This document shows, in pieces, positions 1-64,000 of a DNA stretch of 64,000 bases (the first letter of the stretch is position 1; each line of letters starts with the position of its first letter). Under the pieces are notes generated by a model. That model saw only the letters and a program-made list of their open reading frames with translations. It made no database searches and was not told where the DNA came from. The position numbers were made by a program, and so were the translations under genes. This stretch comes from Pseudonocardiaceae bacterium (GTDB lineage: Bacteria; Actinomycetota; Actinomycetes; Mycobacteriales; Pseudonocardiaceae): assembly GCA_046262495.1 (NCBI GenBank), contig JBHEMR010000192.1:2678-66677 (forward strand). Reading direction: 5' to 3'.

Positions 1-1
1 C

Positions 2-1021
2 GAGCTGGCCCCGGACGGGACAGTCCGCAAGCCCGGGCAGGACTACTACCTCAAGCCGATGAACTGCCCGATGCACAACTTGATCTACCGTTCCCGGGGC
101 CGGTCGTACCGGGAGTTGCCGCTGCGGCTGTTCGAGTTCGGTTCGGTGTACCGCTACGAGAAGTCCGGGGTAGTGCACGGCCTGGTCCGGGCCCGTGGTT
201 TCACGCAGGACGACGCGCACATTTACTGCACCCGCGACCAGCTGCAGGACGAGATCCGGAGCCTGCTCGGGTTCGTGCTCGACCTGCTGCGCGACTACGG
301 CCTCGACGAGTTCTACCTCGAGCTGTCGACCCGGGACCTCGAGAAGTCCATCGGCACCGATGAGGAGTGGGCGGCCGCCACCGAGGCGCTGAGCAAGGCA
401 GCGGAGGCCTCGGGTCTGGAGCTGGTGCTCGATCCCGGTGGCGCGGCCTTCTACGCGCCCAAGATCTCGGTGCAGGCCCGCGACGCGATCGGCCGCAGCT
501 GGCAGCTGTCGACCATCCAGGTGGACATGATGTTGCCGGAGCGATTCGACCTGACCTACACCGCGGCTGACGGATCACGCCGGCGACCCGTAATGATCCA
601 CCGGGCGCTGTTCGGGTCGATCGAGCGCTTCTTCGGCGTCCTCACCGAGCATTACGCGGGCGCGTTCCCGGCCTGGTTGGCGCCGGTGCAGGTGGTCGGG
701 ATCCCCATCGCCGACGAGCACGTGGAGCACCTGCAGCAGGTCGCCAAGGCGCTGCGGACTCGTGGGATTCGGGTGGAGGTGGACGCCTCCGACGAGCGTA
801 TGCAAAAGAAGATCCGGACCCATACCACGCAGAAGGTGCCTTTCCTGCTGCTCGCCGGGGGCAAGGACGTCGAGGCCGGCGCGGTGTCCTTCCGGTTCCG
901 CGACGGCACTCAGATCAACGGTGTCGCAGTCGAAGACGCGGTCGGGGCCATCACCGGATGGGTGGCGCGACGCGAGAACCGCTCGCCGAGCGCCGCAGAG
1001 CTACCGATAGGCCAGCCGTGA
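2..1021 (+). CDS. thrS: threonine--tRNA ligase, C-terminal part (5' end lies outside the window)
   Basis: The frame is open from the window edge. Class II aaRS signatures ([22 protein letters not shown]) and an anticodon-binding C-terminus are present. It is followed by HIT/pgsA/patA/pimA, as in mycobacteria. Confidence 0.95.
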
Positions 1022-1034
1022 CCGCGGCGGCGGC

Positions 1035-1583
1035 GTGATGACCGCCGAGGCGCAGGATGGGGTCGGAGCACCCGATGCGCTGCAGCGGCTGTGGACCCCA
1101 CATCGGATGGCCTACATCAAAAGGGAGGGCGAGTCCGGGCCTGAGGCCGGCGCAGCACCGTGCCCGTTCTGCCGGATCAGCACCATGGCGGACGCGGAAG
1201 GTCTGGTCATCGCTCGGGGTGCCGCGGTGTATGCGGTGCTCAACCTCTATCCTTACAACCCCGGTCACCTGATGGTGGTGCCCTACCGGCATGTCGCCGA
1301 TTACCCGGACCTGACTATGCAGGAGACCACCGAACTGGCCACCTTCACCCAGCGGGCGATGCTCGCCTGCCGGCGCGCGGCCGCCCCGCACGGCTTCAAC
1401 ATCGGGATCAATCAGGGCTCTGTCGGTGGCGCTGGAATCGCTGCGCATCTGCACCAGCACGTGGTGCCCCGGTGGGGCGGGGACGCGAACTTCATGCCGG
1501 TCGTCGCCGGAACAAAGGTGCTGCCGCAACTGCTGGCCGAGACCCACACGCTGCTGGTGAACGCATGGGAAGAGCTGTCCTGA
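1035..1583 (+). CDS. HIT-family nucleotide phosphorylase/hydrolase (Ap4A phosphorylase-like)
   Basis: Histidine triad AAHLHQHVVPRW near the C-terminus; conserved position between thrS and pgsA. Confidence 0.85.
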   Translation: MMTAEAQDGVGAPDALQRLWTPHRMAYIKREGESGPEAGAAPCPFCRISTMADAEGLVIARGAAVYAVLNLYPYNPGHLMVVPYRHVADYPDLTMQETTELATFTQRAMLACRRAAAPHGFNIGINQGSVGGAGIAAHLHQHVVPRWGGDANFMPVVAGTKVLPQLLAETHTLLVNAWEELS

Positions 1584-1665
1584 ACGCGAGCCTGCTTTTG
1601 CTGCTAGGACCGGTGGGCCGTCCCGATCCTGCTCATACCCAGCCTTTTTCCGGATAGCTCTCGCG

Positions 1666-2280
1666 ATGCTTAACATCTTCGCCCGCGCGTCGGTCTCCCG
1701 GTTGATCGAGCCGGTGGGTGGTTGGCTGTTCCGGGCAGGTGTCAGCCCCGACGCCATCACGTTCACCGGCACGATCGGGACGGTGGCCTCGTCGTTGTGG
1801 TTCTTCCCGCGTGGCCAGCTCTTGATTGGCACCATCGCGGTGACGGTTTTTGTTCTGCTCGATGTCCTGGACGGGGCGGTCGCCAGGGCCCGCGGATCCG
1901 GCACTCCGTACGGAACCGTGTTGGACGCCACCTGCGACCGGGTGGCTGACGGCGCACTGTTCGCAGGACTGACGTGGTGGTGCTTCGGGGTCGGACACGA
2001 TCGACCGTTGGCTGTGGCGGCGCTGTTCTGTTTGGTGAGCGCCCAGGTGATCTCCTACATCAAGGCCCGCGCAGAAGCCACCGGTCTGGCCGCCGATGGC
2101 GGGATGGTGGAGCGTGCGGAGCGCTTTATCATCGCGTTGGTGGGGGCCGGGCTGGCCGGGCTCGGCGTGCCCTTCGCGCTCGACGTCGCGTTGTGGCTGC
2201 TCGCCGGGTTGCAACTGGTGACTGTGGCGCAACGGATGTTCTCCGTGCGACGCAGCGCCCAGCAGCGAGAGGCGACGTGA
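1666..2280 (+). CDS. pgsA: CDP-alcohol phosphatidyltransferase (phosphatidylinositol phosphate synthase type)
   Basis: Multi-TM protein with a CDP-alcohol transferase motif (DVLDGAVAR...DATCDRVAD); synteny with patA/pimA. Confidence 0.85.
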   Translation: MLNIFARASVSRLIEPVGGWLFRAGVSPDAITFTGTIGTVASSLWFFPRGQLLIGTIAVTVFVLLDVLDGAVARARGSGTPYGTVLDATCDRVADGALFAGLTWWCFGVGHDRPLAVAALFCLVSAQVISYIKARAEATGLAADGGMVERAERFIIALVGAGLAGLGVPFALDVALWLLAGLQLVTVAQRMFSVRRSAQQREAT

Positions 2281-3173
2281 GCGGGCTCGCTGGCCTCGGG
2301 TACGCGGCCGGATGGCGGTTGCTGCGCTTTGCGCCCGGGGGCCTGGCTGTTCGGGCGTTCCGAGCCGGTGCCGACCTGGCTGCGCATCGGGAGGGTCCCG
2401 GAACCTGCCAGCTACGCCGGAACCTGGCCCGAGTGGTTCCCCATGCCACCGCGGCGGAGCTCGACGCGTTGGTCCGCGAGGGGTTGCGCTCCTACGCTCG
2501 GTACTGGCTGGAGGTCTTCACGCTGCCATGGGATGACCACGCGGCGTTGGTGGATCGGCTGGACAGCGCGATGGAGGGAGTCGAGCACCTCAACGACGCG
2601 CTGGCCAGGGGCCGAGGGGTGGTGGTAGCACTGCCGCATAGTGGCAATTGGGATATGGCCGGGTTGTGGTTCGTCGGGCGGCACGGCGCATTCAGCACCG
2701 TTGTCGAGCGCGTGGCACCTGAGGCGCTTTACCAGCGCTTTGTGGCTTATCGTCGCTCGCTGGGCTTCGAGATCGTCCCGCTGACCGGGGGAGAAACTCC
2801 GACCCGCCCGTTGTTGCACCGACTGCGGGTCGGCGGAGTGGTGTGCCTGCTCGCCGACCGGGACCTCACTGGTGCCGGGATGGCCGTGGAGTTCTTCGGT
2901 GCCCCCGCCCGGATGCCGTTAGGCCCCGCTCGGCTGGCTGCGGTTACTGGAGCCACGTTGTTGGTCGTCGGCTGCTGGTTCACCGCCGACGGTTGGGGGA
3001 TTCGCTTCCACCCGCCGGTGCCCGTGCCGGATCGATCGGCGGTCATGCAGGCCACCCAGACCGTGGCGAACTGCTTCGCCACTGACATCGCGGCGCATCC
3101 GCAGGATTGGCACATGCTGCAGCCGTTGTGGATCGACGATCTGTCCGCCACACCGCTGCGTGACGCGGGCTAG
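2277..3173 (+). CDS. patA: lauroyl/myristoyl (HtrB/PatA-type) phosphatidylinositol mannoside acyltransferase
   Basis: GTG at 2277 overlaps the pgsA stop (GTGA). The HSGNWD acyltransferase motif is present. The ORF-track N-terminal extension (1974-2276) overlaps pgsA and is Arg/Gly junk. Confidence 0.8.
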   Translation: MSGLAGLGYAAGWRLLRFAPGGLAVRAFRAGADLAAHREGPGTCQLRRNLARVVPHATAAELDALVREGLRSYARYWLEVFTLPWDDHAALVDRLDSAMEGVEHLNDALARGRGVVVALPHSGNWDMAGLWFVGRHGAFSTVVERVAPEALYQRFVAYRRSLGFEIVPLTGGETPTRPLLHRLRVGGVVCLLADRDLTGAGMAVEFFGAPARMPLGPARLAAVTGATLLVVGCWFTADGWGIRFHPPVPVPDRSAVMQATQTVANCFATDIAAHPQDWHMLQPLWIDDLSATPLRDAG

Positions 3174-3181
3174 GGGGTCTT

Positions 3182-4342
3182 GTGCGGATCGGGATGGTCT
3201 GCCCGTATTCCATCGCCGTACCGGGCGGCGTGCAGGCGCACGTGCTCGGGTTGGCCACGGGTCTACGCGGTCTGGGTCACCAGGTAGAGGTGCTCGCCCC
3301 GGCCACGGCAGGCAGTGTCTCGCCCGAGTCCGTCACCTCCGGGGGTCGCGCCGTAGGGGTGCCCTACAACGGATCGATCGCCCCGCTGGCATTCGGCCCG
3401 GTGGCGCTGCACAGGACCCGGCGTTGGCTCAATGACCACGATTTCGACGTGCTGCACTTACACGAGCCTGCTGCGCCGAGCCTGTCGTTGATCGCACTGG
3501 CCCTTGCCGACCGGCCCGTCGTGGCGACCTTCCACTTCGCCACCGGACGATCCTGGGCGCTGGCGGCGGCGCACGGTGTGCTGCAGCCCACGATGGAGAA
3601 GATCACGGCCCGGATCGCGGTCTCCCCGCTGGCCCGACGGGTGGTGGTGGAATACCTCGGTGGTGACGCCGTGGAGATCCCGAACGGCGTCGATGTGTCG
3701 CATTTCGCCCGAGCTCAACCGCTGCCCGGGTACCCGCGGATCGGTGGCACGGTGGGCTTCGTGGGTCGCTTCGGCGAAACGCGCAAGGGAATGCCGGTGC
3801 TGCTGGCGGCCCTGCGCACAGTAGTCCAGACGCGGCCGGACCTGCTCCTGTTGGTGGTCGGTCGCGGCGACGCCGCAGGACTGCTCCGCGCTGCCGGGTC
3901 AACGCTGGCGCCCCGGATCCGGGTACTGCCCGCGTTAGAAGACGAGGGCAAGGCCGCGGTATTGGCCAGCGTGGATGTGCTGTGCGTGCCCGCGATCGGA
4001 GGGGAGAGCTTCGGCATCGTGCTCAGCGAGGCGATGGCCGCCGGCAGCCCCGTGGTGGCTAGCGACCTCGATGCCTTCCGCCGCGTGCTTGACGGTGGTC
4101 AGGCTGGGGTGTTGGTCCCTGCGGGATCACCGGCCCCGCTGGCCACGGCACTCGATGATCTGCTTGGTGATCCAGAGAGGCGCGCTCTGTTGGCTGCTGC
4201 CGGCCGCCGGCGGGCGGCGATGTGGGACTGGCCGATAGTGGCGCGCCGGGTGCTGCAAGTCTACGAGACAGCGGTTGCAGCCGATCCGCGCCGGCTCGCT
4301 TCCGGACCGGGCGCCGGACTGAGCCGGTACCGGCCTAGCTAG
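3182..4342 (+). CDS. pimA: GT4 glycosyltransferase, phosphatidylinositol alpha-mannosyltransferase
   Basis: N-terminus MRIGMVCPYS..PGGVQ.HV and the C-terminal GT4 motif ESFGIVLSEAMAAG; conserved synteny. Confidence 0.85.
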   Translation: MRIGMVCPYSIAVPGGVQAHVLGLATGLRGLGHQVEVLAPATAGSVSPESVTSGGRAVGVPYNGSIAPLAFGPVALHRTRRWLNDHDFDVLHLHEPAAPSLSLIALALADRPVVATFHFATGRSWALAAAHGVLQPTMEKITARIAVSPLARRVVVEYLGGDAVEIPNGVDVSHFARAQPLPGYPRIGGTVGFVGRFGETRKGMPVLLAALRTVVQTRPDLLLLVVGRGDAAGLLRAAGSTLAPRIRVLPALEDEGKAAVLASVDVLCVPAIGGESFGIVLSEAMAAGSPVVASDLDAFRRVLDGGQAGVLVPAGSPAPLATALDDLLGDPERRALLAAAGRRRAAMWDWPIVARRVLQVYETAVAADPRRLASGPGAGLSRYRPS

Positions 4343-4351
4343 GGTCACCCG

Positions 4352-4909
4352 GTGCGAGTTGCCCGGGTGGCGATGACCGCCGCGGTGCTGATCGCCGTGG
4401 CGGGTGCGGTGGGCGCGATGCACGCGGCTACCCGGTTGGACCGGTTGCATGTGCGGACAGACGCCGCCTGGGCCGCTCTGGACGCCGCCTTGGGTAGCCG
4501 AGCGCGTGCGTCCTTGGGTGTGCAGGGCGGTGCCGCGCTGCGCCGTGCCGCCGACGCCGCCCTGCTGGCAGGGATGGATTCGGCCTTGCGGACGGCCGGG
4601 CGCTGCACCCACCGGGCCGGTGCGGCGTTCCGCGAGGACGTCGAGAATGAACTGGGCCGGGTGCTCGCCGTGCTGGACCGTCGTGGTCTCGAATCCGCCT
4701 GTGCGGATTGGCTGGCCGACGCGGAGCAGCGAGCGGTGATCGCTCGCCGGGTTTATAACGACGCGGTACGCGACACCCTGGCGTTGCGCTCGCACCGCAT
4801 GGTTCGGTGGCTGCGCCTGGCTGGTACGGCCCCGCTGCCGCGCTATTTCGAGATCGTTGAACCGGCGTTGCCCAGTTACGGACTCGAGCTGGACGGCGCC
4901 GGGGCGTAG
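4352..4909 (+). CDS. hypothetical protein with an N-terminal membrane anchor
   Basis: Hydrophobic N-terminus (AMTAAVLIAVAGAVGA) followed by an Ala/Arg-rich helical region. Only a weak LemA-like flavour. The 3' end overlaps the convergent EF-G-like gene. Confidence 0.45.
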   Translation: MRVARVAMTAAVLIAVAGAVGAMHAATRLDRLHVRTDAAWAALDAALGSRARASLGVQGGAALRRAADAALLAGMDSALRTAGRCTHRAGAAFREDVENELGRVLAVLDRRGLESACADWLADAEQRAVIARRVYNDAVRDTLALRSHRMVRWLRLAGTAPLPRYFEIVEPALPSYGLELDGAGA

Positions 4910-6999
4910 CGCGAGAAACGTCGGGTGAACATGGCGGTCCCCGACGTGAGTCCACGCAGGTCGACGGCGTAGCGAAGCAACTCGGCTGCTGGCACCTCGG
5001 CACGAACCAGCATCCGGCCGGCCGAGTCGGTTTCGGTGCCCAGCACCCGACCTCGTCGCCCTGACAGGTCTCCCAGCACGGTACCCAGGTGGTCCTCGGG
5101 CATCCGCACTTCCACGTCGTCCAGCGGCTCCAGCGAGACCACGCTGCCCTTCTCCGCAGCGTCCTTGAGTGCCAGCGCCCCCGCCATCTGGAAGGCTGCG
5201 TCGGAGGAGTCCACGCTGTGTGCTTTGCCGTCGACGAGGGTGACCCGGATATCCACCAGGGGAAATCCGCTGTTTCCGAGGCCACGTTCCATCTGCGTCC
5301 GGACGCCCTTTTCCACGCTCGGGATGAACTGGTGCGGGACGGCACCACCGACCACCTTGTCCACGAATTCGAAGCCGGCCCCTTGTGGCAGCGGTTCCAC
5401 CTCCACGTCGCACACCGCATATTGACCGTGCCCACCAGACTGCTTGACGTGTCGCCCATGGCCCTTGGAGGGGCTGGCGAAGGTTTCCCGCAGTGGCACC
5501 GCGACCGGCTCCGTGTCCACGTCGGCGCCTGCGGCACGCAGCCGGGAAAGCACCACATCAGCATGCGCCTCGCCGGTGCACCACAGCACCATCTGATGGG
5601 TTTCTGCGTTGCGTTCCAGCCGTAGTGTCGGATCCGCGGCCACCAACCGGCCCAGTCCCCGGGCCAACGCATCCTCATCACTGCGACTGCGGCCCACCAC
5701 CGCCACCGGCAGCAACGGCTCCGGCATCGTCCACGGCGCCACCAGTAAGGGGTCGTTGGGCGACGACAGCGTGTCCCCGGTCTCGGCGGAGACCACCTTG
5801 GTCACCGCGCAGAGATCACCGGCCACGCAGTGCGGTACTTCGCTCAGTGTCCCGCCCAGCGGGGTGTAGACGTGCGCCACCCGCTCGTCGACGTCGTGGT
5901 CGGCATGGCCGCGGTCGGCCAGCCCACGCCCGGAAACATGCACCGGACGATCGGGAAGCAATGTCCCGGAGAACACCCGCACCAGCGATACCCGACCCTG
6001 GTAAGGGTCCACCGTGGTGCGTACCACCTCCGCAACAAGCGGCGCGGCAGGGTCGACGGCCACCACCGGATGAGGCGATCCGTCGGGACGAGTCACCGGG
6101 GGAGGAGCGTTCTTACTGGGAGCGGGAAAGGCGCCGGTCAGTACCTCGAGGAGCTCGGCGAGGCCCAGCCCGCTGTTGGCGCAGACTGGGATTACGGGGT
6201 GGAACGAGCCCCGGCTCACCGCGGTCTCCAAGTCCTCGATCAGCGCATTGACGTCGAGATCCGCACCGTCGAGATAGCGGTCCATCAAGGACTCGTCCTC
6301 GCTCTCGGCGATGATCCCCTCGATGAGCTCGTTGCGTGCCACACCGACCTCGTCGGGATCCGCGGCGCTTGGTTCTCCCTCAACCGGAGGGTATCCGCCG
6401 CGGTAGTCGAACAGTCGCTGCGACAGCAGACCCACCAGACCGGTCACCACGCCCACTCCGTCGCGCACCGGCAGGTACAGCGGCAGCACCCCGCTACCGA
6501 AGGCGGCCCGGCAGGCAGCGGTCACCCCGTCGAGGTCGGTCCGCGGGTGGTCCAGCCGGCTCACCACCACGATCCGAGGCATCCCAATTTCGGCGCACTC
6601 CTGCCACAGGGCGACAGTGGCAGCGTCGACCCCATCCCCGGAAGAGATTACGAACAGTGCCGCATCCGCCGCCCGTAGCCCGGCCCGCAGCTCGCCCACA
6701 AAGTCTGCATAGCCGGGAGTGTCCACAAGATTAATCTTGATGTCGTCGTATTGCAGTGGTGCGATGGCCAGCGTCACCGACCGTTGCTGGCGTACCGCGG
6801 CCGGGTCATGGTCACACACTGTGGTGCCGTCCGCGATAGTGCCCGCGCGGCTGATCGCGCCGGTGGCCACCAGCAGGGCCTCCGCCAATGTCGTCTTACC
6901 CGCCCCGGAGGGCCCGACAAGCGCCACGTTGCGGATGCGGGACGGGTCCTGCACCGCCACGGCTGAATCAGCACGGTCAGCGTTGCCTTTTGTGCCCAT
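4876..6999 (-). CDS. elongation factor G-like GTPase (EF-G paralogue)
   Basis: P-loop [13 protein letters not shown], the SRLD variant of NKxD, and full EF-G domain length (707 aa). Divergent from pdxS. Confidence 0.9.
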
Positions 7000-7153
7000 G
7001 GAACCCCACCCTCAGCTGTGCGGACCCTGTGGTCGATCTCACACCGGTGCGACGGCCGAGGCAACCCCCGGACGGCTCTCATCGGCGACGTCGTTAGCCA
7101 CCCGACGTACTATCGGATCCTGCATCTCAATCCGCTGCTTGAGGGAGCGAACC

Positions 7154-7225
7154 ACTGTGTCCACTGAGAACAGCGTGTCCGCTGAGAGCACTGTGCCGGC
7201 CGAGGAGACTGTGTTTATCGAGAAC
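7154..7225 (+). repeat. four tandem 18-nt repeats (hexapeptide (T/S)V-x-x-E-x), each carrying an in-frame GTG, at the pdxS 5' end
   Basis: ACTGTGTCCACTGAGAAC / AGCGTGTCCGCTGAGAGC / ACTGTGCCGGCCGAGGAG / ACTGTGTTTATCGAGAAC, read directly from the sequence. Confidence 0.8.
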
Positions 7226-8119
7226 AGCAATATCAAGCGCCAGGTCGGCACCGCACGGGTCAAGCGCGGGATGGCCGAGATGTTGAAGGGTGGTGTGATC
7301 ATGGACGTGGTCACGCCGGAGCAGGCCAGAATCGCCGAGAACGCCGGCGCGGTGGCCGTCATGGCGCTGGAGCGTGTTCCCGCCGATATCCGTGCGCAGG
7401 GCGGCGTGGCCCGGATGAGTGATCCGGACATGATCGCAAAGATCATGGACGCGGTGACCATCCCGGTGATGGCCAAGGCCCGCATAGGCCATTTCGTCGA
7501 GGCGCAGGTGCTGCAGGCGATCGGTGTGGACTACATCGACGAGTCGGAGGTGCTGACCCCGGCTGACGAGGCGCACCACATCGACAAGTTCGCCTTCACG
7601 GTGCCTTTCGTGTGTGGCGCCACCAATCTCGGCGAGGCACTGCGCCGGATTTCCGAAGGTGCCGCCATGATCCGGTCCAAGGGTGAAGCCGGGACCGGCA
7701 ATGTCGTCGAGGCGACCCGGCACATGCGCTCGATCCGCGCCGCGATCCGCTCGCTGGCCGCGATGCACCCTGAGGAGGTGCCTGCCGCGGCCAAGGAGCT
7801 AGCCGCTCCGCTGGAGCTGGTCCGCGAGGTTGCCGCGGCCGGCTCCTTGCCGGTGGTGTTGTTCACCGCCGGTGGTATTGCCACCCCTGCCGACGCGGCG
7901 ATGATGATGAAGCTGGGCGCCGAGGGACTGTTCGTCGGCTCAGGCATCTTCAAATCGGGCGACCCCGCCAAGCGAGCGGAAGCGATCGTCAAAGCGACCA
8001 CGTTCCACGACGACCCCGAGATGGTGGCGAAGGTGTCCCGAGGGTTGGGCGAACCGATGGTGGGAATCAACCTCAGCGATCTGCCGGACGGGCAGCGGCT
8101 GGCCCAGCGCGGCTGGTGA
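7157..8119 (+). CDS. pdxS: pyridoxal 5'-phosphate synthase lyase subunit PdxS
   Basis: [22 protein letters not shown]...RLAQRGW is near-identical to the mycobacterial PdxS pattern. The start is ambiguous among in-frame GTGs at 7157, 7175, 7193 and 7211; 7211 has a GAGGAG SD and gives the homologue-like length. Confidence 0.9.
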
Positions 8120-9333
8120 CCACCGGCAACGGTGGGGCCGACGCCGAGGCGCTGCTGCTGTCGGCAACCGCGGGCGGGCGGCTGCGGACCCCGGGGCCCG
8201 AGGGCGGGGCCGCCCGGTTGTCCCGGATTACCCGCGGGACCCTGCTGGTGCATGCTGACCTGCACAATCACACACTGCTCTCCGATGGTGCCGGCGACCC
8301 AGCGGCGGCATTCCCCACGATGCGCGACGCCGGGCTGGACGTCGCGGCCCTCACCGACCACGCGATCCGTGGCGCAGCGGTGGAGGGCACCGGTATGGGT
8401 GGTACGCCGTGGATCGGATTGGACCGGGCAGGCTGGCGACGCACCGCGGAACTCGCCGACGCCCATGACCAGCCCGGCGAGTTCACCGCGATTCGTGGCT
8501 TCGAGTGGTCGCATCCGAGAGTGGGGCACGTCAACGCCTGGTTCACCGATGACTTCACCGACGTCGCGACCCATCAAGGGATGGGTGAGTTGTACGCCTG
8601 GTTGACCCAGGATGGCCGGCGCAACGGCGTTCGCGCCGCCGCCGGGCTTGCCGGCTTCAACCACCCGGGCCGGGAGGATGGCCGATTCGCCGGCTTTCGT
8701 TATGTGGCCGCGGTTGCAGAGCAGGTGGTCAGCCTGGAGATGTTCAACCGCACCGATGACTACCTGTTCCAGGGCGTCGCCGCGGGTGCCACCTCTCCCT
8801 TGGTGGCCTGCCTGGATGCCGGCTGGCGGACGGGGTTGCTCGGTGTCAGCGATGAGCACACCGCCAACTGGGGTTTGCAGCCCGGTACCGGACGCGGTGG
8901 GCTGTGGGTGATCGAGCACAGCCGGGCGGGGGTCGCTGAGGCATTGCGAGCCCGGCGGTTCTTCGCCACCCGGGTCGCCGGGCTGCGGGTGGACGCCACC
9001 GCCGGTGGGATGCGAATGGGCTCGGTGCTGCCGCACCGCCAGGGATCCGTTGAGTTCATCGTCGACGTCGACTGCGGCCCGTCGTGGGCTGGCCGCGCGC
9101 TGCAGGTACAGGTGCTGCGCCCGGACACGCCGGTGCCTGCGGTGGCCGATGTCGTCGAGATTCGCTGTGGCGAGGTCGCCCGCTTCACCGTGCCGATGAG
9201 CATCGAGGAGGGCCACTGGACGGTGCTGCGCCTAGCCGACCCAGACATCCCCAACAACACCCAAGCCCCGCTCAACCACCCCGCCAATAACCACGCCATC
9301 GCCTATACCAGCCCCTGGTTCCTACAGCCCTGA
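8116..9333 (+). CDS. PHP-domain (CehA/McbA-like) metal-dependent phosphoesterase
   Basis: N-terminal [13 protein letters not shown]...LTDHA PHP motifs. The GTG start overlaps the pdxS stop (GTGA). Confidence 0.7.
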
Positions 9334-9390
9334 CCCCAGGCGCTCCACAGGACCGCGGTTCGGCTCCGAATGGCGGTCTAGCCTGGTGCT

Positions 9391-10011
9391 GTGACGGTCG
9401 TGGGTGTGCTGGGGTTGCAGGGCGATGTGCGGGAGCATCTACGAGCGGTACGGGAGTGCGGGTTGGATAGCGTGCTGGTGCGGCGCACCGAGGAGCTCGC
9501 TGAGGTGGATGCATTGATCCTGCCTGGCGGCGAGTCCACCACGATGAGCCGGCTACTGGTCGCCTTTGATTTGATGGAACCGCTGCGTGTCCGGCTTGCC
9601 GAGGGGATGCCGGCCTACGGCTCGTGCGCGGGGATGATCCTGCTGTGCCGAGAGGTCCTTGACGGTAGGCGTGACCAGCGGCAACTCGCGGTGCTGGACG
9701 CGGTGGTGCGCCGTAACGCTTTCGGTCGGCAGGTTGACTCCTTCGAGGCCGATCTCGACTTCGCTGGGGTGCCGGGTGACCCTGTGCGGGCGGTGTTCAT
9801 CCGCGCCCCCTGGGTGGAGCAAGCGGATTCCGGTGTTGAGGTGCTGGCCAGGGTGCCCGACGTGGCAGTGGCCGGTAGCGCCGCCGGTAGGATCGTGGCG
9901 ATCCGGCAAGGGTCCGTGCTGGCCACCGCGTTTCATCCCGAGCTGACCGGCGACTGGCGGGTGCACCAGTTCTTCTGCGAGATGGTCACAAGTCCCGTGG
10001 GGTGCAAGTAA
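9391..10011 (+). CDS. pdxT: pyridoxal 5'-phosphate synthase glutaminase subunit PdxT
   Basis: [27 protein letters not shown](M) catalytic Cys, FHPE motif. Confidence 0.9.
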
Positions 10012-10065
10012 GGGCAAGGGCATGCAGGTGAGACGGGCACGCGAGCAAGAGGAGCATGGGCAGGT

Positions 10066-10818
10066 ATGAGCGGCCATTCAAAATGGGCGACCACCAAGCA
10101 CAAGAAGGCCGTGGTCGACGCCAAGCGGGGCAAGCTCTTCGCTAAGTTGATCAAGAACATCGAGGTGGCGGCGCGCACCGGTGGGGGCGACCCGGACGGC
10201 AACCCGACGCTGTTCGACGCGATCCAGAAGGCCCGCAGAACTTCAGTGCCCACCGACAATATCGACCGGGCCGTCAAGCGCGGCTCCGGTGCGGACGCTG
10301 GCGGCGTTGACTACCAAACGATCATGTATGAGGGATACGGACCCGGGGGGGTGGCACTACTCATTGAGTGCCTCACCGACAACCGCAACCGGGCCGCCTC
10401 CGAGGTCCGCACCGCGATGACCCGCAACGGCGGCACGATGGCCGATCCTGGGTCAGTGTCGTTTCTGTTCAGCCGGAAAGGCCTCGTGATCGTCCCGAAG
10501 CAAAAGGGTATCTCCGAGGATGACGTGCTGGCCGCAGTGCTCGATGCCAGTGCGGAGGAGGTCAATGACCTGGGCGAGTCCTTCGCGGTCGTGTCAGAAG
10601 CGACCGACCTCATCGCGGTGCGCACCGCGTTGCAGCACGCTGGCATCGACTACGACTCAGCCGACGCGAGCTTCCTGCCCTCGGCGAGTACCGCGCTGGA
10701 CGCCGACACCGCCCGCAAGGTGTTCAAGCTGATCGACGCGCTAGAGGACAGCGACGACGTCCAGAACGTCTACGCCAACTTCGACGTCTCCGACGATGTT
10801 CTCGCCGAGGTGGGCTGA
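10066..10818 (+). CDS. yebC: YebC/PmpR-family transcriptional regulator
   Basis: [15 protein letters not shown]... is the canonical YebC N-terminus; it sits upstream of ruvCAB. Confidence 0.95.
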
Positions 10819-10927
10819 CCGGATCGCCGGCTGAATGTGCCCACCAGCGGTGCGTCGGGAGCGCGGCGCGGTGGCCTGGGGCTAGGGTTCGAACGGGTGT
10901 TCGTTCGTAGTGGAGTGGGGAGGGCGC

Positions 10928-11503
10928 GTGCGGGTGCTGGGTGTGGATCCGGGGCTTACTCGCTGCGGGCTTGGGGTGGTTGACGGTGGTGTCGGACGGG
11001 CGGTGAGCTGCGTGGCCGTCGACGTCGTGCGTACCTCACCGGAGATGGATCTCAGCGCGCGGTTGCTCGCGGTGGCCGATGTCGTGGAGCGCTGGCTGAC
11101 TGAGTACCGTCCGGACGTCGTCGCGGTGGAGCGGGTGTTCAGCCAGCACAACGTGCGCACCGCGATGGGCACCGCGCAAGTCGGCGGAGTGGTGGCGTTG
11201 GTCTCAGCTCGCCGGGGGCTGACGGTCGCCTTCCACACCCCCAGCGAGGTCAAAGCCGCCGTCACAGGGTCTGGTCGGGCCGGTAAGGAACAGGTCACCA
11301 CCATGATCACCCGCTTGCTTGAACTGTCGGCCAAGCCGCGCCCGGCAGACGCCGCGGATGCCCTGGCGCTGGCGGTCTGCCACCTATGGCGGGCGCCGAT
11401 GACACAACGGCTCGCGCAGGCGCGAGCCGAGTCGGCGCGGCTGGCCCAGGCCCACCGAGCGAAGCTAGCCGCCGCGGCCCGCCAGGCGGGAGCGGCGCGG
11501 TGA
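10928..11503 (+). CDS. ruvC: crossover junction endodeoxyribonuclease RuvC
   Basis: [14 protein letters not shown] start with a GGAG-rich SD upstream; ruvCAB order. Confidence 0.9.
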
Positions 11504-12105
11504 TCTCCTCCGTGCGCGGGCAGGTGCTCTCGGTCGAGTTGGACCACGCCGTGGTCGAGGTTGGCGGCGGTGTGGGCCTGGCGGTGCATGCGGTTCCCGC
11601 CACCCTGGCCACCCTCCGCCGCGGCGAACAGACCCAGCTTGCCACGTCGCTGGTGGTACGCGAGGACTCACTGACGTTGTATGGCTTCGCCGATGCGGCG
11701 GCCCGGGAACTGTTCGTGCTGTTGCAGACCGTCTCCGGGGTGGGACCACGGCTGGCGCTGGCGATGCTCGCCGTTCTCGAGCCGGACACGCTGCGCACGG
11801 CGCTCGCGGAGGGCGATCTCGCTGTCCTCACCCGGGTGCCGGGTATCGGGCGCAAAGGTGCAGAGCGGCTGGTCGTGGAGCTGCGAGACAGGGTGGGCGT
11901 GCTCGCACCCGCTGCATCCGGGTCCGCGTCCCGCGGCGGGGGCGCGGTGCGGACCCAGGTGACGGAGGCGCTGGTCGGGCTCGGGTTCGCGGCCCGGCAG
12001 GCTGAGCTGGCGGTGGATGCGGTGCTGGCCGAAGTCGACGCCAAGCCCGCGGACACCTCCGAGGTGCTGCGCAGCGTCCTCACCCGGCTGGGACGAAACC
12101 GGTGA
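11500..12105 (+). CDS. ruvA: Holliday junction branch migration complex subunit RuvA
   Basis: VISSVRGQV... start overlaps the ruvC stop (GTGA); HhH motif [15 protein letters not shown]. Confidence 0.9.
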
Positions 12106-13142
12106 CCGCTCCGCGGCCGGTGTCGGCGATGGCGGACCCCGCTGACGTCGAGCTGGAGACCACTCTGCGGCCGCGCCGGCTGCTGGATTTCATCGGGCAG
12201 GCCCGGGTGCGCGAGCAACTGGAGTTAGTGCTCGAGGGCGCGCGGCGGCGTGGCACCGCACCAGACCACGTGCTGCTATCGGGGCCGCCGGGATTGGGCA
12301 AGACGAGCCTCGCGATGATCATCGCCGTGGAGCTGGGCGCGGCGATCCGGGTTACCTCCGGACCGGCGCTGGAGCGCGCCGGGGACCTCGCCGCGATATT
12401 GTCCAACCTCGTCGAGGGCGACGTGCTGTTCATCGACGAGATTCATCGGGTGGCTCGACCTGCCGAGGAGATGCTCTACCTCGCGATGGAGGACTTCCGG
12501 GTCGACGTGATGGTCGGTAAGGGACCTGGGGCCACCTCCATCCCGCTGGAGATTGCACCGTTCACCCTAGTCGGCGCCACCACCCGATCCGGTGCACTGA
12601 CCAGCCCACTGCGGGACCGCTTCGGTTTCACCGCACATATGGAGTTCTACGAGCCGCACGACCTTGAGCTGGTCTTGCGCCGCTCGGCCGGAATCCTCGG
12701 CGTGGATCTGCGCCCCGATGGCGGTACTGAGATCGCCGGGCGTTCCCGGGGGACGCCTCGGATCGCCAATCGTCTGTTGCGTCGAGTTCGGGACTACGCG
12801 GAGGTTCGAGCTGATGGTGCGATAACCCTCGAGGTGGCTCGCGCTGGGCTGGCCGTCTACGACGTCGACCAGCTCGGGCTGGACCGGCTGGACCGCGCCG
12901 TGCTCACAGCGTTGGTGCGCACTTTCGGTGGTGGACCGGTCGGGGTTTCGACCATCGCCGTCGCAGTCGGTGAGGAGCCGGCGACCGTCGAGGAGGTTTG
13001 CGAGCCTTTCCTGGTCCGGGCTGGCATGCTCGCCCGCACTCCACGGGGCCGGGTGGCCACCGCAGCCGCGTGGCGGCACTTACAGCTGGATCCACCCGCC
13101 GATGCTCTCGCAGAGCCCACACCGACGTTGTTCGACGAGTGA
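12102..13142 (+). CDS. ruvB: Holliday junction DNA helicase RuvB
   Basis: Walker [10 protein letters not shown], Walker B LFIDEIHR, sensor motifs; GTGA overlap with ruvA. Confidence 0.95.
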
Positions 13143-13145
13143 GTG

Positions 13146-13706
13146 TTAGAGGCCGCCCAGCCATAACCCGACGCCGACGATGAGAACGCCGCCGAAAACG
13201 ACTTGGATGAGGGAACAGCGAAGCGAGACTTCGAGGTAGCGCTTGCGGATGAGCGCGATCACACCAAGCTCGATAGCGACGACGACGGCCGCGCACACCA
13301 GAGCGGTCGTCCGGTCGGAAATCAGAAACGGTAAGGCGTGAAAAACCCCGCCCACGGTGGTCATCACACCGGTAATCGCGCCTCGGGTGGTGGATGAGCC
13401 TCGACCGGTCTGACCGCCGTCATCGGAGAGCGCTTCGGACAGACCCATGCTGATGCCAGCTCCGAGCGCGGTGGCCAGCCCGACCAGCAGGGCAGCGTGT
13501 GAACTCGACAGCAAGGCCACTGCGAAGATAGGCGCCAACGTCGACAGCGTTCCGTCGATGAGTCCTACCAGGCCTGGCTGAACATACTGGAGCACGAAGG
13601 CTTGCTCATCGGTTTCGATGCGGCGCAACAGCCTGTCGGCGACGCCCGAGGCCCGCTGGACCGCTGAGCTCGCCTGGGGCATCGAGGGGACCATGGAGCG
13701 GGCCAT
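13146..13706 (-). CDS. short VIT1/CCC1-family (Fe/Mn) transporter
   Basis: VIT signatures GLIDGTLSTL and GAGISMGLSEA plus C-terminal TM helices. The upstream part of the 234-aa ORF uses rare codons (aga, agg, ata, tca), so ATG 13706 is preferred; alternative starts lie up to about 13784. Confidence 0.65.
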   Translation of the reverse strand: MARSMVPSMPQASSAVQRASGVADRLLRRIETDEQAFVLQYVQPGLVGLIDGTLSTLAPIFAVALLSSSHAALLVGLATALGAGISMGLSEALSDDGGQTGRGSSTTRGAITGVMTTVGGVFHALPFLISDRTTALVCAAVVVAIELGVIALIRKRYLEVSLRCSLIQVVFGGVLIVGVGLWLGGL

Positions 13707-13851
13707 CGTCGCTGTTGGCGCCCCTGCGAACCCGAACGTTGCACTAGCGGCAGCGCCATTGGATATCAGGGTATGGGGACCCAACGTGCCAGTGTCCAGG
13801 GCGTGTGCGCTGGGTCTGTATCGAGGCCTTGAGTATCGGTGCGACGGCACG

Positions 13852-13967
13852 CGTCCGTCCTTTCTTGGGCGCCGTGGTACGGGCTAGGCGGATCCACTGT
13901 GACGATTTTCTACGGCGATCCCTCGGAGCAATGTCGTCGGGACTGCTGGCGGAACCCTAGGGAATCG
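13852..13967 (-). promoter_or_regulatory. candidate divergent ykkC-family-like RNA element in the leader of the VIT-family gene
   Basis: The minus strand reads CGAUUCC-CUAGGGUUCCG-(23 nt hairpin)-CCGAG-GGAUCG ... ACGG-CGCCCAAGAAAGGACG-GACG. It shows the 11-nt ykkC 5' signature, a P1 pairing (CGAUUCC/GGGAUCG), ACGG and an A-rich-loop hairpin. The GGGA/CCC identity and the compact P2 are missing. Confidence 0.3.
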
Positions 13968-14222
13968 GTCTGTCTGTCTTGGGAACCTGAGAGACCTGGT
14001 TCGCTCGCAGCGCCCACAGGTCCGCGGCAGGCGACGAGGAACGGGCGCCCTGGACCGAATGGCGGCGCCTACTGCTCCATCCGGCGTAGCGCCGTGTCCA
14101 GGATGCCGGCTGGCGACGAGCCGCGATGAAGGGCCAACACACGGATCCATAGACGCTGCAGACCCGACCAAAGCGTGACCTGGCACACTCGGTAGCGCAA
14201 GGCTGATGGTGATCGGAGAACC

Positions 14223-14549
14223 ATGAACGCCCAGTTCCTCCCGCTGCTGCTCATCGCCGCGCTCGCCGTGCTGCTGATCATGAACACCCGTCGGCAGAAG
14301 CGAGCGATAGCCGACGCGCAGCGGTTACAAAAGTCGCTGGTCAACGGCGATCGGGTGGTGACCACCTCCGGTCTGCACGCAACCGTCGTAGGCAGCGCGG
14401 AAGACACCACGATCGAGTTGGAGATCGCTCCGGGAGTCCGTACCAAGTGGTTGCGCGCCGCCATCCGAGAAAAGATCATTACAGCGGACCCGGGTAGCGC
14501 GCCGCTGGCTGCGCCCGCCGACGGCAGCGCTCGCACCGACGACTCCTGA
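14223..14549 (+). CDS. yajC: preprotein translocase subunit YajC
   Basis: Single N-terminal TM followed by GDRVVTTSGLHATVV, the YajC core; upstream of secDF. Confidence 0.85.
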   Translation: MNAQFLPLLLIAALAVLLIMNTRRQKRAIADAQRLQKSLVNGDRVVTTSGLHATVVGSAEDTTIELEIAPGVRTKWLRAAIREKIITADPGSAPLAAPADGSARTDDS

Positions 14550-14727
14550 CCGACTTGGTGCGGGGCGGTACGCTCCCGCATCCGATCCCAGTGCTCGCGT
14601 CTGATCAGGGCGCTGGAACAGTGAAGACTGTGGCCGGGTCGCCGGTGCTGGCGTCCGGCGCACTGAGCCGTGAACGACGCTGAGATGTAAACGACACTGA
14701 GCCGTTGATTGAGGAGAACCACTCACC

Positions 14728-16476
14728 GTGGCACCACCGGCCGGGCGCTTCCGCCCGTGGCGCAATCTGGCGATCTTCGCTGGGATCGTTGCCGTCCTTT
14801 ACTCGCTGGTCTTCTTCACCGGCGGAGGTGCAACCCCAAAGCTGGGTATCGATCTGCAAGGCGGCACCCGGGTGACGCTGACCGCGCGGACGGTCGATGG
14901 TCGACCACCGTCACGGGAGTCCCTCGACCAAGCCCGACAGATCATTGAGCAACGGGTCAACGGTATCGGCGTGAGCGGCGCCGAGGTGGTGCTCGACGGA
15001 ACGAACTTGATCATCACGGTGCCGGGTGAGAACGGCGATCAGGCACGCACTCTCGGGCAGACCGCCAAGCTGTATTTCCGGACGGTGATCACAGCGGAGC
15101 CAGCCAGGGTGCCCGTGCCGGTTCCAGGCGATCAGCACCCGGGCACCAGCGCGCCGGCGGCACCCCCAGCGTCAGAGCAACGACCGGCTGCCAGCACCGA
15201 ATCGACACCGACGCCGCCCCAGCCCGTTGTGCCGCAGCTGCTGCAGCCGCCGCCGTCGGGGGAGCCGACGCCCACTCCCACACCGCCGCCCTCGGCTGCG
15301 ACGCCGGCGCCTCCCACCAGCGCACCGCCGTCGGTCGGGACGGCCCCGGCGGACTCCGCCGACCCACAGGCGGCCGAGCAGATCCGGCAGGCCCGAGCGC
15401 GGCTGCAGAGCCAGGACCCGGCGGTGCAACAACAGGCACTGACCGCGCTGAACTGTGCTGCTTCCAACCCCTTACGTGGCAACGATGACCCGAACCTGCC
15501 GCTGGTCACCTGCGATCAGCGCCACACTGTCAAGTACCTGCTAGGGCCCGCGTTCCTGTCCGGGGAGCAAGTCTCCACTGCCTCGTCCGGGCCGAATCAG
15601 GACGGCACAGGCTACGAGGTATGGCTGAGATTCAAACACCAGGGCGAGGACATCTGGGCGCAGTACACCGCGAACAACGTGGGCAAGCAGGCGGCATTTG
15701 CGCTGGACGGTGAGGTGGTGTCGGCGCCGGTGATCAATGTCGCGATTCTTCCCGGTCAAGCGACCAGCATTGTCGGCAGCTTTACCCAGGCTGAAGCGCA
15801 GAACCTGGCCAACGTGCTCAAGTACGGTTCCCTGCCGCTGTCCTTCCAGCCGTCGGAGTCCGAGACGGTCTCGGCCACCTTAGGCTTGGCGTCGCTGCGC
15901 GCGGGATTGCTCGCTGGGGCGCTCGGGCTGGCTGTGGTGTTCGTCTACTGCCTGTTCTACTACCGGGTGCTCGGGGTACTGACGATCATGTCCCTGGCGT
16001 TGTCCGGGTTGATCGTCTATGCCGTTCTGGTGTTGCTTGGGCGGTGGATCGGCTTCACCCTGGACCTAGCCGGTGTCGCCGGCTTCATCGTGGCAATCGG
16101 CATCACCGCGGACTCATTTGTGATCTTCTTTGAGCGTCTTAAGGATGAGGTGCGCGACGGCCGGACATTCCGCTCCGCGGTGCCCCGGGCCTGGGTCCGG
16201 GCCCGGCGTACCATCCTGTCCGCGGACGCCGTGAGCTTCCTGGCTGCCGCGGTGCTCTACGTTCTGGCGGTAGGGCAGGTGAAGGGTTTCGCCTTCACTC
16301 TCGGGATGTCGACGGTGCTCGACCTGGTAGTGGTTTTCCTGGCCACCCATCCGTTGGTGGCGATGGCGTCGCAGTCCCCGCTGTTGTCCCGACCGGAACT
16401 GTCCGGGCTCGGAGCCGCGCAGCGCGCTGGAGCCGAAAGCCGATCGGACCTGGCCACGGCGGGAAAGGGGGCCTGA
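14728..16476 (+). CDS. secD: protein translocase subunit SecD (with an actinobacterial Pro/Thr-rich periplasmic insert)
   Basis: LGIDLQGGT motif and C-terminal six-TM RND-like region; Pro-rich low-complexity stretch at about 15100-15400. Confidence 0.95.
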   Translation: MAPPAGRFRPWRNLAIFAGIVAVLYSLVFFTGGGATPKLGIDLQGGTRVTLTARTVDGRPPSRESLDQARQIIEQRVNGIGVSGAEVVLDGTNLIITVPGENGDQARTLGQTAKLYFRTVITAEPARVPVPVPGDQHPGTSAPAAPPASEQRPAASTESTPTPPQPVVPQLLQPPPSGEPTPTPTPPPSAATPAPPTSAPPSVGTAPADSADPQAAEQIRQARARLQSQDPAVQQQALTALNCAASNPLRGNDDPNLPLVTCDQRHTVKYLLGPAFLSGEQVSTASSGPNQDGTGYEVWLRFKHQGEDIWAQYTANNVGKQAAFALDGEVVSAPVINVAILPGQATSIVGSFTQAEAQNLANVLKYGSLPLSFQPSESETVSATLGLASLRAGLLAGALGLAVVFVYCLFYYRVLGVLTIMSLALSGLIVYAVLVLLGRWIGFTLDLAGVAGFIVAIGITADSFVIFFERLKDEVRDGRTFRSAVPRAWVRARRTILSADAVSFLAAAVLYVLAVGQVKGFAFTLGMSTVLDLVVVFLATHPLVAMASQSPLLSRPELSGLGAAQRAGAESRSDLATAGKGA

Positions 16477-16477
16477 G

Positions 16478-17686
16478 ATGGCAGGTATGCTGGGGCGCCT
16501 CTACAGCGGGACTGGAGCATTGGACGTCGTCGGGCGGCGGCGGATCTGGTACGCGGTATCCGGTCTGCTCGTCGCGATCTGCATCCTGTCGATGCTGCTG
16601 CGCGGGTTCAACCTCGGCATCGACTTCGAGGGCGGTACTCGGGTACAGCTGCCGGCCCAAGGGGTGACCGGCGCGATCAGCACCCAGCAGGTCGAGCGCG
16701 TCTTCACCACCACCGTGGGCAAGCCTCCAGAGTCGGTGCAGACCGTCGGTACCGGTTCCGCAGCGAGCATCCTGATCCGCTCCGCAGCGCTGGACACCCG
16801 CACGTCATTTGTCCTGAAAAGGGCACTGTACGAGCAGCTGCGCCCACTCGGAAAAGACGGGCGGCCCAGCGAAGAGGCGATCAGTGACAGTGCAGTGAGC
16901 GCAACCTGGGGCGGCGAGATCAGCCGTCAGGCGCTGATTGCGCTGGTGGTGTTCCTCGGTCTGGTGACCGTGTTCCTCGCGGTGTATTTCGAACCCCGAA
17001 TGGCGCTTGCAGCGCTGATAGCGCTGGTGCACGACGTGGGGGTGACCGCCGGGATCTACTCACTGGTCGGTTTCGAAGTGACGCCGGCGTCGGTCATCGG
17101 CCTGCTCACTATCCTTGGCTTCTCGCTGTACGACACCGTCGTCGTGTTCGACAAAGTTCAAGAGAATACCCGCGGACTGCTCGGCTTGACTCGACGTACC
17201 TATGCCGAGGCCGCCAATCTCGCGGTTAACCAGACTCTGATGCGTTCGATCAACACGTCCTTGATCGCAGTGCTGCCCGTGCTCAGCTTGCTGGTGGTCG
17301 GCGTCGGCCTGTTAGGTGTGGGGACGCTCAAGGATCTCGCTCTGGTGCAGATGGTGGGCATCACAGCCGGCGCGATGTCCTCGATCTTCCTGGCGACCCC
17401 GTTGGTGGTCGACCTCACGATGGGCAGACCGGCGTACCGGCAGCAAGCTGAACGGGTCGCCGCGCGCCGGGAGAAGCTGGCCCGCAAGGCCGCCACGAAC
17501 CCAGACCGTGAGGGCGCGACCGCGTCGACTGCGGCCGACAGCACCACCTCGACCGGGGACGCGTTGCCGACCGCAGCAGTGCCTACCGCGGTCGGCAAAA
17601 CCGCCCCGGGGGGACGGCGGCGCGGGCAGCCTGGAGCCAAGAACAGCAGACCGTCCGGCAAGGCTGGCAGGTCCTCCGGCCGCTAA
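16478..17686 (+). CDS. secF: protein translocase subunit SecF
   Basis: LGIDFEGGT motif, TM bundle, basic/Ala-rich C-terminal tail. Confidence 0.95.
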   Translation: MAGMLGRLYSGTGALDVVGRRRIWYAVSGLLVAICILSMLLRGFNLGIDFEGGTRVQLPAQGVTGAISTQQVERVFTTTVGKPPESVQTVGTGSAASILIRSAALDTRTSFVLKRALYEQLRPLGKDGRPSEEAISDSAVSATWGGEISRQALIALVVFLGLVTVFLAVYFEPRMALAALIALVHDVGVTAGIYSLVGFEVTPASVIGLLTILGFSLYDTVVVFDKVQENTRGLLGLTRRTYAEAANLAVNQTLMRSINTSLIAVLPVLSLLVVGVGLLGVGTLKDLALVQMVGITAGAMSSIFLATPLVVDLTMGRPAYRQQAERVAARREKLARKAATNPDREGATASTAADSTTSTGDALPTAAVPTAVGKTAPGGRRRGQPGAKNSRPSGKAGRSSGR

Positions 17687-17917
17687 CAGTGGTCAGCGCG
17701 CTCAACTACGCTGCGTGGTCTTCGTTGCGCAAAGTAATCACTGGGTAACGAGCTGGCACCGTTTTTCGACTTTCCATCACCAATGTGGTGCCTTGTCGCC
17801 CTCAGTCCTTGCCTCCGGGCCTCTTTGGGGGAACGCTCTGTAGTCAGGCGCCGGATGTCGCTCCGGGGAGTGAGGGGTACGGGGCGGCACCGTAACGGCG
17901 ACCAGGGAGGATCGGGG

Positions 17918-19657
17918 ATGGCGGGGTGGTCCATTCCGGGTGTGGTGCATCCCCGGGAGATATGTGAGGACGTGGTGGGTCGCCGGGTGGTCGCCCGTCA
18001 CCGGATGACCTGCCGATCGCTCGCGATCACCTATGTGTCTCCGGAACTGCTCGCGGACACTGAGTTCCGAACTCGGTTCGCAGGTGACTTCGCCCGGCTG
18101 GCTCGGGTTCGGGATACTCGAGTGGCCCGCGTCCACCGCTACGTTGAGTGTGATCATGGCGCCGCCGTCATCGGCGATCATGTCGATGGCACTTCGTTGC
18201 GTGCGCTGCTCCTGGCGCATGGTGCGGTTGGCATCGAGGCCGCGCTGGTCGTGTTCAAGGACTCGCTGCTTGCGCTAGCCGCTTGCCATGAGGCAGGTCT
18301 GGCGCACGGCGACGTCAAGCCGGAGGACGTGGTTATCACCTCTACCGGCCGGGTTCGGCTGGTCGATTTCGGACTCTGGACATCCGGCGGTCGGCGGCTG
18401 CTCAGTCGGTCGACGCCCTTTTACCTGGCTCCGGAACAGTGGCGTGAGCGGCTGGCCACGTCGGCCGCGGACGTGTACGCCGCCACGGTCACGTTCTTCG
18501 AGTGCCTGGTCGGCGCGCCGCCCTTCTACGCTGACAGCGCGGCCGGGCTCATGACCAAGCATGAGCGCAGCGCCGCTCCGGTCGACGTAGTCCCCGAACC
18601 GGTGCGAGAGTTGGTGTTGCGTGGTCTCGCCAAGGACTTGTCTGGTCGAGCTGACGCACGGGTCCTGCTCGCTCATATCCGTGACGTGGCAGGCCGTGCA
18701 GTCGGCTCTGATTGGGAGCGGCGCGGACGACGCGAGATGGCAACGCTCCTCGGCAGTCGCTGCGCGCTAGCCGGTGTATCGGCGCTCGGTCGCTGGAGCG
18801 ACCGCGCAGGCTGGGCGCACCGCAAGCCAGTCCGGATGGCCGCGGTGATGGGTGGTGCGTTGGCGTTGGCTGCAGGCTTGTCCAGCCCGCCGTTAGCGGT
18901 CATCTTGCCAGGCATCACCACGTTCGGTCCGGGGAGATCGCCGGTACTGGCATTTCCTGAGCCCGACCAGAACGCTGTCCCGGTGCGTGTAGTAACCAAC
19001 GGTCCACTGGCGGACCGTTTGCCTTCGGCTAAAGCGGTGACCGGCACGCCGGTTGCTAAGGCGCGACCGCCAGCAGCATTGATCCCGGCGCCGAATACTT
19101 ACCCAGTGCCCTATCGGCATCCCATTGCGGATGCGGTGGCTCAAAGTTCCGCGGACTCGGACGGCTCCGCGCAGAGCCGCTCCACACCGAGCCAGTCTGG
19201 ACCCGGCGAGTCGGCATCCACCTCACCGGCGTGCGCCCAGGGACTGGTTGATCAAGCTTCCTGCTCGGCACTGAATCCGGAGCAGTCGACGGCGGATTCG
19301 GCGGGGACGACATGGGATCCGTCGCAGGTGATCCCGGCGGCAGTGTCGACGCCGGTCCAGTTGCCGGTCCAGCTACCGGCGCCGATTCAGGCCCCCAAAT
19401 CGATTCCGATTCAAAAAAAGATTCAAGCTCGCCAGGGCACTCCGGTGACAAAGGACGCTCAATCAAAGACTGATTTCCAGGGCTGGAAAGGGGCGCCGCC
19501 CGGCCAGAGCGCTACCGGTAGAACGGATTACCGGACGAACCAATCGCAGGGAGGCTGGGAGAGGTCGGGAGACTCGGACTCTTCCGGACATGGAAATTCG
19601 GAGCCTTCCGGACATGGAAGCTCGGAGTACTCCGGACAGGGAAACCGGGTGCGGTAA
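17918..19657 (+). CDS. membrane-anchored Ser/Thr protein kinase-like protein (predicted pseudokinase) with a Pro/Ser/Gln-rich extracytoplasmic tail
   Basis: ATG 17918 lies 7 nt after GGGAGGA. Kinase fold markers HGDVKPED, VDFG and LAPEQ are present. There is no Gly-rich loop, the VAIK Lys is replaced (LAITYV) and the catalytic-loop Asn is replaced by Asp. One TM helix (AAVMGGALALAAGL). Confidence 0.75.
   Translation: MAGWSIPGVVHPREICEDVVGRRVVARHRMTCRSLAITYVSPELLADTEFRTRFAGDFARLARVRDTRVARVHRYVECDHGAAVIGDHVDGTSLRALLLAHGAVGIEAALVVFKDSLLALAACHEAGLAHGDVKPEDVVITSTGRVRLVDFGLWTSGGRRLLSRSTPFYLAPEQWRERLATSAADVYAATVTFFECLVGAPPFYADSAAGLMTKHERSAAPVDVVPEPVRELVLRGLAKDLSGRADARVLLAHIRDVAGRAVGSDWERRGRREMATLLGSRCALAGVSALGRWSDRAGWAHRKPVRMAAVMGGALALAAGLSSPPLAVILPGITTFGPGRSPVLAFPEPDQNAVPVRVVTNGPLADRLPSAKAVTGTPVAKARPPAALIPAPNTYPVPYRHPIADAVAQSSADSDGSAQSRSTPSQSGPGESASTSPACAQGLVDQASCSALNPEQSTADSAGTTWDPSQVIPAAVSTPVQLPVQLPAPIQAPKSIPIQKKIQARQGTPVTKDAQSKTDFQGWKGAPPGQSATGRTDYRTNQSQGGWERSGDSDSSGHGNSEPSGHGSSEYSGQGNRVR
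19583..19654 (+). repeat. three tandem 24-nt repeats (SGHG-x-SE-x) at the 3' end of the kinase-like gene
   Basis: TCCGGACATGGAAATTCGGAGCCT / TCCGGACATGGAAGCTCGGAGTAC / TCCGGACAGGGAAACCGGGTGCGG, immediately before the stop codon. Confidence 0.85.
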
Positions 19658-19663
19658 ATATCT

Positions 19664-20206
19664 ATGGTGCGCACCAGGGCGAGCATGGACGACCTGGCTG
19701 CCCTGCTCGTGTCGTTGATTCGCGAAGTCCCGAACTTTCCGCAGCCGGGTGTACTCTTCCGGGACCTCGCACCGGTCTTTGCCCATGCAACTGCGTTCCG
19801 AGCGGTGGTGGACGCGTTGATCGCGCCGGCTCAACAGGTCGACGTGGTGATCGGGGTAGAGGCCCGCGGGTTCTTGCTCGGCGCCGCGGCGGCCTACGCT
19901 CTGGACGCTGGCGTGGTCGGGGTGCGCAAACCCGGCAAATTGCCCGTGGTCTGCGACCGGGAGGGCTACGCCCTTGAGTACGGTGTCGCCTCGCTGGAAC
20001 TGGCCGATGGCGTGCTGCGCCCCGGTCAGCGGGCCCTGGTGGTCGACGACGTACTCGCCACCGGAGGCACCGCGGCCGCGACCTGCGCGTTGGTCGAGCG
20101 CGCCGGGGCGACGGTCACCGGCGTCGCGGTGTTGCTGGAGATTGCTTCGCTGGTTGGCCGTGATCGTCTAGCCGGTCGATGGCTGCACGTGCTGCTGACG
20201 GTCTAA
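19664..20206 (+). CDS. apt: adenine phosphoribosyltransferase
   Basis: FPQPGVLFRD and the PRPP motif VVDDVLATGGT. The start may be ATG 19685. Confidence 0.9.
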   Translation: MVRTRASMDDLAALLVSLIREVPNFPQPGVLFRDLAPVFAHATAFRAVVDALIAPAQQVDVVIGVEARGFLLGAAAAYALDAGVVGVRKPGKLPVVCDREGYALEYGVASLELADGVLRPGQRALVVDDVLATGGTAAATCALVERAGATVTGVAVLLEIASLVGRDRLAGRWLHVLLTV

Positions 20207-20327
20207 CCTGTACCTCTGGAGACCCCGCCGGGACGGCTGGGGTTCGCCGAACGCCCGGCCTGGCGTGGTCCTTGTGGACGTGGCGAGAAAAACGTGGGCG
20301 GTACCCTGAAGAACTGTTTGTCACCAC

Positions 20328-22673
20328 GTGGCGGGAGTGAGCGCTGTGAGCCAGGACCTGCAGCGTCCCAATGCAGCGCCGACTGAGCCCAACGCAGCCA
20401 CTGGTTCGCAGCGGCTCCCGTCGGCGACCCGGCGGGTTCGGGCTCGGTTAGCGCGGCGGATCACCGCACAGCGGCCCGGCCCGGTCAGGCAGGTGCTTGA
20501 ACCGCTCGCCGCGGTCCACCGGGAGTTGCACCCCAAGGCCGATCTCGCGCTGCTGCAACGAGCCTATGATGTCGCGGAGACCAAGCATGCTGACCAGAAA
20601 CGTAAGTCTGGCGATCCCTACATCACTCATCCGTTGGCGGTCTCGACTATCCTCGCCGAATTGGGGATGGATACCACCACGCTGGTGGCCGCATTGCTCC
20701 ACGACACTGTGGAGGATACCGACTATTCACTGGTCCGCCTCTCGGCGGACTTCGGTGAGGTGGTCGCACATCTTGTCGATGGCGTCACTAAGCTAGACAA
20801 AGTCAAGCTCGGCGCCGCTGCCGAGGCCGAGACCATTCGTAAAATGGTCATCGCGATGGCCCGTGATCCCCGCGTACTAGTGATCAAACTAGCGGACCGG
20901 CTGCACAATATGCGCACCATGCGCTTCCTGCCACCGGAGCAGCAGGCGCGCAAAGCAAGGGAAACTCTCGAGGTCTTCGCCCCGCTGGCACACCGGCTGG
21001 GCATGGCGACCATCAAGTGGGAGCTTGAGGACCTCTCCTTCGCGATCCTGCACCCGAAAAAATACGACGAAATTGTGCGGCTGGTGGCCAACCGGGCGCC
21101 GTCTCGCGACACCTACCTGCGAACGGTGATTGACGAAGTCTCTGAACAGCTGACCGGGTCGCGGATTACCGCCACCGTTGAAGGCAGGCCCAAGCACTAT
21201 TACTCGATCTATCAGAAGATGATCGTGCGCGGCCGTGATTTCGATGACATCCACGACCTGGTCGGGGTTCGGATCATGGTCGAGGACGTACGCGACTGCT
21301 ACGCCGCGATCGGGGTCGTGCACTCAGTGTGGCAACCGATGCCGGGGCGATTCAAGGATTACGTCGCCCAACCCCGATTCGGGGTCTATCAGTCGCTGCA
21401 TACCACGGTGATCGGACCGGACGGCAAACCGCTGGAAGTGCAGATCCGCACCCGTGACATGCACCGCACCGCGGAGTACGGCATCGCTGCGCACTGGCGG
21501 TACAAGGAGACCAACGGCACCCACAACGGTGTCCATAACGGAGCCGTTGATATCGACGAGATGGCCTGGATGCGCCAGCTGCTGGACTGGCAGCGGGAGG
21601 CCGCCGACCCCAGTGAGTTCCTCGAGTCGCTGCGTTATGACCTAGCCACCCGGGAAATCTTCGTCTTCACACCCAAGGGCGAGGTCATCACGCTGCCCAC
21701 CGGCTCCACCCCGGTCGACTTCGCCTACGCGGTACACACCGAGGTCGGCAACCGTTGCATCGGCGCGCGGGTCAACGGCCAGCTCGTCGCCCTGGAGCGG
21801 CAGTTGGAGAACGGCGAGGTCGTCGAGATCTTCACCTCGAAGGCCGAGGGTGGCGGTCCGAGTCGGGACTGGCTTTCCTTCGTCGCCTCGCCCCGGGCCC
21901 GGGCCAAGATCCGGCAATGGTACGCCAAGGAGCGTCGCGAGGAGGCCATCGAGACTGGCAAGAACGCCATCGCCAAGGAACTGCGCCGGGTGGGACTACC
22001 CGTGCAGCGGCTGGTCTCCGCCGAGTCGATGGTGGCCGTGTCCCGAGAGCTGCGTTATCCCGACGTCAGCGCCCTGTACGCCGCTGTCGGTGAGCACCAT
22101 GCCTCGCCCCGCCATGTGGTGCAACGGTTGGTTGCGCTGCTCGGCGGCGAGGAGGGTGCCGAGGAGGTGCTGGCCGATCGGGCCACTCCCTCCACTGTTG
22201 CGCGCCGCCGACCGACCACTGACTCCGGCGTGCGGGTCAGTGGCGCCGCAGACGTCTACGCCAAGCTCGCCCGGTGCTGCACACCGGTGCCGGGTGACGA
22301 GATCCTCGGGTTTGTCACCCGGGGTGGCGGGGTCAGCGTGCACCGCACCGACTGCCCCAACTCTGAGTCGCTGCGGGCGCAACCTGAGCGGCTGGTCGAC
22401 GTGGAGTGGGCTCCCTCGTCGTCCTCGGTGTTCCTGGTCGCGATTCAGGTAGAGGCGCTGGATCGACACCGCCTACTGTCCGATGTCACCAAGGTGCTCG
22501 CTGACGGCCGGGTGAACATTCTGTCCGCCTCGGTCACTACCACCCGGGACCGGGTGGCGGTGAGCCGGTTCTCCTTCGAGATGGGGGATCCGAAGCACCT
22601 GGGTCACGTGCTGCGCGCGGTGCGCAACATCGAGGGCGTTTACGACGTCTACCGCGTCACGTCTTCCAACTGA
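20328..22673 (+). CDS. relA: bifunctional (p)ppGpp synthetase/hydrolase RelA/SpoT homologue
   Basis: HD domain ([13 protein letters not shown]), synthetase domain ([12 protein letters not shown]), TGS and ACT regions; apt-relA synteny. Confidence 0.95.
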
Positions 22674-22701
22674 CTTGCCACAGTGATGTCGAGGTCGAGC
22701 G

Positions 22702-23583
22702 TCAGGTCGCCTTGACGTCGACGGATGTGATCGTGACCGGTTGGTTGGGCTTGCCGCCACCGGGGGAGGGTTCCAACGAGCCATCGTCGCCCGCCTTGGC
22801 TATCTGGTCGAGGACCTCGAGACCGGCCGGCGAAATCGAGGCGAAGACGGTGTATTGGGGTGGGAGTTGAGTCTGGCCGTAGATCAGGAAGAATTGGCTA
22901 CCGCCGCTGTCGGGTTGGCCGGTATTGGCCATCGCTACGAGCCCGCGCCCGTAGGCCAGCTGGGGAAACACCTCATCCGGGATGGTGTATCCCGGTCCGC
23001 CGGTGCCCGACCCAGTCGGATCACCGCATTGCAGCACCTGCAATCCAGGGTTGGTGACCAGGCGGTGGCACGGGCTGTTGGCGTAAAAACCCTGCTGGGC
23101 CAGGCTGACGAAGCTGTTCACGGTGCATGGGGCCAACGCCCGGTCGAGCGTGAGGCCGATCGCGCCGGCTGAGGTCTGCATGGTCACCGGCACGGTGCCT
23201 CGGGCGGAGGTGGAACCGGCCAGCGGGGGCTTCACCGGTCTGGCCGGGGCCTGCTGGGTGGTCGGGTATTGGCAGTCCACCGACGCAGGCAGTGGCGTCG
23301 GCCGAACCGGTAGCGGGGTGAGCTTGTTGTCGGCGCGGGGTGTGGCCGGTGGGCTCGCTTTGGCCGGTGTTGTCGCTGTGGACGGCTTCGCGGTGGCCTC
23401 GACTGCCTGGTGCCGGTTGCCCAACGTCACGATCAGCACCACGATGCCGATGACCAGCACCACCGCGGCCACGCCGCCCGCCACGGCATACCTGCGACGC
23501 GCCTTGGCTCGTTCCGCTCGGCGGACGAGCTGGCGATCCAGTTTACGTTTCGCGGCCTCGCGACGCTGCTCGTTCGTGGGCAC
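22702..23583 (-). CDS. ppiB: membrane-anchored cyclophilin-type peptidyl-prolyl isomerase
   Basis: N-terminal basic region plus TM, and the C-terminal cyclophilin core (FHRLV-like CHRLV, GGPGYTIPDE, MANTG..SGGSQFF). Confidence 0.9.
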   Translation of the reverse strand: MPTNEQRREAAKRKLDRQLVRRAERAKARRRYAVAGGVAAVVLVIGIVVLIVTLGNRHQAVEATAKPSTATTPAKASPPATPRADNKLTPLPVRPTPLPASVDCQYPTTQQAPARPVKPPLAGSTSARGTVPVTMQTSAGAIGLTLDRALAPCTVNSFVSLAQQGFYANSPCHRLVTNPGLQVLQCGDPTGSGTGGPGYTIPDEVFPQLAYGRGLVAMANTGQPDSGGSQFFLIYGQTQLPPQYTVFASISPAGLEVLDQIAKAGDDGSLEPSPGGGKPNQPVTITSVDVKAT

Positions 23584-23684
23584 CCGGACTCCTGTGGCTC
23601 GGCGACGATCGCGGCGCAGTCTATGTGGGCCGCGGTTGAGCCCGCCGCCAGCCTCCCTGACGTGCGCGCCCTAGGCTGGGACCT

Positions 23685-24386
23685 GTGCTCCTCGCAGGTT
23701 TCCCCACCGGATCCTTCCAGGCGAACTGCTTCGTGCTCGCCCACGAGGCTGGCGGTCCGTGCGTGGTGGTCGACCCGGGGGAGGGTTCCGAGCAGCCACT
23801 AGACGACCTCCTGCGCCAGCACCGGCTCGACCCGGTGGCGGTCCTGCTCACACATGGGCATTTCGATCACATCTTCGCGGTGACGCCGGTATGCGACGGC
23901 AATGACATCCCGGCTTGGATCCATCCCGAGGACCGGGTGTTGCTGTCCGACCCGCTACGGGCGCTGTCTGCCGATGCGCGCCAGTTCTTCGGCGGCCGGG
24001 TTGCGCTGCGCGAGCCCCGTGAGGTGCGCTTGCTGGCTGACGGGGCGTCCTTGGAGCTGGCCGGGCTGACCCTGACCGTCGACCACACCCCGGGTCACAC
24101 CCGCGGCTCGGTGACCTTCCGCTCGGTGGCTGACGAGGGCTCCGGTGCGGGGCCGGGCCTGCTGATCTCCGGCGACACGCTGTTCGCCGGTTCGATCGGA
24201 CGAACCGATCTACCCGGCGGTGACCACGAGCAGATGCTCGCCTCGCTAAGGGACAAGATCCTTGTGCTGGACGACGAGACTGTGGTGCGGCCCGGGCACG
24301 GTCCGCAGACCACCATCGGTCGGGAACGTGCGAGCAACCCGTTCCTGCACGGCCTCACCGCTCCTGGCCGATCCCGAGGATTATGA
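23685..24386 (+). CDS. MBL-fold metallo-hydrolase (glyoxalase II-like)
   Basis: THGHFDH metal motif and C-terminal GRTDLPGGD; conserved next to ppiB. Confidence 0.85.
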   Translation: MLLAGFPTGSFQANCFVLAHEAGGPCVVVDPGEGSEQPLDDLLRQHRLDPVAVLLTHGHFDHIFAVTPVCDGNDIPAWIHPEDRVLLSDPLRALSADARQFFGGRVALREPREVRLLADGASLELAGLTLTVDHTPGHTRGSVTFRSVADEGSGAGPGLLISGDTLFAGSIGRTDLPGGDHEQMLASLRDKILVLDDETVVRPGHGPQTTIGRERASNPFLHGLTAPGRSRGL

Positions 24387-24391
24387 GGTGA

Positions 24392-25681
24392 TCACGTCCG
24401 TTCAGCGACGGGTTCGATCTTGTCGTGCCGGGCCACCAGTGCGGCGATCGCCGTGGTGATGGGGACAGCGGCGACGAGCCCGATGCTGCCGACCAGCGTG
24501 CGGACCACCTCCTGGGCGACGTCCTGAGTGGTCACCAGGGTGCCGAAACTCTGCCCGGACAGCGAAAAGAGCAGTAGCACGGGCAACACGGCTCCGGTGT
24601 AGGCGAGCGCCAAGGTGTTGACCGCAGAAGAGATGTGGTCCCGGCCGATCCGCAGTGCGGCGGTATAAAGCTGCCGGGCCCCGAGCTCGGGATTCGCCCG
24701 GCGCAATTCCCATACCGAACTCGTCTGGGTGACGGTGACATCGTCGAGGACGCCGAGAGCTCCGATAAGCATCCCGGCTAACAGCAAACCCCGCGCATCG
24801 ATTCCGTGGCCGAGGACTCCGATGAGCTTGGCGGTGTCGTCGTCCAGCCCGGTCAGTTGGGTGGCCGCGGAGAATGCGGTACCGAGCACCCCGATCAGAG
24901 CGAGGCTCAGCACCGTGCCTAAAACCGCGCTGGAGGTCTGTGCCGAGACACCGTGCGTGAGATACAGCACCCCAAACATGATCATACTCGCAGCCAGCAC
25001 GCCGACGATCACCGGGTTGCCGCCGGTCAGGATCGCGGGGAACAGGTAAGTCACCAACACCAGAAAGCTGAAGCCCAGCGCGGCCAGCGACGCGAGGCCT
25101 CGCCACCGGCCGAGCAACAACACAGCGGCGGCGAACAGCGCGGCCAGCCACAGCATCGAGGCGCCACGCTGAAAATCCTGGATCTGGTAAGACGCGGCGT
25201 CGGAAGGATTTCCACCGGTGTACCCGAGGACCACGTGGTCGCCGACCGCGAAACGCGGCGTGCTCGGTTCGTCGGGCAATACCTGTTGGATCACCACACC
25301 CGGTGAGTAGCCGTCGGTGAGCTGCACGCTGAGCGAAATGCACTTCTTGTCTTGACCTGCGGACCCGGCACCATCAACGCCTGCACCGCCGGTGGTGCAG
25401 GGGGCGGAGGTCGCAGTGAGCACCTCGCCCTGCACGGGCCGCTGCCCCAGTCCGATGTCGACACCGCTGTGGGGGTGGTCACCCGGCCAGGTCAGCCAGA
25501 GCCCTACGACGGTGGCTAGCGCGACGGGGACCAGGACCGCCACCAGCAACATCTTGACCCGGCGGGAGGACGGCGGCGCAGGTCCGTGCCCATGTCCGTG
25601 GCCATGCAAGCTGGCGGTCCCGGCCGGCTCGCCGGTGCCGCGGTCACGGTGCCGGCCGGTTCTGTGGTCCAGTGCACTCAT
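24392..25681 (-). CDS. YibE/F-family integral membrane protein
   Basis: Multi-TM C-terminal half typical of YibE/F. Start taken at MSALDH (ATG 25681, GAGAGG upstream). HGHGHGHG stretch in the N-terminal cytoplasmic part. Confidence 0.7.
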   Translation of the reverse strand: MSALDHRTGRHRDRGTGEPAGTASLHGHGHGHGPAPPSSRRVKMLLVAVLVPVALATVVGLWLTWPGDHPHSGVDIGLGQRPVQGEVLTATSAPCTTGGAGVDGAGSAGQDKKCISLSVQLTDGYSPGVVIQQVLPDEPSTPRFAVGDHVVLGYTGGNPSDAASYQIQDFQRGASMLWLAALFAAAVLLLGRWRGLASLAALGFSFLVLVTYLFPAILTGGNPVIVGVLAASMIMFGVLYLTHGVSAQTSSAVLGTVLSLALIGVLGTAFSAATQLTGLDDDTAKLIGVLGHGIDARGLLLAGMLIGALGVLDDVTVTQTSSVWELRRANPELGARQLYTAALRIGRDHISSAVNTLALAYTGAVLPVLLLFSLSGQSFGTLVTTQDVAQEVVRTLVGSIGLVAAVPITTAIAALVARHDKIEPVAERT

Positions 25682-25757
25682 CAGCTGGGCGTGCCTCTCT
25701 GGTCGATACCGCGCTACGTTCCTAGCGGATCGAATGTGTGTTCGATACAGTGGGTCG

Positions 25758-26822
25758 ATGCGGTGGGACAACCTGATGCTCTCGGACGAGTCTGCCCAGG
25801 ACGCGCTGTTTGGGGCAGAGGACGTCATCAGGCGTACCTTTGACACCCCGGAGTTCCGCGGGATGACCTTTTACGAGGTGCGGGCCCAGTCGATCATCAA
25901 TAAGGTACCTGGCCAATCCCGGATGCCCTTCGAGTGGACCGTCAACCCTTATCGCGGCTGCAGCCATGCTTGTGTTTATTGCTTCGCTCGGCGGACTCAT
26001 GAGTACCTCGATCTTGACGCTGGGATCGATTTCGACTCGAAGATCGTGGTGAAAGTCAACGCGCCGGAGCTGCTGCGTAGGCAGCTCATGTCCTCGCGTT
26101 GGGCGGGAAGCCATATCGCGATGGGTACTAACGTCGATCCCTACCAGCGGGTCGAGGGGCGCTACCGGCTGATGCCCGGCATCCTTGAGGCTCTCCGCGA
26201 TACGCGGAATCGGTTCTCGATTCTCACCAAGGGCACCCTGGTGTTGCGTGACCTGCACCTGCTCCGCGAAGCCGCGAAGGTCACCGACGTCGCGGTCAAC
26301 GTCTCAGTGGGATTTGTCGACGGGGCGCTCTGGCGCCAGGTCGAGCCTGGCGCGCCCGCGCCGCGCGCCCGGCTCAGCGTGTGTCGCACGCTCACCGATG
26401 CGGGCATCGGATGCGGTGTGCTGATGGCACCTGTACTCCCGTACCTCACAGACTCACTGAGTCAACTTGAGGCGACAGTGTGCGCGATCGCGGAGGCCGG
26501 CGCCCGCAGTATCACCCCACTCGTGCTCCACCTGCGCCCCGGCGCGCGGGAGTGGTACCTCGCCTGGCTGGAGCGCGAGCACCCGGAGCTGGTGTCCCGC
26601 TATCAAGAGCTTTACGGCGCAGGCGCATACGCCCCCAAGACATATCGGCAGAGCATCTCCGCTCGGGTCGCCGCACTGGCTCGGCGTTACGGCGTCGGAG
26701 CCGTGGTACCAGGCGAAGCCCGCAGATCCCCGGTCCGGCGCACCGTGGTGCGGGGACGGCCCGCGGTGGCAAGCGCCTCAAGCTCAACGAATTCGCAGCC
26801 GGAGCAGCTCAGGCTGCTATGA
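25758..26822 (+). CDS. Rv2578c-type radical SAM protein
   Basis: CSHACVYC (CxxxCxxC) cluster motif. Start at MRWDNL (ATG 25758); the longer ORF overlaps the divergent YibE/F gene. Confidence 0.85.
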   Translation: MRWDNLMLSDESAQDALFGAEDVIRRTFDTPEFRGMTFYEVRAQSIINKVPGQSRMPFEWTVNPYRGCSHACVYCFARRTHEYLDLDAGIDFDSKIVVKVNAPELLRRQLMSSRWAGSHIAMGTNVDPYQRVEGRYRLMPGILEALRDTRNRFSILTKGTLVLRDLHLLREAAKVTDVAVNVSVGFVDGALWRQVEPGAPAPRARLSVCRTLTDAGIGCGVLMAPVLPYLTDSLSQLEATVCAIAEAGARSITPLVLHLRPGAREWYLAWLEREHPELVSRYQELYGAGAYAPKTYRQSISARVAALARRYGVGAVVPGEARRSPVRRTVVRGRPAVASASSSTNSQPEQLRLL

Positions 26823-26912
26823 CGAGGGGACGCCGACGGCGGCAGCCCTCTCGGCGCGGCTAGCCTCTGCAGGGTCCGGTTTGCCGTCGGAGAGACCTAG
26901 GAGCGAGTTCCC

Positions 26913-28682
26913 GTGATGCGCACCCACCCTGCCGGCACGCTGCGCGCCGAGCATGCCGGGAACACCGTCACCCTCGCCGGGTGGGTTGCCCGGCGCCGCG
27001 ACCACGGGGGCGTAATCTTTATCGACCTGCGAGACGCCTCCGGGGTGGCGCAGGTGGTCTTCCGAGAGGGTGACATGGCGCAGCGGGCGCACCGGCTGCG
27101 CGCCGAGTTCTGCCTGCAGGTCACTGGCACCGTGGCGATCCGCCCCGAGGGCAATGCGAACCCGGACATTCCCACTGGGAGCATTGAAGTCACTGCCGAG
27201 GAGCTGACGGTGCTCAGCGAGTCAGCACCGTTGCCGTTTCCGCTCGACGAGCACCTTGAGGTCGGCGAGGAGATCCGGTTGCGGCACCGCTACCTCGATC
27301 TGCGCCGGGCCAGCCCCGCTGCCGCGATGCGACTGCGTAGCGAAGCCAATCGGATCGCCCGCAGGGTGCTGTATGAGGAGCGCTTCGTCGAGGTGGAAAC
27401 CCCGACCTTGACCCGATCCACCCCGGAAGGGGCCCGGGACTTCCTGGTGCCGGCGCGGCTACAGCCGGGCTGCTGGTATGCACTGCCGCAGTCACCGCAG
27501 CTGTTCAAGCAGCTACTCATGGTCGCTGGCATGGAGCGGTACTACCAGATCGCCCGCTGCTACCGAGATGAGGACTTCCGCGCCGACCGGCAGCCTGAGT
27601 TCACCCAGCTCGACATCGAGATGAGCTTCGTCGAGCAGGATGACGTGATCGCGCTTGGCGAGAAAGTGATCGCCGCCCTGTGGGCGGCGTTGGCTGACTA
27701 CCACATCGAGCTGCCGATCAGCCGGCTGAGCTACCTCGACGCGATGGCGCGCTACGGCACCGATAAACCAGACCTCCGTCTCGGGCTTGAGCTTATCGAG
27801 CTGACCAGCTACTTCGCCGACACCCCATTCCGGGTGTTCCAAGCGCCCTATGTGGGAGCGGTGGTCATGCCCGGCGGAGCGAGCCAGCCGCGGCGGCAGC
27901 TGGACGCGTGGCAGGAGTGGGCTAAGCAACGGGGTGCCAAGGGACTGGCCTATGTGCTCATCGGCGCGGACGGTGAGCTGTCCGGGCCGGTGGCGCGCAA
28001 CCTTGCTGAGCATGAGCGGGAGGGCCTGGCTAAGGCGACCGGCGCCAACCCTGGCGACTGTGTGTTTTTCGCTGCCGGTGATGCACGTGACGCGCGTGCT
28101 CTGCTGGGTGCCGCCCGGGTGGAGGTCGGTCGGCGCTGCGGCCTGATTGACGAGTCGGCCTGGTCATTCGTCTGGGTAGTCGATGCACCCATGTTCGAAT
28201 CCGCCGAGGGCAGTGGCGATGTGCCAATGGGGCACAGCAGCTGGACGGCGGTTCATCATCCATTCACCGCGCCCACGCGGGAGTGGATAGGCCGTTTCGA
28301 GCAGAACCCGGGCGCCGCGCTGGCCTATGCTTACGACATCGTCTGCAACGGCAACGAGATCGGCGGGGGCTCGATCCGTATCCATCAGGCTGACGTACAA
28401 CAACGAGTTTTCCAGGTTCTCGGGATCACCGATGACGAGGCCCGAGACAAGTTCGGGTTCCTACTCGAGGCTTTTCGTTACGGCCCGCCGCCGCATGGAG
28501 GTATTGCCTTCGGCTGGGACCGGGTCTGCATGCTGCTCGCCGGTGTTGACTCATTGCGTGAGGTCATTGCGTTCCCGAAGTCCGGTGGAGGTTTCGACCC
28601 GCTCACCGGCGCTCCAGCCCCGATCACCCGAGAGCAGCGCATCGAGGCGGGGGTGGACGCGAAGCCTGCCGCGAAGGGATAG
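26913..28682 (+). CDS. aspS: aspartate--tRNA ligase
   Basis: OB-fold N-terminus ([19 protein letters not shown]), class II motifs ([18 protein letters not shown]-like, [12 protein letters not shown]-type). Confidence 0.95.
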
Positions 28683-28684
28683 CG

Positions 28685-29623
28685 GTGCTGCACCTACGGG
28701 TGACCTGCCCGGCGGAGAACACCGACGCGGTGATTGACACGCTACGTAAGGAGCCCGGCGCGGTACACCTCACTGTGCTGCGGGGTGCCGCGATCGATCC
28801 ACCCGGTGATCTCGTCGAAGCGGACATGGTTCGCGAGGCCGCCGACGCGGTGTTGGCCGCACTGTGCGGGTTGGGTGTCGACCACGTCGGCGGGGTCACC
28901 CTGGAACCACTGGACACCGTGCTCTCCGACGCGGCGGACGCCGCCGCGGTGACCGTGCCGGGAGAGCCCGCTGACGCGGTGGTCTGGGACGAGCTCATCG
29001 CGCGGACCGGAGACGATTCACGACTGACTTTCACCTTCATGGCGTTCCTTACCTTGGCCTGCCTGATCGCGGTGGTCGGAGTGGTCACGGATTCTCCGAT
29101 CACCGTGGTGGGGGCGATGGTCGTCGGGCCGGAGTTTGCGCCGCTGGCGGCAATGGCGGTCGGGCTGGTGCTACGCCGTGGTGATCTGATCCGCAGGGCG
29201 GCAATGGCGTTGGGCCTCGGCTTCCCGCTGGCCATGCTCATTGCCGCCGCCGGCGCGTTGCTCGGCGAATGGACCGGGCTGATCGATGTGGAAGTCGTCG
29301 GTTCACTCAAGCAGGTCGACTTCATCTATCAGGTGGGGCCCTTCTCCCTGATCCTCGCCATGCTGGCCGGCGCGGCCGGGATGCTCAGTCTCACGTCGGC
29401 GAAGTCGGCCGCGCTGATCGGGGTGTTCATCTCGGTAACGACGGTGCCAGCCGCGGCGTTTGCGGTGGTTGCTATCACCACTGGCGCCTGGCGGACGGCC
29501 GGTGAGTCGACCCTGCAGCTGCTGGTGAACCTGGTCGGCATCGCGTTTGCGGGGGTCCTCGTGCTATTGCTGCGCACCCGCCGTGAGGACCGCAGCCTCG
29601 GCCGTCCGCTGACCCGGGGCTGA
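28685..29623 (+). CDS. DUF389-family membrane protein
   Basis: Soluble N-terminal domain followed by multiple TM helices with the DUF389-like pattern; follows aspS. Confidence 0.7.
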   Translation: MLHLRVTCPAENTDAVIDTLRKEPGAVHLTVLRGAAIDPPGDLVEADMVREAADAVLAALCGLGVDHVGGVTLEPLDTVLSDAADAAAVTVPGEPADAVVWDELIARTGDDSRLTFTFMAFLTLACLIAVVGVVTDSPITVVGAMVVGPEFAPLAAMAVGLVLRRGDLIRRAAMALGLGFPLAMLIAAAGALLGEWTGLIDVEVVGSLKQVDFIYQVGPFSLILAMLAGAAGMLSLTSAKSAALIGVFISVTTVPAAAFAVVAITTGAWRTAGESTLQLLVNLVGIAFAGVLVLLLRTRREDRSLGRPLTRG

Positions 29624-29690
29624 CGTCCGCATGCCGCCGGGTTAATGCGGTGGAATCTGCTCAGTCGGCCGGCGGCGGTACCGTCGCGGT

Positions 29691-31091
29691 GTGGTCGATA
29701 ACGGGGCAGATAACGGTGTGGCTAGTAACCGTGCGAGTAATGAAGCTCTTTTCGGCGAGGGGCTGTTCGCTGCGCAGGCCGAAAAGCGTGCCGAGCAGCG
29801 GCTGTCCGCCTCAGCGCCGCTAGCGGTACGGATGCGCCCGGCCACGCTGGCGGAGGTCGTCGGGCAGGATCATCTACTGGCGCCCGGCAGCCCGTTGCGC
29901 CGGTTGGTCGAGGGTGGATCGGCGGCGTCGGTCATCCTCTACGGCCCACCGGGAACCGGGAAGACGACGCTGGCCAGGTTGGTCTCGCAGGCGACCGGCC
30001 GACGCTTCGAGGCGATGTCAGCGCTGTCGGCGGGGGTCAAGGAAGTCCGCGCCGTGATTGACGCGGCCCGTCGCCGGTTGGGACGCGAGGGCGGCGACGC
30101 CACTGTGCTGTTCATTGACGAGGTGCACCGCTTCTCCCGCACCCAACAGGATGCGCTGCTCGGTGCGGTCGAGGACCGAGTCATCCTGCTGGTCGCCGCG
30201 ACCACCGAGAACCCGTTCTTCTCGGTGGTATCGCCGCTGCTGTCGCGCTCACTGGTGCTGCAGTTGCACCCCTTATCCGACGGCGACGTGCAGGGCCTGA
30301 TCCAGCGTGCCTTGACCGATCCGCGCGGCCTGGCCGGGTCGATCACCCTCGCGGCTGCGGCCGAGGAACACCTCGTGCGTCTCGCCGCCGGGGATGCCCG
30401 GCGCGCGCTAATCGCACTTGAGACCGCCGCCGAGGCGGTGACCTCAGCCGGCGGCACCGAGGTGGACCTGGCTTGCGTCGAGTCAGTGGTGAACCGAGCG
30501 GCGGTGCGCTACGACCGGGACGGGGACCAGCACTACGACGTGATCAGTGCCTTCATCAAGGCCATCCGCGGGTCCGATGTGGATGCGGCGTTGCACTACC
30601 TGGCGCGGATGGTGGAGGCGGGAGAGGACCCCCGATTCATCGCCCGGCGGCTGGTGGTACACGCCAGCGAGGACATCGGGATGGCTGACCCCACGGCCTT
30701 GCAGACCGCGGTGGCCGCCGCCCACGCGGTGCAGTTCATCGGCATGCCCGAGGGCAGGCTTGCGCTTGCCCAGGCCACCGTGCATTTGGCTACCGCACCG
30801 AAATCCAACGCGGTGATCGCCGGGATCGACGCGGCCCTGGCTGACGTCCGTGCCGGTGCCACCGGGGCCGTTCCCGCTCACCTGCGCGACGGACATTACG
30901 TGGGCTCGGCCCGGCTTGGTCATGCGCAGGGTTATCTCTACCCCCACGACGCGCCTGACGGCGTGCTGGCCCAGCAGTATCCCCCGGACGCCCTGGTCGG
31001 CCGCGATTATTACCAACCCAGCGCCCACGGCGCCGAACGCGCCCTCTCCGAGCGGATAACCCGGCTCCGCGGAATCATCCGCGGCCGCTGA
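29691..31091 (+). CDS. rarA: replication-associated recombination protein A (AAA+ ATPase)
   Basis: Walker [10 protein letters not shown], Walker [10 protein letters not shown], and the MgsA C-terminal motif ([27 protein letters not shown]). Confidence 0.9.
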
Positions 31092-31285
31092 TCGCGGCAA
31101 CACGCCTCCCAGACGCCAGTGGCGCACCCCAGGCAGAAGTGCTCCTCGTCTGCGACTTGCCCACGGCCTGGAGAGTTGCGATCATGAGCGCACATGGATC
31201 AGCAGGCTCGCTCCAGGTTCGTGGTGTAGCGCTGGTGTGACGCAGAATCCGCTGTTGACGCGTCGTCGACATTGCGTAGGCATCC

Positions 31286-33268
31286 GTGGAAGGCAATACC
31301 GTGAGCGTTGTCTCGTCGGCAGGTCCGTCCCGTTCCGAGGGTCCCGGTGGGACCGCGGAACAGGGATCGACCGGCGCAACCCACTGTGACACGACAGCGG
31401 AGCGGGCCGCGTTAGCGGCGCTGCGTAGCAGGTATCCGGCGCTCGCCGCCCGGTACGGCGCAGCCTTGAGACAAGCCCGGGTGGCGGCGCTGGGCAAGCT
31501 GTGGGTCGCGTTGTCACGGGAACGGATAGATGGTCTCGTCCCGTCGGCACGTGACGGCCGTGCGACACTCCTGCTGCCCGACGGCACCCGGCTGTCGGCC
31601 CCTCTCCCGATCACAGACCCCTTCGCTGAGCACCCGGCTGGCCTGGCCGTCACCCTGCACGGAGCTTCCTCGCAGCTGATCGACCACCCCGTCGCCCTGC
31701 TGACGGCCATGGCGTCGCAGTCCAACCGGACCGACACCGACCGATGGCTCGGGTTGTCCGCTGAGCTGGGTGACAGCGTCGCCAACCACGCCCTCGCGCT
31801 GGTCGGTGAGTCCTGGCGGCGCGAACGGCTGGCAATTGACGGAACGCCGGGGAATAACGTGTTGCGCTGGGCAGCCCGTCGGGCCGCCGCCGATCCGGGT
31901 TTCAGCCCGCTCGCCCTGTTCGAGCAGGCCGTCGTCGACGGGCATCCCCTCCACCCGTGCGCACGGGTCCGCGGCGGGATGACCGTAGAAGAGCTGTTCG
32001 CCTACGCGCCGGAGTGGGCCGACGAGCTCGCCATCCGGATCGTTGCCATCGCGCAGTCGTCATTCGCTGCGCCTTTGCCCGAATGGCGAGGCATGACTGC
32101 CCTGCTCCGTTACTGGCACCCCCAGGTCGCTGACGCCGCCGAGGCGCACCTGCGCGGTATTCGGCGGGATCCGGCTGACTACGAGTTGTTGCCGGTGCAC
32201 CCGTGGCAGCTGTGCCGCGCGTTGGACGACCGCTACGCTGACGCGCTCACCGATGGGCGAGTGATTGCCATCCCTGGGGTGCGGATCCTCGCTCGGCCGC
32301 TGCTGTCGCTGCGGACGCTCGCTCCCGTGACGGACCGGCGAGCCGCCCATATCAAGACCGCGGTCGACGTCCGGCTTACCACCGCGATCCGCGTGGTCTC
32401 GCCGGCAGCGGCACACAACGGCCCGCTGATGTCGGAGCTGATGGTCGAGATCTGCCGGCGCGAGCATGGCTTCGGCGGGCGGTTCATCAGCCTTGCCGAG
32501 TTGGCCAGCGGGAGCTACCGGCCAGCCCCGGGCGAACCCGTCGGCGGTGCAGCCAGCCTCGCCGCGATCGCTCGGGAGTCCCCGGAGCGCCACGCTGGCG
32601 CAGGTGAGATTGCACTTCCGGCAGCCGCGCTCGCTGCCCGCTCGCCTCGCAGCGGGCGGTCACTGCTCGCTGATGTGCTTGACGACGTGGCGTCAGTGGA
32701 CCGGCGCTCACGCTCTGACATCGCCGCTCGCTTCCTTGCCAGCTACTGCGACTGCATGTTGCCCGCGTTGTTCGCATTGTTGTCCCGCTGGGGAGTTGCG
32801 CTGGAGGCGCATGGGCAGAACGCCGTCGTGGTTTTGCGCAACGGCCTACCGGTACGCCTAGTCTACCGAGACTTCGGGAGTATCCGGGTGAGTCCGGCGC
32901 GACTGTCCCGTCGCGGCCTGCGGCCACCGATGTTACTCGGGGCGCTACTCACCGAAGACGAAGACGAGCTGCGGACAAGGTTGTTCTTCCCGCTGATCGA
33001 CACCCACCTCAGTCAGGTCGTCGCCGCGCTCGCGCATGCCGGTGAGGACGATCCCGGGCGGTTATGGTGGCAGGTTGCCGAATGCTGCCGCACGGTCTAC
33101 GCAACGCTGACCGCTGATCCCACCATTCGAGTCCAGGCGCAACGGGACGAGGCCTGCTTGTTCGCCCCTACTCTCCGCGTGAAATCCATGCTGCGGGTCC
33201 AGATGTCTGCCAATCCCCATGCCTCGCAATGGGTGGCTATACCCAATCCGTTGGCGACAGCCGGATGA
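31286..33268 (+). CDS. IucA/IucC-family NRPS-independent siderophore (NIS) synthetase 1
   Basis: IucA/IucC core motifs (HPLHPCAR, LPVHPWQ, KTAVDVRLT, LEAHGQN) and a FhuF-like C-terminus. Confidence 0.85.
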   Translation: MEGNTVSVVSSAGPSRSEGPGGTAEQGSTGATHCDTTAERAALAALRSRYPALAARYGAALRQARVAALGKLWVALSRERIDGLVPSARDGRATLLLPDGTRLSAPLPITDPFAEHPAGLAVTLHGASSQLIDHPVALLTAMASQSNRTDTDRWLGLSAELGDSVANHALALVGESWRRERLAIDGTPGNNVLRWAARRAAADPGFSPLALFEQAVVDGHPLHPCARVRGGMTVEELFAYAPEWADELAIRIVAIAQSSFAAPLPEWRGMTALLRYWHPQVADAAEAHLRGIRRDPADYELLPVHPWQLCRALDDRYADALTDGRVIAIPGVRILARPLLSLRTLAPVTDRRAAHIKTAVDVRLTTAIRVVSPAAAHNGPLMSELMVEICRREHGFGGRFISLAELASGSYRPAPGEPVGGAASLAAIARESPERHAGAGEIALPAAALAARSPRSGRSLLADVLDDVASVDRRSRSDIAARFLASYCDCMLPALFALLSRWGVALEAHGQNAVVVLRNGLPVRLVYRDFGSIRVSPARLSRRGLRPPMLLGALLTEDEDELRTRLFFPLIDTHLSQVVAALAHAGEDDPGRLWWQVAECCRTVYATLTADPTIRVQAQRDEACLFAPTLRVKSMLRVQMSANPHASQWVAIPNPLATAG

Positions 33269-35328
33269 ATCAGGTGCAGGGCACCACCCCAACCGGGGAG
33301 CAGCTTCGCACGATCGAAGAGCTGCGGATGTACGAGACCTTGGGCGCGGACGCGCCGCGGTACTCCACAGCGTTCCTCGAGCATCTGCCGAGGGCGCGCT
33401 CCGTGGTTCTGCACCGTCTGCTCGCGGCCCTGTGGCGAGAGGACGTCGGCGCGATTCGGACGGCCAGTTGTCGTCTCGACACCAGCACCCACACACGGGA
33501 CCACGCGGCTGCATCGGCGCTCGAGTCGCTGCTGGGCGATGCTCAGCCGGGCAGCTGGCAGGTCCAGCAGCTCGACGGCACGGCGGTGCTAGCCTTTCCC
33601 CTCCGCGCCGAGCACGCCTTCGACAACATCAAGCCAGGTCCCCCGGTGCTGTGCCTCCGGGCCGGCGAGACGACCGTCATCGAGTCGCCGTACGCTCTTG
33701 TCGAGCTCCTGGCTCAATACGAGCCGGCGCCGGGCTGGCAATCGTTCGGCGCCGAGCTCGCGGACACGGTGGCCAACCTCACGCTGGCCTATGTCCGATC
33801 GGAGAAGCAGCGGCTGGCCCTGCTCGAGATTGCGATCCAGTTGGCCGCACCGGATACCGTAGGGCTCGCGCAAATGCTCGCCGCACGCGCGGCGCCCGAG
33901 GACATCATGGTGTTCTTCGAGCGGCTCAACACCGAGGGGCACAACCTGCACCCGTGTGGCCGCGGCCGGCTGGGAATGCGACCAGCCGCCCTGCTGCGCC
34001 ACGACCTGGAGTCCGAGACGTCGACCGATTTGACCTTGGTGGGCATCAAGCGAGAGCGCGTCGAGTCCACACCCGACGAGCTGGGCCGCGATGTCGGGCA
34101 GCTGCTGTGGGCCGAGTACCCGAGACTCGACACCGCCGTCCGTGAGCACTTCCGCGCCGATCAGCTCGACCCAACCGGCTACGTGTTCGTGCCCGTCCAC
34201 GCCTGGCAGCTGGAACAGGTCGTCCGCCCCCTGTTCGCGGACGAGATCACCGACCGGACAGTGGTGCCGGTGCCCGGTGCCCGGCTGGCTGGCGTACCGA
34301 CGTCCAGCGTGCGAACGTTGCTCACCGAGCGCTCACCCGCGGGGCGGCGCCTGCTCGTCAAGACCTCCCTCGACACCTTGATCGGCTCCACCCGACGGTC
34401 CATCTCGGCGCACACGACGAACAACGGGCCGGTGTATAGCCGGCTGCTCCGGCAGGTCATCGACCGTGAGCCCGCTCTGATCGATCGGGTCGTCCTCCTC
34501 GATGAGCTCGCCGGCGCCAGTTATCTGCCGCTGGCCCATGATCCGGAGCCGGACCGCCGGTCCCGCGCGCTATCCGCACTCGTTCGTAGCGACATCAGCG
34601 CGTACCTACGCCCCGATGAGGTACCCGTCCCCGGCTGCGCGCTGCCCGCCCGGTCACCGGTGACAGAGTCGAGCTTGTTGGTCGAGCTCGTCACCCGCTA
34701 CGCGGCGACGCGCGATGAAGGAGATCTCGCCACGGCCGGGCTGCGCTTCGTCGAGGAGTACGCCGCGCTGCTCCTCCCCGTATCCGTGATCCTCATGACC
34801 AAGTACGGCATCGCGGTGGAGGCCCACCTGCAAAACTGCATATTCACCTTCGTCGGCGCCGCGCCGACCCGATTGGTGTTGCGGGACTGGGGCGGAATGC
34901 GGATCTACCGCGCACGGCTGCGCAGGCAGGGACTTCGGCTCGAACCTCGGCCCGGAACGGCCACGGTAACTGACGACGTCCACGTGATGCGAGCCAAGAT
35001 GCTGTACACCGCGCTGTCGAACCACCTTGGTGAGGTAGTCGCCCATGTGGTCGCACGCGCTGGCGTCCACCCGCGGGCGGCATGGCAGCGCGTCAGGTCG
35101 GTTGTGGTGGAAATCCTCGCCGACTTGGACGCTGACCCGGCTCTGCGCGAGGACGTCGACGCCGACCGCGCCGTCCTGCTCGGACCTACATTGCCCATCA
35201 AGGCGTTCGCGCGGATGCGGCTGGATCCAGCCGGCGGTGACCAATACGTACAAGTGCGCAACCCGCTCCATGAGGACGGTGCGCTCCCTTTGACACCTTC
35301 CCTCGCGCTGGGTACGGAGCGCCGTTGA
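33265..35328 (+). CDS. IucA/IucC-family NIS synthetase 2
   Basis: ATG 33265 overlaps the upstream stop (ATGA). Motifs HNLHPCGR, VPVHAWQ, VKTSLD, VEAHLQN. Confidence 0.85.
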   Translation: MNQVQGTTPTGEQLRTIEELRMYETLGADAPRYSTAFLEHLPRARSVVLHRLLAALWREDVGAIRTASCRLDTSTHTRDHAAASALESLLGDAQPGSWQVQQLDGTAVLAFPLRAEHAFDNIKPGPPVLCLRAGETTVIESPYALVELLAQYEPAPGWQSFGAELADTVANLTLAYVRSEKQRLALLEIAIQLAAPDTVGLAQMLAARAAPEDIMVFFERLNTEGHNLHPCGRGRLGMRPAALLRHDLESETSTDLTLVGIKRERVESTPDELGRDVGQLLWAEYPRLDTAVREHFRADQLDPTGYVFVPVHAWQLEQVVRPLFADEITDRTVVPVPGARLAGVPTSSVRTLLTERSPAGRRLLVKTSLDTLIGSTRRSISAHTTNNGPVYSRLLRQVIDREPALIDRVVLLDELAGASYLPLAHDPEPDRRSRALSALVRSDISAYLRPDEVPVPGCALPARSPVTESSLLVELVTRYAATRDEGDLATAGLRFVEEYAALLLPVSVILMTKYGIAVEAHLQNCIFTFVGAAPTRLVLRDWGGMRIYRARLRRQGLRLEPRPGTATVTDDVHVMRAKMLYTALSNHLGEVVAHVVARAGVHPRAAWQRVRSVVVEILADLDADPALREDVDADRAVLLGPTLPIKAFARMRLDPAGGDQYVQVRNPLHEDGALPLTPSLALGTERR

Positions 35329-36542
35329 CCGTTCGTGCGCAGCAGCCCGAGGGGCCTACCTGGGAACGGGTGAGCGAGGCGCTGCGGCGGCAGGCATCCA
35401 AGGCCGAGCCCGTGTGCGCGTACGTCTATGACCTGAACGCGCTGATCGCGCAGGTCGAGTCGGTCCGCGCCGCGCTGCCCGAGCGCTGCGAGCTCTACTA
35501 CGCAATCAAAGCCAATGGCCATCCCGCGGTGCTGAGCACGCTGGCGGCCTATGTTGACGGGTTCGAGGTGGCCTCGCTGGGCGAAATTGGCAAGGCGCTC
35601 GCTTCCGGCGGGTCGCAGCTCTCGTTCAGCGGCCCGGCTAAGACCGACGCCGAGATTTCCGGCGCGCTCCAGGCTGGTCTGGAGCTGCTCAACGTGGAGA
35701 GCGTGCACGAGCTGCGCAGAGCGGGATTGATCGGAGCCGAGCTCGGTGTCCGCGTGCCGGTGGCGCTGCGGGTCAACCGGCGCGCCAGCCGCCTTGCGGG
35801 TGATCTGCGCATGGCCGGAACCGCCACCCAGTTCGGTATCGACGAGGCCGGTCTGGCGGGAGCGATCGAGCTAGGTCGCACACTCCCGGCGGTCGCGCTG
35901 TGCGGTTTTCACCTGCACGCGGTGTCGAACAACCTCGACGCGGACGCGCACGCGACCTTCGTCACCGACAGCGTGGCGTGGTGCTTGCAGCAGGCGGCCC
36001 GGCACCGGATTGACCTCGGCATCATCGATGTCGGTGGTGGTATCGGGGTGGCCTACACCGGCGGCGACGGCTTCGACCTACCGACGTTCGGCGATGGGCT
36101 CGGTGCCGCGGTCGAGTGCCTGCCAGCGGGTGTGCGGCTGATCTTCGAGCTGGGCCGGTTTTTGGTCGCAGGGGCTGGCTGGTACGCCGCCGAGGTCGTC
36201 GACCTCAAGTGCACACACGGCCGCTATTTCGCGGTGCTCCGCGGCGGAACCCACCACTTCCGACTACCGGCAGCCTGGGGATACAGTCATCCGTTCACGG
36301 TGCTGCCGCTTGACGCGTGGCACTACCCGTTCGTCCGGCCCGAGGTGCGCGCGGTACGTGTCGACGTGGTCGGCGAACTCTGCACTCCTCGTGATGTGCT
36401 CGCCCGGGAGGTCTGGGTCGAACGGCTCCGCGTCGGTGACGTCGTGGTGTTTCCGCTGGCCGGAGCATATGCCTGGGAGATTTCTCACCACGACTTCCTC
36501 AGCCATCCGCACCCCGCCCAGCTCGTTCTGCGCGCACAATGA
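35325..36542 (+). CDS. fold-type III PLP-dependent decarboxylase (DapDC/ODC family; SbnH/AcsE/PvsE-like)
   Basis: PLP-lysine motif YAIKAN, GGGIGV, ELGRFLV, CTPRD. The TTG start overlaps the upstream stop (GTTGA); an alternative GTG lies at 35370. Confidence 0.85.
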   Translation: MTVRAQQPEGPTWERVSEALRRQASKAEPVCAYVYDLNALIAQVESVRAALPERCELYYAIKANGHPAVLSTLAAYVDGFEVASLGEIGKALASGGSQLSFSGPAKTDAEISGALQAGLELLNVESVHELRRAGLIGAELGVRVPVALRVNRRASRLAGDLRMAGTATQFGIDEAGLAGAIELGRTLPAVALCGFHLHAVSNNLDADAHATFVTDSVAWCLQQAARHRIDLGIIDVGGGIGVAYTGGDGFDLPTFGDGLGAAVECLPAGVRLIFELGRFLVAGAGWYAAEVVDLKCTHGRYFAVLRGGTHHFRLPAAWGYSHPFTVLPLDAWHYPFVRPEVRAVRVDVVGELCTPRDVLAREVWVERLRVGDVVVFPLAGAYAWEISHHDFLSHPHPAQLVLRAQ

Positions 36543-36680
36543 CGACAGCCCACAATGACAGACCACAATTACGGAGGCCATGATGACGAGGCGTAAACGA
36601 GCCCGGTAGCCTGTCCGCCCATCACCGGCACGGCGTGCAGGGCGCCGCGGTCGGGACCGCCATCGGCAAGGGGAGGGCAT

Positions 36681-37091
36681 GTGTCGGCAGGTCAGATCGC
36701 CGCGCTGATTGCCGCTGGGGCGTTCGTGGTACTGGTCGGTCTGCTAGCTGTACCACTGATCAAGTTGGGTCGTACCTTGGATGAGGCGACGCTGGCGATT
36801 CGCAAGGCCAGCGAGGACGCCGATCCCCTGTTCAGCGGCGCGAATACGACTGTCACCCAAGTGAACGCTCAATTGGAACGGCTGGACGGGATCACCGCGA
36901 ACGCCCAAGCCGTGACCGGCAACGTGTCGGCGCTGACCTCGCTGTTCACCGCGACGCTGGGCGGCCCGTTGGTGCGAGTGGCGGCGCTATCATATGGCGT
37001 CAGCAAAGCGATGCGAGGTCGCCGCAAGAGCAGCAGGGACGTTGTATCCGGGCGCCGGCCGCGGGGACGACGGAATGGGAGCAAGCGGTGA
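36681..37091 (+). CDS. DUF948-family membrane-anchored protein
   Basis: N-terminal TM followed by a long coiled helical region typical of DUF948; strong SD (AAGGGGAGGG) before the GTG. Confidence 0.65.
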   Translation: MSAGQIAALIAAGAFVVLVGLLAVPLIKLGRTLDEATLAIRKASEDADPLFSGANTTVTQVNAQLERLDGITANAQAVTGNVSALTSLFTATLGGPLVRVAALSYGVSKAMRGRRKSSRDVVSGRRPRGRRNGSKR

Positions 37092-37369
37092 AGAGGATGC
37101 TCTGGTTCAGCCTTGGCATTGCCGCCGGGGTTGCGGCCAGCCGCAAGGCTCGCGGCGCTGCCCACCGGATCACTCCTGCAGGGGCGGCCGAGAATGTCGG
37201 CGACGGGATTCGAGAACTAGCCGCAGCGGTCGGCTCCTTTGGAGCTGAGGTCCGGGCCGGGATGGTCCAGCGGGAGGCCGAGCTGCATTCCACCGTCACC
37301 CAGCGTACGGGCATGGACCTCCGGTCAAGGTCGGCCAGCGGTCGAGCGTCAGGCGCCGTGCGGGCCTAG
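37088..37369 (+). CDS. small membrane-anchored hypothetical protein (YtxH-like architecture)
   Basis: GTG overlaps the upstream stop (GTGA). N-terminal TM (LWFSLGIAAGVAA) followed by a helical tail. Confidence 0.5.
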   Translation: MKRMLWFSLGIAAGVAASRKARGAAHRITPAGAAENVGDGIRELAAAVGSFGAEVRAGMVQREAELHSTVTQRTGMDLRSRSASGRASGAVRA

Positions 37370-37439
37370 CCCCGACTCAGTTCTGCACCCTGGTGACACT
37401 TTAGGTTGCCAGCGGTTTTCACTGCGCCGCCTGGCCGCA

Positions 37440-37482
37440 GTAGTATTCGGCGCCGCCACACGGCGGTAGTATTCGGCGCCGC
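37440..37482 (+). repeat. 17-nt direct repeat (GTAGTATTCGGCGCCGC x2, 26-nt period) in the alaS leader
   Basis: Exact copies at 37440-37456 and 37466-37482. The GCCGCC-ACAC-GGCGG hairpin lies between them. Confidence 0.85.
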
Positions 37483-37518
37483 ATGGCGCGCACCGATCGC
37501 GCTTCTCAAGGAAGGCCC

Positions 37519-40203
37519 GTGCAGACCCACGAGATCCGTCAGCGGTTCCTGGACCGTTTCGAACGCTCCGGCCACACCGTGGTGCCCAGCGCTTCCCTAC
37601 TGCTTGACGACCCGAATCTGTTGTTCGTCAACGCCGGCATGGTGCCCTTCAAGCCGTACTTCCTCGGTCAGGCGACACCGCCCTACAACCGGGCAACGTC
37701 AGTCCAGAAGTGTGTGCGTACCCCGGATATCGATGAGGTCGGAAAGACCACCAGGCACAACACCTTCTTCCAGATGGCGGGCAACTTCTCCTTTGGGGAC
37801 TACTTTAAACAAGGAGCCATCGAGCACGCCTGGCAGCTAGTGACCGGATCCCAGGAGTCCGGCGGATATGGCTTCGATCCAGATCGCATCTGGGTCACCG
37901 TGTACACCGACGACGACGAAGCTGAGCAGTTGTGGCGCACGATCGCTGGGATAACTGCCGAGCGCATCCAGCGTCGGGGTATGGAAGACAACTTCTGGTC
38001 CATGGGAGTCCCCGGACCGTGCGGTCCCAGTTCCGAAATTTACTTTGACCGTGGCCCGGACTTCGGCCGGCCTGGGGGCCCGGTCGTCGACGAGGACCGT
38101 TTTCTGGAAATTTGGAACCTCGTCTTCATGCAGAACGAGCGCGGTGAGTCCACCGGCCCAGGCAAGGGTGATTTTCCGATTCTCGGACCGCTGCCCGCGA
38201 AGAACATCGACACCGGGATGGGTATCGAGCGGGTGGCGCTGCTGCTGCAGGACGTACCGAACGTCTACGAGACCGACTTGCTCCGGCCCGTGATCACTGT
38301 GGTCGAGCAGCTCTGCGGCCGGCGCTACGGTGCGGACCCGGTGGATGACGTGCGCTTCCGGGTGATCGCTGATCACGCCCGCACCGGCGTGATGCTCATC
38401 GGGGACGGGGTGACCCCCGGCAATGAGGCGCGTGGCTACGTCTTGCGCCGGTTGCTGCGCCGTACCGTGCGTTCCGCGCGCCTGCTGGGCGTCACCGAAC
38501 CGGTGCTCAGTGACATCACCGCGGTGGTGCGCGACACGATGGGCCCGTCCTATCCGGAAATCGACACGGACTACCACCGGATCGAGGCGGTTGCCCGCGC
38601 CGAGGAGGAGGCGTTCCTGGCGACATTGTCCGCCGGTTCGCGAATCTTCGACCTCGCCGTGGCGCAGACCCGCCGAGCCGGCGGCTCGCAGCTGTCCGGG
38701 GATCAAGTGTTTCAGTTGCATGACACCTACGGTTTCCCGATCGACCTCACTCTCGAGATGGCGGCCGAAGCCGGCCTACGCGTCGATGAAAAAGGCTTCC
38801 GCACGCTGATGGCACAGCAGCGAAGCCGCGCCAAGGCCGACGCTGCGGCGCGCCGCTCGGGGCACGGGGACTTCAGCGAGTACCGCGCGGTGCTCGACGC
38901 GCACGGTCATACGGAGTTCCTGGGCTATACCGAACTCAGCGCCGAGGCCCGGGTGATCGGCCTTCTCGTCGACGGCGCCGCGGTCCCGGTGGCCGGTGCG
39001 GGCAGCGCGGTGGAGATGGTGCTCGACCGCACCCCGTTCTACGCCGAGGGTGGCGGCCAGCAGTCCGACTCCGGCACCGTGGTCGGTGACGGATTTGCCG
39101 TCGAAGTGATCGACGTGCAGTCCCCGGTGGCGGGCTTGTCCGTACACCGGGGCACGGTTGTCTCCGGCGAGGTTGCGCTCGACGCTCCGGTCTTCGCGCA
39201 GGTGGACGTCACCCGCAGACGCGCGGTGGCCCGAGCGCATTCCGCGACTCATCTGGTGCACTCCGGAATTCGTCGGGCGTTGGGCAGCAGCGCCACGCAG
39301 GCCGGCTCGCTCAACGCCCCCGGCCGGTTGCGGTTCGACTTCACCTCGCCAGGCGGTGCGGTGCCGTCCAGCGTGCTGACCGACGTTGAGGACGAGGTCA
39401 ACGAGGTTCTGTTGCGCTCGCTGCCGGTCACGGCCGAGGTGATGCCCATCCAGGCCGCTCGCCGCGACGGTGCCATCGCGATGTTCGGCGAGAAGTACGG
39501 TGACGCCGTTCGGGTAGTTACCATCGGCGACTACTCCAAGGAGCTCTGCGGTGGTACCCACGTGCCGAACTCGGCCGACATCGGCCTGATCAAACTGCTG
39601 TCCGAGGCGTCCATCGGCTCCGGGATCCGCCGGGTGGAAGCACTGGTCGGCCTCGACGCGTTCCGTTTCCTGGCGCGCGAGCATGTGTTGGTGGCGCAGC
39701 TCTCTGAACAGCTCAAAGCCCGCCCCGAGGAGCTGCCTGAACGCATCGGCGCGGTGACCGAGCGGCTACGCGCGGCCGAGCGCGAGCTTGAACGGCTACG
39801 CGCCGCCGCGGTGCTGTCCTCGGCGAGCGCCCTGGCCGAGGGCGCCGAGCAGGTCGGTGCCACCGCTTTGGTGGCGGCCGAAACGAGCGAGGGGATCAGC
39901 GGTGCAGATCTGCGCGCGCTGGCCACGGAGGTCCGCGGCCGGCTGGGTGAACGACCGGGTGTGGTCGCGCTGTTCAGCGCTGATCATTCGACAAGCAAGG
40001 TGTCCTTCGTCGTGGCCACCACCGCCGCCGCGCGGCGGCAAGGGTTGGCTGCGGGCGCGCTGGTGCCGGTGTTCGGCCCGGCGGTGGGTGGTCGTGGGGG
40101 CGGCAAACCTGATCTGGCCCAGGGCGGCGGTACCGAACCTGGCGGGATCGGAATCGCGGTGTCGGCCCTGCGCACCGAGCTCGCGCGGCGCAACGGCGCG
40201 TGA
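37519..40203 (+). CDS. alaS: alanine--tRNA ligase
   Basis: [20 protein letters not shown] matches the canonical AlaRS N-terminus (GTG 37519 after AAGGAAGG). Editing-domain HSATHL and C-Ala domain are present. Confidence 0.95.
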
Positions 40204-40649
40204 TGAAGTCTGATCCCGGAATCGGACGCCGCCTCGGCGTGGATTTCGGCGAGGTGCGCGTCGGGGTGGCGCTGTCGGATCCGGCCGGCATCCTCGCGAC
40301 GCCCTTGGTCACGCTGAGACGCGACCGGTCGCGGGGCACGGACCTCGAAGCGTTGGCGGCGTTGGTGGCCGAGCATGAGGTGATTGAGGTAGTGGTCGGG
40401 CTTCCGCGCACCCTCGCCGGGAGGGAGGGCCCAGCGGCACAGGCGGCAACAGAATACGCCCGTGCCCTGGCTGACCGGCTTGGTGACGAGGTGGCGGTCC
40501 GGCTGACCGACGAGCGTCTCACGACCGTTTCGGCCGCTCGGGTGCTTGCTGAGCGGGGTGTTCGCGGTCGCAAGCAGCGCGCGGTGGTCGATCAGGCCGC
40601 AGCGGTGGAGATCCTGCAAAGTTGGCTCGACGCACGGCGGTCGGCGTGA
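40200..40649 (+). CDS. ruvX: Holliday junction resolvase-like RNase RuvX (YqgF)
   Basis: [18 protein letters not shown]-terminal motif; overlaps the alaS stop. Confidence 0.9.
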
Positions 40650-40686
40650 TGACCGCTGACGCGCATGGTCGCGCGGAGGCGCGTTT

Positions 40687-41913
40687 ATGACCGACGACCT
40701 CGGGCTGTTCAGGGACACCACAGACCGAGCTGAGCCTCGCCGCCCACAGCAGCGCACCGATGGCCGTCGGGCACGGCGCCAGATCAGGGAGCGGCGCCGG
40801 CGACGTGTTGTGGTTAGCGCTGTCTTGGCTGTGCTCGTGCTGGCGATCGGCGGCGTGTTGTTCGGAGTGCGCGAGCTGCAGGCATGGCGCGCCGTACCTG
40901 ACTTTGTCGGCGCCGGGGGTGCGGAGGCGGTCGTGCAGGTCGAGGATGGCCAGAGCCTGACCGCGATTGGAGCCACCCTAGTGCGGCGCAACGTCGTCGC
41001 CAGCGTCCGCGCCTTCACCCGCGCGGCTGAGGCCGACACCCGGGTCCGAGCTGTGCAACCGGGCTACTACCAGGTGCGGCAGCGAATGTCCGGATCTGCT
41101 GCTGTGGCAAGACTGCAAGAGCCAGCTGCTCGGGTCGGACACCTGGAGATTCGCGGCGGCGAACAGCTCGACAACGTCGACCTGCCCGACGGTACGACCG
41201 TGCCGGGACTGCTCACCGAAATTTCCCGAGCGAGCTGTGCGGTGATCGCCGGAGCGAGCACCTGCGTGCGCCCAGAGGACCTGCGCACGGCGATGAGCCA
41301 GTCCGATCTCAACCAGCTTGCGGTACCGAGCTGGGCTTTAGATCCGATATCGCGGGTGGAACCTCGTCGACGACTGGAAGGTCTGCTGGTTCCGGGGAAC
41401 TACGATGTGCGCCCTGGTAGTTCGGCGATGAATCTATTGCGGCAGGTGGTCGGCACTTCCGCAGCTCGGCTGCTAGCGGGGGGTTTCCCCGCGTCCGCAG
41501 CAGGTACCGGTTACAGCGCTTACGACATGCTGATAATCGCTTCGGTGATCGAGCGCGAGGCGATTGTTCCGGATTTCAAGCGGGTGTCCCGAGTAATATA
41601 CAACCGGCTGGCTGCCGGGATGCCGTTGCAAATGGACTCCACAATCAATTACCCACTGGACCGGCCGGAGGCGAACACCTCAGACGCCGACCGTGCCCGG
41701 CCCGGTGCGTACAACACCTACATCAACGTCGGGCTGCCGGCGTCGCCGATCGGGTCGCCCAGCGCGTCGGCCATCGCGGCGGCGCTGAACCCCGAACCAG
41801 GAAGCTGGCGCTACTTCGTGAAGTGTCAGAAAGACGGCGCATCATGCTTCTCTGTCACCAGAGAGCAGCACGAAGCGGCAGTGCGAGACGCAGCCGCCCG
41901 CGGCGTCTTCTAG
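40687..41913 (+). CDS. mltG: endolytic murein transglycosylase MltG
   Basis: Basic N-terminus plus TM, and the YceG core (YNTY...GLP..PI.SP). Confidence 0.9.
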   Translation: MTDDLGLFRDTTDRAEPRRPQQRTDGRRARRQIRERRRRRVVVSAVLAVLVLAIGGVLFGVRELQAWRAVPDFVGAGGAEAVVQVEDGQSLTAIGATLVRRNVVASVRAFTRAAEADTRVRAVQPGYYQVRQRMSGSAAVARLQEPAARVGHLEIRGGEQLDNVDLPDGTTVPGLLTEISRASCAVIAGASTCVRPEDLRTAMSQSDLNQLAVPSWALDPISRVEPRRRLEGLLVPGNYDVRPGSSAMNLLRQVVGTSAARLLAGGFPASAAGTGYSAYDMLIIASVIEREAIVPDFKRVSRVIYNRLAAGMPLQMDSTINYPLDRPEANTSDADRARPGAYNTYINVGLPASPIGSPSASAIAAALNPEPGSWRYFVKCQKDGASCFSVTREQHEAAVRDAAARGVF

Positions 41914-41951
41914 CCGTTGTCTGTCCACAACCACTCCGCCATCCACATCTG

Positions 41952-42614
41952 ATGTCCGAACCGGCCGGTCCGTCGACGTGCGCCGGGCATCCTGCGGGCG
42001 TGGGCGGTGTGTGGGTAGCAGTGGCGGGAGCCGTTGCAGGAACCGGGGGAGCGATGGTGCTGCGCCGGCTTCCCCGGGGTGTCCGGGTACCGGTGCCGGT
42101 CTGCACCGTGGCGGTGGCCGTACTGTGGGCGGTGGTCGGCGAACGGGCGAGCGAGGGTCTACCCGTGTGGTGGTGGCCGGTTCCGCTGGTTCTCGGCTGG
42201 GCTGGCGTGCTGCTGGCAAGTGCCGACCTGATTGCCCGACGCCTACCAGACGCACTGACGTTGCCAGCCTATCCGGTAGTGGCGGTCCTGCTTGTCGCTG
42301 CCGCGGTCGGTGCTGGCAATAGTGAGGCACTAGCTCGCGCCACCGCCGGCGGGTTGCTGTGGGTCGGCGGCTATGCCGCAGTGCGTCTCGTCGCACCGGG
42401 TGCTCTAGGTGGCGGAGACGTCAAACTCGCCGGCAGCCTGGGTGCACTCGCTGCCGCGACGTCCTGGCCCGGGCTGCTGCTGGCGGTACTGGCAGCAAAC
42501 GTGATAACCGTCGCCATCGCCGGCCCGGCCCGGCTACTGGGTTACCGCGATGTGCCCCACGGGCCGGCGATGCTCGCGTCGGTATGGCTGGTCGTGCTAC
42601 ATCCACCGGGGTAA
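41952..42614 (+). CDS. A24-family prepilin peptidase-like membrane protein
   Basis: Polytopic membrane protein with GGGDVKL and the second Asp-region pattern. Start at MSEPAG (ATG 41952). Confidence 0.7.
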   Translation: MSEPAGPSTCAGHPAGVGGVWVAVAGAVAGTGGAMVLRRLPRGVRVPVPVCTVAVAVLWAVVGERASEGLPVWWWPVPLVLGWAGVLLASADLIARRLPDALTLPAYPVVAVLLVAAAVGAGNSEALARATAGGLLWVGGYAAVRLVAPGALGGGDVKLAGSLGALAAATSWPGLLLAVLAANVITVAIAGPARLLGYRDVPHGPAMLASVWLVVLHPPG

Positions 42615-42811
42615 TCGCTGAAGCATATTCGTGTGAGTTTGCGCAAGTTGTCTAACACTGCGCGATGACTCCATCACCCAAAAAGGTGACCCGTAACGGC
42701 ACCGACACTCGCCCGCAATGTGGTCGTCACAAACGGTTCTTACCGTGCACCGCAGGAACTCGTCGTTAAGCCGCCGTTACCCTCGCCGATCCCGGCGCGA
42801 GAGGAGTCATT

Positions 42812-44074
42812 ATGACCAGATTACCTACGAGAGGGCGTCCGGTGCGTGCGGTCGCCATCCTCGTGGTCGCGGGGCTCACGCTAGCCGGCTGCGGGAGCCG
42901 GGTCGGCGATTCCGCTGCGAGTGGCTCTCCGGCAACCTCCTGCGTTGACACCTCAGGTAGCACGGTGAAGGTCGGATTCCTCAACTCCCTGTCGGGCACC
43001 ATGGCGATCAGTGAGAAGACTGTGCACGACTCGCTGGCCCTGGCTGCTGAACAGATCAACGCCAGTGGCGGCGTGCTCGGCAAGAAATTGCAGGTCGTCA
43101 GTGAAGACGGTGCGTCAGAGCCCACCATTTTCGCGGAGAAGGCCACCAAGCTGATCAGTTCCGACTGTGCGGCTGCGGTCTTCGGTGGCTGGACGTCGTC
43201 GTCCCGCAAGGCGATGCTTCCCGTGTTCGAGGGTGCGAACTCGCTGCTGTTCTATCCGGTGCAATACGAAGGCCTCGAGGCGTCCCCCAATATCTTTTAC
43301 ACCGGAGCAACTACCAACCAGCAGATCGTGCCCGCGCTGGACTACCTGAAGCAGAAGGGTATCAAGTCACTGTTCCTGGTGGGCTCCGATTACGTCTTCC
43401 CGCGGACCGCGAACAAGGAGATCAAAGCCTACGCCAAGGCCAACGGCATGGAGGTCAAGGGTGAGGAATACGCTCCACTCGGCTACACTGACTTCGCGAC
43501 GATCGTCAATAAGGTGAAATCGGCAGGGGCGGGCGCGGTGTTCAACACGCTCAACGGTGACTCGAACGTCGCGTTCTTCAAGGAGTACCGCAACGCCGGT
43601 TTGACCCCGGCCACGATGCCGGTGGTGTCGGTGTCGATCGCCGAGGAGGAGATTAACGGCATCGGTCTGGACAACGTGCTAGGACAGCTGACCGCTTGGA
43701 ACTACTACCAGACCATCGACTCTCCTAAGAACACGGCCTTCGTGCAGGCATTCAAGGCCAAGTACGGCCAGAGTCGAGTGACCTCCGATCCGATGGAGGC
43801 GGCCTACACCTCACTGTTCCTGTGGAAGGCAATCGTGGAGAAGGCGAAGTCGTTCACAACCGACGACATCCGCAAAGCCGCAGGCGGTGTGAGCTACGAC
43901 GCTCCAGAGGGAACCGTCACGGTCAACGGTGAAAATCACCACATCGCGAAGACAGCACTGATCGGCAAGGTGGGTGCGGACTCGCTGATTCACACCGAGT
44001 GGAGTTCCGGTGCCCCGGTCGAGCCGGATCCCTTCCTCAAGAACTACGACTGGGCCAAGGGCCTGACCGGCTGA
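42812..44074 (+). CDS. urtA: urea ABC transporter substrate-binding lipoprotein UrtA
   Basis: Lipobox LAGC. LSGTMAISE, VFGGWTSSSRKA and YPVQYEG are UrtA signatures. SD GAGAGGAG upstream. Confidence 0.9.
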   Translation: MTRLPTRGRPVRAVAILVVAGLTLAGCGSRVGDSAASGSPATSCVDTSGSTVKVGFLNSLSGTMAISEKTVHDSLALAAEQINASGGVLGKKLQVVSEDGASEPTIFAEKATKLISSDCAAAVFGGWTSSSRKAMLPVFEGANSLLFYPVQYEGLEASPNIFYTGATTNQQIVPALDYLKQKGIKSLFLVGSDYVFPRTANKEIKAYAKANGMEVKGEEYAPLGYTDFATIVNKVKSAGAGAVFNTLNGDSNVAFFKEYRNAGLTPATMPVVSVSIAEEEINGIGLDNVLGQLTAWNYYQTIDSPKNTAFVQAFKAKYGQSRVTSDPMEAAYTSLFLWKAIVEKAKSFTTDDIRKAAGGVSYDAPEGTVTVNGENHHIAKTALIGKVGADSLIHTEWSSGAPVEPDPFLKNYDWAKGLTG

Positions 44075-44086
44075 AAGGACGACGGC

Positions 44087-44971
44087 ATGCAAGCCCTGTT
44101 CAGCCAGCTGGTGGCCGGCCTCTCGCTGGGTTCGGTTCTGTTGCTTGCCGCCCTCGGGCTTGCGCTGACGTTCGGCCAGATGGGCGTGATTAATATGGCC
44201 CACGGCGAGTTCATGATGGCGGGTGCCTATACGGCCTTCGTGGCCCAGGGCTTGATTGCTGACGCGGGAACCTCGCTGCTGCTGGCTATCCCGCTCGGTT
44301 TCCTGGTTGGTGGCGTGATGGGGGTGGTCCTGGAAGCCACCCTGATCCGTCGGATGTATCACCGCCCCTTGGACACCCTGCTTGTGACATGGGGAGTATC
44401 ACTGATCTTGCAGCAGGCCGCTCGCGACATCTTCGGTGCCCCCAACGTCGACGTCCGCGCCCCAAGCTGGCTATCAGGCAGCGTCAACATCGGGGTCACC
44501 CACGTGCCGGCGGCCCGGCTGTTCATCCTGGTGCTGGCAGCGGCCGCCGTGGTCGGGCTGTCCCTATTGCTGAAGATGACGGCGCTGGGGCGCCGGATCC
44601 GCGGAGTGGTGCAGAACCGCGACTTGGCCGAGACCGTCGGCATCTCCACCCGGAGCACCGACCGGCTCACGTTCTTTATCGGTTCCGGCCTGGCTGGAAT
44701 CGCCGGTGTGGCGCTCACCCTCCTCGGCTCGACTGGCCCCACCCTCGGTACCAGCTACATCGTCGATGCCTTCCTGGTTGTGGTCGCAGGCGGTATCGGG
44801 CAGATCAAGGGTGCAGTGATCGCGGCATTCGGCCTGGGTCTGTTGCAAGCGACGTTCGAATACTCGACGACAGCAAGCGTTGCCAAGGTTATGGTCTTCG
44901 TCGTGGTTGTGGTCTTTTTGCAGATCCGGCCACAGGGCATCTTCAGCATTCGGACCAGGAGCCTGGCATGA
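44087..44971 (+). CDS. urtB: urea ABC transporter permease UrtB
   Basis: LivH-type permease; INMAHGEF motif. Confidence 0.9.
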   Translation: MQALFSQLVAGLSLGSVLLLAALGLALTFGQMGVINMAHGEFMMAGAYTAFVAQGLIADAGTSLLLAIPLGFLVGGVMGVVLEATLIRRMYHRPLDTLLVTWGVSLILQQAARDIFGAPNVDVRAPSWLSGSVNIGVTHVPAARLFILVLAAAAVVGLSLLLKMTALGRRIRGVVQNRDLAETVGISTRSTDRLTFFIGSGLAGIAGVALTLLGSTGPTLGTSYIVDAFLVVVAGGIGQIKGAVIAAFGLGLLQATFEYSTTASVAKVMVFVVVVVFLQIRPQGIFSIRTRSLA

Positions 44972-46155
44972 TCGATACCAGCGCGCAAGTCAGGGGAAAG
45001 AATAAGCACAGCTACGTCGCTGTCTTGGGTTTCGCGCTGGGCGCCGTGGCATTGCTGGTGGCCGCCCCTGCTATGCTCTCAGACTTTCGTCTTTCGCTAT
45101 TAGGCCGGTTCGTCTGTTATGGGATCGTGGCGGTTGGCATCGGTCTGGCTTGGGGCCGCGGCGGCATGCTCACTTTGGGGCAAGGCGTATTCTTTGGTTT
45201 GGGTGGTTACGCGATGGCGATCCACCTTAAACTCGCCGATGCCGGACCCTCCGGGGTGCCCGATTTTATGCGGCTCTACGGGTCGGGCCACCTGCCCATC
45301 TGGTGGGAACCATTCCGATCCCCTGTCGTGACCCTGCTCGGAGTGGTCTTTATTCCCTCATTGGTTGCCTATGGTCTCGGTACCGCGATCTTCCGTAGGC
45401 GGGTTCGCGGCGCATATTTCGCCATTTTGTCGCAGGCGTTGGCGGCAGCCTTCGCGATACTGCTAATCGGTCAGCAAACCACCACCGGTGGGACGAACGG
45501 CCTCAATGGATTCCGCTCGTTCTTCGGCTTCAATCTGTTCGATCCGATAAACAAGCGTATGCTGTTCTTCATCGCCGCGGTCACCCTGTTGGTGATGCTG
45601 GTCATCGTCTGGCAGCTCTACCGCTCCCGGTACGGGGAGCTGCTCATCGCGGTCCGGGATCAGGAGGAGCGGGTCCGATTCCTGGGCTATGATCCGGCCA
45701 ACATCAAGGTTGTGGCGTACGTGTTGGCGGCGGCGATGGCCGGCATCGCGGGTGCGTTGTTCGTACCCATCGTGGGAATCATCTCCCCAGCCAGCGTCGG
45801 AGTCGTCCCCTCGATCGCCTTCCTGATCGGGGTAGCCATCGGTGGCCGTGCCACGCTGTTCGGTCCGGCACTCGGGGCTATCGTAGTAGCCTGGGCCCAA
45901 ACGGCGCTCTCAGAGAGTTTTCCGTCGTTCTGGAGTTACTTCCAAGGGGCACTGTTCGTTCTGGTGATCGCCTTCCTGCCCGCCGGGCTGTCGTCAGTGA
46001 ATCTGTTGCGGGGGTTATCGCTGCGCAGACGGCGCGCCGGTAACCGAACCGATGGAACCGAGCCGCCACCGCCGCCGCGGTCACTTGATGCGGTGCGTCC
46101 ACCCCCGCCGGAACCCGGCCTTTCCGGGGTCAGCGCTGGATCGGAGGCCGGGTGA
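44968..46155 (+). CDS. urtC: urea ABC transporter permease UrtC (Pro-rich C-terminal tail)
   Basis: ATGA overlap with urtB. LivM-type permease (GMLTLGQGVFFGLGGY). The ORF-track extension 44389-44967 is out-of-frame overlap with urtB. Confidence 0.9.
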   Translation: MIDTSAQVRGKNKHSYVAVLGFALGAVALLVAAPAMLSDFRLSLLGRFVCYGIVAVGIGLAWGRGGMLTLGQGVFFGLGGYAMAIHLKLADAGPSGVPDFMRLYGSGHLPIWWEPFRSPVVTLLGVVFIPSLVAYGLGTAIFRRRVRGAYFAILSQALAAAFAILLIGQQTTTGGTNGLNGFRSFFGFNLFDPINKRMLFFIAAVTLLVMLVIVWQLYRSRYGELLIAVRDQEERVRFLGYDPANIKVVAYVLAAAMAGIAGALFVPIVGIISPASVGVVPSIAFLIGVAIGGRATLFGPALGAIVVAWAQTALSESFPSFWSYFQGALFVLVIAFLPAGLSSVNLLRGLSLRRRRAGNRTDGTEPPPPPRSLDAVRPPPPEPGLSGVSAGSEAG

Positions 46156-46910
46156 TGACAATAGACGCGAAGCACGACTACTTGGAACTGTCCGAAGTGC
46201 GGGTGGTGTTCGACGGGTTCGTCGCTGTCGATGGGGTTTCCATGACGGTGCGCCACGGCGATCTGCGGTTCCTCATCGGGCCCAACGGTGCAGGCAAGAC
46301 CACGCTCGTCGACGCGGTCACCGGATTGGCCCCAGCAACCGGGTCGGTCCGGTTCGGCCGGACGGAACTGATCGGCAAGAAGGTGCACCGGATCGCCCGG
46401 TTGGGGGTCGGGCGTACCTTCCAGACGGCCAGTGTCTTCGAGGAGCTGACCGTGCTGCAGAACCTCGATATCGCGGCAGGCGCAGGTCGCGCTGCGCTGT
46501 CGCTGCTGCGCCGCCGCTCGTCGGTGCCACCGGCGGTCGAGGACGCGATGGACACTGTGGGCCTATCCGCGCAGCGGGACCGCCAAGCAGGTGCGCTTGC
46601 GCACGGCCAGAAGCAGTGGCTGGAGATCGGCATGTTGCTGGTGCAAAACTCGCGGGTACTGTTGCTGGACGAGCCGGTGGCCGGGATGAGCGCCGACGAG
46701 CGGGTCCAGACTGGCGAACTGCTGCGCCGGATCGGCGCCGAGCGCACCGTCGTGGTGGTCGAGCACGACATGGAGTTCATGCGGTCCTTTGCCAACTCGG
46801 TCACCGTGCTGCATGCCGGAAAAGTGCTCAGCGCCGGCACGGTCGCGCAGGTGCAGGCCGACCCAAAGGTGCAAGAGGTCTACCTCGGCCGGGCGGAGGT
46901 TGTGCAGTGA
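46152..46910 (+). CDS. urtD: urea ABC transporter ATP-binding protein UrtD
   Basis: Walker A GPNGAGKTT, signature-like region, Walker B LLLDEP. Confidence 0.9.
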   Translation: MMTIDAKHDYLELSEVRVVFDGFVAVDGVSMTVRHGDLRFLIGPNGAGKTTLVDAVTGLAPATGSVRFGRTELIGKKVHRIARLGVGRTFQTASVFEELTVLQNLDIAAGAGRAALSLLRRRSSVPPAVEDAMDTVGLSAQRDRQAGALAHGQKQWLEIGMLLVQNSRVLLLDEPVAGMSADERVQTGELLRRIGAERTVVVVEHDMEFMRSFANSVTVLHAGKVLSAGTVAQVQADPKVQEVYLGRAEVVQ

Positions 46911-47623
46911 CATTGACGTTGGATATGGCGACGTTGGACATGACCGACATCCATGTGGGCTACGGACGAACCACCGTGGTGCACGGCGCGACCATCGAGG
47001 TACCGCCCGGCGGGGTGACTGCCGTGATGGGACACAACGGTGCCGGCAAGACGACCCTGCTGCGAGCCGCAGTCGGGCTCCTCCAGCCCCGCGCCGGGCG
47101 GATCATGTTCGACGGCGAGGACATCACCCGGATGCGACCCAACGAGCGCGTCAAGCGCGGCCTGGGCTACGTGCCGCAGGGACAGCAATGCTTCCCACAA
47201 CTGACCACTCAGGAGAACCTGCAACTCGTAGCGGACACCCGGCGAGGCGGCAATAAGCTGATCGCCGAGATGCTGGACCTCTTTCCGGCGTTGGGGGGGC
47301 TCTTGGCACGTCGCGCCGGCCTGCTGTCCGGTGGTCAGCGACAGCAACTGGCGATCGCCCGGGCACTGATCACCCAGCCGCGGCTGCTGATCCTGGACGA
47401 GCCGACCGAGGGCATCCAGCCGTCCGTGGTGGCGGAGATCGAGCAGACGATCCTGTCGTTGACCTCCTGCATGGGTCTGTCAATCCTGCTGGTCGAACAA
47501 CACGTGGGATTCGCCCTCGCCGCGGCGAGCCGCTACTACGTCATGGAAGCGGGCCGGATCACCTCTACCGGCGCCGGCGGTGCCGACGCCCACGCCGATG
47601 TCCGAGCCGCCATGGCGATCTGA
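46907..47623 (+). CDS. urtE: urea ABC transporter ATP-binding protein UrtE
   Basis: GTGA overlap with urtD. GHNGAGKTT, LSGGQRQ, LILDEP. Confidence 0.9.
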   Translation: MTLTLDMATLDMTDIHVGYGRTTVVHGATIEVPPGGVTAVMGHNGAGKTTLLRAAVGLLQPRAGRIMFDGEDITRMRPNERVKRGLGYVPQGQQCFPQLTTQENLQLVADTRRGGNKLIAEMLDLFPALGGLLARRAGLLSGGQRQQLAIARALITQPRLLILDEPTEGIQPSVVAEIEQTILSLTSCMGLSILLVEQHVGFALAAASRYYVMEAGRITSTGAGGADAHADVRAAMAI

Positions 47624-47835
47624 GAACTAACCTGCCGCGCCGTGCCGGGAATGATCGGGGCGCACAAGTGGTTGTATGGGATGTCCGGGCCGGGTGGATT
47701 GTGTCCCCCGGGTCCACTAAAAACTGCCACCGCGGACGATCGTACGGCTGAAGCCGCGGTGTGCCCTTCGCCGAGAGGTGACCAGCACACTCGGCCCGGA
47801 CCCGCTTCGCCCGGCGACGATAAGGATGGCAAGCC

Positions 47836-48144
47836 ATGAAGGGTGATCGCACAGAGATTGTCATCGACGCCGGCGGTACCACCCGGACATACGAGATCGA
47901 AGCCACCCGTAATGGTCGGCGGGTGGAGATCACCCACGGTCGCGGCATCGTGGAGGTCACCGAGGTCACCCGTGGCGGCACTCCGATACGCACCGCTCGA
48001 TTCATGGCCTCCCGGGTCCTCGCCCTGGTCGAGCATCCCGCTGCCCGACCAGCAATGGACGAGGTCAAGCCAGTTACGCCGGTCGTTCCGCAACCTCGGG
48101 TAGGTGGCAGCGCCGCTGTTCTTCAACCCGCCGAAGTGATGTGA
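47836..48144 (+). CDS. small hypothetical protein between the urt and ure operons
   Basis: 102-aa ORF with AAGGA 9 nt upstream of the ATG. The N-terminal two thirds are beta-rich (TRTYEIEATRNGRRVEITHGRGIVEVTEVTRGG) with reasonable third-position G/C. The C-terminal third has weaker codon bias. No recognisable family. Confidence 0.4.
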   Translation: MKGDRTEIVIDAGGTTRTYEIEATRNGRRVEITHGRGIVEVTEVTRGGTPIRTARFMASRVLALVEHPAARPAMDEVKPVTPVVPQPRVGGSAAVLQPAEVM

Positions 48145-48204
48145 CAGTCATACTTGATGACCCATACTCATTGATCGCCGCAGAGCGGGTGAGGAGGGGT
48201 CGAC

Positions 48205-48507
48205 ATGCTGCTGTCCCCGCATGAGCAGGAAAAGCTTCTCGTCCACGTGGCCGGCCAGCTGGCCAGAGAACGCCGGGCCAGGGGATTGCGACTTAACTAC
48301 CCTGAGGCTGTTGCGTTGATCACGTCGTGGGTGTTGGAGCGAGCGCGGGACGGCCGTAGCGTCGCCGATCTCATGGCGGAAGGCCAGCGGGTGCTCAGCC
48401 GGCAGGACGTCATGGAGGGCGTGCCGGAAATGATCTCTTCGGTGCAGGTCGAGGCGACCTTCCCGGACGGCACGAAACTTGTCACCGTGCACCGGCCAAT
48501 CCAGTGA
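48205..48507 (+). CDS. ureA: urease subunit gamma
   Basis: [12 protein letters not shown]...[10 protein letters not shown]...[15 protein letters not shown] is canonical UreA. Confidence 0.95.
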
Positions 48508-50570
48508 CCGACCGGCCCGGGTCACCGGGTGAACTGCTGCTCTTCGGTGAATCGGTCGTGCTGGGGCCGCAGGCCGGTAGTGAGCTGGTCGTGCTGAACA
48601 CCGGCGACCGGCCCATTCAAGTCGGGTCGCACTACCACCTCGCCGCGGCGAACCCGGCGCTGGAAATGGACCGCGCAGCCGCCACCGGAATGCGGTTGGC
48701 GGTGCCGGCCGGTACGTCGGTGCGCTTTGAACCCGGCATCGAACGGGTGGTGCGGGTTGTGCCGCTGGGTGGCACCCGTACTGTGCCCGGCCTGCGACTG
48801 GATGCACCCGATCCCAGCGCGGCAGCTCGGAGAACCGCCAGCCCAGGCCGGTGGACTGTCGAGCGCAGCCGCTACGCCGCCCTCTACGGTCCCACCGAGG
48901 GCGACCGGCTACGGCTGGCCGACACGAACCTGCTCGTGGAGGTTACCGAGGACCGCTGCCGCGGGCCGCACGGCGGGGACGAGGCGGTCTTCGGCGGCGG
49001 CAAAGTGATCCGCGAGTCGATGGGGCAGGCCCGGGCTTCGCGAGCGGACGGTGCAGCGGACCTGGTAATCACCGGCGCGGTCGTGCTGGACCACTGGGGG
49101 GTGGTCAAGGCTGACATTGGGGTGCGAGACGGCCGGATCGTCGGGCTGGGTAAGGCCGGGAACCCGGACATTATGGACGGCGTGCATTCCGCGCTGGTCA
49201 TCGGCCCGGGGACCGAGGTGATCGCCGGCAACGGGATGATCCTGACCGCCGGCGCGGTGGACTGCCATGTGCATCTGATCAGCCCGCAGCAGGTGCCCGA
49301 GGCGCTGGGATCGGGCGTCACCACCTTGATCGGCGGCGGCACCGGACCCGCCGAGGGCACCAAGGCGACCACCGTGACGCCCGGCGCCTGGTACCTGGCT
49401 CGAATGCTGGAGTCCCTTGATGCGCTTCCCGTGAACATCGCGCTGCTGGGTAAGGGCAACACGGTGGGCGAACCGGCGCTGTACGAGCAGGTCGCGGCCG
49501 GGGCCAGCGGTTTCAAGCTGCACGAGGACTGGGGATCCACCCCAGCGGCGATCGACGCCTGCCTGCGCGTTGCCGATGACACCGGTGTGCAGGTGGCGAT
49601 CCACACCGACACCCTCAACGAGGCCGGTTACGTCGCTGACACGCTGGCCGCGATCGGCGGCCGAACCATCCACGCTTACCACACCGAAGGGGCTGGTGGT
49701 GGCCACGCGCCGGACATCATCACCGTCGCAGCGCAGCCGAACGTGTTGCCCAGCTCCACCAATCCGACCCGCCCGCACACCGTGAACACCCTCGATGAGC
49801 ACCTCGACATGCTCATGGTCTGCCATCACCTCAACCCCGCCGTCCCGGAGGACCTGGCGTTCGCAGAGAGCCGGATCCGGCCGTCCACCATCGCGGCTGA
49901 GGACCTGCTGCATGACCTCGGGGCCATCTCGATGATCGGGTCGGACTCCCAGGCGATGGGCCGGGTCGGCGAGGTGATCGTCCGAACCTGGCAGACCGCG
50001 CATGTCATGAAGCGCCGGGGCGGGGCCCTGGCCGGGGACGCGGAAACCTCGGACAACTTGCGGGCGCGGCGATATGTGGCCAAGTACACGATCTGCCCGG
50101 CCGTCGCGCATGGGCTCGACGGTGAGGTCGGCTCGGTCGAAGTGGGTAAGCTCGCCGATCTGGTGTTGTGGCAACCGGCCTTCTTCGGGGTGCGGCCGAA
50201 CGTTGTCATCAAGGGCGGCATGATCGCTTGGGCAGCGATGGGGGACTCCAATGCCTCCATCCCGACCCCGCAGCCGGTGCTGCCGCGGCCGATGTTCGGG
50301 GCTGCCGCGGTGACCGCCGCCGCCACCTCGGTGCACTTCGTGGCTCCGGCAGCGGTGCAGGGCGGCCTCGCCGACCGGCTGGCGGTGCGGCGCAGGCTGG
50401 TGGCGGTGCGCGACACGCGGGCGTTGGGCAAAGCTGACATGCCGCACAATGATGCGCTCCCGCGCATCGAGGTGGATCCGGAAACGTTCACCGTCCGGAT
50501 CAACGGAGAAGTGGTCGAACCCGCTCCAGCGGAAGAGCTCCCGATGGCCCAACGCTACTTTCTGTTCTAA
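48504..50570 (+). CDS. ureC: urease beta-alpha fusion protein (UreB domain fused in frame to UreC)
   Basis: Residues 1 to about 105 form a UreB domain ([24 protein letters not shown]). A linker follows ([18 protein letters not shown]). The remainder is a full UreC ([52 protein letters not shown]). No stop or in-frame start separates the two parts. Confidence 0.9.
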
Positions 50571-51259
50571 TGACGGTGCTGGCGTCGCTGTTGTTGGCCG
50601 ATTCCCGGTTGCCCACCGGAGGCCACGCACACTCCGGCGGGGTGGAGGCCGCGGTCGAGCGCGGTCTGGTGTGTGATGAATCCGACCTCGCCCTCTACCT
50701 TGCCGGCCGGCTGCGGGGTACGGGTTCGGTGGTCGCTGCGGTCGCTGCGGCCGGCTGCGTGCTGGCTGCCAGCATCCCGCCGGTGGACTGGGGGTGCTGG
50801 GACGCCGCGGTCAGTGCCCGTACACCGTCGGCCGCCGCCCGGGAAGCGTCCCGAGCGCAGGGTGTGACGCTTCTGCGTACTGCCCGCCGGGTCTGGCCGT
50901 CCGCTGCTTTGGAGGCGCTGGGTCAGACCCCCCGTCCGCACCACCCGCTGGTGCTCGGTGCCGTAGTAGCCGCCACTGGAGATGGTGCCAACACGGCCGC
51001 GTTGCTCGCCTTGCACCACCTGCTCAGCGGGGCCTGCGCGGCCGCAGTAAGGCTGCTAGGACTGGACCCGATCGCGGTCGCCGCCGTGCAGGCGCGCGCG
51101 AGCCGGTCAGCTGCGCAGGTCGGTTTGCGCGCGGCTGGCGTGGGGCGCGAGGCCGTTGTCCAGCAGGACACCCGGCTGCTGCCTAGCACTGGTACCCCAC
51201 TGCCGGAGCTGCTGGCCGAACTGCACGCCCGCACGGAGGTGACTCTCTTTGCCTCGTGA
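50570..51259 (+). CDS. ureF: urease accessory protein UreF
   Basis: [18 protein letters not shown] is the UreF N-terminal signature; the ATG overlaps the ureC stop by 1 nt. Confidence 0.85.
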
Positions 51260-51869
51260 GCATCGGGCCTTGCGGATCGGCATCGGAGGGCCGGTCGGCA
51301 GCGGCAAAACCGCGCTGGTGGCGGCGCTATGCCGAACGCTGCGCGACGAGCTGTCGCTGGTGGTAGTCACCAATGACATCTACACCACCGAAGACGCCGA
51401 CTTCCTGCGTACCCACGGGGTGCTGCCCCGCGAGCGAATAAGGGCGGTGCGCACCGGCTGCTGCCCGCATACCGCAATCCGCGATGACATCACGGCCAAC
51501 CTCGACGCGGTGGAGGAGCTCACCGCGCGCTACGACCCCGACCTGGTGTTGGTGGAAAGCGGCGGGGACAATCTCACCGCCATTTTCAGCTACGGCCTGA
51601 TCGATGCGCAGATCTTCGTCCTCGACGTCGCCGGTGGCGACAAGGTGCCCCGCAAGGGTGGACCTGGAGTCACCCGCTCCGACCTACTAGTGGTCAACAA
51701 GACCGATCTCGCCCCGTTGGTGGGCGCGGACCTGGACGTGATGCGCCGGGATGCCGTGGCAGTTCGAGGCGGCCGGCCTACCGTCCTGATCTCCCTGCGG
51801 GAGCAGCCCGACGCGGGACCGGTGGTGACGTGGCTACTCAGCCAACTGCGGTCAGCCGTGCCGCGGTGA
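51249..51869 (+). CDS. ureG: urease accessory GTPase UreG (no His-rich N-terminus)
   Basis: [10 protein letters not shown]-loop, CPH metal motif ([10 protein letters not shown]), ESGGDNL, NKTDL. TTG start overlaps the ureF 3' end. Confidence 0.9.
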
Positions 51870-51879
51870 GGGGCTGCCG

Positions 51880-52632
51880 GTGAGGGGCCGGGCCGAGCTC
51901 ACGGTCGAACCCGGACCTGAGGCACCCCGTCTGCGGTGGCGCAGCGCCGCACCGGTGGTGCTGCGCCCGACCGGTCCACACCGGGTGCACCTAGTGCAGG
52001 CCGCTGGTGGTCCGCTGGGCGGCGACGACCTGGCGTTGGACGTCCACCTCGGCGCCGGCTCATCCCTGCAGCTGCGCTCGACGGCAGCCATGGTGGTGCA
52101 GGCGGGCCGCCCTGCGGCGGCCGCGCGGTGGACTGTGGCTGCGGCGCTTGCACGTGGTGCCGTCCTGGACTGGCAGCCCGAGCCGACCGTCGTCTGCGAT
52201 GGTGCGGAGCTGCACAGTCGGATCACCGTTGCCCTGCAGCGGGGGGCCTGCGCAGTCCTGCGCGAGGAGGTGGTGCTCGGGCGAGCAGGCCAGCGCGGCG
52301 GCCGCTTTGTCGGCGAGCTCGCGATCGAGCTGGAGGGCGCTCCCCTGCTGGTGCACACCCTGCTGCTGGACGGTGCTGACCCTGCACTCGCGGGCCCCGC
52401 CGGCACTGGCGGCGCCCGCGTCGTCGGAATGCTCGCGGTCGTGGGGGAGGGGGCCTGCGACCCACCGCAGAGCGCCGGCGAGGAACCGGGACTGCGTTGG
52501 GGGTGTTCAGCGCTGGATGGTCCAGGCTGGCTATTGCTCGCCCTCGGCGATAACCCCGTAGCCGTGTCGACGCTGCTAGACCGTGCCGCGCGGGCGCGAT
52601 CTGCTGGCCGGCGTTCTTACCATGCGGTGTGA
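51880..52632 (+). CDS. ureD: urease accessory protein UreD
   Basis: Position after ureG and UreD-like pattern (GGPLGGDDLALDV...). Lower conservation is typical of UreD. Confidence 0.8.
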   Translation: MRGRAELTVEPGPEAPRLRWRSAAPVVLRPTGPHRVHLVQAAGGPLGGDDLALDVHLGAGSSLQLRSTAAMVVQAGRPAAAARWTVAAALARGAVLDWQPEPTVVCDGAELHSRITVALQRGACAVLREEVVLGRAGQRGGRFVGELAIELEGAPLLVHTLLLDGADPALAGPAGTGGARVVGMLAVVGEGACDPPQSAGEEPGLRWGCSALDGPGWLLLALGDNPVAVSTLLDRAARARSAGRRSYHAV

Positions 52633-53071
52633 TGAAGTGTGCCGTCGAAGACGGTGATCGCGTGACCGGTGAGGTGGACCCGGTCGCCGTGGACGGCGGT
52701 GCGGACCAGGCCCGTCCGGGCGGAGGCTTGCAGTCCGGTGAGGCCGTCCCGGCCCAGGCGGCCTGACCAGTAGGGGGCCAGGGCGGTGGCGATGACCGCG
52801 CGGGCGCCGTCGCGGCGGGCGAGGTGGCTCAGCGCGGTGAGATCCGGATCCAGGCTGCGGACGTCTGCCTCGTCGGGGACACGGCGAGCACGTCGCCGAG
52901 GGCGCCGGTTCCGTAGGCGGCGTCGGGCTTAGCGCGCAGCGCTTCGGGTAGACCATCGGGGGTGGATATCGCGGTGGTAGGCGCGGCGGGGAAGTTCAAG
53001 GTGATGGCGCCGCCGTTGGCGGTAGACCATAGGACCGCGGCGAAGCGGTAGGCGCCGGTTTTGCGACAGCA
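52615..53071 (-). pseudogene. PhzF-family isomerase pseudogene (N-terminally truncated, frameshifted, internal deletion)
   Basis: The minus strand reads ...ITLNFPAAP..PDGLPEALRAKPDAAYGTGALGDVLAV in one frame. After a frameshift near 52880 it continues VPDEADVRSLDPDLTALSHLARRDGARAVIATA|LAPYWSGRLGRDGLTGLQASARTGLVRTAVHGDRVHLTGHAITVFDGTL. The expected SRFFAP...EDPVTGSAH block before ALAPYW and about the first 100 residues are absent. Confidence 0.6.
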
Positions 53072-53152
53072 GGTGATACGACTGAAACCGATCGGTTACA
53101 AGATGGTCACAGTGGTGTCGTGTGATAGTTCTGACTCACTCGTGTGAGTGAG

Positions 53153-53254
53153 GCGCACCTAGGGTTCCGTCGCTGCCCGCAGCGGGTCTGGACCGAGAGG
53201 TGCAGGCGGGCAGTGCACTGCCCGCTCCACGGCGGGATAGAAGCCCGGGAGGTC
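53153..53254 (+). promoter_or_regulatory. guanidine-I (ykkC/yxkD) riboswitch aptamer
   Basis: GCACC-UAGGGUUCCG-U(CGCUG-CCCG-CAGCG)GGUCUGGACCGAGAG-GUGC (P1 GCACC/GGUGC). P2 is GCGGGCAG-UGCA-CUGCCCGC. Then ACGG-CGGGAUAGAAGCCCG-GGAGG. All hallmark conserved blocks are in the canonical order, 50 nt upstream of the ureohydrolase GTG. Confidence 0.8.
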
Positions 53255-53306
53255 AGCCACGCCCGGCTGCCTCGCCGCCGGGCGCCGTGGACGCGGAGGC
53301 CGCACC

Positions 53307-54425
53307 GTGGAGGAACTGCACAACAACTACGGCCCGGAGGCGCGATACGCCGTCGAGGCGGAAGCAGCGCTGCCGACGACGAAATGGGAACAGGAGATCG
53401 CCAGGGGCCTCGAATTGGGCCTACAAGGCGCTGACTCGATCGTCGACCGAAGGATCCCCACCTTCTCCCGTGGCGAGTTGCCGCATTTCGCTGGCATCAA
53501 CACCTTTCTCAAGGCCCCTTACGTCGAGGACGTCCGCCGCTGCGGCGAGTACGACGTGGCGGTGCTCGGCGCCCCCTTCGACGGGGGCACCACCTACCGA
53601 TCCGGAACCCGCTTCGGTCCCCAGGGCATCCGCAAAATCTCCGCGTTGTACGGGCCGTACAGTTTCGAGCTCGGCGTCGATCTGCGAGAGTCGATCACCA
53701 TTGCCGATCTCGGCGACGTGTTCACCATCCCCGGCAACATCGAGAAGACTTTCGACCAGATCTCCAAGGCGGTCGGGCACGTCTTCGCCTCCGGCGCCTT
53801 TCCGGTGGTACTGGGTGGCGACCATTCCATCGGCTACCCGACCACCCGCGCGGTCGCGGAACACCTAGGTGGCGGCAAGCTCGGCATCATCCACTTCGAT
53901 CGCCACGTCGACACCCAGGAAACCGACCTCGACGAGCGGATGCACACCACGCCGTGGTTTCACGCCACGGACATCCCCAACGTGCCGCCGCAGAACCTGG
54001 TGCAGATCGGCATCGGCGGTTGGCAGGCGCCGCGTCCCGGGGTGCAGGTCGGCCGGGAGCGCGGCACCACGATCATGACCGTAACCGACTGCGTGGAGAT
54101 GGGTATTGGGGAAGCCGCGCAGCATGCCCTCGATGTCGCGTGGGACGGCACCGACGCCGTCTGGCTGTCCTTCGACGTCGACTGCCTCGACGCCGCGTTC
54201 GTGCCCGGCACGGGATGGCCTGAGCCCGGCGGCTTCCTGCCCCGCGAGGTGCTCAAGTTCATTCAACTCATCGCCGCGTGCCCGTTGTCAGGCATCGAAG
54301 TCGTGGAGTGCTCCCCGCCCTACGACAACGCGGAGATCACTGCGCTCATCGCGACCCGGGTCATCTGCGACACCCTCGGTTGCCTTGTGCGCGCCGGTCA
54401 CCTACCACGAAAGGCGTCGACATGA
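53307..54425 (+). CDS. arginase/agmatinase-fold ureohydrolase (agmatinase / guanidino-acid hydrolase / guanidine hydrolase candidate)
   Basis: GGDHS, HFDRHVD (DxHxD) and SFDVDCLD metal-ligand motifs. About 50 aa N-terminal extension. SD GGAGG 7 nt before GTG 53307. Confidence 0.9.
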   Translation: MEELHNNYGPEARYAVEAEAALPTTKWEQEIARGLELGLQGADSIVDRRIPTFSRGELPHFAGINTFLKAPYVEDVRRCGEYDVAVLGAPFDGGTTYRSGTRFGPQGIRKISALYGPYSFELGVDLRESITIADLGDVFTIPGNIEKTFDQISKAVGHVFASGAFPVVLGGDHSIGYPTTRAVAEHLGGGKLGIIHFDRHVDTQETDLDERMHTTPWFHATDIPNVPPQNLVQIGIGGWQAPRPGVQVGRERGTTIMTVTDCVEMGIGEAAQHALDVAWDGTDAVWLSFDVDCLDAAFVPGTGWPEPGGFLPREVLKFIQLIAACPLSGIEVVECSPPYDNAEITALIATRVICDTLGCLVRAGHLPRKAST

Positions 54426-55957
54426 GTACCCCGATCCTCACCACGAGCCCGACCGGCGGCCCGGACGCCGAGGATCTGCGCAGCATCGGCTACCGGCAGG
54501 AGCTACACCGTCGGCTCGGTGCCTTCTCTTCCTTCGCCGCTGGATTCTCCTTCGTCTCCATTCTCACCACGGTGTTCCAGCTCTTTGCCCTGGGCTACTC
54601 CTTCGGCGGTCCGACGTTCTTCTGGACCTGGCCGATGGTGTTCGTCGGGCAATTGTGCGTGGCATTGGTCTTCGCTGAGCTGGCGGTGAGCTGGCCGCTG
54701 GCCGGGTGTATCTACCAGTGGTCGCGCCGACTGGCCGGTGAGACTGTCGGCTGGTTCGCCGGCTGGGCGATGATGATCGGGTACATCGTCAGCGTGGCCG
54801 CCATCGGCATCGCCTTGCAGGTCGTGCTGCCCTCGGTGTGGTCGGGGTTCCAGATCGTCGGCACCGACCCGTCGATCACTTCGGCGTCCGGCGCGGCCAA
54901 CGGGATCCTGCTGGGCTCAGTGCTCATTGCGCTGGCCACCGTGATCAGCGCCGTCGGGGTGCGCTTCATGGCGTTGATCAACGGGATCGGTGTGACCTGC
55001 GAGCTAGTTGGTGTGGTGTTGCTGCTGGTGTTGCTCTTCGGCCATGCGCAACGAGGCCCCGAGGTGGTCACCAAGACGCTGAACGTATCCGGGAATAGCC
55101 CGTATCTGTACGCCTTCCTCGCTTCCACGTTGATGGCGGCTTATGTCATGTACGGCTTCGACAGCGCCGCGGAGCTGTCCGAGGAGACGGCTGCGCCACG
55201 GCGGGTGGTGCCTTCGGCGATCCTGCGGGCACTGTTGGTCTCCTTCGTCGGTGGCGGGTTCATGATCGTGGCTGCACTGATGGCGGCGCCTTCGTTGACC
55301 GACGGTCAGCTGTCCAGCGGCGGCATCGCCTATGTCATCACCAGCCAGCTCGATTCGACGCTCGGTCGCGCGCTGCTCGCGGTGGTTGCGATCTCTATCG
55401 TGTCTGCCTGTCTGGCGATCCAAAATTCGGCGTCGCGGGTGATGTTCAGCATGGCGCGTGATGGCCGGCTGCCCGGCGGGAGGTTGCTGGCCCGGGTCAG
55501 CCCGCAAACCGGGACGCCGATCCTCACCGGCATCGCGGTGGGGGCACTCGCGATCGGCGTGCTGCTGATCAACCTGGGTAATCCGGCGGCGTTCGCGGCA
55601 GTCACCAGCACCTCGGTGGTCATCGTGTATCTGGCGTATCTGCTGGTCACGGTGCCGGCCTTAGGTGCCCGACTGGGCCGGCGCCTGCCGCCGAAGCAGC
55701 CGGGCGGCTTCTCGCTCGGTCGCTGGGGGCTAGCGGTGAACCTGATCGCGGTGGCCTACGGCATAGCGATGATGGTGAACATCGCCTGGCCACGGCGGGC
55801 GGTGTACGACCCGGCGGGAACCAGTTGGGTGCTGCAGTACCTCGCGCTGCTGTTCGTCGCCGCGCTGGTGGTGGTCGGCGCGGCGGTGCATCGGGCGCTG
55901 CGTGGCGCACCCGCGCCGGCGTCCCTGACCGCAGCTACCGCCGTCGCTGAGGCCTGA
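54422..55957 (+). CDS. APC-superfamily amino acid/polyamine-type permease
   Basis: ATG 54422 overlaps the ureohydrolase stop (ATGA). About 12 TM helices with an APC-like N-terminal pattern (FSSFAAGFSFVSILT..., IYQWSRRLAG). Confidence 0.85.
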   Translation: MSTPILTTSPTGGPDAEDLRSIGYRQELHRRLGAFSSFAAGFSFVSILTTVFQLFALGYSFGGPTFFWTWPMVFVGQLCVALVFAELAVSWPLAGCIYQWSRRLAGETVGWFAGWAMMIGYIVSVAAIGIALQVVLPSVWSGFQIVGTDPSITSASGAANGILLGSVLIALATVISAVGVRFMALINGIGVTCELVGVVLLLVLLFGHAQRGPEVVTKTLNVSGNSPYLYAFLASTLMAAYVMYGFDSAAELSEETAAPRRVVPSAILRALLVSFVGGGFMIVAALMAAPSLTDGQLSSGGIAYVITSQLDSTLGRALLAVVAISIVSACLAIQNSASRVMFSMARDGRLPGGRLLARVSPQTGTPILTGIAVGALAIGVLLINLGNPAAFAAVTSTSVVIVYLAYLLVTVPALGARLGRRLPPKQPGGFSLGRWGLAVNLIAVAYGIAMMVNIAWPRRAVYDPAGTSWVLQYLALLFVAALVVVGAAVHRALRGAPAPASLTAATAVAEA

Positions 55958-55981
55958 CACTGCAACTGCAATCAAGGTGCG

Positions 55982-56047
55982 CGTCGTGAACTCGACAGGG
56001 CCCACGTTCTTAGCGAGCGGAACGTCGGTGGCGTCGAGTTCACGACG
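55982..56047. terminator. perfect 15-bp inverted repeat (36-nt loop) at the island/aroC junction; possible I-shaped terminator
   Basis: CGTCGTGAACTCGAC (55982-55996) pairs with GTCGAGTTCACGACG (56033-56047). No U-tract follows. Confidence 0.4.
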
Positions 56048-56104
56048 GATCTCGCAGACGATGCGGCAGCGTCATGGGCCGAGTGTGCGTGGCACGATGG
56101 CGCC

Positions 56105-57283
56105 ATGTTGCGGTGGATCACTGCTGGGGAATCGCATGGTCCCGCTCTGGTGGCTGTGCTGGAGGGCATGGTCGCCGGGGTTGAGGTGACCTCCAAGGAC
56201 ATCCAGGCTGAGCTGGCCCGTCGCCGGCTTGGTTACGGGCGTGGCGCCAGGATGAAGTTCGAGGCCGACGAGGTCGATCTCCTCGGAGGTATCCGGCACG
56301 GCCGAACGTTGGGCGGGCCGGTGGCGATCCGAATCGGCAACACCGAGTGGCCCAAATGGGAGACGGTGATGGCGGCCGATCCGGTGGACCCGGACGTGCT
56401 GGCCGCGCAATCGCGCAACGCGCCGCTGACCCGACCCCGGCCTGGGCACGCCGACCTCGCTGGCATGACCAAGTACGGCTTCGACGACGCTCGCCCGGTG
56501 CTGGAGCGGGCCAGTGCGCGGGAGACCGCTGCCCGGGTCGCGCTGGGCACTGTGGCCAAGGCGTTTCTGCTACAGGCATTAGGTGTTGAATTGCTATCTC
56601 ATGTGGTGTCGTTGGGGCAGGTAGACGCCCCTGTGGACGTGTTGCCCGGACCCGATGACCTGGAGCGGATCGATTCCAGTCCGGTCCGCGCGTTCACCGC
56701 AGATGCCTCAGCCGCGATGATCGCCGAAGTGGATGCGGCGAAACGGGACGGTGACACGCTGGGCGGCGTGGTCGAGGTTGTGGCGTATGGGCTCCCAGTG
56801 GGACTGGGCTCCTTCGTGCACGCCGACCGGCGGTTGGACGCTCGGCTGGCCGGCGCGCTGATGGGCATCCAAGCGATGAAAGGTGTGGAGGTCGGCGACG
56901 GGTTTGCCACCGCGCGCCGACGGGGCAGTGCTGCTCACGACGAGATGGTTCCTGGGCCCGACGGTGTGGTGCGGCGCACTAACCGGGCCGGTGGCCTAGA
57001 AGGTGGCATGACCAATGGAGAGGTGCTGCGCGTTCGGGTGGCGATGAAACCGATCTCCACGGTGCCTCGCGCGCTAGCCACAGTGGACGTCAGCACCGGC
57101 GAGGCGGCCGTTGCGATCAACCAGCGTTCCGACGTCTGCGCGGTGCCCGCCGCAGGTGTGGTGGCCGAGGCGATGGTCGCCCTCGTACTTGCCGACGCCG
57201 CCCTGGAGAAGTTCGGCGGTGACGCCTTGCCCGAGACCGTCCGCAATGTCCAGTCCTACCAAGACGCAAGTCGCCACGGTTGA
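56105..57283 (+). CDS. aroC: chorismate synthase
   Basis: [16 protein letters not shown]...[11 protein letters not shown] is the canonical AroC N-terminus. Confidence 0.95.
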
Positions 57284-57299
57284 TCCGCAACAGCACTGA

Positions 57300-57367
57300 G
57301 CCTCCCGAGTTCAACAGCAGATATGTTCACCGGCGCCCGGACAGCTCTGCTGTTGAGCTCGGGAGGC
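57300..57367. other. 20-22 bp near-perfect inverted repeat between aroC and aroK
   Basis: CCTCCCGAGTTCAACAGCAG (57301-57320) pairs with CTGCTGTTGAGCTCGGGAGG (57347-57366), with one G-U position and a 26-nt loop. Confidence 0.5.
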
Positions 57368-57421
57368 AGAACAGTCTGTGGCGGGGCACTTTCCGGCGAC
57401 GGTCCGACTACGCTGGCGCTG

Positions 57422-57955
57422 GTGAGCGACGCGCAGGGACCCGCTGTGGTGCTGGTGGGTCCACCCGGGGCTGGTAAATCCACAGTAGGCCGGCTGCTGG
57501 GGGACCGGATCGGGGTCGACTTCACCGATGTCGACGATCTCATCGTCGCCCGCGCAGGTCGCAGCATCTCCGAAATCTTCATCACCGACGGGGAGCCAGT
57601 GTTCAGGGAGCTTGAGGAAGCTGAGGTGGCGGACGCACTGGCCGGGTGCACCGGAGTGCTGGCATTGGGCGGCGGGGCGGTGCTCTCGGAGGGGACGCGG
57701 ACCAGGCTTCGCGGGCGCCGCGTGGTGTTCCTGTCGGTCGGGATGGCCGAGGGGGTACGCCGCACGGGAATGTCAACGGCGCGCCCGCTGCTCGCCGGAG
57801 TCAACCCACGGGCGACGTTCGCCGCCCTACTCAATGCCCGGTTACCCCTGTACCGGCAGGTCGCCACTGCCGAGGTGGCCACCGACGGTCGTCGTCCGGA
57901 CGAGGTTGCCAAGGATGTGCTGGACGCTATCGGAGCTGTCGGGGGTGCTCGCTAG
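57422..57955 (+). CDS. aroK: shikimate kinase
   Basis: VLVGPPGAGKSTVGR P-loop close to the N-terminus when started at GTG 57422. The longer ORF (57323) runs through the inverted repeat. Confidence 0.85.
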   Translation: MSDAQGPAVVLVGPPGAGKSTVGRLLGDRIGVDFTDVDDLIVARAGRSISEIFITDGEPVFRELEEAEVADALAGCTGVLALGGGAVLSEGTRTRLRGRRVVFLSVGMAEGVRRTGMSTARPLLAGVNPRATFAALLNARLPLYRQVATAEVATDGRRPDEVAKDVLDAIGAVGGAR

Positions 57956-57962
57956 ACCGTAG

Positions 57963-59542
<1,580 letters not shown>

Positions 59543-59575
59543 GACCGCGGCGCGACCCGCTAGCGTCTGTAGTTC

Positions 59576-60667
59576 ATGTCCTATTGCCGGCGCCGGGAAG
59601 CGCTCCGCGAGCGGCTGCGTCAGTCCGAGCTCGACGCGCTGCTGGTCACCGATGCACTCAACGTCCGCTATCTCACGGGATTTACCGGATCGAACAGCGC
59701 CCTACTGGTGCACGCTGGCGGTGACGAAGCAAGCGTGTTCTGCACCGATGGCCGCTACCGTACCCAGTCGCAGCGGCAGGTGCCCGACCTGCGGTGGCTG
59801 ATTGAAAGATCGTGTCACCTGCGGCTGGCCACACTGGCCGCCGAGGCCGGGATTGGGCGGCTGGGATTTGAAAGCCATGTGGTGACCGTCGACGGGCACG
59901 CGGCGCTGGCGAAGGTCACCAGGGCGGACGCGCTGGTCGCCACGTCGCGGCCGGTGGAGGCACTGCGGTTGATCAAAGACGATGCGGAGGTCGCTGTGCT
60001 CCGCGAGGCCTGCGCGGCGGCCGATACCGCCTTGGCCGGACTGCTCGGCGAGGGTGGGCTGTGCCCGGGCCGTACGGAGCGCGAGGTGGCTCGTGACCTG
60101 GAGGCCCGGATGGTGGCGGCTGGGGCTGCCGGTCCGTCGTTCGAGACCATCGTGGCGACCGGCGCGAACTCAGCGATACCACACCATCGCCCGACCGACG
60201 CCGTGTTGCGCAGCGGCGATCTGCTGAAGATGGACTTCGGTGCGCTGGTCGAGGGTTACCACTCCGACATGACGCGCACCGTGGTGCTCGGTCAACCAGC
60301 GCAGTGGCAGCGGGATCTCTATGAACTGGTCGCTGCGGCGCAGGCGGCTGGTCGCGCAGCGCTGCGGACTGGCGCGCAGCTCCGTGACGTGGATGCGGCC
60401 GCCCGGGAGGTCATCGCACACGCCGGGCATGGCGAGGACTTCGTGCACGGCCTCGGCCACGGCGTCGGCCTGCAGATCCACGAGGCTCCGGCGTTGTCGC
60501 AGTTTGGAGTCGGTACACTGGCAGCAGGCATGGCGGTCACCGTCGAGCCGGGTGTCTACCTGGCCGGGCGGGGCGGCGTGCGCATCGAGGACACTCTCGT
60601 CGTTTCCGGCGGCGAGCCAGAACTCCTCACCCTGACCACGAAGGATCTCGTGGTCGTGCCCTGCTGA
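59576..60667 (+). CDS. M24-family Xaa-Pro aminopeptidase/dipeptidase
   Basis: Creatinase-like N-domain and the M24 metal ligands (DFGA..GYHSDMTRT, HGLGHGVG, VEPG, RIED). Confidence 0.9.
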   Translation: MSYCRRREALRERLRQSELDALLVTDALNVRYLTGFTGSNSALLVHAGGDEASVFCTDGRYRTQSQRQVPDLRWLIERSCHLRLATLAAEAGIGRLGFESHVVTVDGHAALAKVTRADALVATSRPVEALRLIKDDAEVAVLREACAAADTALAGLLGEGGLCPGRTEREVARDLEARMVAAGAAGPSFETIVATGANSAIPHHRPTDAVLRSGDLLKMDFGALVEGYHSDMTRTVVLGQPAQWQRDLYELVAAAQAAGRAALRTGAQLRDVDAAAREVIAHAGHGEDFVHGLGHGVGLQIHEAPALSQFGVGTLAAGMAVTVEPGVYLAGRGGVRIEDTLVVSGGEPELLTLTTKDLVVVPC

Positions 60668-60711
60668 CAGTGACCTGCTAACCGTGACCTGATCGAGAAC
60701 GAAGGGCTGAC

Positions 60712-61275
60712 GTGGCCAGCACCAACGAGCTGCAGAACGGGCTTGTACTCAACCTCGACGGCCAGCTGTGGTCGGTCGTGAAGTTTCAGCACGTCAAACC
60801 GGGCAAAGGCGGCGCTTTCGTCCGCACCACCCTGAAAAATGTGCTATCCGGCAAGGTCGTCGACAAGACGTTCAACGCGGGTACCAAGGTCGAGACCGCG
60901 ACCGTCGACCGGCGCGATATGACCTATCTGTACGCCGATGGCACCGATTTTGTTTTCATGGATGCCGACACATACGACCAGATCACCGTACCCGGCAACG
61001 TGGTCGGAGACGCGGCGAAATACCTATTGGACAACCAAACCGTGCTGGTAGCGGTCCACGATGGCACCCCGCTGTATATCGAGCTGCCCACTTCGGTGGA
61101 GTTGGTGATCTCGCACACCGACCCGGGTCTGCAGGGGGACCGGTCGACCGGAGGCACCAAGCCCGCCACAGTGCAGACCGGCGCCGAGATCCAGGTACCG
61201 CTGTTCGTCAGCACCGGCGACAGGGTCAAAGTCGACACCCGGGACGGCCGCTACCTCGGCCGCGTCAGCAGTTGA
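60712..61275 (+). CDS. efp: elongation factor P
   Basis: [19 protein letters not shown]... is canonical EF-P. Confidence 0.95.
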
Positions 61276-61276
61276 C

Positions 61277-61684
61277 GTGGGCGCCCGCAGCAAAGCCCGC
61301 AAACGCGCTGTCGACATCCTCTTCGAATCCGACCTGCGCGGGCTGGACCCGATGGCGCTGCTCGCCGATCGGGTGGGAGCGCCGGAGTCGGCACCGGTCA
61401 GCGAGTACACGATCTCGTTGGTGCACGGGGTGGTTGAGCACGCTGACGACATCGATCGGTTGCTCGCCGAGCAAGCCCATGGTTGGGCGTTGGCCCGGAT
61501 GCCCGCTGTCGATCGGGCGGTGCTCCGCCTGGGCGTGTACGAATTATTGTTCTCTGCTGAGGTTGACGATGCCGTTGCCATCGACGAGGCGATCGAGCTC
61601 GCCAAGTTACTGTCCACCGACGACTCGCCCCGCTTCGTCAATGGAGTGCTCGGCGCCCTGGCCGCGCTACCGCGCAGCTCGTGA
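61277..61684 (+). CDS. nusB: transcription antitermination factor NusB
   Basis: ARSKARKRAVDILFE and the FVNGVL motif; efp-nusB synteny. Confidence 0.9.
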   Translation: MGARSKARKRAVDILFESDLRGLDPMALLADRVGAPESAPVSEYTISLVHGVVEHADDIDRLLAEQAHGWALARMPAVDRAVLRLGVYELLFSAEVDDAVAIDEAIELAKLLSTDDSPRFVNGVLGALAALPRSS

Positions 61685-61702
61685 GCGGCGATCGGTTTTC
61701 AG

Positions 61703-62200
61703 TCAGGCCTCTTCTTTGTCCTTCACCGGACGCGCCTCGGGAGGCAGCACCCCCCAGCCGATCAGCTGCTCGGTGAGATCGCCCGGCGACATGTCGTAAA
61801 TGATCGCCAGTGAGCGTAGGTCTTCGGTGCGGATGGACAGCACCTTGCCGTTGTAATCGCCGCGCTGGCTTTGGATCGTCGCGGCGTAGCGGGCCAGCGG
61901 ACCCACCTTGTCAACTGGGAGCTGCTGCAGGCGCTCCAGATTGATGACGATCTTGGTGGCTGGCTCGCTGCCGGAGGGTACTCGACCCTCAGGCAGCAGC
62001 TCAGGTACTGGGACACCGTAAAAGTCCGCAAGCTCGGCGAGCTTCTGCACCGTGACCGCCCGGTCGCCGCGCTCGTAAGAGCCGACCACCACAGCTTTCC
62101 AACGGCCCGCCGACTTTTGCTCAACACCGTGCAGCGACAAACCCTGCTGCTGTCGGATGCCGCGCAGTTTAGATCCCAACGCCTTGGCGTAGTCGCCCAT
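61703..62200 (-). CDS. bldD: developmental master regulator BldD (XRE-type HTH + c-di-GMP-binding C-terminal domain)
   Basis: Strong resemblance to my recollection of Streptomyces BldD ([54 protein letters not shown]; [21 protein letters not shown]). The position between nusB and pyrR matches Streptomyces. The RGD-x8-RTED motif is intact. Confidence 0.9.
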
Positions 62201-62449
62201 CTGGCCCCTTCTCCTTCTTCAGACCCCGACCAGCCAACGCCTTGGGGTGCCCCGCGAAAATCAAGGTGATACGGAGAGTAATGCTGCGCTGCGTAACCCC
62301 GCAGGTCAAGCCATTGGGGGTCGAAGACCGCGCAGAGTTACGCACACCACCCGGACGGGGCAGCGGTAGCGCGGCGGCACCTTCCGGCAATCCCGGTGAT
62401 AATGTCCGTCTGGGTCCGGCGCCGGTCCGGCACCTGACGTCCTTTAAGG

Positions 62450-62468
62450 CCCGTCCAGCGAGGCGGGG
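62450..62468 (+). promoter_or_regulatory. candidate PyrR-binding hairpin in the pyrR leader
   Basis: CCCG-UCCAGCGAGG-CGGG. The loop region GUCCAGCGAGGCG resembles the PyrR binding-loop consensus (R-UCCAGAGAGG-YU) and abuts the SD GGAAGGAGG. Confidence 0.45.
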
Positions 62469-62481
62469 AAGGAGGTCCACC

Positions 62482-63063
62482 GTGTCGTCCCCGTCCGGGA
62501 CGGGCGCGGTGGGCGAGGCAGGGCCCCCGCGGCAGCGTGAGCTGCTGTCGGCGGCCGAGGTCACGCGCATCGTCGCCCGGATGGCTCATCAGATCATCGA
62601 ACGCACCGCTCCCGAGCCGGTGGTGCTGGTCGGCATCCCTACTCGCGGCGTCCCACTGGCGCACCGGTTGGCGGAGCGGATCCGGGAGTTCGGCGGTTCT
62701 TCGCCACGCTTGGGAACCCTCGACATCACCCTTTACCGGGACGACCTTCGGCGGCGTCCGACCCGGGCGTTGCAGACTACTGAGCTGCCCGCTGGTGGGC
62801 TCGACGATGTGCTCGTCGTCCTGGTCGACGACGTGCTCTATAGCGGCCGGACCATTGCAGCGGCGTTGGACGCGCTGCGTGAGTATGGCCGACCCCGGGC
62901 AGTGCAACTCGCCGTGTTGGTCGACCGCGGCCATCGTGAACTGCCACTTCGTGCTGACTATGTAGGCAAAAACCTGCCGACATCTCGGGACGAGGAGGTT
63001 GGTGTGCTACTCGTCGAGACGGACGGCACCGATGCCGTTGTGATCCGCCGGAGCCAGCGGTGA
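62482..63063 (+). CDS. pyrR: bifunctional pyr operon regulator / uracil phosphoribosyltransferase PyrR
   Basis: GTG 62482 lies 6 nt after [31 protein letters not shown] and the PRPP motif [11 protein letters not shown] are present. Confidence 0.9.
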
Positions 63064-64000
63064 GGCATCTGCTGAGCACTGCTGATCTACCGCGAGATGC
63101 CGCCACCGCGTTACTCGACACCGCCGAGGCGCTCAAACAGTCGTTGCTGGGTCGGGAGGTGCGGAAGTTACCCACGCTGCGCGGGCGCACCGTGGTCACG
63201 TTGTTCTATGAGCAGTCCACACGCACCCGCGCGTCCTTCGAAATCGCCGGCAAGTGGATGAGTGCCGATGTAGTCAACATCTCTGCCGGTGACTCGTCGG
63301 TGGCCAAAGGTGAATCGCTGCGCGATACCGCGTTCACGCTCGCCGCGATGGGCGCAGACTGCGTGGTGATCCGCCACCCGGCCTCGGGTGCGGCTCATCG
63401 CCTCGCCACCTGGGTGCCCACGCACGTGATCAACGCTGGCGATGGCAGCCATCAGCATCCGACCCAGGCACTGTTAGATGCGGCTACACTACGTGACCGT
63501 TTGGGCACCCTGAATGGGCGGACCGTCACCATCGTAGGCGACGTGCTGCACAGCAGGGTCGCCCGCTCGAACATTGACCTTTTGATCACGCTGGGTGCCC
63601 GTGTCCATCTCGTCGCTCCGGCCACTCTGCTGCCCTGGGGTATCGAGAAGTGGGGCATACGAGACGATCGCGGCTGGCCGGTCACGGTCGGACATGACCT
63701 CGATGCCGCGTTACCCGGAAGCGACGCGGTGATGATGCTGCGGGTGCAGGCCGAACGAATGCGCGGCCAGTTCTTTCCCTCCGCCCGGGAGTACTCGATC
63801 ACATACGGGCTCACCGAGGCGCGTCTGGCGTTGTTGCCCGAGCACGCTGTAGTACTTCATCCAGGGCCGATGCTGCGTGGCATGGAAATCGCGCACTCGG
63901 TTGCCGACTCGCCCCGCGCCGCGATCAACGAACAGGTCCGTAACGGGGTGCACGTGCGGATGGCCGTGCTCTACCACCTCCTGGCAGGCCAAGAGGGTCA
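63060..64000 (+). CDS. pyrB: aspartate carbamoyltransferase catalytic subunit (3' end at or just beyond the window edge)
   Basis: Own translation from GTG 63060 (GTGA overlap with pyrR): [10 protein letters not shown]...[11 protein letters not shown]...[10 protein letters not shown]...LHPGPM. Not in the ORF track because no stop lies inside the window. Confidence 0.9.

Follow-up and report, generated by a model that had tools for sequence, protein, structure and literature searches.

About 13.5 kb of DNA from an uncultured soil actinobacterium (Pseudonocardiaceae bacterium) probably form a chromosomal nitrogen-scavenging region (rough probability 0.8), which would encode a full guanidinase route under two layers of regulation and would have been assembled stepwise from modules. 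This island is a new, actinobacterial example of the established guanidinase pathway and not a novel type of system; the hydrolytic guanidine pathway has previously been published for cyanobacteria and comammox Nitrospira. The whole stretch that was analysed, hereafter the window, is 64 kb long.

In the proposed scheme, whose enzymatic steps are deduced from homology, guanidine would be imported by an APC permease and split to urea and ammonium by GdmH, with a presumed Ni (or Ni/Mn) centre. The adjacent urease would convert urea to 2 NH3 and CO2, and UrtABCDE would take up or recapture external urea. A GlnR-type box upstream of the -10 element would tie the gdmH-permease promoter to nitrogen limitation, a similar box being present ahead of urtA, and the guanidine-I riboswitch in the leader would permit expression only when guanidine is present. 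Riboswitch-gdmH-permease and the ure and urt operons would be separate modules, gathered step by step at a variable locus flanked by the peptidase gene and aroC, and their linkage would reflect selection for a common pathway without being obligatory. The features are as follows.

41823-42614, + strand: A24 (prepilin-type) peptidase gene (PF01478); left backbone boundary, outside the island
42693-42730, + strand: candidate GlnR-type a-b-a-b box upstream of urtA, GTAAC-n6-GACAC-n6-GCAAT-n6-GTCAC
42812-47623, + strand: urtABCDE, high-affinity urea ABC transporter (Pfam)
42812-44074, + strand: urtA (TIGR03407, 556.6 bits, cut-off 492.75)
44087-44971, + strand: urtB
44968-46155, + strand: urtC
46152-46910, + strand: urtD
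46907-47623, + strand: urtE
47836-48144, + strand: orf102, small conserved protein of 102 aa
48205-52632, + strand: urease operon (Pfam, NCBIfam)
48205-48507, + strand: ureA
48504-50570, + strand: ureB-ureC fusion, single 688-aa ORF (Urease_beta and Urease_alpha)
50570-51259, + strand: ureF
51249-51869, + strand: ureG (TIGR00101, 264 bits, cut-off 204)
51880-52632, + strand: ureD
52623-53065, - strand: decayed PhzF-family gene
53073-53110, + strand: GlnR-type a-b-a-b box upstream of the riboswitch, GTGAT-n6-GAAAC-n6-GTTAC-n6-GTCAC
53133-53152, + strand: conserved leader start GACTCAC, pairing with GUGAG immediately 5' of the aptamer in a 5' hairpin
53148-53253, + strand: guanidine-I riboswitch aptamer (RF00442, 89.1 bits, gathering score 63, E 1e-14)
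53254-53306, + strand: expression platform by fold prediction, downstream strand to 53290
53307-54425, + strand: gdmH, guanidinase (guanidine hydrolase; PF00491, 265 bits)
54422-55957, + strand: APC-superfamily permease (PF13520, PF00324), putative guanidine importer
55982-56047, + strand: inverted repeat between permease stop and aroC start (28-nt arms, 82% complementary, 10-nt loop)
56105-57283, + strand: aroC (PF01264, 390 bits); right backbone boundary, outside the island

Gene content and boundaries of the island

The initial annotation had described the region as an insertion into a conserved shikimate-region backbone, and comparison with two close relatives confirmed this. The ~13.5 kb between the peptidase gene and aroC were considered extra DNA because these relatives, whose AroC is 87-88% identical, have no such insert: one (L083) has the order alaS-ruvX-mltG-A24 peptidase-aroC, with only 13 nt between the last two genes, and the other (L084) has mltG-aroE-aroC. 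All genes listed in that annotation were recovered with Pfam and NCBIfam at the positions given there, in the order urtABCDE, orf102, ureA, the ureB-ureC fusion, ureFGD, decayed PhzF, riboswitch, gdmH and APC permease. The proposed decay of the PhzF gene was borne out by tblastn with the intact genes of two relatives (L002 and L006), which disclosed one frameshift (two frames), a 34-aa deletion and the loss of the N-terminal ~98 aa (about a third).

Neighbouring genes from urtB to urtE overlap by 4 nt at start and stop, and the GC content of the urt block is 0.59-0.64, versus ~0.67 for the window. UreC matched NF009685 at 1118 bits (cut-off 907), and no ureE was found in the urease operon. Both the urease and the Urt assignments are based on equivalog models scored above their cut-offs. 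For orf102, no Pfam or NCBIfam family was matched. Its differences from relatives are nonetheless concentrated at third codon positions (17/22, 22/28, 23/32 and 25/27), and we therefore regard it as a real gene. It belongs to a family of 5,503 hypothetical proteins, which elsewhere has no tie to urease. The inverted repeat downstream of the permease has no T run and is possibly an operon boundary.

Stepwise assembly of the region was suggested by the partial states found in relatives. Two of them (L086/L087) have ure without urt, in the order peptidase-orf102-ure (in L086 the peptidase gene is directly followed by orf102-ureA), two others (L003/L041) have gdmH without ure, and L083/L084 have no island.

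The guanidinase and its control elements

The initial annotation had raised the possibility that the ureohydrolase acts on free guanidine as GdmH does, and our results favour it. Over 364 residues the enzyme shares 84% identity with the Nitrospira inopinata guanidinase (PDB 9FEK), which has been characterised both biochemically and structurally; its identity to Synechocystis GdmH (7ESR/7OI1) is 66%, and its gene is preceded by a guanidine-I aptamer. All four signature residues (Thr105, His222, Trp313 and Glu344) are kept, as T96, H213, W304 and E334, and none of the metal-ligand motifs (GGDHS, HFDRHVD and SFDVDCLD) is disrupted. These sequence features support the view that the enzyme is a guanidinase acting on free guanidine, rather than a plain agmatinase. 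The N. inopinata guanidinase formed no urea from arginine, creatine, methylguanidine or the other guanidino compounds tried (PMC11410670). It would be very surprising if the window enzyme were a mis-assigned, ordinary Mn-dependent agmatinase or guanidino-acid hydrolase. The family is annotated as 'agmatinase' in source records and the best NCBIfam matches are indeed agmatinase models, but these matches are below their cut-offs (219.7 vs 302; 160.7 vs 174.3). Furthermore, guanidinase scored 728 bits in the PDB, the next relatives being far lower (183 bits) and genuine agmatinases, guanidinobutyrase and guanidinopropionase reaching 133-166 bits. Retention of the signature residues, and the fact that the guanidine-I riboswitch is blind to guanidino metabolites, also argue against such an assignment.

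The riboswitch announced upstream of this gene scored above the gathering threshold and was the sole Rfam RNA family found in the 64 kb. With our own covariance model, it was detected immediately 5' of gdmH in 69 of 80 species-level related gdmH loci, which served as our comparison set. In the aptamer alignment, 95.5% of the cells were paired, with double changes at 13 pairs, versus 29-55% pairing in slid controls. The GACTCAC motif is nearly invariant (63 loci) and pairs in both predicted folds of the leader. In one of these, the downstream strand of the platform pairs with the 3' domain of the aptamer to form a competing hairpin (53227-53290); the unconstrained minimum free energy was -105.3 kcal/mol, versus -91.6 kcal/mol with the aptamer enforced. 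Bound guanidine would probably stabilise the aptamer 3' domain against this hairpin, a mechanism that points to transcription attenuation rather than hiding of the ribosome-binding site. Relatives retain the platform element, L003 showing one compensatory pair. A U tract is absent from the platform, and the Shine-Dalgarno sequence (GGAGG, 53295-53299) is equally accessible in the two folds, which makes the mode of action less clear-cut.

A GlnR-type box just before the guanidine riboswitch recurs across Actinomycetota, judging from its sequence pattern; this is a new observation, and as far as we could ascertain the literature contains no earlier description of it. In the window, the box fits the published consensus gTnAc-n6-GaAAc-n6-GtnAC-n6-GAAAc (PMC10704036) and is followed by a -10-like GATAGT (53124-53129). 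Its half-sites are kept among seven close relatives, while the spacers vary. Across 63 loci, strict half-sites peaked at -60, -49, -38 and -27 from GACTCAC, with an 11-nt period, and occurred almost nowhere else. At least two half-sites in register were present in 52/63 loci versus 6/1240 control segments, by a half-site criterion chosen after the data had been seen. When both strands of the 64 kb were searched, four half-site-like pentamers in 11-nt register were found in two places only, both in promoter regions of the island; no such register precedes ureA or orf102. GlnR has been reported as a positive controller of urease operons in a Pseudonocardiaceae species (PMC10704036). Together, box and riboswitch would amount to an AND gate, responding to nitrogen limitation and guanidine.

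The TGA of gdmH overlaps the ATG of the permease gene (ATGA, 54422-54425), in keeping with the translational coupling suggested earlier. The best NCBIfam match of the permease is TIGR03428 ('permease, urea carboxylase system'; 660 bits, under the cut-off of 740), and the same type follows gdmH in 13/80 loci. Three types of importer pair with gdmH in relatives, namely an NMT1-type ABC system, which is the one found in most actinobacterial relatives, an APC permease and an SSF symporter. We infer the substrate, the metal, the direction of transport, GlnR binding and the riboswitch response.

A role in guanidine detoxification instead of nitrogen assimilation, with the permease being an exporter or a urea carrier, appears quite improbable. 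Many guanidine riboswitches do control exporters, GdmH expression eases guanidine toxicity in cyanobacteria, and the family nearest to the permease is named for urea carboxylase systems and not for guanidine, the score being below the family cut-off. Against this, the GlnR-type box points to control by nitrogen limitation, three different importer types are paired with gdmH in relatives, and characterised homologues sustain growth with guanidine as nitrogen source. The linked high-affinity urea importer and urease also suit scavenging.

Linkage with urease and the nickel question

The initial annotation would have been weakened if gdmH never co-localised with urease genes in relatives, yet such linkage recurs. 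Using a limit of 10 kb, we found ure and/or urt near gdmH in 13/80 loci (ure in 11), which are not phylogenetically independent and show at least eight distinct layouts. They belong to Pseudonocardiaceae, Dactylosporangium, Micromonosporaceae, Acidimicrobiia and Chloroflexota; a Rubrobacter plasmid provided a further case. The linkage is thus recurrent but not obligatory, clustering being the minority state.

The neighbourhood might be fortuitous, the riboswitch-gdmH-permease and ure/urt being independent modules that landed in one variable spot; the same chemistry would run with urease anywhere in the genome. We consider this doubtful, though it is the most serious of the alternatives. In its favour, 67/80 loci have no ure/urt within 10 kb, urease is located elsewhere in the characterised guanidinase systems, and the region is a mosaic: gdmH adjoins aroC in L003 and L041, whose upstream sequence (10 kb and 6.7 kb, respectively) contains no ure/urt, L004 instead has a STAND NTPase at this place, L086 has ure without urt, and a decayed PhzF and unrelated genes stand between ureD and riboswitch in relatives. 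On the other hand, at least eight unrelated layouts in the lineages named and on the plasmid are far above the chance rate, which we roughly estimated at ~0.4% per genome (~10-kb target lying within 20 kb, ~8-Mb genome). The arrangement can also be tight: ureABCFGD starts 73 nt after gdmH on the same strand in L036, and ureD ends ~200 nt ahead of the riboswitch in Dactylosporangium. Selection for a common pathway remains our preferred reading. Identities of GdmH run parallel to those of AroC (96/95% for L001, 96/93% for L003, 93/91% for L006 and 94/93% for L041), which indicates vertical inheritance within the lineage.

It had also been suggested that UreG, UreF and UreD might load nickel into the guanidinase, replacing the HypA/HypB-like GhaA/GhaB of cyanobacteria. 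The claim that HypA/HypB-like partners are missing at the locus held: none was found in the window or in the gdmH neighbourhoods of the 80 loci (tblastn with an E. coli HypA query being weakly sensitive), the only cobW/HypB-like matches were UreG itself, and no small ORF with a CxxC...CxxC pattern was found. This absence would fit shared metallocentre assembly, as would the lack in the window GdmH of the His-rich tail present in several other lineages and the direct contact of ureFGD with gdmH in five loci (L013, L015, L026, L036 and L069). Furthermore, the comammox guanidinase produced in E. coli without helpers contained only 0.42 Ni per subunit, its loading route being called unclear (PMC11410670). 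We nevertheless found no support for the idea and judge it unlikely. Adjacency to ureFGD is exceptional (11/80 loci have ure genes), the 67 loci without ure/urt are equally devoid of HypA/HypB-like genes, the 6.7-10 kb examined upstream of the aroC-linked gdmH of L003 and L041 contain no urease, and a shared pathway is the simpler explanation of the linkage. The site served by UreDFG contains a carbamylated lysine and lies in a TIM-barrel amidohydrolase, with no structural relation to the His/Asp site of the arginase fold. Other lineages have N-terminal His-rich tails on GdmH or, on a Rhodobacteraceae plasmid, a His-rich 149-aa protein; these varied apparent solutions argue against a single, general urease-based route. 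No proposal or test of guanidinase loading by UreG/UreF/UreD was found in the literature searched.

Comparison with known systems

The closest system is the guanidine operon of N. inopinata (guanidine-I riboswitch, APC permease, guanidinase; Palatinszky et al., Nature 2024, PMC11410670; PDB 9FEK). Besides the enzyme with its signature residues, both share a riboswitch heading a two-gene operon of enzyme and APC permease, the lack of HypA/HypB-like nickel chaperones and urease as the finishing step. They differ in that the enzyme comes first in the window and the permease first in N. inopinata, the permeases share only ~28-32% identity and represent different APC subfamilies, and urease is adjacent in the window but elsewhere in N. 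inopinata. The window also has the GlnR-type box, and its host, a heterotrophic actinobacterium, would use the nitrogen instead of gaining energy from ammonia oxidation.

Synechocystis sp. PCC 6803 (gdmH-ghaA-ghaB and gimABC; Wang 2021, PMC8390497; Funck 2022; PMC12704784) similarly combines a GdmH orthologue with downstream urease, and a guanidine-I riboswitch with a nitrogen-status factor on one promoter (NtcA there, predicted GlnR here). Unlike Synechocystis, the window has no GhaA/GhaB maturases and has an APC permease in place of the ABC importer; its GdmH, like that of N. inopinata, lacks the cyanobacterial C-terminal extension.

Guanidine carboxylase operons (urea-carboxylase-like enzyme, CgdAB, allophanate hydrolase and often a TIGR03428-type permease) share the riboswitch control, the net conversion of guanidine to ammonia and the permease family nearest to that of the window (score below cut-off), but the window has no carboxylase-route enzyme and its predicted route is hydrolytic, ATP-free and urease-dependent. 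Finally, the GlnR-controlled ure/urt operons of actinomycetes such as Saccharopolyspora erythraea and Mycobacterium smegmatis (PMC10704036) resemble the island in having ureABC-FGD without ureE, urtABCDE and an a-b-a-b-type box upstream of urtA; unlike them, the window has ureB fused to ureC and adds a riboswitch-gated, urea-producing step.

Gene content of the island and identity of the guanidinase

The initial annotation had described a candidate guanidine-to-urea-to-ammonia island in the shikimate-region backbone. Its gene list was correct, since profile searches recovered all the listed genes in the interval that separates the A24 peptidase gene (stop codon ending at 42614) from aroC (starting at 56105). 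The main features were as follows.

47836-48144, forward strand: orf102, 102 aa, no family or domain match
48504-50570, forward strand: ureB-ureC fusion, one 688-aa ORF with Urease_beta and Urease_alpha domains
52623-53065, reverse strand: remnant of a PhzF-family gene, located after ureD and before the riboswitch
53307-54425, forward strand: guanidinase gene, gdmH
54422-55957, forward strand: APC permease gene

UrtA scored 556.6 bits against TIGR03407 (cut-off 492.75), and the urt operon also contained two BPD_transp_2 and two ABC_tran genes, the starts and stops of urtB-E overlapping by 4 nt. UreC (1118 bits, cut-off 907) and UreG (264 bits, cut-off 204) were identified in the same manner, and UreA, the UreB domain, UreF and UreD gave Pfam matches. 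No UreE was found in the urease operon of the window; its absence is common in actinomycetes. From what is known of these families, UrtABCDE would take up urea and the urease would convert it to two NH3 and CO2.

The ureB-ureC fusion was shared by the related loci L001, L002, L006 and L086/L087, while more distant loci look unfused, as their matches begin later. Compared with the intact genes found at the same place in L002 and L006, the PhzF remnant had a frameshift and a 34-residue deletion, and its N-terminal third was missing. orf102 is a real gene: in comparisons with relatives, third codon positions accounted for 74-93% of the differences. Its family comprises 5,503 hypothetical proteins, with many members in Pseudonocardiaceae. 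In relatives, orf102 comes after the peptidase gene whether urt is present or absent; in Geodermatophilus it adjoins unrelated genes, and it has no tie to urease elsewhere.

The gdmH product contained the arginase-fold domain PF00491 (265 bits in a Pfam search). When it was compared with all PDB chains, the best matches were the Nitrospira inopinata guanidinase (9FEK, 728 bits) and Synechocystis Sll1077, alias GdmH (7ESR/7OI1, 568 bits). The third-ranked match was proclavaminate amidinohydrolase (183 bits), and guanidinobutyrase, agmatinases and others reached at most this score. Pairwise alignment indicated 84% identity with 9FEK over 364 residues and 66% with 7ESR/7OI1 over 359 residues. The metal-ligand motifs GGDHS, HFDRHVD and SFDVDCLD were identical to those of 9FEK, and T96, H213, W304 and E334 aligned with Thr105, His222, Trp313 and Glu344 of the N. 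inopinata enzyme, four residues that have been highlighted as possibly important for catalysis with guanidine. The 84% identity and the retained signature residues and metal motifs indicate, at the sequence level, that the ureohydrolase is an orthologue of GdmH, the type to which it had initially been compared. 9FEK hydrolyses guanidine; of the other guanidino compounds tested, arginine, creatine and methylguanidine, for example, yielded no urea (PMC11410670). Homology argues strongly that the window protein hydrolyses guanidine; from what is known of GdmH, the reaction would yield urea and ammonium and would be Ni-dependent. A generic agmatinase identity was rejected, since the NCBIfam agmatinase models stayed below their cut-offs and guanidinases were by far the closest proteins in the PDB.

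Sequence conservation in this family is exceptionally high, even between phyla. In a comparison that covered the related loci L001-L080, GdmH identity was 83-84% to Nitrospira and 87-91% to Acidimicrobiia and Chloroflexota, values higher than the identity of AroC within Pseudonocardiaceae (80-82%, proteins P0121-P0240). This reflects either extreme constraint or movement of the riboswitch-gdmH unit between phyla.

The stop codon of gdmH and the start codon of the permease gene overlap in the sequence ATGA. The permease scored 660.2 bits against TIGR03428 ('permease, urea carboxylase system'), under the cut-off of 740.45, and is therefore closely related to this family without belonging to it. 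Solely from its riboswitch control, we infer that it imports guanidine. An inverted repeat (55982-56047; 28-nt arms, 82% complementary, 10-nt loop) took up most of the 147 nt that separate the permease gene from aroC; it may serve as a terminator lacking a U tract or as a regulatory hairpin.

The riboswitch leader and its predicted promoter

Guanidine-I (RF00442, ykkC subtype 1) was the sole Rfam family found in the 64-kb window. The aptamer (53148-53253) scored 89.1 bits (gathering threshold 63) over model positions 1-107 of 107, and gdmH starts 54 nt past its end. A covariance model of our own, built from 58 upstream sequences of related loci, detected the aptamer in 69 of the 80 loci (the best 80 of at least 579), nearly always ~50-160 nt before gdmH. 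Covariation supported the structure: in the 58 sequences, 95.5% of cells were paired and 13 pairs had changed on both sides, compared with 29-55% paired cells in slid controls.

In the unconstrained fold, the 5' domain of the aptamer was kept, and in place of its 3' domain there was a long hairpin (53227-53290) that involved conserved sequence further downstream; the energy penalty for enforcing the aptamer was 13.7 kcal/mol. Accessibility of the Shine-Dalgarno sequence was the same with and without the enforced aptamer, which leaves a translational switch by masking of this site unsupported. No U tract or canonical intrinsic terminator was found in the gdmH leader, and only 7 of 63 leaders had a T run. 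On the modelled folds, we lean towards transcription attenuation through a U-less or factor-dependent terminator as the mode of switching. Guanidine-I riboswitches being ON switches, this element would act as a second gate on gdmH and the permease gene.

The leader starts with a near-invariant GACTCAC in 63 loci (53133-53152 in the window), which can pair with a conserved GUGAG just before the aptamer. The resulting hairpin (5-7 bp, 4-6-nt loop) lies outside the Rfam model and could mark the transcript 5' end, contribute to stability or form an extra helix.

In an alignment of the promoters of seven close relatives, pentamers were conserved and the 6-nt spacers between them varied. The a-b-a-b consensus of GlnR, the OmpR-type nitrogen regulator of actinomycetes, reads gTnAc-n6-GaAAc-n6-GtnAC-n6-GAAAc (PMC10704036). 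The window box (53073-53110; GTGAT/GAAAC/GTTAC/GTCAC) fits this consensus. When 63 loci were stacked on the GACTCAC leader start, strict half-sites (GnAAC or GTnAC) were counted 19, 45, 18 and 52 times at -60, -49, -38 and -27, respectively, and were near-absent elsewhere. At least two half-sites in the 11-nt register were present in 52 of the 63 loci but in only 6 of 1,240 control segments, with a half-site criterion that was picked post hoc, the data having already been seen. The only other place in the 64 kb with a register of four half-site-like pentamers was 42693-42730, upstream of urtA.

The box is placed where an activator site would be expected to overlap the -35 region. The presence of boxes before urtA and before the gdmH leader leads us to predict that GlnR activates both promoters. 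The gdmH-permease operon would then be under an AND gate, combining GlnR (nitrogen limitation) at the promoter with guanidine at the riboswitch, and in Actinomycetota this unit would appear to be wired to the global nitrogen regulator through a promoter that can be tested. The predicted layout parallels that of Synechocystis, for which control by NtcA and a riboswitch has been reported. We found no publication on a GlnR box ahead of a guanidine riboswitch. No nitrogen regulator gene was present among the assignable genes in the rest of the window.

Origin of the island and linkage of gdmH to urease and urea transport genes

Among the matches listed, the nearest GdmH (93-96% identity) and AroC (91-96%) sequences came from uncultured Pseudonocardiales/Pseudonocardiaceae genomes; the AroC proteins of named Pseudonocardia species were just 80-82% identical. 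Gene order was conserved on the 5' side of the island (ruvAB, secDF, relA, aspS, alaS, ruvX, mltG) and on its 3' side (aroC-aroK-aroB-aroQ-pepQ-efp-nusB). In two relatives with AroC at 87-88% identity, the peptidase gene (L083) or aroE (L084) stood directly before aroC. The 13.5 kb of the window is therefore extra, and the proposed interposition into the shikimate backbone was confirmed by these direct junctions.

The 13.5 kb is more than a single insertion, as other relatives differed in content. L086 and L087 had the order peptidase-orf102-ureA-ureBC-ureFGD and no urt genes; in L003 and L041, riboswitch-gdmH adjoined aroC, and the upstream sequence covered (10 kb for L003, 6.7 kb for L041) contained no ure or urt genes; and L004 had a STAND NTPase gene at the corresponding upstream spot. 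GdmH and AroC identities moved together within the lineage, which argues that the gdmH-aroC junction is old and vertically inherited. The urt block was the only part of the island with a lower G+C content. There was no tRNA gene in the window, no direct repeats were found flanking the island, and a profile search detected no integrase or transposase among its genes. A mobile-element origin was rejected on these grounds: the island is an insertion relative to relatives, yet not a recognisable mobile element.

Two of the related loci had ~3.4 kb between aroC and aroK (L001, 13950-17332; L006, 13866-17281), where the window has nothing, which indicates that this backbone region is an insertion hot spot in the lineage. 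The rest of the window contained housekeeping genes, several genes without a family match and an NIS-type siderophore cluster (31280-36542) upstream of the alaS block, consisting of two synthetase genes of the IucA/IucC family and one gene for a PLP-dependent decarboxylase; a similar set was found on the opposite strand in L084.

A genome scan identified at least 579 relatives of the enzyme, from which we selected the best 80, limited to a single locus for each species, and mapped neighbouring genes by tblastn with the window proteins. In these best 80 of at least 579, gdmH was followed by an NMT1-type ABC transporter in 36 loci and by a permease of the window type in 13; an SSF symporter was found in L012 and on a Rubrobacter plasmid. 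Counting the window, the riboswitch-guanidinase unit thus occurs widely among soil Actinomycetota and in some Chloroflexota, with three types of importer. The initial annotation had called for a check of co-occurrence with ure/urt in relatives. Such genes lay within 10 kb of gdmH in 13 of the same 80 loci (10 of the 50 with full flanks), in unrelated layouts, and also on the Rubrobacter plasmid.

Arrangement of ure and urt genes relative to gdmH
Window lineage: ure/urt on the same strand, upstream, with a gap
Three Dactylosporangium species: ureD ends ~200 nt ahead of the riboswitch
Limnocylindrales genome: ure/urt divergent
Solwaraspora and Rhizocola: urt convergent
L071: urt and ure convergent
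L069: ure-gdmH-permease
L036 (uncultured Acidimicrobiaceae), 9823-15664: riboswitch-gdmH-ureA-ureB/C-ureF-ureG-ureD on one strand, 73 nt between gdmH and ureA
L088 (Rubrobacter indicoceani plasmid), 6756-14364: riboswitch-gdmH (65% identity)-SSF symporter, formamidase on the opposite strand, ureA-ureB-ureC-ureF

Linkage is a minority state among the 80 loci, but greatly exceeds the ~0.4% that we estimate for chance (a ~10-kb target in a ~8-Mb genome), and has therefore been selected. Its recurrence is genomic evidence for urea as an obligatory intermediate. We found no publication on actinobacterial gdmH-urease clusters. If gdmH and the urease genes of L036 are co-transcribed, urease would be riboswitch-controlled; according to a 2025 review, urease genes are in general not under riboswitch control. 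The Rubrobacter case indicates that the guanidine-to-ammonia gene set also travels on plasmids. GdmH-like genes were also seen on Sinorhizobium fredii megaplasmids. An Rfam match on the Rubrobacter plasmid (L088, 12118-12407, reverse strand; '5_ureB_sRNA' of Helicobacter, 92 bits), which runs antisense to urease genes, is probably conserved urease coding sequence, not a real small RNA.

Recognition of guanidine as a nitrogen source in nature is recent, and to our knowledge just two organisms, one cyanobacterium and one comammox Nitrospira, have been shown to use the hydrolytic guanidinase route. The window system, in which GdmH and Guanidine-I were both recognised in the sequence, would work like these N. 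inopinata and Synechocystis pathways. It is not a member of the cyanobacterial gdmH-ghaA-ghaB sub-type, as it lacks the maturases GhaA and GhaB, and rather resembles the comammox type, which is also devoid of HypA/HypB-like genes. It differs from the comammox operon by its gene order, its permease subfamily, the physical attachment of ure/urt and the predicted GlnR control. Its parts, their order and overlaps, the aptamer, the guanidinase orthology, the extra 13.5 kb, the recurrent linkage and the conserved box are all seen at the sequence level. The system is real and coherent, experimentally tractable, and unsurprising to a specialist.

Nickel supply to the guanidinase

As noted initially for the window, no HypA/HypB-like partner accompanies the ureohydrolase: tblastn with E. 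coli HypA and HypB (E up to 10) detected no such gene besides ureG in the window and the 80 loci. A six-frame scan for small ORFs with a CxxC...CxxC zinc finger gave just off-frame noise, and there was no nickel transporter gene among the assignable genes in the rest of the window. The absence of dedicated nickel chaperones outside cyanobacteria sharpens the question of how guanidinases are loaded. Comammox genomes likewise lack HypA/HypB-like genes, and the guanidinase produced in E. coli contained 0.42 Ni per subunit (PMC11410670). We also considered orf102 as a hidden nickel chaperone and rejected it, because it has no Cys/His motifs, belongs to a big hypothetical family and has unrelated neighbours in Geodermatophilus.

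Many GdmH orthologues, mostly from Micromonosporaceae, have a natural His-rich N-terminus with 5-11 histidines (e.g. MGFHHHHHHHHQHH); such tails were present in L021, L022, L028, L030, L032, L035, L039, L044, L063 and L074, and may be a built-in nickel-capture device. They were absent from the window lineage and from Nitrospira GdmH. On the Rhodobacteraceae plasmid pSC52_3 (L089), a riboswitch, an ABC transporter and gdmH are followed by an overlapping gene (8127-8576). Its 149-aa product has a His-rich N-terminus (MPHDHAPSGADHHHGAGHNHAHGDHLHSHG...), matches no Pfam family and is a new nickel-helper candidate for guanidinase. No credible homologue of it was found in the actinobacterial loci.

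The window enzyme thus has neither a dedicated maturase nor a His-rich tail or partner at its locus, which leaves room for the initial suggestion that UreD, UreF and UreG supply its nickel. The computed data, however, favour such loading no more than simple pathway linkage. An anticorrelation between His-rich tails and urease adjacency would have spoken for it, but no clean one was observed, L022, L026 and L037 having both. We consider nickel supply by UreDFG unlikely for the window enzyme. The general form of the idea appears a long shot: in lineages with neither GhaA/GhaB nor a His-rich tail (that of the window and comammox Nitrospira), UreD/UreF/UreG would load both urease and guanidinase, and gdmH-ure clusters would be shared metallocentre-assembly units as well as pathways. 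If true, this would be the first instance of urease maturation proteins working on another enzyme of unrelated structure, and would also explain how the comammox guanidinase acquires its nickel. We found no publication proposing it. The questions of spread, regulation, linkage and nickel are all testable, since several carriers are in culture: Kutzneria sp. 744, Dactylosporangium fulvum, Pseudonocardia zijingensis and Lentzea alba.

Follow-up and report, generated by a model that had tools for sequence, protein, structure and literature searches.

A guanidine-I riboswitch ahead of a predicted guanidine hydrolase and APC permease operon in a Pseudonocardiaceae bacterium

The ykkCD genes of Bacillus subtilis are an example of genes with a canonical transcriptional guanidine-I riboswitch, reportedly described by Nelson et al. 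in 2017, and GdmH of Synechocystis was reportedly the subject of work by Funck et al. in 2022. Transcription is the step controlled by those guanidine-I riboswitches that have been characterised to date (PMC12186494). Genes of the arginase family belong to the first that were linked to ykkC RNAs, and GdmH was characterised in 2021-22 (PMC8390497, PMC11410670, PMC12186494). In Synechocystis sp. PCC 6803, a guanidine-I riboswitch lies upstream of the guanidine hydrolase gene in the gdmH (sll1077) operon (Wang et al. 2021, PMC8390497), which also contains nickel-delivery genes (hypA/hypB-like; GhaA/GhaB) and an ABC importer (PMC8390497, PMC12186494). The trio of guanidine-I riboswitch, APC permease and guanidinase, in this order within one operon, was characterised in 2024 in comammox Nitrospira (N. 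inopinata; Palatinszky et al. 2024, PMC11410670). Both the ON logic and the induction of the homologous operon by guanidine have been established experimentally in Nitrospira and Synechocystis (PMC11410670, PMC8390497, PMC12186494). The pairing of riboswitch and gene is already described, and partly characterised, in other bacteria. A preliminary description of the present locus had called its context "much less explored," a view superseded by the published arginase-family association and trio; the locus is one further example of an established association and leaves the picture of guanidine biology unchanged.

The window, meaning the whole stretch of DNA that was analysed, is 64,000 nucleotides long. 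Its guanidine-related genes and their neighbours are as follows.

48205..52632, + strand: urease operon, upstream of the riboswitch and on the same strand (Pfam, NCBIfam)
48205-48507 and 48504-50570, + strand: ureA and fused ureB-ureC, then ureF, ureG and ureD
53295-99, + strand: Shine-Dalgarno sequence GGAGG, with a 7-nt spacer to the GTG start of gdmH at 53307-09 (sequence)
53307..54425, + strand: gdmH, predicted guanidine hydrolase (guanidinase) of the Ni-dependent type, arginase fold, 372 aa (PF00491, PDB and signature residues)
54422..55957, + strand: APC-superfamily permease, 511 aa, ATG at 54422 (PF13520, PF00324; start analysis)
55982..56047, + strand: inverted repeat with 28-nt arms, between the permease gene and aroC (repeat search)

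The gdmH product matches PF00491 (E 1e-78) and stays below cut-off with every NCBIfam model for agmatinase, arginase or HutG. Among PDB entries searched with phmmer, the closest are 9FEK (E 2e-218) and 7ESR/7OI1 (E 1e-169), followed at E 1e-53 or weaker by proclavaminate amidinohydrolase, guanidinobutyrase and agmatinases; the Nitrospira inopinata guanidinase (9FEK) shares 83% of residues with the protein, Synechocystis GdmH 66%. The four residues proposed as the signature of guanidine catalysis in N. inopinata (Thr105, His222, Trp313 and Glu344; PMC11410670) are all kept, as Thr96, His213, Trp304 and Glu334, when mapped via the phmmer PDB alignment with its 2-residue PDB offset. By its sequence, the protein is an orthologue of characterised, crystallised guanidinases and a predicted guanidine hydrolase. 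The NCBIfam cut-offs, the guanidinase identity and the signature residues all reject an agmatinase at 53307-54425; of the earlier reading of this gene as an agmatinase-fold enzyme, the arginase fold itself is kept (PF00491), and the enzyme is of the GdmH type. For annotation, the value of this result is a corrected gene name, guanidine hydrolase in place of agmatinase. Both the N-termini of homologues and the PDB alignment bear out its GTG start. The scanned neighbours of gdmH include no HypA/HypB-like gene, and only ureF, ureG and ureD lie nearby. The Nitrospira operon has no dedicated HypA/HypB-type nickel chaperones adjoining (PMC11410670). From Synechocystis the window differs by its APC permease and by the lack of these chaperone genes in the neighbourhood that was scanned.

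The start of the permease gene overlaps the gdmH stop codon, and through this ATGA overlap the permease is predicted to be translationally coupled to gdmH. Among NCBIfam models, TIGR03428, "permease, urea carboxylase system", fits it best by far (660.6 bits, alignment 1-474 of 475); with a trusted cut-off of 740.45 bits, the protein is a close relative of that family and stands outside its membership. It is 32% identical to the riboswitch-linked APC permease of Nitrospira and sits far closer to the TIGR03428 type (660 vs 170 bits). The permease is probably a guanidine importer, and a good candidate for that role of a type otherwise known from "urea carboxylase" clusters. Those clusters, now of guanidine (formerly "urea") carboxylase, share with this locus a TIGR03428-type permease, guanidine-I control and guanidine assimilation; they differ in following a route of carboxylase, carboxyguanidine deiminase and allophanate hydrolase, where the window has the ATP-independent hydrolase GdmH, and the window permease lies under the TIGR03428 trusted cut-off (660 vs 740 bits). 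The Nitrospira operon is alike in the class of its riboswitch (RF00442), in its orthologous enzyme with the same signature residues, in the APC-superfamily permease within the operon, and in a urease that completes the pathway; in Synechocystis, too, urea and ammonium are made from guanidine, with urease as the next step. Unlike Nitrospira, the order here is riboswitch-gdmH-permease rather than riboswitch-permease-guanidinase, the operon abuts a urease operon, the platform has no U-tract terminator, and the host is a heterotrophic-type actinobacterium, in which the role is presumably nitrogen assimilation and not energy. Because the urease operon is located upstream of the riboswitch, it is outside riboswitch control; its enzyme would hydrolyse the urea released by GdmH.

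Between the urease operon and gdmH lies the aptamer, with the following parts.

53148..53253, + strand: guanidine-I (ykkC subtype 1) aptamer (RF00442 full-length, 89.1 bits; pocket residues per PMC8457001, PMC6031431)
53155-59 and 53199-203, + strand: P1, GCACC / GGUGC, read in the sequence
53159-69, + strand: block CUAGGGUUCCG, read in the sequence
53162-53194, + strand: P1a/P1b
53190-99, + strand: block GGACCGAGAG, read in the sequence
53195-99, + strand: G-A pocket bulge, inside GAGAG
53206-13 and 53218-25, + strand: P2, a perfect 8 bp, GCGGGCAG / CUGCCCGC with loop UGCA, read in the sequence
53228-32, + strand: CACGG block, read in the sequence
53234-36 and 53244-46, + strand: P3, GGG / CCC, read in the sequence
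53247-51, + strand: pocket tail GGGAG, read in the sequence

The match to RF00442 (Guanidine-I; cmscan, Rfam 15) at window positions 53148-53253 (+) scores 89.1 bits against a gathering score of 63, with E 1.1e-14 for the whole window and model positions 1-107 of 107 covered, and is far beyond chance. The cmscan alignment has one non-canonical pair only, at the base of P1, and alignment and sequence together contain the P1-P1a-P1b-P2 stack and P3 with the conserved blocks CUAGGGUUCCG, GGNCCGAGAG, CACGG and GGGA..AAGCCCGGGAG. With cmscan over the whole 64 kb, no Rfam family besides RF00442 was above threshold. A permissive Rfam scan of 53050-53400 returned, beyond RF00442, just junk matches (E > 0.6) and no other ykkC-like family, from a library that may not include subtype-2 models.

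In crystal structures, pocket position A46 / A55 is an adenine in subtype 1 and a pyrimidine in subtypes 2a/2b (PMC6031431, PMC8457001). Both G-A steps of GAGAG (53195-99) contain A, and the subtype-1 discriminator is therefore adenine; because A stands at both candidates, the result is independent of which step is A46. The marks of ykkC subtype 2 (ppGpp / PRPP / NDP variants) are a pyrimidine discriminator, 5' and 3' tails forming P0, and amino-acid, purine or NUDIX genes, and the adenine together with the guanidine-catabolism gene context argues against this subtype. The genes downstream of the aptamer, for the GdmH orthologue and the APC permease, are guanidine-related, as expected of subtype 1. 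The preliminary description had named a guanidine-I aptamer of subtype 1 from a list of blocks in a set order and had suggested scoring it against the RF00442 gathering threshold and inspecting the discriminating position. Its blocks are all present in that order and at the positions it gave, and its identification was confirmed on both counts, by 89.1 bits against 63 and by an adenine in place of the subtype 2 pyrimidine. As a few nucleotides alone separate the ykkC subtypes (PMC6031431), the RNA might instead be a decayed or re-purposed relative (subtype 2 or non-functional) that has lost guanidine sensing. This is extremely improbable for an RNA that scores 26 bits over the gathering threshold with every invariant block intact, that has adenine at the discriminator and a guanidine-specific gene context, and that dozens of species keep ahead of gdmH. 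This RNA is a genuine, full-scoring guanidine-I (ykkC subtype 1) aptamer and a predicted guanidine sensor.

Of 80 related species-level loci, mostly of Actinomycetota, at least 64 have the same riboswitch immediately before gdmH, the 80 being the best of more than 579 relatives in species-representative genomes. RF00442 was above threshold in 11 of the 11 related loci tested, and the distance from aptamer to start codon is 45-59 nt in 55 related loci. The guanidinase route with a guanidine-I riboswitch is widespread in soil Actinomycetota.

Three structures in and after the 3' part of the aptamer make up the candidate expression platform.

53247..53273, + strand: anti-aptamer helix "A-ext" (MFE folds, conservation in 46 leaders)
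53261..53283, + strand: helix B, a 7-bp hairpin, GCCCGGC 53261-67 / GCCGGGC 53277-83, loop UGCCUCGCC (covariation)
53226..53291, + strand: long ligand-free hairpin of ~66 nt (unconstrained MFE)

In MFE folds, GAGG (53249-52) and CAGCC (53254-58) pair with GGCUG (53265-69) and CCUC (53270-73) to form A-ext, which takes up the pocket tail and linker and hence competes with the ligand-bound pocket. Its CAGCC/GGCUG core makes 5/5 pairs in 40 of 46 leaders, including a compensatory CGGCC/GGCCG; pyrimidines make up 90% of the 4 nt 3' of GGCUG, and 44 of the 46 local folds have pairs at 3 or more of the 5 tail nucleotides. The 7-bp hairpin that had been proposed at 53261-53283 is real and covaries across the 46 homologous leaders of alignment A1: 92.2% of cells are paired, against 17-52% with the partner slid, there are 26 double-sided changes, and the observed score was reached by 0 of 500 shuffles. 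Helix B and A-ext are mutually exclusive and both are conserved; we infer that helix B holds the ON state. The outer helix of the long hairpin, UCCACGGCG (53226-34) with CGCCGUGGA (53283-91), encloses GCCCGG (53243-48) / CCGGGC (53278-83) and A-ext, and in the unconstrained MFE the hairpin unfolds P3 and stops 3 nt ahead of the Shine-Dalgarno sequence (SD). None of 200 shuffles reached its 9-nt perfect complement to UCCACGGCG, which the related loci L001-L003, L006 and L023 share, and the equivalent complement overlaps the SD itself in L010, L011 and L045 and ends right at it in L009. Pairing between the P3 5' strand and the ribosome-binding site was rejected as a general mechanism, as it reaches at least 7 nt in just 10 of 55 leaders, chiefly of the window's clade. 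Three further pairings or repeats seen in the window were not conserved in L001-L006 and were put down to chance: a local mini-hairpin GCGG-AGG-CCGC around the SD in the window folds, a pairing between the aptamer core and codons 2-4 (GGUUCC/GGAAC), and a GCACC repeat shared by the P1 5' strand and the SD spacer.

The explanation that we judge reasonably likely is that 53133-53306 is the 5' leader of a two-gene gdmH/APC permease operon and works as a guanidine-I ON switch whose output is mainly translational. When guanidine is absent, the tail GGGAG and the following CAGCC would pair with GGCUG-CCUC (A-ext), and further zipping in this organism, of GCCCGG with CCGGGC and of UCCACGGCG with CGCCGUGGA, would produce the ~66-nt hairpin (53226-53291), which would destroy P3, abut the SD and render the ribosome-binding region harder to open. 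Guanidine bound during transcription would lock P3 and the tail in the pocket, and GGCUG and its flanks would form the local hairpin B (53261-83) instead, sequestering the aptamer-invading strands while the SD and GTG start stay accessible. GdmH and the permease would then be made, guanidine would be imported and split to urea and ammonium, and the adjacent urease would complete the pathway. Nearest-neighbour energies put the aptamer fold far below the alternative fold in stability, and therefore the decision is probably kinetic (co-transcriptional). The switch appears to act mainly at translation initiation, the most likely output, possibly reinforced by Rho-dependent polarity; a classical U-tract terminator would have no part in it. 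Aptamer architecture, pocket and the proposed ON logic are those of canonical guanidine-I riboswitches, as is an alternative helix that uses the P3 3' strand plus tail as its 5' strand. Unlike in those, no U-tract comes after the alternative helix here, the simple terminator/antiterminator design gives way to the covarying helix B with an SD at a fixed ~45 nt, and an extra conserved 5' hairpin stands ahead of P1.

Accessibility of the SD was modelled with the unconstrained fold against the fold with the aptamer blocked, and with helix A enforced against helix B enforced. The unpaired probability of the SD hexamer averaged 0.42 vs 0.41 in these two-state folds, with no consistent difference, 11-12 leaders being more open and 11-15 less open. 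This counts against the translational reading, and simple SD sequestration is not claimed; in the window SD occlusion is marginal at most, because the long hairpin ends 3 nt short of the SD. Opening the region -18..+6 cost 14.4 kcal/mol with the aptamer 3' half free to mispair and 11.5 with it blocked, and was costlier with it free in 46 of 55 leaders (16.8 and 13.9 for the window's own leader). Shuffling the aptamer halves lowered the excess from 2.9 to 1.1 (Wilcoxon 6e-6, a p-value that overstates independence given the kinship of the 55 sequences). This effect, which withstood the shuffle control, favours the translational reading, though its modest size speaks against it.

These results bear on a second explanation, possible though rather unlikely, which keeps the same aptamer and ON logic and makes premature transcription termination the regulated step, with translation effects secondary: the long hairpin (53226-53291) would lead to Rho-dependent or U-tract-independent hairpin termination ahead of gdmH. 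The lack of a consistent switch in SD accessibility is in its favour, as is the fact that the hairpin in the window leaves the SD uncovered. Characterised guanidine-I riboswitches, moreover, form or avoid a terminator overlapping P3 (PMC12186494, PMC11410670), and the ligand-free hairpin here is built likewise, its 5' strand being the P3 3' strand plus tail. Against termination, an intrinsic terminator search found no terminator-like site in 52500-53700 (nor any at L050, with one weak site at the Nitrospira locus), and UUUU occurs in just 4 of 55 related platforms, which bears out the earlier remark that a U-tract is missing. For intrinsic termination, mycobacterial RNA polymerase depends on a U-tract. 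The narrow range of 45-59 nt between aptamer and start codon also points to the ribosome-binding site, as do the complements that overlap the SD (L010, L011, L045) or abut it (L009). A high-GC, terminator-less and conserved platform of this kind is a test case for guanidine-I riboswitches without intrinsic terminators.

The translational ON switch can also be set against an OFF switch with a functional aptamer, in which CCUC/GCCUCGC (53269-75), freed when guanidine locks the GGGAG tail in the pocket, would pair with GCGGAGGC (53293-53300) and block translation. The preliminary description had proposed this GCCUC segment as an anti-SD, and the complementarity is there, of GCCUC to GAGGC (53297-53301) and of CCGC (53275-78) to GCGG (53293-96), with similar CUCC(GG)/(CC)GGAG complementarity in many relatives; the aptamer tail GGGAG, however, explains the segment at least as well, and such complementarity is an expected by-product because SD and aptamer tail are both GGAG-like. 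Occupation of CCUC/GCCUCGC by the aptamer tail in the ligand-free fold would suit an OFF switch, and in the bound state a pairing of CCUC, in the helix B loop, with the SD is conceivable, which counts against the ON reading. An OFF switch is nonetheless distinctly improbable: shutting down guanidine degradation and import in response to guanidine makes no physiological sense, guanidine induces the homologous operons (PMC11410670, PMC8390497), and the thermodynamically preferred fold of the bound state is the covarying helix B, with CCUC in its loop.

Upstream of the aptamer, three further elements were recognised.

53073..53110, + strand: candidate GlnR-type (a-b-a-b) activator site, overlapping the -35 region (sequence, cross-species conservation)
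53121..53126, + strand: -10-like hexamer TGTGAT, 6 nt 5' of the conserved GACTCAC (positional conservation)
53135..53152, + strand: 5' leader hairpin CUCACUC-GUGU-GAGUGAG, directly 5' of P1 and outside the Rfam consensus

The candidate site consists of four 5-nt boxes with an 11-bp period, GTGAT-n6-GAAAC-n6-GTTAC-n6-GTCAC (53073-53110), where the actinobacterial GlnR consensus is gTnAc-n6-GaAAc-n6-GtnAC-n6-GAAAc (PMC10704036); as in GlnR box arrays, it has 5-nt boxes with A at position 4, 6-nt spacers and an overlap with the -35 region. In close relatives the pentamers are conserved and the spacers variable, and an ungapped profile of 62 loci anchored on GACTCAC has the four boxes in fixed register. 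Two boxes matched in 41 of 64 loci where 0.07 would be expected, and three boxes in 15 of 64 where the expectation is 0.0007. Counted in the window by itself, the pattern turns up about as often as chance predicts (1 found vs 0.99 expected), so the GlnR-type reading rests on cross-species conservation; upstream of ureA no box of the strict pattern was seen. MtrA or other OmpR-family proteins may bind such boxes instead. A standard sigma-70 scan found no promoter at the leader, while a T-rich hexamer (TGTGAT/TCTACT/TGTACT/TGCACT) is positionally conserved in the 62 loci, and transcription would start near 53133-53134. The 5' hairpin is predicted in nearly all related leaders. Its 5-bp core CUCAC/GUGAG is 98.7% paired in the 62 loci by anchored counting, with few compensatory variants (CCCAC/GUGGG, CUCGC/GCGAG and CUCAU/AUGAG); anchoring was used because MAFFT with RNAalifold mis-aligned the loop and missed the stem.

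Tentatively, and as an idea somewhat short of likely, we suggest that the gdmH leader across Actinomycetota is a two-input device, combining GlnR-type boxes (-60 to -23), a terminator-less guanidine-I riboswitch and a clade-specific 5' hairpin. The GlnR-type array would tie transcription initiation to nitrogen limitation, and the riboswitch would gate on the substrate through a three-strand platform, A-ext against the covarying helix B. With the flanking urease this would make a compact module from guanidine through urea to ammonium, in which nickel supply might be common with the urease accessory proteins UreF, UreG and UreD. The literature searched contained no paper that places guanidine or agmatinase-like genes under GlnR. 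Conservation of the GlnR-like boxes suggests that the nitrogen-starvation regulon takes in guanidine use. At the other end of the operon, the arms of the inverted repeat after the permease gene (55982-56009 and 56020-56047) are 82% complementary, and 55982-56047 is a possible operon-end hairpin.

A scan of the whole 64-kb window with the Rfam 15 covariance models placed a Guanidine-I aptamer (RF00442) at 53148-53253 (+), with 89.1 bits against a gathering score of 63 (E 1.1e-14) and a match spanning model positions 1-107 of 107; it was the sole family above its gathering score in the window. Besides RF00442, a permissive Rfam scan of 53050-53400 returned only meaningless matches (E > 0.6). The guanidine-I blocks that a preliminary description had read by eye in the leader of the gene at 53307 were all found where it had placed them, and the full-model score bears out its assignment. 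Given the blocks, the score, and the meaningless remainder of the permissive scan, the guanidine-I aptamer is confirmed far beyond chance. According to the structural papers PMC6031431 and PMC8457001, guanidine-I RNAs have a conserved adenine within the G-A bulge of P1, two residues long and reaching into the pocket (A46 in one structure, A55 in another, numbered via secondary descriptions); in every subtype-2 RNA reported, a pyrimidine takes its place. Because the window reads GAGAG at 53195-53199, the bulge base is adenine whichever G-A step applies, which settles the subtype-discriminating position singled out earlier in favor of subtype 1 and not subtype 2. The pocket elements CACGG (53228-53232) and GGGAG (53247-53251) agree with the invariant consensus, and at the sequence level the aptamer agrees with RF00442 subtype 1 on every criterion.

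The 372-aa product of the gene behind the aptamer, gdmH (53307-54425), has an arginase fold (PF00491, E 1e-78) and falls under the cut-off of every NCBIfam agmatinase, arginase, and formimidoylglutamase model. Far better than all its other PDB matches are 9FEK (E 2e-218, 83% identity), the Nitrospira inopinata guanidinase, and 7ESR/7OI1 (E 1e-169, 66% identity), Synechocystis GdmH (Sll1077); both enzymes, formerly annotated as agmatinase, split free guanidine into urea and ammonium (PMC11410670, PMC8390497, PMC12186494). All four residues of the guanidinase signature proposed in N. inopinata (Thr105, His222, Trp313, Glu344; PMC11410670) are kept, as Thr96, His213, Trp304, and Glu334. The PDB matches and signature residues thus identify the enzyme as a GdmH-type guanidine hydrolase, which on sequence grounds belongs in the GdmH clade; of the original label "agmatinase-fold," the arginase fold stands and the agmatinase does not. 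Many Micromonosporaceae-type GdmH homologues (L022, L028, L030, L032, L035, L039, L044, L063, L074) carry a His-rich N-terminal extension (e.g., MGFHHHHHHHH…), perhaps a nickel-binding one; no such tail is present on the window GdmH.

With the enzyme as query and one genome per species (GTDB), more than 579 relatives were found; the best 80 of these are mostly from Actinomycetota, the closest (93-96% identity) being from Pseudonocardiales and Pseudonocardiaceae MAGs. Among the same best 80 of more than 579, at least 64 loci have the ykkC core motif immediately in front of gdmH, and eight have urease genes no more than 6 kb away; RF00442 scored above threshold in 11 of 11 loci tested formally. 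The order ure…–riboswitch–gdmH–APC–aroC is common to the window and its closest relatives (L001, L002, L006, L041), and the Nitrospira loci have the published order riboswitch–APC–guanidinase. Arginase-family genes had already been listed as riboswitch-controlled (PMC8390497), and the trio of riboswitch, APC permease, and guanidinase has been characterized in comammox bacteria (PMC11410670). From this distribution, the window belongs to a large, conserved, and already described association, and the view that its enzyme and permease context is much less explored does not hold.

The gene after gdmH encodes an APC-superfamily permease whose most plausible start, ATG 54422, overlaps the gdmH stop as ATGA (54422-54425) and is preceded by a GAAAGG Shine-Dalgarno sequence; overlap and GAAAGG together indicate translational coupling of the two genes. 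The start of the longest ORF, at 54278, is probably wrong. The best family of the permease is TIGR03428 ("permease, urea carboxylase system"), matched over the full profile at 660 bits, slightly short of the trusted cut-off (740 bits); by score it is a near relative of that family, and by the curated cut-off a non-member. Its identity to the APC permease next after the riboswitch in a Nitrospira locus is only 32%. Among characterized systems, the closest are the operons of N. inopinata and Synechocystis, from which the window differs in gene order, in a permease of different subfamily, in having no HypA/HypB-type Ni chaperones among its neighbors, in directly adjoining urease, and in a platform without a terminator; these differences are variations on an already known arrangement.

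Between aptamer tail and start codon lie 45-59 nt (55 leaders). No terminator-like site was found in the window leader, and UUUU occurs in only four of 55 related platforms, in line with the U-tract-free platform first described. In an alignment of 46 platforms, GGCUG (53265-53269) is invariant and GCCGG nearly so, and two conserved helices compete for GGCUG, their use being mutually exclusive. Helix B (53261-53267 with 53277-53283), the 7-bp hairpin of the preliminary description, proves both conserved and covarying: it is 92% paired, as against 17-52% with the partner slid, and has 26 double-sided changes, a covariation reached by 0 of 500 shuffles. Helix A pairs CAGCC (53254-53258) with GGCUG, with five of five pairs in 40 of 46 leaders and a compensatory CGGCC/GGCCG variant among them. 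The helix reaches on into the pocket tail of the aptamer itself: GGCUG is followed by four bases that are 90% pyrimidine, and of the five tail nucleotides at least three are paired in 44 of 46 leaders folded locally. A further extension of the structure is seen in the window and its nearest relatives, where GCCCGG pairs with CCGGGC and UCCACGGCG (53226-53234) forms a perfect 9-bp helix with CGCCGUGGA (53283-53291), a complement length reached by 0 of 200 shuffles, which stops 3 nt short of the Shine-Dalgarno sequence (SD). In three related loci (L010, L011, L045) the counterpart of this complement overlaps the SD, and in another (L009) it ends right at the SD. In Streptosporangiales-type platforms (L050, L051, L054-L056, L070), helix B gives way to a GCCUC…GAGGC hairpin with UUUUCC behind it, and a CUUUUC/GAAAAG pairing covers the SD; the output module of the riboswitch therefore differs between actinobacterial orders.

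In the canonical guanidine-I ON switch, the ligand-bound aptamer faces competition from an alternative stem in which the 3' strand of P3 serves as the 5' strand (PMC12186494). The window platform is parallel in design, but its alternative stem lacks a U-tract. With the aptamer occupied, the second covarying hairpin, B, could hold the invading strands. For 53148-53330, nearest-neighbor energies are -68.5 kcal/mol for the aptamer-containing fold and -94.6 kcal/mol for the alternative, and because the former is so much less stable, the choice is probably made co-transcriptionally. Fold modeling of the leaders gave no consistent difference between the two states in how likely the SD hexamer is to be unpaired. 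Opening -18..+6 is predicted to cost 14.4 kcal/mol with the aptamer 3' half free to mispair versus 11.5 kcal/mol with it blocked, the former being the higher in 46 of 55 leaders (16.8 and 13.9 in the window's own); the excess is 2.9 kcal/mol versus 1.1 with shuffled aptamer halves (Wilcoxon 6e-6), statistics that overstate independence because the leader sequences are related. We lean, by a modest degree, toward a translational ON switch, with Rho polarity perhaps contributing; termination-type control appears rather unlikely, and an OFF switch highly improbable.

Features upstream of gdmH in the window
48205-52632, + strand: urease operon (ureA, fused ureB-ureC, ureF, ureG, ureD)
53073-53110, + strand: candidate GlnR boxes upstream of the aptamer, four pentamers with an 11-bp period (GTGAT-n6-GAAAC-n6-GTTAC-n6-GTCAC)
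53121-53126, + strand: -10-like TGTGAT
53133-53152, + strand: hairpin GACUCAC…GUGAG (stem CUCAC/GUGAG, 53135-53152) directly 5' of P1, at the inferred transcript 5' end

The four boxes agree with the actinobacterial GlnR a-b-a-b consensus (PMC10704036), and in close relatives they are conserved and their spacers variable. An ungapped profile of 62 loci has them in fixed register, at roughly -60 to -23 relative to a conserved GACTCAC, and two-box matches are present at 41 of 64 loci versus 0.07 expected; for the window taken by itself, the pattern is unremarkable. The literature searched contained no link between GlnR and guanidine genes. Candidate boxes in register across ~60 related loci suggest a promoter under nitrogen-status control on top of the riboswitch. 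The CUCAC/GUGAG hairpin, which is not part of the Rfam guanidine-I consensus, lies ahead of P1 in nearly every actinobacterial leader; its stem is 98.7% paired (62 loci), with a few compensatory changes and a variable loop, and a role in transcript stabilization or stacking on P1 is possible.

Within the urease operon, the beta (residues 24-98) and alpha domains occupy a single 688-aa ORF (48504-50570, +) with no intervening stop, and similar-length tblastn matches in L002 and L006 suggest that this fusion is common to close relatives. The operon has no ureE and, by Rfam, no equivalent of 5_ureB_sRNA; a match to that family (45.8 bits vs GA 40) lies antisense to a urease gene at 1-262 (- strand) of an Acidimicrobiales MAG locus (L069) and is truncated by the locus end. 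The gap at 52633-53011 (- strand) holds a 5'-truncated, frameshifted PhzF-family remnant (frame change near 52875), whose homologous stretch in L002 is the C-terminal ~160 codons of an intact 278-aa gene (4911-5747, PF02567); there, a Phd/ParE-like toxin-antitoxin pair, absent from the window, lies between ureD and phzF. Downstream of the permease follow aroC, aroK, and aroB, and the 147-nt gap from the permease stop to aroC contains an inverted repeat without a U-tract (55982-56047; 28-nt arms, 82% complementary, 10-nt loop), which may be an operon-end hairpin.
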